From an uncultured virus (IMG/VR IMGVR_UViG_3300037153_000398) (taxonomy: Duplodnaviria > Heunggongvirae > Uroviricota > Caudoviricetes): DNA of 20,000 nt. The DNA is taken from IMG/VR virus record IMGVR_UViG_3300037153_000398, one strand, 5' to 3'. Positions 1-20,000 of the stretch are shown here, piece by piece (positions within the stretch are counted from its first letter, which is position 1; every line of letters begins with the position of its first letter). A program made the position numbers and the translations under genes. Under the pieces are notes generated by a model. It ran no database searches. It was not told the origin of the DNA and was given only the letters and a program-made list of their open reading frames with translations.

Positions 1-573
1 AAGGCCGGGCTCGCCTTGCGCACCGGCTTCGCCTTGCAAGCCGCGCTCGCCCTGCGGACCTTGCTCGCCGCGCTCGCCCTGCGCACCGGCCTCGCCGCGC
101 TCGCCGGCTTCACCGCGCTCGCCCGGATCGCCGGGCCGTCCCTCGATGCCGCGCACGCCAGCGGGGCCGGACTCGCCGCGCTCGCCGGCCGGGCCTTGCT
201 CTCCGGGCTCGCCACGGTCGCCAGCCGGACCACGCTCGCCGGGCTCGCCGGGCTCACCATGGTCGCCACGTTCGCCGCGCTCGCCGCGCTCGCCGGCAGG
301 CCCTTGCGGGCCGGTATCGCCGTTGCGCACCTGCGCCAGCCGGTCAAGCACGTCGCGCGATGTCGTGGCGCGCAGCTCGACGATGGTGGCGCGCAGCTCG
401 GCGATGGCAGCGTGCGCCTGCGCTTCGATCAGCGCCCGCTCACGCGCCCACTGATCGCGCTCTTCGCGCAGCACGTCACCAAGCGCCTCGCGCCACGCCT
501 CAAGCAATACGTCGGCGGCGGGACCGGGCGGCGGCTGCAATGACGTTTCGTGCTTCCCGTTGGATGTCGTCAC
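1..573 (-). CDS. Collagen-like protein with N-terminal helical segment (3' end beyond window)
   Basis: Not in the ORF track. Read by hand from GTG at 573: ...[32 protein letters not shown]..., then about 35 uninterrupted Gly-X-Y triplets ([18 protein letters not shown]...) from 321 to the edge. It overlaps the portal 3' end and the start codon is uncertain. Confidence 0.85.
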
Positions 574-1936
574 GGCTTGGCCTGTTGTCGTTGCTGATCG
601 GCTGACCGCCAGCGGGCGGCGGTGCCGCTGGCGCGTTCGGTCCCGGCGCGCTCGGGATCGCGGCGGCAGCGGACAAGGGCACGACTTGTTGCTGCACACG
701 CGGCTCGCTGCCGTATGGAACGGCTTCAAGATTCTCTTGGGCACGCGCTTCGTTCGGCGCGTAGATGCCGCCCTGCACACCGCGCGCCAGCGACTCGATG
801 CGATCCTTCAGCGACGAGCGCAGCAGCGCATCGGTCGAGAATTCGACGTACTCATCGGGCTGGCCGGCGTTGAGCCCGAACAACAAACCGAAAGCTTCCT
901 CGATGTGATTGAGCGCAAAGCCGAGCCCGGTGGCAATCCATGACTGCATCAGCACTTCGGTCGAGCTGTAGGCCGTCGTCCCGAGCCCAAGAATTTGCAG
1001 CGGCACGCGATAGGCCAGCGCGACGTGCTGATCAGACAGCTTCATCATCTCGGCAATCTCGGCATCCTTGCCCGAGACGCCCCACGGCTGCACCTTCAAG
1101 CCTGCGGTCAGGATCGGCGTGCCGCCCGCGTAGATCGCCCTTGATTGCTCGTTCCAACGGTCGCGCAACGCTTGAACCTGATCCTTGTCGAGCACGAGGT
1201 CGGTCGACAGCACCGCCGAGGGTCGGGCCTGATTGTTGTAGAAGCCGACCTGTTGCTTCAACATCGCTTCCATCGTCAGCACGTCGCCATACGCCGCCAT
1301 CAGCGGCGTCTCGCCGACCAGCGGATACGGCCAGCGCGAGCGCGAGACGTGCAGACGGAAGTGCAGAACGTCGCGGGCGGGCACCAACACCGGCTCATTG
1401 CCGATGCGGTAGTTGACGACGTGATTGCCGCCCATGCGGTAGAAGACATCGCCGGTCGTTGCGACCTGCGGCCACGACAGCATCGGATTCATGATGTGCA
1501 GTTGGGCTATCTCGTAGCGCGCGTTGCGGATCGCCAGCGCGTAGCCGTTGCCCTGCAGATACATGCAGCGGACCATATTGAGCAAAAAGTCCGACGTGGT
1601 CTGATAATCGTTCGGCTGTTTGAGAATGCGCGACAGCGACGAAGTCGTGACGCGGTCGCGCCCGCCGTCGTCGCGCTTACGCCAATGATCGCCGGGGCAC
1701 ATAGCGATGGTCTGCGCGTAAGCCGAGATGCACGCTTCGACGATGGCAGACTGCGCGGTTTGCGGAATCGGCAGGCCCCCGCACTGCCACCAATTCCACA
1801 CGCTGCCGACTTCCTGCGGCAACCATCCGCCAGTTATCGGGAGCCACCACGGGCCGGGCGTGTAATCGCCATCCGCTCGCGTTCGCAAGCGGCCTAGCGC
1901 GCCAGCGGCCCGTGACAGCAATGCAGGCAGACGCAT
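500..1936 (-). CDS. Phage portal protein (HK97 family)
   Basis: Motifs [59 protein letters not shown] and [13 protein letters not shown] 1936 overlaps the upstream stop (TGATG), so it is preferred over the track start at 2128. Confidence 0.93.
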
Positions 1937-2265
1937 CAGCTCGACGCCCCGCCGTGATGTTGCGTCCCGCGCGACGGGCCTGGACCTGCGGTGCGGGTCT
2001 GGTAGCCGGCGTCCGGCTTGTTGCCGGCCGGCTCCAAGGCCCGCGCGTTGCGCAGGACGGCAGGGTCGGGACCGCTGCCGTCGTCTTCCTTGTGCGCCAC
2101 GCTCGCACCACACGCCGCAAGATCGCACTCTTGCTGCGTCGGCGTCGGCTTGACGTTTTGCCGCTTCGTCACGGCCTCGACCGTCTTTTCCTTGTCGGCG
2201 GTCGACTTCGCGACTTGCTCCTTCGCGGCGGCGTCGTGCTTCTCCTGCACGTCTTTGTCAGCCAT
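1936..2265 (-). CDS. Hypothetical head-cluster protein (109 aa)
   Basis: Strong RBS (AAAGGAAGG) upstream. It lies between capsid and portal and is coupled to the portal start. Contains KPTPTQQECDLAA..EDDGSGPDP. Confidence 0.8.
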   Translation of the reverse strand: MADKDVQEKHDAAAKEQVAKSTADKEKTVEAVTKRQNVKPTPTQQECDLAACGASVAHKEDDGSGPDPAVLRNARALEPAGNKPDAGYQTRTAGPGPSRGTQHHGGASS

Positions 2266-2344
2266 GAGTAACCTTCCTTTCTAGGCTGCAGCCTCTTTTA
2301 GAATGGTCGCGGGCTTGCGTTGTTTTTGTTGTTTGTTTGGTCGC

Positions 2345-4879
2345 TTAGGCCCACGTCACTCCGGACATCCACTGCACCATGCCGGGACGGCGGTAGGCCC
2401 AGTTCATCGGTAGCAGCATTCGAACGCCAATCGTATCCGTCTGCCAGAGCGAACGAGTCGGAACGGCAGGGACAGGCGTGCCGGTGGTGCCGCCGATGAT
2501 GGCGAGCGGAGCCGTATCTTCCATGTGAAGGACAGCCTGATCGCTCACGTCGAAGCGCGGAGCGGCTTCGGTGACGCTGGCGAAGTCAGCGCAGTCCAAG
2601 AGGATCATCGTGCCCGCCGGCACGCTTGCCGACTTCACGATGGGGAACGACATCAACGTGCCGCGCGCGATTTCCTCGCGGAACGGCAGGATGCCGACAG
2701 TGGTCGGAGTCAACGCCGCAGCCGCGACCAGGGACGGCGACATCAGCCACACCGGATCGCGCAGATTGCCCAACGTCGACACATTCAACGCATCGATTAG
2801 CAACTTGATGTCGCCGATCAGCGCGTTGATGCCGCCGCCAGCGGTCGGCGTCAGCCCGGTGGTGCCGTTGAGCAGGCCGGGCGGCCGGACGGCGGTCGCC
2901 GCGTTCTGGTCGAGCAACACGCTATCGAGCGAGATGGCCGTGTCGTTGGTGATCGCTTCGCGGATCAGCCCTTCGATGGCCGGCGTCGAGTGTTCGGCCA
3001 GCTCGCGGGTGAAGGTCGAGATGACGGCCATCTTTTTGGGCGTCAACTGGACGGTCGCGAACGCGCCTTGACGCACCGGGATGGGCGCGCCTTCGCCGAC
3101 GAACGAGCCGGCGATTTGCGGCGTCTGATTACGCATCGGCAGGTTGATCACGCCGTTGCGTCCGAAGGTGAAGCTCTGGCCGCGTCGCGCAATCTCGGGG
3201 AAGACCGAGAACGGCAACAGGGCTTCGATGAAGTCCGTCCACACCTGCGTCACGAGTTCGGCCGCCCATCCCGGCGCAACGATGGTCGCCGGCACGGAAG
3301 CGTTGCGCGTGACAAGGTTCATCACGGTGCGCGTCGCTTCGTCCTCGCCGTAGTGCTCTTTCAGGATTTCGAGGATCGGGCGCTTGTGCTGTTCGTGATG
3401 GTGGATGACCTGCAGAGTGAGCGCGCGCCACATGTAGTCTTGCGGCCGAACCTTCTTCGCAGGGATGGCGAACGGACGCGGGTGAGCGACCGCAAGGGTG
3501 CCTTCACCGCCACCACCGCCGCCGTTCTGATACAGCATGACGTTGCGGGCCTCGATGTGCTCGGGGCCGACACTCGCCACCGCAAGACGCGCTTCGGCTT
3601 CCTGCAAGGTCGCCAGCGTCTTGTCTTCCTGTGCGATCCGCGCGTTCAGCTCTTGCGTGGTCGCCATATCGGCGTCGCTGACGTTTTCGTCATTGACGTT
3701 TTTCAGATGCTCCGTGAGTTGGTCCTGATAGCGCACCAATCGCTGTTGCGATGCCTGGATGCGCTGGCCCAACGGCGAATTGCCGTTCATGGCTCGTCTC
3801 TCAAAGCGAGAGGGGTCGTGGCGGGCTTGCCGGTGGTTTCGCCGACGACGCGCGCTATCGCCTTGTTTGCTGCCGGGCTTGGCAAAGACGATGTCGAGCG
3901 TTGCGGACGAAATGTTGAGAGACTTCGCAACAGACAAAGCGTTCGGATTGGCCGGAACGCTGACCAGCGAAGTCTCGACTAGCTCTTGTTTCAGATACCG
4001 CTCGCCGCCGAAGGGGTTGCCCTTTTGCAGCGGCTCGGATTCGAGCGCGCGGAATCCGACCGACACCGCCTTGAGGATGCCGGCGTCGATCAGCTTGCGG
4101 ATTTCATCGATGCGCGGCGACGTGCCGGCCGGCGCGAGCTGCAGATGGCCGCGCAGCGCGCCCTTGTCGACGCGCAGATTGGCCCATTTGCCAATCGGAA
4201 AATCCGAGTGATGGTTGAACAGCGCGATGGGATTTTTCTTGAAGTTCTCCAAATCCCATCCGGTCGCCGAGATGATGTCGCCCAGGCGGTCGGGCGTTTC
4301 GTCGGACAGAATGAATTCCATCCCGTTGACGGTTTCGGCGTGCGTCTTGTGGCGCACGCGGTTGCCGGCGAACGTGTGCAGCCCGCCCGGCCGGCCGGGG
4401 ATGCTGGCCTCTTCCCACATGATCGAGCAGCGGTCGGTCGCGGCGTCTTCGTCGATGTCGTCGTCTTGCTCCATCAAGGCGTTGACGCAGTCGTCCATCC
4501 AGTCGTCGTAATCGTCGACATCCGGATCGGGCGGCTCGACTTGTTTGAGATGCTTGCCGGTGGGATCGGACGTGTCCCACATCAGCCGGCAGTATTCGTT
4601 GGCCGCGTCCTGCGCCATGCCGCTGGTCATGCAATTGAGCACGCAGCGCGACATGAAGCCGGCTTGATCCTCGCCGTTGCTCGGCGCGTCCTGTTTGACC
4701 TTGGCGTTGAGCACGCCCTTTGGCTTCGGCTCGCCCTTTTCGTCGCGCCACATCGTCAGACACGCGGCGACGGCCTGATCCTGCGGGCGCTTCTGGCCAC
4801 CGTCCTGCCCCATCATCTCGGGCACGCAGCGGCGCATCCAATCGTCTTGCTTTTCGTCTTTACCGGGCTTGATTGGCAT
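2345..4879 (-). CDS. Fused HK97-type prohead protease (S78-like) and major capsid protein
   Basis: Protease motifs FILSDETPDRLGDII, NPIALFNH, AVSVGF and ETSLVSVPANPNA, then a coiled-coil delta-like region and capsid motifs (FVGEGAPIP, LTPKKMAVISTFTRELAE, SLWQTDTIGVRM). The probable start is ATG 4879 (GGAG RBS), but the frame is open up to 5272. A possible internal capsid start lies at 3790. Confidence 0.92.
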   Translation of the reverse strand: MPIKPGKDEKQDDWMRRCVPEMMGQDGGQKRPQDQAVAACLTMWRDEKGEPKPKGVLNAKVKQDAPSNGEDQAGFMSRCVLNCMTSGMAQDAANEYCRLMWDTSDPTGKHLKQVEPPDPDVDDYDDWMDDCVNALMEQDDDIDEDAATDRCSIMWEEASIPGRPGGLHTFAGNRVRHKTHAETVNGMEFILSDETPDRLGDIISATGWDLENFKKNPIALFNHHSDFPIGKWANLRVDKGALRGHLQLAPAGTSPRIDEIRKLIDAGILKAVSVGFRALESEPLQKGNPFGGERYLKQELVETSLVSVPANPNALSVAKSLNISSATLDIVFAKPGSKQGDSARRRRNHRQARHDPSRFERRAMNGNSPLGQRIQASQQRLVRYQDQLTEHLKNVNDENVSDADMATTQELNARIAQEDKTLATLQEAEARLAVASVGPEHIEARNVMLYQNGGGGGGEGTLAVAHPRPFAIPAKKVRPQDYMWRALTLQVIHHHEQHKRPILEILKEHYGEDEATRTVMNLVTRNASVPATIVAPGWAAELVTQVWTDFIEALLPFSVFPEIARRGQSFTFGRNGVINLPMRNQTPQIAGSFVGEGAPIPVRQGAFATVQLTPKKMAVISTFTRELAEHSTPAIEGLIREAITNDTAISLDSVLLDQNAATAVRPPGLLNGTTGLTPTAGGGINALIGDIKLLIDALNVSTLGNLRDPVWLMSPSLVAAAALTPTTVGILPFREEIARGTLMSFPIVKSASVPAGTMILLDCADFASVTEAAPRFDVSDQAVLHMEDTAPLAIIGGTTGTPVPAVPTRSLWQTDTIGVRMLLPMNWAYRRPGMVQWMSGVTWA

Positions 4880-5272
4880 GACGCTCTCCACAAGGTTGGC
4901 GTCGCCGGTCCCCTTCAGCGTCACAGTGTTTGTTTGGTCGCGCGGTTGGCTGCCGCGCAGCTTGAGCAAACGGGCGGCTTCGGCGCGGATCGCCGACCAC
5001 GACTGCTGCACCGGGCCGCCGCTCGGGCCGCCGCTGCTGCCGCCGCCGTTGTCGCCGCCACCGCCGCCGCCCTTCGGCTTCGGCGCGATCCGCGCGAGCT
5101 GCGCTGGCGTGATGCCAAGCCGCAGCGCGACGGCGTCGCTGGCGGCCTTGGCCGCCGCGTCATCGCCATCGTTCAAGATCGGGTTGTGCAGGTCCGCGTC
5201 GCGGCGCTGGTCGTTCTGTTCGTAGAAGAATTCTTGCGCCGGACTACTTTTTCGCTTTGCCGACGTAGGCAT
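4880..5272 (-). CDS. 131-codon segment in frame with the protease-capsid gene (small protein or N-terminal extension)
   Basis: ATG 5272 overlaps the end of the 794-aa gene. The first ~65 aa look like a small helical domain, followed by a Gly/Ser linker. There is no stop before 4879. Confidence 0.5.
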
Positions 5273-7628
5273 TAAAGCGGTCCATCGTCTCGCGGTCGTG
5301 AAGGTCTATGACGCCGTTCCAGTCGGTGCCGAGCAGCAGGTCTTTGCCGTGCGCGGAATCGGCAATCGACCAAATCGCTTTCGGGTCGCCGCTATCGGCA
5401 AGGTCGCGAAGCACGCTGGCTTCGTCTTCGTCGATGTCGCCCGAGTCAGTCTCGACGTTGGGCAGCTCGCCGTTGTTGGACGCCCACCGAAACTTGTCGC
5501 GGTCGCTCATCGCATCCCACGACTCGTTCTGAAAATCATCGACGCTGTCGCTGAAGTCTGGCGGGTCGACATCGCTGCGGTCGCGCTCGGCCTGATCGTT
5601 GAAGGCGTCGACCAGCGCGCCCTCGATGTCGTGGCGCATGTCGTCGGTCAGCTTGTCGCGGTCGGCTTCGGGCAGCGCCGTTTCGTCAATGGTGATGTCC
5701 GGATCGGCGCGGCCGTCGTCGTAGCGGTCGCTGTAGTCGCCGACCGACAAGGCATCGTGAATTTGCTGATCGCTAAACGGGATGGCGTCGGCGCGGCCGG
5801 CGCGCAGCTTGTCGAGCGCGGCCGACATCCACTTCGGCGGCTCGTTGGCGTCGGCGAGCGCCTGCGTCAGATTTTCCTTGGCTTGGTGCAGGTCGCCGCC
5901 GTTGTCGCGCCAATTGTCCGCTTCGCTCTGTTCGAATTCGTCGCGCGTGTCGCGCTTCCAGGCGTCGCGAACATTGTCTTGCTGATCGCTTGTCAGCTCA
6001 TCCCAACTCGACGGCTCGTAGCCGCCACCGCCGCCGATCTTGTCGCGGATGTCCGACGACAAGCTGGACCACGAATCGTCGGTCGGGACGTAACCATACT
6101 TGGCCCAGGCATAGCCGCCGACATCGATGTCGGCATGGACTTCGACTTCGTCGAGCCCGAGTTTTTGGTACATGTCGACATTGGCCTTGAGCACCTGCTT
6201 TCCGATGTCGCCGCCCGTGTGGCCGTGATTGAGCGCGAAATAATCGCTCGATGCTTTGTTGTTAAGAAAATCGATGGTGCGCGTGTAGGTGCCGATGCTG
6301 TTGCCGTTCTCTTTGTCGAGAATCTTGCCGTTGATCGAAATGTTGTTCTCGTAAGGCTCGGCGTGCTCGGAGTCGTAATTAAAATTGACCCGCATGGTGC
6401 AGGGCACGTTGCCCATGAAGTCTTTCTTGAATTGCTCGGGCGCTTCGGCGACGTGCGCATCCCACTCTTCGAGAAATTTTTTCGACTTCTCCGGATCGCT
6501 GGTCGTGTCGGAATCAACTTCGACCTTGCCCTTGCTGAAGTCGGCCATCTCGATAGGCGTCTTCACGGGCGGCAGCTCGGGGAAGAGCCCCGGAAACATC
6601 TCCATCTGCGTCATCGCCGTCGTCGGCGCGACGGGCTTGGGCTCGGCTGCTGCGGCGTGCGTGTCGTCGAGCGCCTTCAGGGCTGCGGTCTGCGCCGCGA
6701 TGCCCTCTTCGTAGGTCGCGACCGGCTTGCCATCGCCGCGCTTGTATTCCTGCGCGTGCGCCGGGTCGTAGACCATGAAGACAACATCGGGCTTGCCGTT
6801 GTTGAATTCCTTGAACGTCTCCGCATTCCAGCCGGCCGGCGCGAATTTCGGATTGAACGGCAACCGCGCGACGGCGCGGAATCCGGATCGGCTGTAGAGC
6901 TTCGGCAGCACGGTATCGAAGGCGTCGAGCCTGCGCCCGCCGTTCTGCGTCGCCAGTGCCAGCGCCGACTGCGCAAAGCCGGTGAGCTGCGCGCCGGGAT
7001 GCTTGAAGACCGACACGATGTTGTCGTCGGCGAGCGCGAAGCCGGCCTTGCCGTCCGACGTGAGGAACGGCCGCATGAAGGCGTATTCGGCACCGGAATG
7101 CGCTTCGACCGACGCGCCGTAGGGATTGGCCGCTTGCGCCGCCTTGATGGCGTCCTCGAAGCGACCCGCGCCTTGCGTCGGTTTTAGTTCGTGAAAAGTG
7201 ACCGGCGTGCGCCCGGTCGCCTGCCAGTCCGCGCGCGCGGGACCATGCAGCGACCAGACGGTTTTTACATCCCCGCTGCCTTCAGCATTTCCAGGGCCTT
7301 TTCCGCTGAAAGCCCCGGCGTATCCCGCATAACGGCCTCCACCAACTTCCGGTCGGCCGGATGCAGGTTCGCCAGCGGATGCGGCTCCGTCGTCGGCAGC
7401 AGCGGCTTCGCTTCCGCCGTCGCCGTCACTTCCGCCGCCGCCTCCCGTCCATTGGCCATGTTCGTCTCGCGGTTCGCCCGGATCAAAGCCGGCGCGCAGC
7501 TTGAGAAGCTGCGCAGACTCGGCGCGGATCGCCGCCCATTGGCGGGCGCGGTCATCGCCGTCTGTAATATGGGGCGACGCGCCGGGCAAGCCACGGGCGC
7601 GGCCCGGCTCGGGCAAGGCCGTTTGCAC
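5244..7628 (-). CDS. Large multidomain protein with PRDxxGxW motif and two GNAT-like domains (putative virion-associated effector)
   Basis: GTG start with AAGGGA RBS; FDPGEPRDEHGQWTGGGG motif. Domain 1 (~6760-7080): GGRRLDAFDTVLPKLYSRSGFRAV. Domain 2 (~6080-6300): HTGGDIGKQVLKANVDMYQKLGLDEVEVHADIDVGGYAWAKYGY. The C-terminal third is very acidic. Confidence 0.7.
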   Translation of the reverse strand: MQTALPEPGRARGLPGASPHITDGDDRARQWAAIRAESAQLLKLRAGFDPGEPRDEHGQWTGGGGGSDGDGGSEAAAADDGAASAGEPASGRPEVGGGRYAGYAGAFSGKGPGNAEGSGDVKTVWSLHGPARADWQATGRTPVTFHELKPTQGAGRFEDAIKAAQAANPYGASVEAHSGAEYAFMRPFLTSDGKAGFALADDNIVSVFKHPGAQLTGFAQSALALATQNGGRRLDAFDTVLPKLYSRSGFRAVARLPFNPKFAPAGWNAETFKEFNNGKPDVVFMVYDPAHAQEYKRGDGKPVATYEEGIAAQTAALKALDDTHAAAAEPKPVAPTTAMTQMEMFPGLFPELPPVKTPIEMADFSKGKVEVDSDTTSDPEKSKKFLEEWDAHVAEAPEQFKKDFMGNVPCTMRVNFNYDSEHAEPYENNISINGKILDKENGNSIGTYTRTIDFLNNKASSDYFALNHGHTGGDIGKQVLKANVDMYQKLGLDEVEVHADIDVGGYAWAKYGYVPTDDSWSSLSSDIRDKIGGGGGYEPSSWDELTSDQQDNVRDAWKRDTRDEFEQSEADNWRDNGGDLHQAKENLTQALADANEPPKWMSAALDKLRAGRADAIPFSDQQIHDALSVGDYSDRYDDGRADPDITIDETALPEADRDKLTDDMRHDIEGALVDAFNDQAERDRSDVDPPDFSDSVDDFQNESWDAMSDRDKFRWASNNGELPNVETDSGDIDEDEASVLRDLADSGDPKAIWSIADSAHGKDLLLGTDWNGVIDLHDRETMDRFNAYVGKAKK
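7265..7459 (-). CDS. Candidate nested 64-aa ORF in an alternative frame of the 794-aa gene
   Basis: MANGREAAAE...HPADRKLVEAVMRDTPGLSAEKALEMLKAAGM*. The C-terminus is helical and protein-like, while the host frame here is a Gly/Ala low-complexity linker. The RBS is weak. Confidence 0.45.
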   Translation of the reverse strand: MANGREAAAEVTATAEAKPLLPTTEPHPLANLHPADRKLVEAVMRDTPGLSAEKALEMLKAAGM

Positions 7629-7684
7629 GTCCGAATTCCCTTGTTTTTCAGCGGTTCCGCCAAGGCAATAAAGATCGTGGCCGC

Positions 7685-7742
7685 CTTGAAGGGGCCATTT
7701 TGGCCCCCCATATTATTCCTTGGAAGGGGCCATATAGGTCCC
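7685..7742 (+). promoter_or_regulatory. Putative promoter of the plus-strand operon with two operator-like palindromes
   Basis: TTGAAG(7686)-N17-CATATT(7709), also readable as CTTGAA-N15-CCCCATAT (RpoH-like). Palindrome GGGGCCATTTTGGCCCC at 7691-7707 and a degenerate copy GGGGCCATATAGGTCCC at 7726-7742. Confidence 0.6.
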
Positions 7743-7895
7743 TGGTTCACCGCCGGACACGGCCCCTTCGCGGCCTTTGCAAGTCCGGTGCGCCTCTCCA
7801 AGCCGTCAGCCCGCCGAAGCCAGTAGGCCAAAGGAAGATCGGGAAACGCGCCGTGAGAAGCCCCGTCTAATACGAGGCGGACTCCAACAAGACAC

Positions 7896-7986
7896 CACTG
7901 ACGGCGGCGCGCGGATCGCGCCGTCTCACAGTGTTGCACTTGCAATGCTCGCCGCGACACGCGGCGTTCTCAAACGGAGTCACACA
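7896..7986 (+). repeat. Structured intergenic leader element, copy A (divergent)
   Basis: CACTG..GC stem..CAGTG; alternative stem AGTGTTGC/GCAATGCT; hairpin CGCCGCG-ACA-CGCGGCG; AACGGAGTCAC at 7973-7983. Confidence 0.7.
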
Positions 7987-9012
7987 ATGGAAACCGCAAA
8001 CATCCTCGAAAATCTTTTCGAGGTCAGCATGGACCGCGCTGCGATCCTGTTGCGGCACTACACCGACGCGGGCCAGCCGGTTTTTCTTTGGGGCAAGCCC
8101 GGCATCGGCAAGACCGACATCGCGCATCAGCTCGGCGCGGAGACGAAGCGCAAGGTCATCGAATTCCATGCCGCGCTACGCGAGCCGGTCGACGTGCGCG
8201 GCGTGCCGAGCGTGGTCAACGGCCTGACACGCTGGAACGTGCCCGACGAATTGCCGCGCGTCGAGCGCGACGGCGAAGAGGGCTATCTGTTCCTCGACGA
8301 ATACAATCAAGCCTCGCTGCAGATGCAGTCGGTGCTTGGCGGGCTGGTCCTCTACGGCACGGTCGGCGACTACCGGCTGCCGAAAGGCTGGCGCATCATT
8401 GCGGCGGGCAATCGCGTCAGCGACCGCGCCGCTGCGCAACGGATGCCCTCGCACATCAAGGGCCGCTTCGTTCACATCGCGTGCGTCGCGAACGTCAAGG
8501 CGTGGGCCGATTGGGCGACCAAAAACGGCGTCGCCCCGGAAGTCGTCGCCTTCGTTCGCTTCCGGCCCGAGCTGCTGCACCGGATGCCGCGCGGCGACGA
8601 AGCGGCATATCCGTCGCCCCGCACTATCGTTCGCGCCGCCAAGCATGTGAATGCGCCGGCCGAGATTCGTCAGCAACTCTTCGCAGGCGCAATCGGCTGC
8701 GATGTCGCTGGCGAGCTGGAAGGCTACATTCGGCTTTATCGCTCCATCGGGACGCTCGAAGACATCGTCGCGCATCCTGACACGGCGACCATCCCGACCG
8801 AGCCGTCCGAACGGTACGCGGTCTGCACCGGGCTCGCGCGTCTCGCGACGCGAAAGAACTTCAGCAACATCATCAAATACGCCGACCGCTTGGCCGGCGA
8901 GCCGAAGATGTTGCTCGTTCACGACGCCACCACGCGCGACCCGTCGCTGAAAGAGACGGCCCATTACTCGAAGTGGGCGGTCGAGAACGGCGACATGATC
9001 CTGCAGTCGTGA
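7987..9012 (+). CDS. AAA+ ATPase (MoxR/AAA_5-like)
   Basis: Walker A WGKPGIGKT, Walker B LFLDEYNQ, IIAAGNR and PSPRT. ATG 7987 follows the GGAG RBS motif. Confidence 0.9.
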   Translation: METANILENLFEVSMDRAAILLRHYTDAGQPVFLWGKPGIGKTDIAHQLGAETKRKVIEFHAALREPVDVRGVPSVVNGLTRWNVPDELPRVERDGEEGYLFLDEYNQASLQMQSVLGGLVLYGTVGDYRLPKGWRIIAAGNRVSDRAAAQRMPSHIKGRFVHIACVANVKAWADWATKNGVAPEVVAFVRFRPELLHRMPRGDEAAYPSPRTIVRAAKHVNAPAEIRQQLFAGAIGCDVAGELEGYIRLYRSIGTLEDIVAHPDTATIPTEPSERYAVCTGLARLATRKNFSNIIKYADRLAGEPKMLLVHDATTRDPSLKETAHYSKWAVENGDMILQS

Positions 9013-9112
9013 TGATCGCTACAGGCCGGCGCTTCGTTGCGCCGGCCGATAGTGTTCACCCGAACGCTGCCCGGCAAACGGGCCTTTCAACTTCCAACGG
9101 AGTCACACAACA
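9013..9112 (+). repeat. Structured intergenic leader element, copy B
   Basis: TGATCGCTA-CA-GGCCGGCGC-loop-GCGCCGGCC-GA-TAGTGTTCA; alternative partner GAACGCT; hairpin GCCCG/CGGGC; AACGGAGTCAC at 9096-9106. Confidence 0.9.
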
Positions 9113-10024
9113 ATGCCGAAGAGAATCGCGTCACCGTTGTCGCGCAAGGCGACGCTGGTCGCTGTGGAAATTTCGCAGTGGACGGCGCGCAAGTACGACA
9201 AGCGCGTCACCGAAAAGGTCAACCGCGAGCACGGTGCGGCCGAAGACGCCGGGCGCTACAACAAGCTGCTCATTCAGGCGGATCGCCTGAAGCGCATCAA
9301 CTGCCTCGTGTCGCAGGCCCGGACGCTGCACTACAAGTACACGAAACCGTGGGCCGACGAAGGCTTGCGCATCCTGCCGAACACTCTGCACGCCAAATTC
9401 GCCGACGAGTTTCGCGTCATCAAGCGCGAGTTTGATGAAGCGGCCGACGACTTCGCCCGCGACTATCCGGTCTTCGTTGAAGAGCGGAAGCGCGAGCTGA
9501 ACGGCCTCTTCAATGAAGGCGACTATCCTGCGCCCGGCGACATCCGGGCCAAGTTTCGCCTGAAGATCAAACCGTACCCGGTGCCGGAAGCCGACGACTT
9601 CCGCTCCGATACGCTCGACGACGACACGCTCGACGACATCAGGCGCGAGCTGATGGACGCCCACGCCGACGCGGCGACGGCCGTGACCCAAGACACGGTC
9701 AAGCAAATCGTCGACGTGGTCGGGCACATGAGCGAAAAGCTGAAAGCCTACACGGGCGGTCAGCCGGGCGACGACGACGAAGACAGGTCGAAGCCCAAAA
9801 ACTTCTTCACCGACTCGCTGGTCGGCAACGTGCGGTCGCTCGCCGAGCTGCTGCCGCACTTCAATCTGCACGATGATCCGAAACTGAAAAAGATCATCGG
9901 CCGCATCCAACGCGAGCTGTGCGTCGAGGAAGCGGCCACGCTGCGCGAGAACGAGAAAGCGCGCGCCGTGGTGCAGAAAAGCGCCGACGACATCCTGCGC
10001 GATGTCAATGCGCTTCTCGGCTGA
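9113..10024 (+). CDS. Helical phage protein, DUF3150-like
   Basis: 303 aa between the AAA and vWA genes. Motifs VEISQWTARKYDK, NKLL, TKPWADEGLRILP, FARDYP, LFNEGDYP and FNLHDDP are typical of the middle gene of this trio (from memory). Confidence 0.7.
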   Translation: MPKRIASPLSRKATLVAVEISQWTARKYDKRVTEKVNREHGAAEDAGRYNKLLIQADRLKRINCLVSQARTLHYKYTKPWADEGLRILPNTLHAKFADEFRVIKREFDEAADDFARDYPVFVEERKRELNGLFNEGDYPAPGDIRAKFRLKIKPYPVPEADDFRSDTLDDDTLDDIRRELMDAHADAATAVTQDTVKQIVDVVGHMSEKLKAYTGGQPGDDDEDRSKPKNFFTDSLVGNVRSLAELLPHFNLHDDPKLKKIIGRIQRELCVEEAATLRENEKARAVVQKSADDILRDVNALLG

Positions 10025-10086
10025 TCAAACAAACCACCGCTTCGGCCAATCCCGGCCGAAGCCGCCAACCGGAGTCACAAAACGCA

Positions 10087-11625
10087 ATGTCAGAGATTGA
10101 CAGGGCAGCCGCCGAGCGCGTCATGCGCGCGCGTGCCGAGCTGATTCAGAGCCACACGTTTTACGGCGTGCTGGTTTCGAATGTCGAGCCGAAGCCGTCG
10201 CGGGTTTTCCCGACGATGGCGACCAACGGCGCGACCCACTTCTACAATCCCGACTACATCATGAAGCTGACGCCGAAACAGGTACTCGGCGTGCAGCGGC
10301 ATGAGAGCGAGCACGACGGCCGCCGCCACCATACGCGGCGCGGCAAGCGCGATCCGAGGGAATGGAATATCTGCACCGACTTGGCCATCAACATCGACTT
10401 GGTCGACGAAGGTGTCGAGCTTCCGCCCGGCGCGCTGGTCGACGCGAAATATCGCGGCTGGTCGGCCGAAGACATCTACCGCGCTCGCGAGCTGGACCGC
10501 CTAAAGGAACAGCAAGAGCAAGAGAAGCAACGCCAGCAACAAAACCCCTCGCAAGATGCCGAAGACGGCAAGAGCGGCGGCGATGGCGATGGCGACGACG
10601 GCGACCGCGAACAACAGCCGGACGGCGGCGACGCTGATCAACAGCCGGACGGCGACCGCGATCAAGATGGCGACGACGGCGACACGCATGGCGACAAGCC
10701 CGGCGATGACGAAGCCGACGAAGCCGGCGACGCGGAAGGCCAAGGCGGCGGCGAGCCCGGCGAAGAGCCCGGCGACGAAGCCGGTGCAGCCGGCAGCGAC
10801 GACGCTTCCGGTAATGAACCGAGCGACGAAGCTGCCGGCGCGAGCGCCGCTGATGGCGGCGCGGACGGCGAACCGGACGGGCAAACGTCCAGCGCGCCGA
10901 TGTCGTGCGGCGATCCGGGCGGCTGCGGCGAAGTGCTCGACGCACCCGCCGAAGAGCCGGCCGACATCGCCGACGAAGACGGCAAGTGGGAACGGATATT
11001 GCGCCAAGCCGCTTCGCTCGCGGCCAAGCGCGGCAACGCTCCCGGTCATGTCTCTCGCGAAATCGAGCGGGCCGATAAGCCGCCGCAAGACTGGCGCGAG
11101 ACGTTGCGCGCGTGGTTCGATCAAGGCGCGGCGCGCATCGAAACCTGGGCGCGGCCCAATCGTCGCTTTATCAGCTCCGGAATCTACCTGCCGGGCTCGC
11201 AACGCGACGGCATCAACCGCGCCGTCTTCCTGATCGATACATCCGGCTCGATGGACAAGATCGCGCTCGCTTGCATCAACACGGAAGCACAAGCCGCACT
11301 CGACGAAGGCATCATCGACGAAGCCGTCGTCATCTATGGTGACACGCGCGTCACCCGAGTCGACACTTACCGCAGCGGGGACCAAATCGAATTCGATCCT
11401 CGCGGCGGCGGCGGGACCAGATTAAACCCGCTGTTCGATTACGTGCGCGATCAGCTCGACGACGTGTCACTGATCGTTTGCTTCACCGACATGGAAATCG
11501 GCGATCCCGGCCCCGAGCCGGCCGCGCCGGTCCTGTTCGCGGCGACGGGCTATCCCGACAAGGTGCGGCGCTATCTCGCCGATGCACCGTGGGGCGCGCC
11601 CGGCATCGATGTCGGCTCGCATTGA
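10087..11625 (+). CDS. DUF2201-like protein: HExxH putative metallopeptidase, acidic linker, vWA domain
   Basis: TMATNG, HESEH, WNICTDLAIN; ~130-aa Asp/Glu/Gly linker; MIDAS motif IDTSGSM, GGGGT and FTD. ATG 10087 follows CCGGAGTCAC. Confidence 0.88.
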   Translation: MSEIDRAAAERVMRARAELIQSHTFYGVLVSNVEPKPSRVFPTMATNGATHFYNPDYIMKLTPKQVLGVQRHESEHDGRRHHTRRGKRDPREWNICTDLAINIDLVDEGVELPPGALVDAKYRGWSAEDIYRARELDRLKEQQEQEKQRQQQNPSQDAEDGKSGGDGDGDDGDREQQPDGGDADQQPDGDRDQDGDDGDTHGDKPGDDEADEAGDAEGQGGGEPGEEPGDEAGAAGSDDASGNEPSDEAAGASAADGGADGEPDGQTSSAPMSCGDPGGCGEVLDAPAEEPADIADEDGKWERILRQAASLAAKRGNAPGHVSREIERADKPPQDWRETLRAWFDQGAARIETWARPNRRFISSGIYLPGSQRDGINRAVFLIDTSGSMDKIALACINTEAQAALDEGIIDEAVVIYGDTRVTRVDTYRSGDQIEFDPRGGGGTRLNPLFDYVRDQLDDVSLIVCFTDMEIGDPGPEPAAPVLFAATGYPDKVRRYLADAPWGAPGIDVGSH

Positions 11626-11721
11626 GCACTAAGGGCGGCGGCTTCGGCCGCCGCCTCGTAGTGTTCATTCCGGACACTCGCCGCACTGCGCGGCGGCATC
11701 AAACAAACCGAGTCACACAGA
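11623..11721 (+). repeat. Structured intergenic leader element, copy C
   Basis: TGAGCACTA-AG-GGCGGCGGC-TTCG-GCCGCCGCC-TCG-TAGTGTTCA; alternative partner GGACACT; hairpin CGCCGC/GCGGCG; ACCGAGTCAC. Confidence 0.88.
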
Positions 11722-12117
11722 ATGTCAGAACCTTGCGAACCTTTTGGCCCCGACTATCCGCGCGAGCTTGGCGCGGCGGTCGCCCGTTTCCGAACCGCTG
11801 CGCGGCGCGGCGGCGTCAAGAGCAAAGCCGAGAAGCACGCTTACGGCGACGCGGTCGGCAACGCCATCTTGGCGCTACAGCGGCGCGAGCTGATGGCCTG
11901 CCTCAAGCCGGCCAATCCGAAGATCAACTGCGCGAGCGGCACCGTCTACAACACGGGTGCCGAAATTCACGCGGCGCTTCGCCGACAGCAACGCAATGCG
12001 CTCGCCAACTATCCGAGCGCCGTGCGCCGGGCTCGCACGCCCGAGCAATGGCGCAAGATGTACGCTGACGCGATGAAGCAAAAACGCGCGCGGCTTGCGC
12101 TGCAGGCCGCCGCATAA
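11722..12117 (+). CDS. Hypothetical basic protein (131 aa)
   Basis: Directly follows leader copy C and fills the gap to the next RBS motif. Confidence 0.75.
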   Translation: MSEPCEPFGPDYPRELGAAVARFRTAARRGGVKSKAEKHAYGDAVGNAILALQRRELMACLKPANPKINCASGTVYNTGAEIHAALRRQQRNALANYPSAVRRARTPEQWRKMYADAMKQKRARLALQAAA

Positions 12118-12135
12118 ACACCAACGGAGTCACCA

Positions 12136-12414
12136 ATGATCACGCCTACCGAACGCCAGCTTATCCACGACATCGCCGACCGCGCGAGCAAGCTTTACGA
12201 AGCGCACGGCGTCAAGGTCGCGCCGCCGTTCATCGCGACGGAGCTGGAAATCGTACACGACAAGGTGTGCGCACTTCGGCTCGCCGAATTGCGCGACGCC
12301 AAGGATGTCGACCTTGCGCACGACATCGCCGGCATTCACGACCACCTGCAATCGGAGCCCGGCCGGCGCGGCACCTACAGGCTCGACGGCTTCTCGCCGC
12401 GTTTCAGGAAGTGA
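12136..12414 (+). CDS. Small phage protein, DUF6874-like
   Basis: IADRA...H..C.LRL.EL..A...DLAHDIAGI..HL...F.PRF pattern; AACGGAGTCAC upstream. Confidence 0.7.
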   Translation: MITPTERQLIHDIADRASKLYEAHGVKVAPPFIATELEIVHDKVCALRLAELRDAKDVDLAHDIAGIHDHLQSEPGRRGTYRLDGFSPRFRK

Positions 12415-12599
12415 GCAACCAAATGCGCGACCTGCGTGACCGCCTTGGCGAAGCGTTACGACGCCATCGCCACGGCCTCATTCGCCCGCTGTGGGCCGAT
12501 ATGAACGAGCCGGATCGCGAAGCCTACCGGCGAGCGGCCGACATGTTTGTTAGGACCGCGAACGGCGTCGGCATCGTCATTACAACAAGCGAGGAATGA
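12411..12599 (+). CDS. Hypothetical protein (~60 aa)
   Basis: GTGA overlap with the upstream stop (alternative ATG at 12423); LWADMNEPDREAYRRAA; its stop begins leader copy D. Confidence 0.65.
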   Translation: MSNQMRDLRDRLGEALRRHRHGLIRPLWADMNEPDREAYRRAADMFVRTANGVGIVITTSEE

Positions 12600-12693
12600 C
12601 CGCTACAGGCCAGCGCCGCGCGCGCTGGCCGATAGTGCTCATTCGAGCACACGCCGCCATGCCAAGCGGCGACACCCCCAACGGAGTCACAAC
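12597..12693 (+). repeat. Structured intergenic leader element, copy D
   Basis: TGACCGCTA-CA-GGCCAGCGC-loop-GCGCTGGCC-GA-TAGTGCTCA; alternative partner GAGCAC; hairpin CGCCGC/GCGGCG; AACGGAGTCAC at 12680-12690. Confidence 0.9.
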
Positions 12694-13107
12694 ATGATCC
12701 AACCGAAAACCATCACGCTGGTCCGCGCCGAAGGGCTGATCGCCGAGTGCGACCGGCCAGAAACCGCGAAGACCTGGGCGCACGCGAACGCGATCCTGTT
12801 TCGCTGGTCGCGAACCGCGCCCGAGCACGGCGGCTATGACAAGTGCGACTTCACCATCATCTTCGAAGATGGCTACGAGTACAAAGGCCGCTACGACCTG
12901 ATGCACTACAGGCGCGAGCATCCGGACCTTGCCCGGCACGTCCGCAGCTTCATGCGGTATCTTGCCGGCGAACTGCCGGAATGGTGCGTCGAGCAAAAGG
13001 ACATCGAGCGCGTGCGCCGGCACCAACAATCGCTTGGCGAAGAGTCGAAGCGCGAAGCGGTGGCGTGGCTCGAAACCCACGACTGCGGTCAGGCGGTCAA
13101 GTCATGA
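12694..13107 (+). CDS. Stand-alone LPD25-like (large polyvalent protein-associated domain) protein
   Basis: GGYDKCDFTIIFEDGYEYKGRYDL matches the remembered LPD25 signature GYDKT.F.I...G..Y.GR.D. Confidence 0.65.
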   Translation: MIQPKTITLVRAEGLIAECDRPETAKTWAHANAILFRWSRTAPEHGGYDKCDFTIIFEDGYEYKGRYDLMHYRREHPDLARHVRSFMRYLAGELPEWCVEQKDIERVRRHQQSLGEESKREAVAWLETHDCGQAVKS

Positions 13108-13217
13108 GCGTTTGGCTTACTGCCTTGGCCCTCTACTTGTCGCCGACCGTGATCATCCTCGCGGTGGTCGCGGTCATCGTGATCGCGGATCGCCTTCGAC
13201 GACGGAGACAGCCATGA
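13104..13217 (+). CDS. Small single-pass membrane protein (37 aa)
   Basis: MSVWLTALALYLSPTVIILAVVAVIVIADRLRRRRQP; ATGA-coupled at both ends. Confidence 0.7.
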   Translation: MSVWLTALALYLSPTVIILAVVAVIVIADRLRRRRQP

Positions 13218-13459
13218 GCCGCAAACGCGAAGACATGTCCCTGCCGTGGAAGAGTCCGTACTGGACGCGCGCCCGCACGGGCGACCACGTCTACGACGCC
13301 AACGATCCGCGCCACGCGGCGCGGCTTAACGCCATCCACAACGGCATCGCCTACGTCCGGTTTTTCGACACCGGCTACAAGGGCGAAATCAAGCTCGACG
13401 ATCTTCGCCAAGTCGGCAAGCGCCCCTTGGACAAGACCGAAGACTCGCCGTGGCTATGA
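13214..13459 (+). CDS. Hypothetical protein, possibly SH3/KOW-like barrel (81 aa)
   Basis: GGAG RBS; ATGA-coupled at both ends; GDHV...AYVRFFDTG...IKLDDLR pattern. Confidence 0.65.
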   Translation: MSRKREDMSLPWKSPYWTRARTGDHVYDANDPRHAARLNAIHNGIAYVRFFDTGYKGEIKLDDLRQVGKRPLDKTEDSPWL

Positions 13460-13716
13460 GCGGGCCTCTGCCTATCCAATCGCGGATGGCCCGCGCCGGC
13501 TTGCGGTGGGGCATTCGCGACCTTGCCCGCGCCGCCAAGGTGTCGGTCGACACCGTCGTCCGTTTCGAGCGCGGCGAAGAGCTGAAGGCCAGAACGGTCG
13601 AAGCTCTTCAACGCGCCTTCGAGCTGGCCGGCGTCGAATTCACCACGGGCGACCGGCCGGGCCTGCGCTTGTCCGCAAACGATTGTCGCGGCCGAACAAG
13701 TCCTAATGACCGTTGA
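13456..13716 (+). CDS. XRE-family HTH transcriptional regulator
   Basis: QSRMARAGLRWGIRDLARAAKVSVDTVVRFERG...ALQRAFELAGVEF...PGLRL, a type common in Alphaproteobacteria. Confidence 0.9.
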   Translation: MSGPLPIQSRMARAGLRWGIRDLARAAKVSVDTVVRFERGEELKARTVEALQRAFELAGVEFTTGDRPGLRLSANDCRGRTSPNDR

Positions 13717-13817
13717 GCTGCTACAGGCCAGCGTGCGCGACGTGCGTGCGCTGGCCGATAGTGCTCACCGAGCACTCGCCGCCAACGCGCGGCGCACCAA
13801 ACCAAAACGGAGTCACC
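13714..13817 (+). repeat. Structured intergenic leader element, copy E
   Basis: TGAGCTGCTA-CA-GGCCAGCGT...GCGCTGGCC-GA-TAGTGCTCA; alternative partner GAGCACT; hairpin CGCCGC/GCGGCG; AACGGAGTCAC at 13806-13816. Confidence 0.9.
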
Positions 13818-14018
13818 ATGACCAAGAAACAGACGGCCGGCCACAAGGCCGCCGCCACCCGTCGCCGTCGCGCGGCCGGCCGCAAGGCCGCCGTCACCCG
13901 TCGCCGTCGCAAGGCCGCCCATAAGGCTCACGCAACACGCCGGCACCGGAAAGCGACACGTCGCCGGGCTGCGCTCAAAGCGCACGCCACGCGGCGGCGC
14001 ACGGCGCGGAAGTCGTAA
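13818..14018 (+). CDS. Protamine/histone H1-like highly basic protein (66 aa)
   Basis: Four A-[AG]-x-KA-x-[AV]-TRR repeats, no acidic residues, conserved RBS motif before ATG 13818. Confidence 0.75.
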   Translation: MTKKQTAGHKAAATRRRRAAGRKAAVTRRRRKAAHKAHATRRHRKATRRRAALKAHATRRRTARKS

Positions 14019-14052
14019 AGTCGAATCAAACAATGCAAAAACGGAGTCATCA

Positions 14053-14439
14053 ATGAGAAAGCTACTTTTCGCGCTCGCCGTCACAGCGGCGGCGGTTCTG
14101 CCGGCGCACGCCGACATGGACTCGGACTATCACAACAAGCTGAACCAGCAGCTCGATATGGAGAAAGCCGTACAACAGCTCGACCGGCGCACCGATCAGT
14201 TCAGCAACTATCTTGGCGCATTGACGCAGGCGCAACTCGGCAACGTCTATCGTCGGCTGACGCCCTACATCGATCAGAGCCACACCGACTGCAACTCTTC
14301 GGGACACAAGCTGGCGTTCTGCATGTTGCTCGGCGCGGTGCAACACTGCGTCCATGTCAACTTCGGCGACATCAAGGAAAGCGACCCTGACATGATCGCC
14401 ATGTGTCGCTGGATCGATGCCACGAAGACCACGAATTAA
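14053..14439 (+). CDS. Secreted/periplasmic protein with four Cys (128 aa)
   Basis: Signal peptide MRKLLFALAVTAAAVLPAHA-; AACGGAGTCAT upstream. Confidence 0.8.
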   Translation: MRKLLFALAVTAAAVLPAHADMDSDYHNKLNQQLDMEKAVQQLDRRTDQFSNYLGALTQAQLGNVYRRLTPYIDQSHTDCNSSGHKLAFCMLLGAVQHCVHVNFGDIKESDPDMIAMCRWIDATKTTN

Positions 14440-14452
14440 AGCGACGACGATC

Positions 14453-14498
14453 AACCCCGGTCGGGCCGCGTTCGCGCGCGGTCCTGCCGGGGTTTTTT
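14453..14498 (+). terminator. Rho-independent terminator closing the plus-strand operon
   Basis: CCCCGG..GGGCCGCG-loop-CGCGGTCC..CCGGGG stem followed by TTTTTT. Confidence 0.85.
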
Positions 14499-14574
14499 AT
14501 TGGTTGCGCCGGATCGCGACCCCAAGGCATTTACGTTAAGAATTGTCTTGGCTTGGTTTTTCAAACCCGGCCAA

Positions 14575-14624
14575 TTGACGCGGTGCCAGCGTGGCCCCTA
14601 TTTTAAGATAGGGCATATTGCCCT
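14575..14624 (+). promoter_or_regulatory. Putative promoter and operator of the second HTH gene
   Basis: TTGACG(14575)-N18-TATTTT(14599). The spacer holds GGTGCCAGCGTGGCCCC, and the palindrome AGGGCATATTGCCCT lies at 14610-14624. Confidence 0.6.
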
Positions 14625-14661
14625 CACAAAAAAAACGCGAGGAAGAAAAGGGCTTGGGTGT

Positions 14662-14877
14662 ATGGCTAGACACGCTACCGACAGCGACTTCGTTCGCGAA
14701 GCACGCAGTCGACTTGGAATGACGCAGGACCAATTCGCCTGCCTGATCGGATCGTCGAAGCGAACCATCAAGCGCGTCGAGGCCGGTCAGCCCTTGGACC
14801 TGATCGTTCGCATTGGTATCGTGAGCGTGCTCGACGTGGTCGAGCGGTTTTCGAAGATCAAAGCCGAACAGGCTTGA
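14662..14877 (+). CDS. XRE-family HTH regulator (71 aa)
   Basis: VREARSRLGMTQDQFACLIGSSKRTIKRVEAG. Confidence 0.85.
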   Translation: MARHATDSDFVREARSRLGMTQDQFACLIGSSKRTIKRVEAGQPLDLIVRIGIVSVLDVVERFSKIKAEQA

Positions 14878-15042
14878 CGCTCTTCGACGTGGGCTCGGCG
14901 CGGCGCGCTTAGTCGTCCGTCGCGACACCGCATCGGAGCGGACCAGCGGGCGGTGTCCGTAACAACACCCGTAGCGGCGGCGGTGACGTGGTGCGTGAGC
15001 TAGTGACTCGCCCCCCATGCTCACCGGCCGCCGTCCGCTTTT

Positions 15043-15291
15043 TCAGACGCGCGCTCCCCACCAATCGCGCTGGCAGCGCGTGCAGAACATCGCGCACCAG
15101 CTCGCGTCATTCCAGATGATCAGCTCGGCGAAGTGCGGGTCTTCCTGTTCGCTCGGCAGCTTGTCGTAGCAATAGCTGCAGTGCGTCGGCGGCGGCGCGG
15201 TCGGCGGGCTCCATTGCACCTTCGCCCAATCGAAGCCGGCGCGCGGCTGAAGCGTCTGGAAGCGGCGATAGGCTTCGGTGGCCGGGCTCAT
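15043..15291 (-). CDS. Hypothetical protein with two CxxC motifs (putative Zn finger)
   Basis: CSYC...CTRC; ATGA-coupled to the upstream gene. Confidence 0.65.
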   Translation of the reverse strand: MSPATEAYRRFQTLQPRAGFDWAKVQWSPPTAPPPTHCSYCYDKLPSEQEDPHFAELIIWNDASWCAMFCTRCQRDWWGARV

Positions 15292-15737
15292 GCCGCGACG
15301 CCCCTGCGCACCTTGACGCGCGACGCGCCGAAGTTGACGACGCGCTCGCCCTCGTAGCTCGGGCTCGCCGGCTCGGGCTCTTGCTTTTCGGCGGCGGCGG
15401 CCGGCGCGAACGGATCGCTCTGCACCGCGACCGCGCCGCTCAACGGCGTCGAAGTTATTTCGTCGAGCGTGATGCGCCAGTAGTCGAGATATTGGCCGCC
15501 CGCGACGCCGGTCGTCTTCGCGGCGTCGATGGCGACCGTCACCGCGCCCGGATCAGGCCCGGCCGTAATCTCGAACTCGCCCTCTTGGAAAGCCGGCGCG
15601 CGATTGCCGGCTTGGACGAGCGTCCATTGCACGGTGGCGTTGGTCAGGTCGATGGGATCGCCGGCAGCGTCGAGCAGCACGGCGCTGATAGTCCAGTCGT
15701 CGCCACCGATCAGCCCAATGAGCTGATGCACGCGCAT
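15288..15737 (-). CDS. Beta-rich putative structural protein (BppU N-terminal-like)
   Basis: GDDWTISAVLLDAAGDPIDLTNATVQWTL pattern; AAGGA RBS. Confidence 0.65.
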   Translation of the reverse strand: MRVHQLIGLIGGDDWTISAVLLDAAGDPIDLTNATVQWTLVQAGNRAPAFQEGEFEITAGPDPGAVTVAIDAAKTTGVAGGQYLDYWRITLDEITSTPLSGAVAVQSDPFAPAAAAEKQEPEPASPSYEGERVVNFGASRVKVRRGVAA

Positions 15738-15749
15738 GGCGGTTTTCCT

Positions 15750-15905
15750 TCAGCGCAGCAGCGGCGATGCGCCACCGATCAGCAGGACCAGAAAATAGAG
15801 CGCCAGCGCCAGCCAGCCGAAATGCAAACGCGGCAGCTCAACGCCGACCGTCGCCAGCACGGCGCACACAAGCGCGATGATCAGCAGAATTGTTGCGAGC
15901 GACAT
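15750..15905 (-). CDS. Small two-TM membrane protein (51 aa)
   Basis: Below the ORF-track cutoff. MSLATILLIIALVCAVLATVGVELPRLHFGWLALALYFLVLLIGGASPLLR*; GAGGA RBS. Confidence 0.7.
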   Translation of the reverse strand: MSLATILLIIALVCAVLATVGVELPRLHFGWLALALYFLVLLIGGASPLLR

Positions 15906-16059
15906 GGTTCATTCCTCTCGGGCTGTACCTGTCACGGGGATGCGGTTTTTCGGGCTGCGCCTGTTCGCCCTCGCAGCAGTGGATGATGCCGGCACCGCTG
16001 CAGTGCGAGCAGATAAGGCCACCCGCGTAGGGGTGGCCGTGGCAGCTCGGGCAAATCAT
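15838..16059 (-). CDS. Small Cys-rich protein (DnaJ-type Zn finger motifs)
   Basis: CPSCHGH..CSHCSGAG..HCCEG; the tail overlaps the next gene by 68 nt. Confidence 0.6.
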   Translation of the reverse strand: MICPSCHGHPYAGGLICSHCSGAGIIHCCEGEQAQPEKPHPRDRYSPRGMNHVARNNSADHRACVRRAGDGRR

Positions 16060-16068
16060 TTGCCCGGC

Positions 16069-16398
16069 TCAGTAGTCGTGCTCGTAGCAGTACCGAAACC
16101 AATACCGCGTGTGCCGGATGCGCGGATCATCGCAGCGCGCGCGCCGCTCGCCCGGCACGACGAAGCGGGGGCCGCGCTCTTCGCCGCGCCGCCGTTCGCC
16201 ACGGCGGTCGCGGTCGCGGTCGCGATCCTCATTGCGCAGGCCCGGCACCGTCACATGCGGCGCGGCCTGTTGCGCGCCGCTGCCCTGATGCGCGCCGGTC
16301 TGCGGCTGCGCGCCGCCGCCGCTCTGATGGTGTTGGGCAGCAAGCGTCGGCATGGTCATCGCCGCCAAGATGGCGAGCGCAACAAACAAGCGTGTCAT
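16069..16398 (-). CDS. Secreted low-complexity protein (109 aa)
   Basis: AAAGGAGG RBS, signal peptide, RD/RRGE repeats, C-terminal Cys pair. Confidence 0.75.
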   Translation of the reverse strand: MTRLFVALAILAAMTMPTLAAQHHQSGGGAQPQTGAHQGSGAQQAAPHVTVPGLRNEDRDRDRDRRGERRRGEERGPRFVVPGERRARCDDPRIRHTRYWFRYCYEHDY

Positions 16399-16581
16399 AG
16401 TTGCCTCCTTTCGCTTGTTGTTTGGTCCGGTGGCAGCAGCCGCAGCATTCGCCGTCGAAGCTGCAACATGGCCACGGACATTCGGAAAAAGTTTGGTGGG
16501 GCGGCCGGCAGGCCGGGCCTGCGTTCTCGACGCTCTCGACCGCCCCTCTGAATGCCCCGCTTGTCCTGGGGGCGCGGAATT

Positions 16582-16929
16582 TCAGCATCCGGTCTTCGCC
16601 TTGATCGCCCACATGACCGACTCTTCGAGCTTGGTCAGCGCCAGCGACAGCTCGCGACCGCCCGGCAGCACCGAGTAGAGCCGTTCCAGCTCTTGCGCCT
16701 TGGCCTTGATGCGGTCGTGAATGATAATTTCGTCCGGCATCAAGTGCCGGTACACGGGATTAAAGCGCGTCACCGCGAGCGGCGGATGCAGCGGCTCGGC
16801 GGGCTCGCGCTGCGGTTCGGGCTCTTGGTTGCCCTGCGCTTGCTCGGCGGCTTGATCGCCGGCTTGCTCGCCCTGCGGCTTGTTGAATGCGCCCATGCCG
16901 GTCGGTTCGACGGCTGCCATGCAAGTCAT
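16582..16929 (-). CDS. Acb2/Tad1-like helical hairpin protein (putative anti-defence nucleotide sponge)
   Basis: YRHLMPDEIIIHDRIKAKAQELERL resembles the Acb2 N-terminal helix; RELSLALTKLEESVMW resembles the Tad1-type helix. ATGA-coupled start at 16929. Confidence 0.65.
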   Translation of the reverse strand: MTCMAAVEPTGMGAFNKPQGEQAGDQAAEQAQGNQEPEPQREPAEPLHPPLAVTRFNPVYRHLMPDEIIIHDRIKAKAQELERLYSVLPGGRELSLALTKLEESVMWAIKAKTGC

Positions 16930-17186
16930 TCCCGATCTTGGCCAGCTTGGCCGGTGTGCGTTCGCCGTCGCCGATCCGGCGCGATGAAGCCGGCATAGTA
17001 TTCGCGCGGCGTCTTGAAGCGGTCCCATCGCACGGTCGGCGAGCCGAAGCGGTCGACCTTGACGACGACGCCGCTCTGTTGATGCCGCGTCTTCGGAAAC
17101 AGGTTCGCGGCGATGCCGTGGGCGCTTGGCCGCACGCGCTGGCCAGCCCGGAAGCGTGGCGTGCGTGCCAGCATCCGCGCGATCAT
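16926..17186 (-). CDS. Hypothetical protein, SH3/KOW-like pattern
   Basis: FRAGQRVR...GVVVKVD...TVRWD; ATGA-coupled at both ends. Confidence 0.65.
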   Translation of the reverse strand: MIARMLARTPRFRAGQRVRPSAHGIAANLFPKTRHQQSGVVVKVDRFGSPTVRWDRFKTPREYYAGFIAPDRRRRTHTGQAGQDRE

Positions 17187-17404
17187 GTGCCGGCCGCATC
17201 CTCGCCGTCGTGATCGCCGCTGCGCTTCGGCTCCATCCGGTCGCCGATGGCCGCCGCAAACGACTCGTTGGCGAGCGCCACGGTGGCGGCGGCGATGATG
17301 AAGCCGCATTCGCGATAGTCGGCGGTGTCGACGGCGCTGGCGTCGCCGTGGCGTTCGATGATCATGCGCGCGGCGTGGCGCGCCCACTCGGTCGGGCTGG
17401 TCAT
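17183..17404 (-). CDS. Hypothetical protein (73 aa)
   Basis: AAGGGG RBS; coupled to the downstream gene. Confidence 0.65.
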   Translation of the reverse strand: MTSPTEWARHAARMIIERHGDASAVDTADYRECGFIIAAATVALANESFAAAIGDRMEPKRSGDHDGEDAAGT

Positions 17405-17440
17405 TGATCGCGGTCCCCTTTGATCGACGCCGCGAAGTTC

Positions 17441-17749
17441 TTACTCGGATTGCGGCGGGCTCGCGGCAGTTTGGCCACTCACGCGGGCGGTGATGATCGG
17501 CGGCGGCGGCGTGTCGCCCGTGTACTCGGCGGCAAACCACGCTTTCACTTCGTCGATGTCGCGGCCGAAGATGAACAGCAGCTTGTAACCCTGCGCGCCG
17601 AGCTGGTTCATGATGTTGAGCATCGTCGTGTCGTCGGCGACCGGCAGCGTTTCGAGCCAATAGACGTACTTCACCGTCTGCGACATCGGCTCGGCCTTCG
17701 ACGTGCGCCGCGCCGTCGCCTGCTGCTTCGCCGTTCTGCGCTTCGCCAT
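17441..17749 (-). CDS. Hypothetical protein, weak DUF4177-like motif
   Basis: GAGGG RBS; MNQLGAQGYKLL. Confidence 0.65.
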   Translation of the reverse strand: MAKRRTAKQQATARRTSKAEPMSQTVKYVYWLETLPVADDTTMLNIMNQLGAQGYKLLFIFGRDIDEVKAWFAAEYTGDTPPPPIITARVSGQTAASPPQSE

Positions 17750-17953
17750 TTACGTCCCTCTGGTTTGCAGTGTGACCAGCTCTTCGAGCGCGTCGGCGAT
17801 GCGATTGATGTCGCACAACACCTGGGCGGCGCAGCCGGTCGGCTCGCGCGCCAGCTCGGCCATCTCGCGCGGATCGTCGACGCCGGCCCGGCCTGCGGCA
17901 GCCCTGACGTTGTGCATCGCCCCGCAAATCTGTTCGCGCTCTTGCCGGCTCAT
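17750..17953 (-). CDS. Hypothetical protein (67 aa)
   Basis: ATG 17953 overlaps the terL stop (ATGA) and abuts the next gene. Confidence 0.65.
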   Translation of the reverse strand: MSRQEREQICGAMHNVRAAAGRAGVDDPREMAELAREPTGCAAQVLCDINRIADALEELVTLQTRGT

Positions 17954-19497
17954 GCGATCAGGGCCTCGATGTCGATGGGCTTTTGTTTGGTCGGTGCGAC
18001 GCCGGCCGCCATGACCAGGGCGACCGCGCCGTCGATGCGGCCGGTCGATTTTTTCTTCGAGAGCTTGCGGTTGCCGGCCGGGTCGCGCTCGATCACGGAA
18101 TTCATCACGCACGCGGTCAGCGGCGGATTGTTGCCGTGGCGCAGTTTCTTTTCGAGCACGATGGTTTCCAGCTCGCGGATCGCGGGCGACATGCTCGCCC
18201 ATCCCTGCCGGAATTCGACGAAGTGATCCTTGATCGCCTGCTCGGTGAAGCCGGCCGCGAGAAGCCACGGCTTGAGCTGCGCAAAATTCCACTTGTCGAA
18301 GGCGAGCTTGGCGACGCGGCACCGCTTGAAAACGTTGTTGTAGAGATGCCGCGCAACGTACTCGTAGCTGACCACCGGGCCGGGCGGCGCGATCAGATAA
18401 CCTTGCTTCTCCCAAAGGTCATACGGCGTTCGGTCGCGCAGGCTCTTGTCGGCGAGATTATCCTTCGGCAGCCAAAACGTCGGCTCGGCGTCCCACATGC
18501 CGTCGAGCTGGCCGATCAGCACGAGCGCCGTCAGGTCGGCCGTCTCTGACAGGTCGAGCCCGCCGAAGACTTCGCGGCCGTCGAGCGGGACAACGTCGCC
18601 GCCGCAGGCTTTCCAGGGACCGGGCGCGATGAACGGCGACAACGCCTGCACCCGCTGGTTCAAGACCAGATTGCGATACGCCGCTTCGCGTGCCGGCATT
18701 CGCCGCGCGTCGGCCGCCATCGCCAGAACTTCGACCGGGTTGAGAAAGTTGCCGAGCGCCGGATTGGCCAGCCGGATCGTCTCGATGTCGAAGATGTCGC
18801 CGGCAAAATCCTTCGGCACCGCATAGAGCGAACAGATAACACGCGGGTCGTGGCCGGCGAGCGCGTCGTCAATCAGGATCGATAGCAGGTCGTCGTCGCC
18901 GGGCGCTTGCGTCGAGATGACGATGGTCAGCGGATACTCTTGCGCGCCGGTCGCCGTCTCGACCGCTTCGTACAGCTCGGAGCGCGGCCCGCGCACCTGC
19001 CCTAGCTCATCGTGAATGGCGAAGACCGGCGACAGCCCGAACGCGGTGGCGGCTTCAGCAGACAGCGCGCGATACTCGGTGCCAAGCTCGGGGCAAACGA
19101 TTTGCTTATGACCATCTTTGATCAACAGTGTGTCGATCAGCACTGGCGACATCCTCGCCATCTTGCTCGCCAGATTGAAGATCAGCGCCGCCTGATCGCG
19201 GCTCTGTCCCGTCGAGTAGAGCTGGCTGTTGATCACCGCCACCGGGCCGCACAAGTGCGCCAAGAGCAGCATCGCCGCCAGACTCGTCTTGCCGTTCTTC
19301 CGACCGAACGACAGGATCGCGCGCCGCGTCCGGGCCGGGTTGTCGTAGATGCGCCGTATCTCGCGCTTCTGCCACGGCGACAGCTTCACCTTCGTCCCGA
19401 TCCACCGGCCCTCCGGAACGTACAGCTCCGTTTCGATCCACCGGATGATCGCGCTGCCAAGGCTTTCGGGTGTTGTTGTTTGCTCGGCTTGCTGCAT
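17950..19497 (-). CDS. terL: Terminase large subunit (Terminase_1 type)
   Basis: LSPWQ, Walker A GRKNGKT, Walker B AIHDELG, IVISTQ, nuclease GGLDLS, C-terminal RIDGAVALVMA. Confidence 0.96.
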   Translation of the reverse strand: MQQAEQTTTPESLGSAIIRWIETELYVPEGRWIGTKVKLSPWQKREIRRIYDNPARTRRAILSFGRKNGKTSLAAMLLLAHLCGPVAVINSQLYSTGQSRDQAALIFNLASKMARMSPVLIDTLLIKDGHKQIVCPELGTEYRALSAEAATAFGLSPVFAIHDELGQVRGPRSELYEAVETATGAQEYPLTIVISTQAPGDDDLLSILIDDALAGHDPRVICSLYAVPKDFAGDIFDIETIRLANPALGNFLNPVEVLAMAADARRMPAREAAYRNLVLNQRVQALSPFIAPGPWKACGGDVVPLDGREVFGGLDLSETADLTALVLIGQLDGMWDAEPTFWLPKDNLADKSLRDRTPYDLWEKQGYLIAPPGPVVSYEYVARHLYNNVFKRCRVAKLAFDKWNFAQLKPWLLAAGFTEQAIKDHFVEFRQGWASMSPAIRELETIVLEKKLRHGNNPPLTACVMNSVIERDPAGNRKLSKKKSTGRIDGAVALVMAAGVAPTKQKPIDIEALIA

Positions 19498-19933
19498 CTG
19501 CCGCCGCGTGCCGGTCGTATTTGCTGATGTGAGTGAGCCGCAGTTTGCTCGACAAGTTGCCCACGAGCGCGAACAGGCTGGCGCGCATCCGGTGCATCTG
19601 CTGGTATTGCCGCCACGCCTTGCCGGCGCTCTTCGGCATCGCTCGGCGCGACATCGCTGCGCTCAAGGCATTGGCCTCGACCGCCGCCCGGCACAGCGAC
19701 TTGAGCACCGGAAAATTCTCGCGCTGAAACCACTGCGGCGGCATTCGCTCGACGATGGCGCGCCACTCGGCAGCTTCGTCGTCGGTCAGGTCGTCAGGCG
19801 GCTCGGGCCGTGCGCCCGGCATGATCGCATCGCCGTCGCCGGCCGCGTCATGCCGCGCCAGCTCGGGGCGCGAGCCCGGCGTCACAAGGGTTAATCGCGA
19901 GACTGATCGCCGGCCGCTCTGCCGCATCGCCAT
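19106..19933 (-). CDS. terS: Terminase small subunit (P27-like), frame continues into terL
   Basis: RPEPPDDLTDDEAAEWRAIV, LKSLCRA, LSSKLRLT and KPW; AAGGAA RBS; position upstream of terL. The conserved part ends near 19455 but the first stop is at 19106. Confidence 0.75.
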   Translation of the reverse strand: MAMRQSGRRSVSRLTLVTPGSRPELARHDAAGDGDAIMPGARPEPPDDLTDDEAAEWRAIVERMPPQWFQRENFPVLKSLCRAAVEANALSAAMSRRAMPKSAGKAWRQYQQMHRMRASLFALVGNLSSKLRLTHISKYDRHAAADAASRANNNTRKPWQRDHPVDRNGAVRSGGPVDRDEGEAVAVAEARDTAHLRQPGPDAARDPVVRSEERQDESGGDAALGALVRPGGGDQQPALLDGTEPRSGGADLQSGEQDGEDVASADRHTVDQRWS

Positions 19934-20000
19934 GTTCCTTCCGCGCAAAAAACCCTTTTTTGGCCCGAAAAACCCGCGCGGGCAGTTTCAAAAATAAAAG

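Follow-up and report, generated by a model that had tools for sequence, protein, structure and literature searches.

Copies of a structured element in a phage operon

The stretch of DNA analyzed here (the window; 20,000 nt) comes from an uncultured soil phage and carries a plus-strand operon of non-structural genes (7987-14439). Between the genes of this operon, in this phage and its relatives, lies a folded element of about 100 bases. The original prediction had described five copies of one architecture, and all five are present in the sequence at the positions given (Table 1), within 6.5 kb. The gene order also agrees with the proposal that each copy forms a unit with the one to four genes that follow it. 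The internal copies share one order of parts: seg1, an internal loop, the P1-apical stem, seg2, seg3, the P3 hairpin, a G-poor linker, GAGTCA, and ATG.

In the copies at 9013, 11623, 12597, and 13714, seg1 has the consensus TGAnnRCTA. The internal loop of P1 is CA/GA in copies 2, 4, and 5, the number of copies for which it had been reported, and A/TCG in copy 3. P1-apical is a 9-bp GC stem that varies in sequence between copies and is longer in copy 5. Seg2 (TAGTGYTCA) pairs with seg3 (GARCRC) to form P2, and P3 has the arms CGCCGC/GCGGCG (GCCCG/CGGGC in copy 2). Copies 3, 4, and 5 begin with the stop codon of the upstream gene, the TGA of seg1; the seg1 TGA of copy 2 is a second in-frame stop, the gene's own stop being at 9010-9012. 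Copy 1 is an operon-leader variant with ACACCACTG in place of the TGA arm.

Table 1. Coordinates of the element copies, their parts, and associated features in the window
Feature	Position	Strand	5' parts	3' parts	Scores and remarks
Copy 1 (operon leader)	7892..7986	+	seg1 7892-7900; P1-apical 7902-7910/7918-7926; seg2 7929-7937; seg3 7942-7949	P3 7950-7955/7961-7966; GAGTCA 7977-7982; ATG 7987 (ATPase)	R1 E 4e-11; R2 E 2.5e-16; fold z -3.35
Copy 2	9013..9112	+	seg1 9013-9021; P1-apical 9024-9032/9039-9047; seg2 9050-9058; seg3 9061-9068	P3 9069-9073/9078-9083; GAGTCA 9100-9105; ATG 9113 (DUF3150)	R1 and R2 matches; fold z -4.59
Copy 3	11623..11721	+	seg1 11623-11631; P1-apical 11633-11641/11648-11656; seg2 11659-11667; seg3 11671-11678	P3 11679-11684/11690-11695; GAGTCA 11710-11715; ATG 11722	R1 and R2 matches; fold z -4.71; seg1 TGA is stop of DUF2201 gene
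Copy 4	12597..12693	+	seg1 12597-12605; P1-apical 12608-12616/12622-12630; seg2 12633-12641; seg3 12644-12651	P3 12652-12657/12666-12671; GAGTCA 12684-12689; ATG 12694	R1 and R2 matches; fold z -4.66; seg1 TGA is stop of 58-aa gene
Copy 5	13714..13817	+	seg1 13714-13723; extended P1-apical 13726-13741/13748-13756; seg2 13759-13767; seg3 13769-13776	P3 13777-13782/13789-13794; GAGTCA 13810-13815; ATG 13818	R1 and R2 matches; fold z -4.02; seg1 TGA is stop of HTH gene
Decayed sixth copy	10022..10086	+	stop TGATCA; one hairpin CTTCGGCC/GGCCGAAG	GGAGTCAC; ATG 10087 (DUF2201/VWA protein)	weak R1 match 9966-10084, E 0.62; hairpin fold z -3.51
Leader anti-Shine-Dalgarno GGACTCC	7879..7885	+			complementary to GGAGTC before first gene
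GGAGTCA start motif, no structured element	12126..12132	+		ATG 12136	before DUF6874 gene
GGAGTCA start motif, no structured element	14043..14049	+		ATG 14053	before 128-aa gene
Operon end, GC-rich hairpin then TTTTTT	14455..14498	+			read from sequence

A search of the window with model R1 gave the five copies E values of 1e-10 to 4e-17. The other matches were confined to weak hits on the minus strand, which echo the near-palindromic P1, and the single weak plus-strand match at the decayed sixth copy, a gene junction that carries full or weaker copies in relatives (L012:6388, L010:12215, L104:7972, L105:6717, and L008:9319). The fold energy of every copy was better than that of all 200 dinucleotide shuffles (z of -3.35 to -4.71). 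No Rfam family matched at E values up to 10, in line with the earlier statement that this is not a named RNA family.

Seven of the eight exact plus-strand matches to GGAGTCA in the window sit 4-10 nt 5' of an ATG, and the motif also precedes genes that lack the element, at 10071, 12126, and 14043. The GAGTCAC motif is missing from some relatives that carry the structure (L185, L188, L199, L242, and L105). Across 61 copies the linkers are poor in G (A 332, T 209, C 204, G 107). The hairpin and T run at the end of the operon look like an intrinsic terminator; this hairpin was absent from the results of the consensus scan.

Covarying helices and two competing folds

With a covariance model, 66 distinct copies were detected among 26 related phage contigs, 23 of which carried the element; every copy was on the sense strand, and 14 loci from distant relatives yielded none. 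All 70 matches at E <1e-11 lay on the same strand as the flanking genes. In two complete relatives (64-65 kb), every match fell inside one 5- to 6-kb stretch (G002 4499-9230 and G003 32833-38340). Copies flanking three core genes keep identical positions and subtypes in phages with 55-70% protein identity and therefore are inherited, not mobile. Unrelated genes follow elements in different phages, and some phages, such as L105, have no P3 at all.

Four helices covary: P1-apical, P1-lower, P2, and P3. P1-lower pairs seg1, including the upstream UGA stop, with seg2. Both P1-lower and P2 use the seg2 strand, and the two are mutually exclusive. On alignment A10 (62 distinct copies, not fitted to P2), P1 and P3 were 94.2% paired compared with 72.2% in shuffles, and 21 of 23 pairs had changed on both sides (0 of 500 shuffles matched this), the copies being mutually related so that these counts are not independent events. 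Covariance-model alignments are biased toward the structure of their model. On A10, P2 was 81.6% paired, and 6 of its 8 pairs had changed on both sides. Alignment A12 comprised 66 distinct copies and was fitted only to P1-apical, P2, and P3; on it, P1-lower was 93.5% paired compared with 81.3% in shuffles (0 of 500 matching), and 6 of its 8 pairs likewise had two-sided changes. Both competing helices thus hold on alignments not fitted to them. The three-part architecture of the original prediction is real, and the compensatory changes do point to selection on structure.

Seg1, seg2, and seg3 are the only parts conserved in sequence, and they change together between phages. At one position the three strands read U-A-U (n = 37), C-G-C (n = 5), or G-C-G (n = 2), and at the next C-G-C (n = 54) or U-A-U (n = 3); in addition, seg1 and seg3 show wobble changes that are independent of each other (A-U-G in 12 copies, G-U-A in 6). 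Within a single phage, the sequences of P1-apical and P3 differ freely, yet these helices stay 98% and 95% paired, respectively. In P1-apical there were 48 G·U pairs compared with 5 A·C pairs, and in P2 30 compared with 8, which points to pairing as sense-strand RNA; there was no such excess in P1-lower (18 to 17) or P3 (6 to 7). P1 is constant in length at about 20 bp: its 5' arm is 18-20 nt long in 65 of 66 copies and the 3' arm 19 nt in 59 of 66. P2 and P3 are adjacent hairpins spaced 0-1 nt apart.

The P1-lower and P2 states are similar in predicted energy. The minimum-energy folds of the 62 copies contained P1-lower in 41 cases and P2 in 18; when seg1 was blocked, P2 formed in the predicted folds of 49 of 62. 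Predicted accessibility of the Shine-Dalgarno sequence was equal in both states (0.35 versus 0.37).

A stop triplet begins 54 of the 66 distinct copies (53 TGA and 1 TAA). In 45 of these 54, the frame of the triplet stays open upstream for 50 codons or more, or as far as the contig end, compared with 7 and 20 for the other two frames; in the remaining stop-starting copies, the true stop usually lies one or two codons earlier. The apical stem begins a constant 10-11 nt past the U of UGA. Leader copies, with no stop codon and no upstream gene, retain both competing helices, including C-G-C triplets. In 7 of 10 phages, GACTCC is found some 10-25 nt 5' of the copy that opens the operon. The predicted minimum-energy fold contains a GACTCC-GGAGUC closing helix in the window, L009, L101, L113, L099, and L012, and this helix is partly formed in the predicted folds of L010 and L104.

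A probable cis-acting RNA in the transcript and alternative readings

These observations are best explained by a cis-acting structured RNA that forms part of the operon's polycistronic transcript. Of the functions first put forward, a role in RNA processing or cis-regulation is favored, because the strong copies are all on the sense strand, G·U exceeds A·C in P1-apical and P2, and P1 has a constant two-turn length; the attC-like recombination site is not. As to function, the likeliest of the readings, which we suggest tentatively and which may well prove wrong, is an intercistronic signal for mRNA processing and stability of the T7 RNase III site type. P1 (9 bp, an internal loop of 1-2 nt, 9-10 bp, and a loop) would form an interrupted duplex of constant, two-turn length, to be cut near its internal loop by host RNase III or a similar duplex-specific nuclease. 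None of four phage records encodes an RNase III, and therefore a host enzyme must be assumed. The upstream cistron would retain its stop codon, with the GC-rich apical hairpin shielding its 3' end. Once released, seg2 would re-pair with seg3, so that P2 could refold as a hairpin at the new 5' end; the downstream cistron would then start with the P2 and P3 hairpins, followed by the open G-poor linker and the Shine-Dalgarno sequence. In the leader copy, the cut would detach the upstream anti-Shine-Dalgarno (GACUCC) and free the ribosome-binding site of the first gene.

The T7 early sites (R0.3 to R1.3) likewise are related hairpins at gene junctions of a multi-kilobase polycistronic phage mRNA. 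PMC3867540 describes an ideal RNase III substrate of 22 bp, or two helical turns, and a T7 early precursor of about 7,000 nt with five such signals, compared with five copies in about 6.5 kb here. According to the same source, the T7 sites are duplexes of about two turns with an internal loop, and internal loops in RNase III substrates lead to single-strand cuts that leave stabilizing 3' hairpins (PMC3867540); for T7 this outcome is established, whereas cleavage of the present element is a proposal. The two have no likeness in sequence, and the element adds the competing helix P2, the third hairpin P3, the in-stem stop codon, and the fixed GGAGTCAC start motif. We are aware of no P2-like helix, P3, in-stem stop codon, or fixed start motif in the T7 sites.

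Counting against processing, RNase III needs no specific sequence, whereas seg1, seg2, and seg3 are conserved, and P1-lower and P3 show no G·U excess. Conservation of the three segments can be attributed to their double pairing duty; a sequence-specific protein would explain it equally well.

A translation-termination switch is a less likely reading, though one worth weighing: a ribosome stopped at the seg1 UGA would melt P1-lower and free seg2 for P2, with the apical hairpin staying intact at the ribosome entry site. The switch would report upstream translation to the downstream region (through coupling, decay, or polarity) and could be combined with cleavage. Footprint data place the 3' edge of a ribosome with a stop codon in its A site roughly 10-11 nt past the U of UGA, where the apical stem begins. 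The prevalence of stop triplets in open frames and the predicted move to P2 on blocking of seg1 also are consistent with this notion. Genome compaction would place a stop at the first base of a constrained element as well, but it explains the sharp preference for a stop codon there only loosely, and ribosome sensing fits it better. Against a switch, the P1-lower/P2 competition and its three-way covariation persist in leader copies, which have neither an upstream gene nor a stop codon, and the equal Shine-Dalgarno accessibility of the two states offers no visible output.

It is doubtful that the element is simply an expression spacer or insulator, in which the hairpins, the open G-poor linker, and the fixed GGAGTCAC ribosome-binding site would keep gene starts from pairing with neighboring GC-rich coding RNA, with no cleavage and no switching. 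The linker composition, the regular placement of GGAGTCA before ATG codons, and the unrelated genes behind elements in different phages all fit. Such a role leaves unexplained the constant two-turn length of P1, the selected P1-lower/P2 competition, and the confinement to one 5- to 6-kb stretch of 64- to 65-kb genomes, and the Shine-Dalgarno sequence is predicted to be just ~35% unpaired.

Improbable, too, is a platform for a protein or RNA polymerase, as in processive antitermination by HK022 put RNAs or lambda nut sites, with nascent hairpins modifying the transcribing polymerase anew at every gene junction. Those RNAs, too, act in cis as hairpins of the nascent transcript in early phage operons, and put RNA has a layout similar to the adjacent P2 and P3. 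The P3 loop CTTGCA(A/T) is conserved in many relatives, and a T-rich run follows P3 in 19 of 61 copies. However, put and nut sites occur once per operon, just past the promoter, whereas the element occurs five to seven times, at gene junctions. The P3 loops of the window are not conserved, P3 is missing altogether in some phages, and in all five window copies the 8 nt that follow P3 contain fewer than 4 T; the scan and this T-run count revealed no evident terminator 3' of the window copies. No conserved partner protein was found in 16 related loci, where the arginine-rich 66-aa protein beside copy 5 has no counterpart.

More improbable still is that the element acts at the DNA level in the shuffling of accessory genes, as a site of recombination or a patch of homology. 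A gene-content break at an element boundary, as had been envisaged, was found: DNA homology to six relatives stops within copy 3, at 11677-11687, and the nine window genes 3' of it have no counterpart in 16 related loci. Neighboring copies can share apical stems (window copies 4 and 5; L010 14207 and 14709), and a contig of low depth runs directly from 13817 to 14053, linking two successive GGAGTCA sites, which is weak evidence (depth 2, 26-nt side). Like integron attC sites, the element has conserved outer inverted repeats around a variable but paired center, lies directly past the preceding stop codon, and punctuates a one-orientation array of unrelated genes. Against an attC-like site, no integrase or tyrosine recombinase was found in the window, as first reported, or in four relatives (two complete), the 3' arm (TAGTGYTCA) has no GTTRRRY box, and the core-gene copies are inherited in place. 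Both the excess of G·U pairs and the strict orientation in the sense direction suggest RNA, and a mosaic joint is likely at any intergenic spacer in phages.

DNA operators for a phage helix-turn-helix regulator, like the L5 stoperators, are the least probable reading: TGAnCACT would be a half-site occurring three times per element, P2 would be a classic 8-3-8 palindrome, the conserved segments change together between phages, and HTH genes lie in and beside the operon (13456-13716 and 14662-14877, the second with relatives in L104 and L013), but a DNA site would not need the well-paired, variable P1-apical and P3, the G·U pairing kept through independent G/A changes in seg1 and seg3, or the G·U excess of P2.

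Likeness to described repeats

Of the repeats described so far, the SAS/ESAS sequences of Cluster K mycobacteriophages come closest to the element. As described in PMC3203893, SAS is a short asymmetric motif, comprising a Shine-Dalgarno sequence and flanks unable to pair with 16S rRNA, that stands in one orientation before a subset of non-structural genes and is kept between phages before genes of different families. Immediately 5' of about half of the sites stand imperfect inverted repeats separated by a spacer that varies (ESAS), with arms of 17 bp compared with 9 bp here, and the motif is GGGATAGGAGCCC rather than GGAGTCAC (PMC3203893). The 13-mer GGGATAGGAGCCC had no above-chance match in the window. 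Here, the spacer itself is a covarying hairpin, P2, P3, and the stop codon are extra, and the hosts and phage clades differ.

Operons also contain REP/BIME, Correia, and ERIC sequences, imperfect palindromes that recur in intergenic regions and are transcribed. Folded within the mRNA, these repeats change its stability or serve as cleavage sites for RNase III or RNase E, and stable hairpins near a stop codon can affect termination. In contrast to the element, they are chromosomal, present in hundreds of copies in either orientation, and often mobile; the element is found in 5-7 copies, on the sense strand only, keeps its positions across diverged phages, and has its three hairpins in a set order.

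Element copies and their genomic setting

The original prediction held that five copies of one architecture lie in this stretch and did not recognise them as a named RNA family, and both statements were borne out. The five copies and their architecture were confirmed in the sequence, and each copy folds better than 200 of 200 shuffled versions of itself (z -3.35 to -4.71). Scanned with cmscan against Rfam 15 (E up to 10), the whole window gave seven weak matches, none of them at an element. Each copy runs from a first segment (seg1) through the apical arms of P1 to seg2, seg3, P3, a G-poor linker, GAGTCA and an ATG. The lower part of P1 (P1-lower) pairs seg1 with seg2, and P2 pairs seg2 with seg3. 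In copies 3 to 5 the outer stem begins with the stop codon of the preceding gene, TGA; in copy 2 this TGA is an in-frame second stop. The sequence GGAGTCA has eight exact plus-strand matches in the window, of which seven sit 4-10 nt before ATGs of the operon and the eighth, at 2706, lies opposite the capsid gene. Some of the genes preceded by GGAGTCA have no element.

The window belongs to the genome of a tailed phage. The copies sit at the gene junctions of a co-oriented row that closes in a terminator-like hairpin and lies between minus-strand genes for tail fibre, portal, protease/capsid and terminase. The row encodes a MoxR-like AAA ATPase, a DUF3150 protein and a DUF2201 metallopeptidase/VWA protein (the three core genes), followed by nine small genes, mostly without a known family. 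A sigma-70 promoter and terminator scan of 7500-15000 predicted no sigma-70-like promoter inside the row and no plus-strand promoter- or terminator-like site at any element of the window; on these grounds, promoter and intrinsic terminator were both rejected as identities of the window elements. Of 61 copies overall, 19 have at least four T residues within the 8 nt after P3, as against none of the five in the window.

Features of the window by position
Feature	Position	Strand	Basis or content
Collagen-repeat tail fibre	1-780	minus
Portal	500-2128	minus
Fused prohead protease and major capsid protein	2345-5272	minus	family match
794-aa ORF	5244-7628	minus	no Pfam family
GACTCC(A/T) upstream of copy 1	7879-7885
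Element copies 1-5 (starts)	7892, 9013, 11623, 12597, 13714
Gene row (operon)	7987-14439	plus
Decayed copy at DUF3150/DUF2201 junction	10022-10086	plus	TGATCA, one hairpin, GGAGTCAC
Insert in DUF2201 gene	10520-10900		low complexity
66-aa protein	13818-14018		39-nt tandem repeat at 13834-13911
Terminator-like GC hairpin and TTTTTT at operon end	14455-14498	plus	read from sequence
AT-richer stretch	14500-14900
Promoter-like site	14575-14604	plus
Promoter-like site	14629-14600	minus
Xre-type HTH gene	~14662-14877
Large terminase	17950-19497	minus

The window stretch is present in five sequencing runs, all of soil DNA. Contigs from four of these runs end at elements, as assemblies do at repeats. 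They show a few single-base differences from the window, none of them compensatory, and no firm gene gain or loss.

Several other features of the window were recorded. The protease/capsid fusion is a single ORF of 975 aa, with the prohead protease at residues 347-445, the major capsid domain at 675-912 and about 320 N-terminal residues without a family match. The adjoining 794-aa ORF has only weak PHROG matches, to families of unknown function. The metallopeptidase-like and VWA-like domains of the DUF2201 gene are separated by a long insert, acidic and glycine-rich, that contains short tandem repeats; DNA homology is broken at this insert against most of the relatives compared but not against L104, a related locus. 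The AT-richer stretch beyond the operon hairpin holds two facing promoter-like sites and an Xre-type HTH gene with relatives in L104 and in a second related locus, L013; it may be a regulatory switch region.

Covariation and two competing helices

P1 emerged from an unguided alignment under RNAalifold, and 9 of its 14 pairs there change on both sides. Because model-made alignments lean toward the structure of the model, each competing helix was scored on an alignment made without that helix.

Pairing and covariation in two model-made alignments of distinct copies
Helices	Alignment	Paired, observed vs shuffled	Pairs changed on both sides	Shuffles reaching observed
P1 and P3	A10 (62 copies), fitted to them	94.2% vs 72.2%	21/23	0/500
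P2	A10, not fitted to P2	81.6% vs 75.0%	6/8	0/500 (changed-pair count: 5/500)
P1-lower	A12 (66 copies), not fitted to P1-lower	93.5% vs 81.3%	6/8	0/500
P1-apical, P2 and P3	A12, fitted to them	93.8% vs 71.4%	21/23	0/500

When the 3' partners were shifted by 1-3 columns, pairing fell to 29-52%. Thus P1-lower and P2, which cannot coexist because both use seg2, are each supported. The three segments also change together. At one position U-A-U in 37 copies is replaced by C-G-C in 5 and G-C-G in 2, and at another C-G-C in 54 copies is replaced by U-A-U in 3; independent wobbles occur as A-U-G (12 copies) and G-U-A (6 copies). Being orthologues and paralogues, the copies are not independent samples. 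Minimum-energy folds contained P1-lower in 41 of 62 copies and P2 in 18; with seg1 blocked, P2 formed in 49 of 62. The two states are thus predicted to be close in energy. The element, found in an uncultured soil phage clade, is a genuine and well-supported new structured RNA motif, known from 66 distinct copies and with four covarying helices. What is unusual in its design is that two helices, both under selection, compete and one of them contains the upstream stop codon.

Over all helices, G·U combinations outnumber A·C combinations 102 to 37 (48 to 5 in P1-apical, 30 to 8 in P2, 18 to 17 in P1-lower and 6 to 7 in P3). This G·U excess in P1-apical and P2, together with the strict sense orientation of the copies and the free variation of P1-apical and P3 within one phage, points to pairing in the plus-strand transcript.

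Distribution, stop codons and gene content

Relatives were found through a DNA pattern and then through the ATPase protein, among viral and metagenome contigs whose ATPase is 55-70% identical; the covariance-model searches covered these retrieved loci. A first model (R1), built from 20 copies on the structure of P1 and P3, finds copies in 7 of 7 close sources and 17 of 17 close metagenome loci, and in none of 14 loci (5 + 9) from distant relatives, those with ATPase identity of at most 47%. Scanning viral contigs with a loose DNA pattern gave more than 125 stretches, mostly chance hits; 73 loci were scored with the model and 4 carry the element. Two of these have core genes; the other two use a different ribosome-binding motif and lack any core gene within 1.5 kb. 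In the contigs L188 and L199 the element stands beside unrelated small genes (one Rap1a-like) with no core gene within 1.5 kb. With a second model (R2), 23 of 26 sources yielded 70 matches below E 1e-11, of which 66 are distinct; all 70 have the same orientation as the genes beside them. Two complete relatives have all their matches within a single region: 4499-9230 in G002 (65 kb) and 32833-38340 in G003 (64 kb, with terminal repeats). A blastn search of 7001-15000 against 50,697 phage records gave no match. The window ATPase is 33% identical or less to that of any isolated phage, and so no laboratory phage is known to carry the element.

Two variations in P3 were seen. The four copies of the related phage contig L105 (4633, 5748, 6717 and 8286) have P1 and P2 but no P3, and GGAGCAAAC replaces GGAGTCAC. 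In many copies of other relatives the P3 loop is CTTGCA(A/T), as at 5009 in L009 and 14207 in L010, and it is exactly CTTGCA in 14 copies; it is not conserved among the five copies of the window. This conserved loop suggests contact with a protein or another RNA in those relatives.

A stop triplet opens 54 of the 66 distinct copies (53 TGA, 1 TAA). In 45 of the 54, the frame that it ends stays open upstream for 50 codons or more, or as far as the end of the contig, compared with 7 and 20 for the other two frames; where this does not hold, the true stop mostly lies one or two codons upstream. Nine of the 12 copies without a stop triplet have ACA. Among 10 phages checked, the operon-opening copy has no stop triplet except in L012, where TGA is preceded by a frame open for only 27 codons. 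The downstream ATG lies 89-115 nt from seg1 in the 62 copies that make up the first alignment and 73-80 nt from it in L105, which has no P3.

The suggestion that the elements punctuate a variable gene array was upheld by gene content. Only the three core genes are common to the window and its relatives, DNA homology to six relatives ends at 11677-11687, inside copy 3 and just past P2, and a tblastn search of 16 related loci at E 1e-3 matched none of the nine window genes after copy 3. The copies flanking core genes have the same positions and the same subtype across phages and are inherited in place. In the variable part of one genome, neighbouring copies have apical stems in common. It had also been stated that the window encodes no recombinase, and no Pfam recombinase was indeed matched among its 21 ORFs. 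The tyrosine recombinase family PF00589 was absent from four of four related records, two of them complete, and the control was detected in 14 of 14 genomes. The element thus differs from integron attC sites in having no integrase in the window or four relatives, and also in lacking the R' core GTTRRRY at the 3' end, where the aligned arm is YAGTGYTCA and a C follows GTT.

Among the variable genes, that of the 66-aa protein encodes an extremely high content of arginine, lysine and alanine, and its tandem repeats are 92% alike. Neither Pfam nor PHROG matched the protein, and no counterpart occurs in 16 related loci; the latter led us to drop it as an N-like partner. A low-depth contig from one soil run (depth 2, with a 26-nt side) joins 13817 to 14053. 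This evidence is weak; if real, the joint would delete exactly the 66-aa gene, from GGAGTCA site to GGAGTCA site.

Candidate functions and comparable systems

P1 is an interrupted two-turn duplex of nearly fixed length. Measured from its base through eight apical pairs, with one apical pair further beyond, its 5' arm spans 18-20 nt (65 of 66 copies) and its 3' arm 19 nt (59 of 66). The 5' side of the internal loop comprises 1-2 nt (58 of 66 copies) and the 3' side 2 nt (65 of 66). P1 therefore has the form of a T7-type RNase III site, whose duplex spans roughly two helical turns (20-22 bp) and in many cases contains an internal loop. A review of RNase III (PMC3867540) gives 22 bp as the ideal RNase III substrate, describes internal loops as leading to single-strand cuts that leave stabilising 3' hairpins, and counts five RNase III signals in the T7 early precursor of ~7000 nt. 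In concept the element is most like a processing signal, and we tentatively favor an intercistronic one, at somewhat less than even confidence; every functional step is one that we infer. If P1 were cut, the upstream cistron would retain its stop codon and end in a 3' hairpin. After such a cut seg2 would re-pair with seg3, so that the downstream RNA would open with hairpins. No phage-encoded RNase III was found in four relatives. Were the element a processing signal, an unrelated phage clade would organise its early mRNA as T7 does, with a conserved signal of its own.

The leader copies have a further feature. They carry GACUCC 10-25 nt upstream of P1, complementary to GGAGUC of the first gene, and GACTCC(A/T) is conserved upstream of the first copy in the window and in six relatives (L009, L010, L101, L113, L099 and L012). 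GACUCC and GGAGUC close a four-way junction around P1, P2 and P3 in the best fold of 6 of 10 phages and partly in 2 more. This junction, when closed, would mask the ribosome-binding site of the first gene, and a cut in P1 would detach the anti-Shine-Dalgarno sequence. GAGTC and GACTC are both GANTC sites, the target of the CcrM methylase of alphaproteobacteria.

The main rival is that the element senses translation termination. The precise placement of the stop codon fits this better than it fits processing; processing is ranked first because it covers all copies, including those without a stop codon, and we consider sensing unlikely. It would amount to a new regulatory principle. Less probable still is a combination of the two, in which a ribosome terminating on the UGA of seg1 would flip the long, nuclease-sensitive P1 into P2, each junction being cut or spared depending on whether the upstream gene is translated. 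Conserved joints for the accessory-gene swaps of the clade would be a side effect. If true, this would define a class of cis-regulatory RNA not seen before, one whose input is translation termination and not a metabolite or protein. Since the motif is short and self-contained, reporter tests are possible without growing the phage.

Further readings that were weighed are an antitermination platform, a plain insulator, a recombination site and a DNA operator. Two other proposals were dropped. A switch gating the downstream ribosome-binding site was set aside on the equal predicted Shine-Dalgarno openness of the two states (0.35 vs 0.37), and pairing of UCAC (after GGAG) with GUGA at the stop codon on the lack of covariation of the flanking bases, judged by eye in the alignment. 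The put antiterminator RNA of phage HK022 consists of two stem-loops just downstream of an early promoter and acts on RNA polymerase. The likeness is one of layout only, P2 and P3 being 0-1 nt apart.

A limited set of literature searches did not find the element described and otherwise gave general RNase III papers and unrelated items; they do not establish its absence from print. The closest system found in print is the SAS/ESAS repeats of Cluster K mycobacteriophages (PMC3203893), which precede non-structural genes. They share the layout of a start-associated motif that is conserved and has inverted repeats upstream, separated by a spacer that varies, and their function is stated as unknown. 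Like their motif, GGAGTCA is asymmetric and conserved, contains the Shine-Dalgarno and stands in one orientation before a subset of non-structural genes. The sequences and dimensions differ. The ESAS inverted repeats are 17 bp, imperfect, separated by 4-13 bp and just upstream of the motif (PMC3203893), whereas the element has arms of 9 bp and a spacer of ~25-30 nt, forming a stem-loop, with two more hairpins before the motif. The 13-bp Cluster K motif GGGATAGGAGCCC has 3 matches in the window at 3 mismatches (4.1 expected), none of them before a start codon of the operon. Since it resembles them in layout, the element is a structural lead for the SAS/ESAS repeats, for which the 2011 paper (PMC3203893) gives no function.

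Follow-up and report, generated by a model that had tools for sequence, protein, structure and literature searches.

Why would a phage operon repeat, ahead of its first gene and again between its gene groups, a ~100-nt element in which one strand can pair with either of two partners? The question is raised by the window analysed here, a 20,000-nt stretch of DNA from an uncultured virus (IMGVR_UViG_3300037153_000398), in which five copies of the element lie on the + strand, one in the 5' leader (7880-7989) and four between gene groups (9010, 11623, 12597 and 13714; Table 1). The original prediction for this locus was a switch in which a terminating ribosome or a nuclease cut masks one strand of a lower stem and lets the other refold, so that the expression or stability of each unit is linked to translation of the previous one. 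We conclude that the element is an undescribed folded RNA signal of this soil phage and its relatives that separates gene groups in one operon, and we weigh below what it might do there.

A repeated element in a phage operon

In every copy the parts follow the same order. The 5' strand of the lower stem (P1) opens with the upstream TGA, and a small internal loop parts this stem from an upper, GC-rich one (H1). Then come P2, a hairpin in which the P1 3' strand is used a second time, another hairpin (H3), a CA-rich linker, the sequence GGAGTCAC and an ATG. The motif TAGTGYT occurs six times in the window against 0.65 occurrences expected, a number that none of 200 shuffles reached, and all five copies fold better than their shuffled counterparts (z -3.3 to -4.6; 0/200 shuffles as good). 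A covariance model run on the window returned exactly these five copies, on the + strand at 58-91 bits, the next match scoring 29 bits; across the family, scores on the opposite strand are at most 33 bits, compared with 54-100 bits.

Table 1. The five elements of the window, the reduced junction and the operon that contains them (paired strands are separated by a slash).
Feature	Position	Strand	Setting	Bits	P1	H1	P2	H3	Other parts
Copy A	7880..7989	+	leader copy, 5' UTR ahead of AAA ATPase gene	61	7893-7900/7929-7936	7903-7911/7917-7925	AGTGTTGC 7930-7937/GCAATGCT 7942-7949	7950-7956/7960-7966	anti-SD GACTCC 7880-7885; SD GGAGTCAC 7976-7983; ATG 7987
Copy B	9010..9115	+	between ATPase and DUF3150 genes	71.9	9013-9021/9050-9058	9024-9032/9039-9047	AGTGTTC 9051-9057/GAACGCT 9062-9068	9069-9073/9079-9083	stop TGA 9010-9012; second TGA 9013-9015, opening P1; SD 9099-9106; ATG 9113
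Short-form junction	10022..10089	+	between DUF3150 and DUF2201/VWA genes; P1, H1 and P2 absent						one hairpin 10039-10062; CA-rich stretch; GGAGTCAC 10071-10078; ATG 10087
Copy C	11623..11724	+	3' of DUF2201/VWA gene	91.4	11623-11631/11659-11667	11633-11642/11647-11656	11660-11666/GGACACT 11672-11678	11679-11684/11690-11695	stop TGA 11623-11625, first bases of P1; CGAGTCAC 11709-11716; ATG 11722
Copy D	12597..12696	+		82.2	12597-12605/12633-12641 (C.C mismatch, position 4)	12608-12616/12622-12630	GTGCTC 12635-12640/GAGCAC 12645-12650	12653-12657/12666-12670	stop TGA 12597-12599, first bases of P1; SD 12683-12690; ATG 12694
Copy E	13714..13820	+	3' of HTH gene	57.8	13714-13723 (one bulged T)/13759-13767	13726-13738/13744-13756	13760-13766/GAGCACT 13770-13776	13777-13782/13789-13794	stop TGA 13714-13716, first bases of P1; SD 13809-13816; ATG 13818
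Operon	7987..14439	+	punctuated by elements into 5 units						ATPase; DUF3150 + DUF2201/VWA; 11722, 12136, 12423; 12694, 13104, 13214, 13456; 13818, 14053
Operon end	~14455-14499	+	read by eye, unlisted by a simple terminator scan						GC-rich hairpin, then T run

Apart from the leader copy, the elements stand between groups of coupled genes, which within one unit overlap or lie 8-63 nt apart, and the ORFs that end at them are 7987-9012 (B), 10087-11625 (C), 12423-12599 (D) and 13456-13716 (E). The sequence GGAGTCAC is also used at junctions without an element. The reduced form at 10022-10089 folds with z -1.97 (14/200 shuffles as good), and a relative, G002, likewise has a reduced form at its matching DUF3150-DUF2201/VWA junction (G002 35787).

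The family comprises 39 distinct copies from the window and some 13 related viral and metagenome contigs, the alignment having been drawn from 45 matches in the window, six viral records and seven more metagenome contigs. Each phage carries five to eight copies, the strong ones all on one strand, and several different variants coexist inside one phage. Three stable hairpins, an unstructured CA-rich linker and an invariant SD are found in every copy; the H1 sequence is free, and neither sequence nor length is fixed in the loops of H1 and P2 (3-6 nt in P2) or in the internal loop. The AGTG of the shared strand is present in 36-38 of the 39 copies, and the H3 loop CTTGCA, highly conserved in relatives, is missing from all five window copies. 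This loop was considered as a promoter and as a sigma-54 site, and both ideas were rejected by eye, there being no acceptable -10 at 16-18 nt and the GG-N12-GC spacing not fitting. A promoter scan of the window found no promoter-like site inside the elements.

The element matched no family in an Rfam 15 scan of the window, in which the sole match at E <= 1 was IRES_Bip, scoring 19.2 bits where the gathering score is 40 and falling outside the elements (8654-8710). A K-turn or small ribozyme was rejected, the internal-loop sequence not being conserved and no Rfam match being obtained. No match was found by a DNA search of 50,697 phage records, and of the 17 loci returned by a stricter exact pattern from species-representative genomes none had an upstream P1/H1 on inspection; a loose pattern scan gave at least 124 loci, mostly chance, and 17 with a P2-like partner among the matches listed. 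Among cultured phages, a search with the ATPase protein reached nothing closer than ~30% identity, which leaves no cultured relative with transcript data, and the five sequencing runs listed for the window sequence are all soil-metagenome DNA, with no RNA run. A description of the element was not found in a limited, keyword-based search of the published literature. With 39 distinct copies, abundant covariation and no Rfam entry, the family is ready for description as a new RNA motif.

Two folds that share one strand

The TGA at 11623, 12597 and 13714 had been proposed to supply the first three bases of P1 and to pair with TCA, and it does so, the TCA lying in TAGTGyTCA (11659-11667, 12633-12641 and 13759-13767). 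The tandem TGATGA noticed at 9010 is likewise in place (9010-9015), its first TGA being the in-frame stop of 7987-9012 and its second opening P1. The alternative partners quoted for the P1 3' strand are all present in copies A-E, and P1 and P2 are mutually exclusive, as had been stated, because one strand is common to both.

Comparison with relatives bears out the covariation claimed for the P2 partner and shows P2 to be kept in homologues, a check that the original prediction had named. In an alignment fitted to these two helices, P2 is paired in 95.6% of cells, with double changes in six of seven pairs, and H1 in 96.4%, with double changes in all nine; P1, to which the alignment was not fitted, is paired in 82.4% of cells and has double changes in five of nine pairs. 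For P1 as for P2, the true partner strands pair better than permuted ones (0/5000 permutations as good), in a test that covers copies with a sequence-unrelated shared strand (CCGCAGCA, TTGATGC). Both of the mutually exclusive helices are under selection. The existence of two such helices, the covariation in P2 and the stop codon at the base of P1 are strongly supported by the relatives. G.U cells number 55 against 13 A.C cells, and these wobble pairs favour the + strand and therefore an RNA element rather than a DNA operator.

Alternative folding, also named as a check, gave two predicted states of similar energy, the median difference over the 39 copies being 2.4 kcal/mol to the advantage of P1, which is favoured in 30 of them. 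For the window, RNAfold gave copies C, D and E the P1 form, whereas A and B took the P2 form. For the four leader copies scored (window A, L169:67, L198:991 and L209:906), a stability advantage of 1.6-3.9 kcal/mol is predicted for the P2 state, and for a fifth, leader-type copy (L078:3508) one of 1.3 kcal/mol. P1 and P2 are both kept in the leader copies of four phages through compensatory changes, which in P1 take the form ACTT/AAGT, ACTC/GAGT and ACTG/CAGT.

The anti-SD GACUCC is restricted to the five leader-type copies (z -2.4 to -4.9 versus shuffles), z lying above -1.3 in the other 34. In the MFE structures of leader copies, the SD is closed in a helix with the anti-SD in all four folded; in copy A, GACUCC pairs with GGAGUC and encloses H1, P2 and H3. 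The SD never varies among copies, and this pairing rests on folding, not on covariation. The leader copies are thus modelled as sequestering the SD of the first gene through the anti-SD.

Ribosome coupling, processing and other readings

Of the two triggers originally named, a nuclease cut is the better match to the evidence and a terminating ribosome the poorer one. In the second case, a ribosome that terminates on the UGA at the base of P1 would hold the P1 5' strand in its mRNA channel and leave the 3' strand to form P2, and expression or stability of the next unit would then depend on translation of the previous one. We regard such a switch as clearly unlikely, even though 24 of 38 scored copies (25 with window E) have the start of the stop codon 0-2 nt from the first P1 pair, the P1 TGA of relatives terminates ORFs of 46-434 codons, and P1 and P2 are both conserved. 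The states are also nearly isoenergetic, and the lean of intercistronic copies to P1 and of leader copies to P2 is the pattern expected if P1 were a default that needs a ribosome to open it. However, a translated ORF ending on the switch strand is found in those 24 of 38 copies rather than in every copy. The longest upstream frame stops inside P1 in one copy and 2-25 nt 5' of P1 in 12 of the 38, some of the stops lying 4-12 nt away; a terminating ribosome would not cover the whole strand there. One of these 12 is window E, misassigned by the longest-frame rule (TAA 13704), in which a Pfam match (HTH_31, setting the frame that ends at 13716) fixes the stop at 13714. In the copy L192:645, a TAA 5 nt ahead of the P1 TGA already ends the gene, and the TGA is retained all the same. 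The leader copies have a covarying P1 and yet lack a conserved upstream ORF: between G002 and G003 the leader shows indels of 14, 45 and 31 nt, and in window A no long ORF ends at the TGA (7899-7901), the open frame being 14 codons in which, by eye, there is no start codon. SECIS and readthrough ideas were rejected, the in-frame TAG found 12-14 codons past the TGA in C, D and E being absent from B and several relatives.

The proposed switch is, moreover, without a visible output. In the model, the SD is unpaired with a probability of 0.37 when P1 is formed and 0.41 when P2 is formed (p = 0.056, n=39, with 4/39 rows having taken a neighbouring AGT in place of the SD), hardly a difference, so that this model hides the SD in neither state, and a + strand terminator scan of the five window elements found no GC-rich hairpin directly followed by a U tract; TTTCTC or TTTTT after H3 is confined to relatives, in many of which it occurs. 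Pairing of the upstream coding flank with the SD is unsupported in intercistronic copies, 1520/5000 permutations being as good. The structural part of the translation-linked expression originally proposed stands, whereas coupling to the ribosome, and with it a ribosome-coupled reading of the element, is only weakly supported; a terminating ribosome may modulate P1. It would take a longer shot still to propose a junction that reads translation, in which the long hairpin forms and is cut when no ribosome occupies the stop, a terminating ribosome brings about P2 and leaves the junction intact, and the first cistron remains locked by the anti-SD until the leader is processed; if so, translation would decide how long the phage's mRNA segments are and how long they last.

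The reading that we tentatively favour, at somewhat less than even chances, is that the element is an mRNA punctuation signal like the early RNase III sites of T7, that carries a second fold of its own. During synthesis of the polycistronic RNA, each element would first fold as a long interrupted hairpin (P1-loop-H1) of ~18-20 bp, equal to two helical turns, and a double-strand-specific host endonuclease, most likely RNase III, would cut at or near the internal loop. The upstream piece would retain H1 as a 3' hairpin, and the P1 3' strand, now at a new 5' end, would snap into P2, a 5'-terminal hairpin that would hide the 5' monophosphate of the downstream piece from 5'-end-dependent decay. With H3 and the CA-rich linker in place, the GGAGUCAC ribosome site would keep its standard setting. 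Cutting of the leader copy would also remove the anti-SD paired to the SD of the first gene, and processing would therefore switch on the first cistron.

The dimensions of the element agree with such a substrate. P1 and H1 together measure 16-22 bp in 36/39 copies (mode 18-19), an internal loop lies between them in 37/39 (2x2 in 16, 1x2 in 12), and in 36/39 the start of P2 is 0-2 nt away from the upper end of the P1 3' strand; the leader and intercistronic placement on the sense strand of a polycistronic phage transcript is also that of an RNase III signal. The typical RNase III substrate is described as two helical turns of ~20 bp, coaxial helices being allowed (PMC1540722), and internal loops as restricting the cut to one strand and leaving protective 3' hairpins (PMC1540722, PMC3867540). 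The account of rncO in PMC3867540 has the unstructured 5'-monophosphate end left by RNase III invite RNase E, which provides a rationale for P2. In our analysis, this geometry, together with an anti-SD confined to leader copies, fits T7-type punctuation better than ribosome coupling. No phage-encoded RNase III was found in the five records searched. Certain observations count against processing: the leader copies are predicted to favour P2, so that the substrate hairpin there would be only transient or present in a minority of molecules; the modelled near-balance of the states would also be expected of a regulatory switch; and the regularity of the stop codon is not needed by the processing model, which can explain it only by compaction and shared descent.

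The hairpins might instead act without cleavage, as passive intercistronic insulators or stabilisers that block 3' exonucleases and Rho loading and standardise the context of the ribosome site, the overlap of P1 and P2 arising merely from tight space. This is improbable but deserves to be taken seriously, given the three hairpins, linker and invariant SD of every copy, the hairpin-plus-SD forms at some junctions (10022-10089; G002 35787) and the sharing of GGAGTCAC with junctions that lack the element. It leaves unexplained, however, a shared strand kept through complete sequence turnover, a P2 start no more than 2 nt from the top of P1 in 36/39 copies, and a leader anti-SD whose sole effect would then be to keep the first gene silent. 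Recognition of one fold by a phage or host RNA-binding protein, for instance a translational repressor or antiterminator, seems to us highly doubtful. The AGTG of the shared strand, the CTTGCA loop of relatives and the many copies in each operon would suit such an operator, but the H1, P2 and internal loops vary freely, some copies have wholly replaced the shared strand and kept its pairing, CTTGCA is missing from 5/5 window copies, and no RNA-binding candidate was recognised among the operon products.

We give hardly any credence to a site acting at the DNA level, either a stoperator-like or palindromic repressor operator or a recombination boundary for gene cassettes. The repeats do stand at gene ends in a single orientation, as described for stoperators (PMC9283540); two HTH genes lie nearby; and the cassettes between elements vary among phages, three core genes and one weak match of the 12 window genes being found in the relatives' loci (~8-10 kb compared per relative). 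Yet it is pairing that is conserved and not sequence, G.U cells outnumber A.C cells by 55 to 13, the P2 loop and the H1 sequence are free, and several variants occur within one phage; a double-stranded sequence conserved irrespective of self-complementarity was not found, and spacing is variable. Recombination at the elements may occur as a by-product.

Relation to known systems

The early transcript of T7 carries the RNase III signals R0.3, R0.5, R1, R1.1 and R1.3. Like them, the element is an irregular hairpin of about two turns with an internal loop, has one copy in the leader and the others at the borders of mono- or oligocistronic units within a single phage operon, and in the proposed model would rely on the host enzyme. 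There is no sequence relationship, cleavage of the element is a prediction, and the element alone has a conserved P2 that re-uses the 3' strand of the lower stem; it also includes the upstream stop codon in that stem and adds an anti-SD in the leader. If our model holds, the T7 paradigm of RNase III punctuation would extend to unrelated phages and gain something that is not described for T7 sites, a cut strand with a conserved ability to refold as a 5' hairpin, and a group of uncultured soil and freshwater phages would organise its operon by a compact, reusable RNA module that ends one message, caps the next and, in the leader, unlocks the first gene.

Stem-loops at the 5' terminus stabilise processed or primary mRNAs such as ompA, and papA after papBA processing; Emory, Bouvet and Belasco in 1992 and Bricker and Belasco in 1999 reportedly found that they stabilise mRNA. 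P2, 0-2 nt from the presumed new 5' end, resembles these structures, which are said to protect against 5'-end-dependent RNase E; theirs, however, do not compete with a processing substrate, and the protective fold of the element is predicted. Built from modules (stop codon, processing hairpin, 5' hairpin, standby site and SD), the element would be a natural counterpart of the synthetic insulators that serve to make operon behaviour predictable.

In translational coupling of the MS2 type, long-range sequestration of the SD is opened by an upstream ribosome. The element similarly ties a stop codon and a downstream start by RNA structure, and its leader copies are predicted to sequester the SD, but between cistrons neither of its folds hides the SD, and ahead of the first gene there is no conserved ORF whose translation could open the helix. 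With two folds that are both conserved and nearly isoenergetic, the element offers a clean way to test whether mRNA processing can be steered by translation termination.

The autoregulatory signal rncO, an irregular hairpin in the rnc 5' UTR that is cut by RNase III, is comparable to the leader element in form and position, but its cut is described as leaving an unstructured 5'-monophosphate end that triggers decay (PMC3867540), the opposite of what P2 would do. The stoperators of cluster A mycobacteriophages appear in PMC9283540 as 13-mer asymmetric DNA repressor sites of conserved sequence, and no pairing requirement figures in that description. They share with the element their many copies in short intergenic spaces, oriented with transcription, whereas what the element conserves is RNA pairing.

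The element and its operon

The window is phage DNA, in which structural genes on the minus strand are accompanied by a 6.5-kb operon on the plus strand. This operon encodes an AAA/MoxR-like ATPase, a DUF3150 protein, a DUF2201 metallopeptidase/VWA protein and nine small genes, including DUF6874, an LPD25-like gene and an HTH gene. RNA elements of ~100 nt, here called copies A to E, delimit five units, each containing between one and four genes that overlap or almost touch.

Features of the window and anatomy of the element
Feature	Position	Strand	Description
Portal gene	500-2128	-	
Prohead protease-capsid fusion	2345-5272	-	
Operon	7987-14439	+	6.5 kb
Large terminase	17950-19497	-	
Copy A	7880-7989	+	leader element
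Copies B-E	whole spacer after stops at 9010, 11623, 12597, 13714	+	intercistronic elements
P1 (lower stem)	5'-most stem of each copy, followed by internal loop		7-11 bp; position 4 often mismatched
H1 (upper stem)	3' of internal loop		GC-rich stem, 8-13 bp; loop sequence free
P2 (alternative hairpin)	5' strand is the P1 3' strand		6-8 bp; loop 3-6 nt
H3 (third hairpin)	3' of P2, followed by CA-rich unpaired stretch		GC hairpin, 5-7 bp
Ribosome site GGAGTCAC	3' of CA-rich stretch		ATG 5-10 nt downstream

The original prediction had the TGA stop of the upstream gene supply the first three bases of P1, closed by TCA, and this was confirmed in copies C, D and E. The tandem TGATGA at copy B (9010) was also found, as was a second downstream partner for the 3' strand AGTGyTC, covarying with it copy by copy. 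The TAGTGYT core occurs six times in the window against 0.65 expected, and in a shuffle test (200 per copy) all five copies folded better than their shuffles, with z from -3.3 to -4.6. RNAfold predicted P2 for the first two copies (A, B) and P1 for the other three (C-E).

A family with two mutually exclusive helices

The element is real, conserved and previously uncatalogued. Rfam contained no family matching it, and no DNA-similar phage genome was present among the deposited phage records searched. A pattern of its conserved parts retrieved 14 loci from IMG/VR, all except one genuine on inspection, and 41 from JGI metagenomes, about a quarter of them genuine; the 17 loci from species-representative genomes were chance matches only. 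When a first covariance model, comprising P1 and H1, was run on five whole viral records, four gave five to six strong matches (E < 1e-9) and the fifth gave one, on a single strand per record and within ~6 kb. A sixth viral record, an 8.8-kb fragment, held eight matches on a single strand; G002, one of the related records, spans an entire 64-kb genome and has terminal repeats. A second model, comprising H1, P2 and H3, aligned 45 matches, 39 of them distinct.

The ATPase-DUF3150-VWA core of the window shares 44-76% protein identity with that of related phages, and the junctions occupied by elements around this core are the same. For the downstream small genes (11722-14439), comparison with 8-10 kb loci of five relatives (G002, G003, G004, G006 and L078) gave no homologues apart from one weak match at 13214-13459; conservation nevertheless extends to the elements flanking these non-shared genes. 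The elements sit at the boundaries between exchangeable gene cassettes. The H3 loop reads CTTGCA in nearly all relatives' copies (for example L224:1571-1590; alignment columns 107-115) but differs from it in all five window copies. In the predicted early promoter of G002 this hexamer also serves as the -35-like element (CTTGCG in G003); no -10 was found downstream of CTTGCA within the elements.

Across the 39 distinct rows of an alignment that had been fitted to the H1 and P2 structure, pairing was kept in 96.4% of cells for H1, with double changes at all nine pairs, and in 95.6% for P2, with double changes at six of seven; no shuffle reached these values, and slid controls fell to 36-48%. The same alignment was not fitted to P1, for which 82.4% of cells were paired and five of nine pairs showed double changes; 22 rows have A-U and 7 have G-C as the top P1 pair, and 26 of 39 lack pairing at position 4. 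Some copies cannot be aligned by column because their shared strands read CCGCAGCA, TTGATGC, AGTGCGA or GTGTGC. In a permutation test that matched each shared strand either to its cognate partner or to those of other copies, the cognate sum was -362.6 kcal/mol for P1 (-271.2 permuted) and -371.6 kcal/mol for P2 (-265.3 permuted), and none of 5000 permutations was as good for either helix. Constrained folding yielded P1 in 39/39 copies with one strand blocked and P2 in 39/39 with the other blocked. The two-fold structure of the original prediction was right: both helices covary, and both are predicted to form in every copy.

Could these sequences instead constitute a site acting on DNA? The three helices contain 55 G.U cells against 13 A.C cells, no reverse-strand score exceeds 33 bits, and the P2 loop varies from 3 to 6 nt across the family. 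This wobble excess, the weak reverse strand and the variable loops argue for a sense-RNA structure rather than a double-stranded operator, and a DNA-level site is scarcely credible. Judging from covariation, P1 and P2 are both under selection, as RNA.

Proposed processing and its alternatives

We tentatively favor, at slightly below even odds, a model in which the transcript would be cleaved at the element and the P1 3' strand would refold into P2. P1 and H1 together form a long hairpin of 16-22 bp in 36/39 copies, an internal loop interrupts it in 37/39, and in 36/39 the distance between the start of P2 and the top of the P1 3' strand is 0-2 nt. In two reports, bacterial RNase III mRNA substrates span two helical turns, with an internal loop that confines cleavage to a single strand and leaves behind a protective 3' hairpin; the long interrupted hairpin of the element has the shape published there (PMC1540722, PMC3867540). 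In the rnc leader, the unstructured monophosphate end from the RNase III cut invites RNase E (PMC3867540). In the element, if the 3' side of the internal loop were cut, the newly made 5' end would carry the 5' strand of P2. A 5'-terminal hairpin is said to have been described by Emory et al. in 1992 and by Bricker and Belasco in 1999 as a remedy for an exposed monophosphate end. The T7 early region has one processing site in its leader and others between coupled-gene groups, and the elements are placed similarly. T7 lacks an RNase III gene of its own; likewise, none was found in the five phage records scanned.

In five leader-type copies, which represent three lineages (the window; G002/G003/L169; L078), GACUCC lies 10-15 nt 5' of P1 and is complementary to GGAGUC of the Shine-Dalgarno sequence (SD), with z from -2.4 to -4.9 against shuffles; the other 34 copies gave z above -1.3. 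On the window's plus strand, GACTCC occurs once in 20 kb, at the leader copy. In 4/4 leader copies folded, the minimum-free-energy structure was a junction in which the anti-SD:SD helix closes around H1, P2 and H3. A cut within the leader element would separate anti-SD from SD and thereby release the first cistron. The median P1/P2 energy gap is 2.4 kcal/mol in favor of P1, which is preferred in 30/39 copies; P2 is preferred in four scored leader copies and in L078:3508. By these calculated energies, the P2 preference in leader copies would be awkward for efficient leader cutting, and the near equality of the two forms would also suit a regulatory switch.

The original prediction proposed either a terminating ribosome or a nuclease cut as the trigger from P1 to P2. 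Hairpin geometry and placement better support the nuclease option, whereas a ribosome-actuated switch, to which the near-equal energies lend some support, appears quite unlikely. Among 38 scored copies, the stop of the longest nearby frame begins at a distance of 0-2 nt from the first P1 pair in 24, a group to which window copy E, mis-assigned by the longest-frame rule, properly belongs; it lies 2-25 nt upstream of P1 in 12 and inside P1 in one, and the 39th copy, having no frame of at least 40 codons, was left out. At L192:645 the gene stops at a TAA 5 nt before the P1 TGA. That TGA is retained there; the TGA thus belongs to the repeated module and is usually but not always the stop. The first copy of each array lies in the leader, 3' of a sigma-70-like promoter (CTTGCA-N17-TATAAT in G002, CTTGCG-N17-TATAAT in G003), and this leader is not a conserved ORF, since the two genomes differ in it by indels of 14, 45 and 31 nt. 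Window copy A has only 14 open codons before the TGA, and inspection by eye showed no ATG, GTG or TTG among them. Leader copies nonetheless keep P1 through compensatory changes (ACTT/AAGT, ACTC/GAGT, ACTG/CAGT), and keep P2, which argues against the ribosome as a general trigger.

A visible output of such a switch is also absent: in the model, the SD is unpaired with a probability of 0.37 when P1 forms and 0.41 when P2 forms (p = 0.056, n = 39), a scan of the window elements found no terminator- or promoter-like site, and pairing of the upstream coding flank with the SD gave no signal in intercistronic copies (1520/5000 permutations as good). Translation may still plausibly influence processing, because termination at most copies requires the ribosome to melt P1. 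It is unlikely that the element is a passive insulator, and a protein-bound RNA operator has a slim chance. Relatives' leader copies (L224:1495-1506; L221, same place; L169:59-70) contain a conserved mini-frame, ATG ACA GTG TGA, whose ATG overlaps the anti-SD helix and whose TGA adjoins P1; the window leader has no counterpart.

The ribosome site and other features of the window

GGAGTCAC is exact at window positions 7976, 9099, 10071, 12126, 12683 and 13809 and has one mismatch at 11709 and 14043. It is a module separate from the element, because it also precedes gene starts at the element-free junctions 10071, 12126 and 14043. Much longer than an SD requires, it is retained with few changes in 39/39 related elements; the minus-strand structural genes of the window do not use it. 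It contains GAGTC, matching GANTC, the CcrM-type methylation site of alphaproteobacteria.

The protease-capsid fusion is one 975-aa ORF with a prohead serine protease domain (residues 347-445) and an HK97-type capsid domain (675-912). Between its two domains, the DUF2201/VWA protein (10500-10900, plus strand) has a long acidic, D/G/E/P-rich low-complexity insert built from imperfect 12-27-nt repeats (families D2-D4). At the window edge (4-330), eighteen overlapping repeat copies with 9- and 18-nt spacing (family D1) suggest that one or other strand encodes a repeat protein with triplet periodicity (collagen-like or similar). A 225-aa protein (16582-17259, minus strand) ends in an Acb2/Tad1 hairpin domain (PF24729, E 1.7e-14) and could be a sponge for the signalling nucleotides of defence systems. 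Between the minus-strand gene ending at 7628 and the operon, the divergent region 7640-7745 contains, within an AT-rich stretch, two similar palindromes, GGGGCCATTTTGGCCCC (7691-7707) and GGGGCCATATAGGTCCC, which look like operator sites for the operon promoter.
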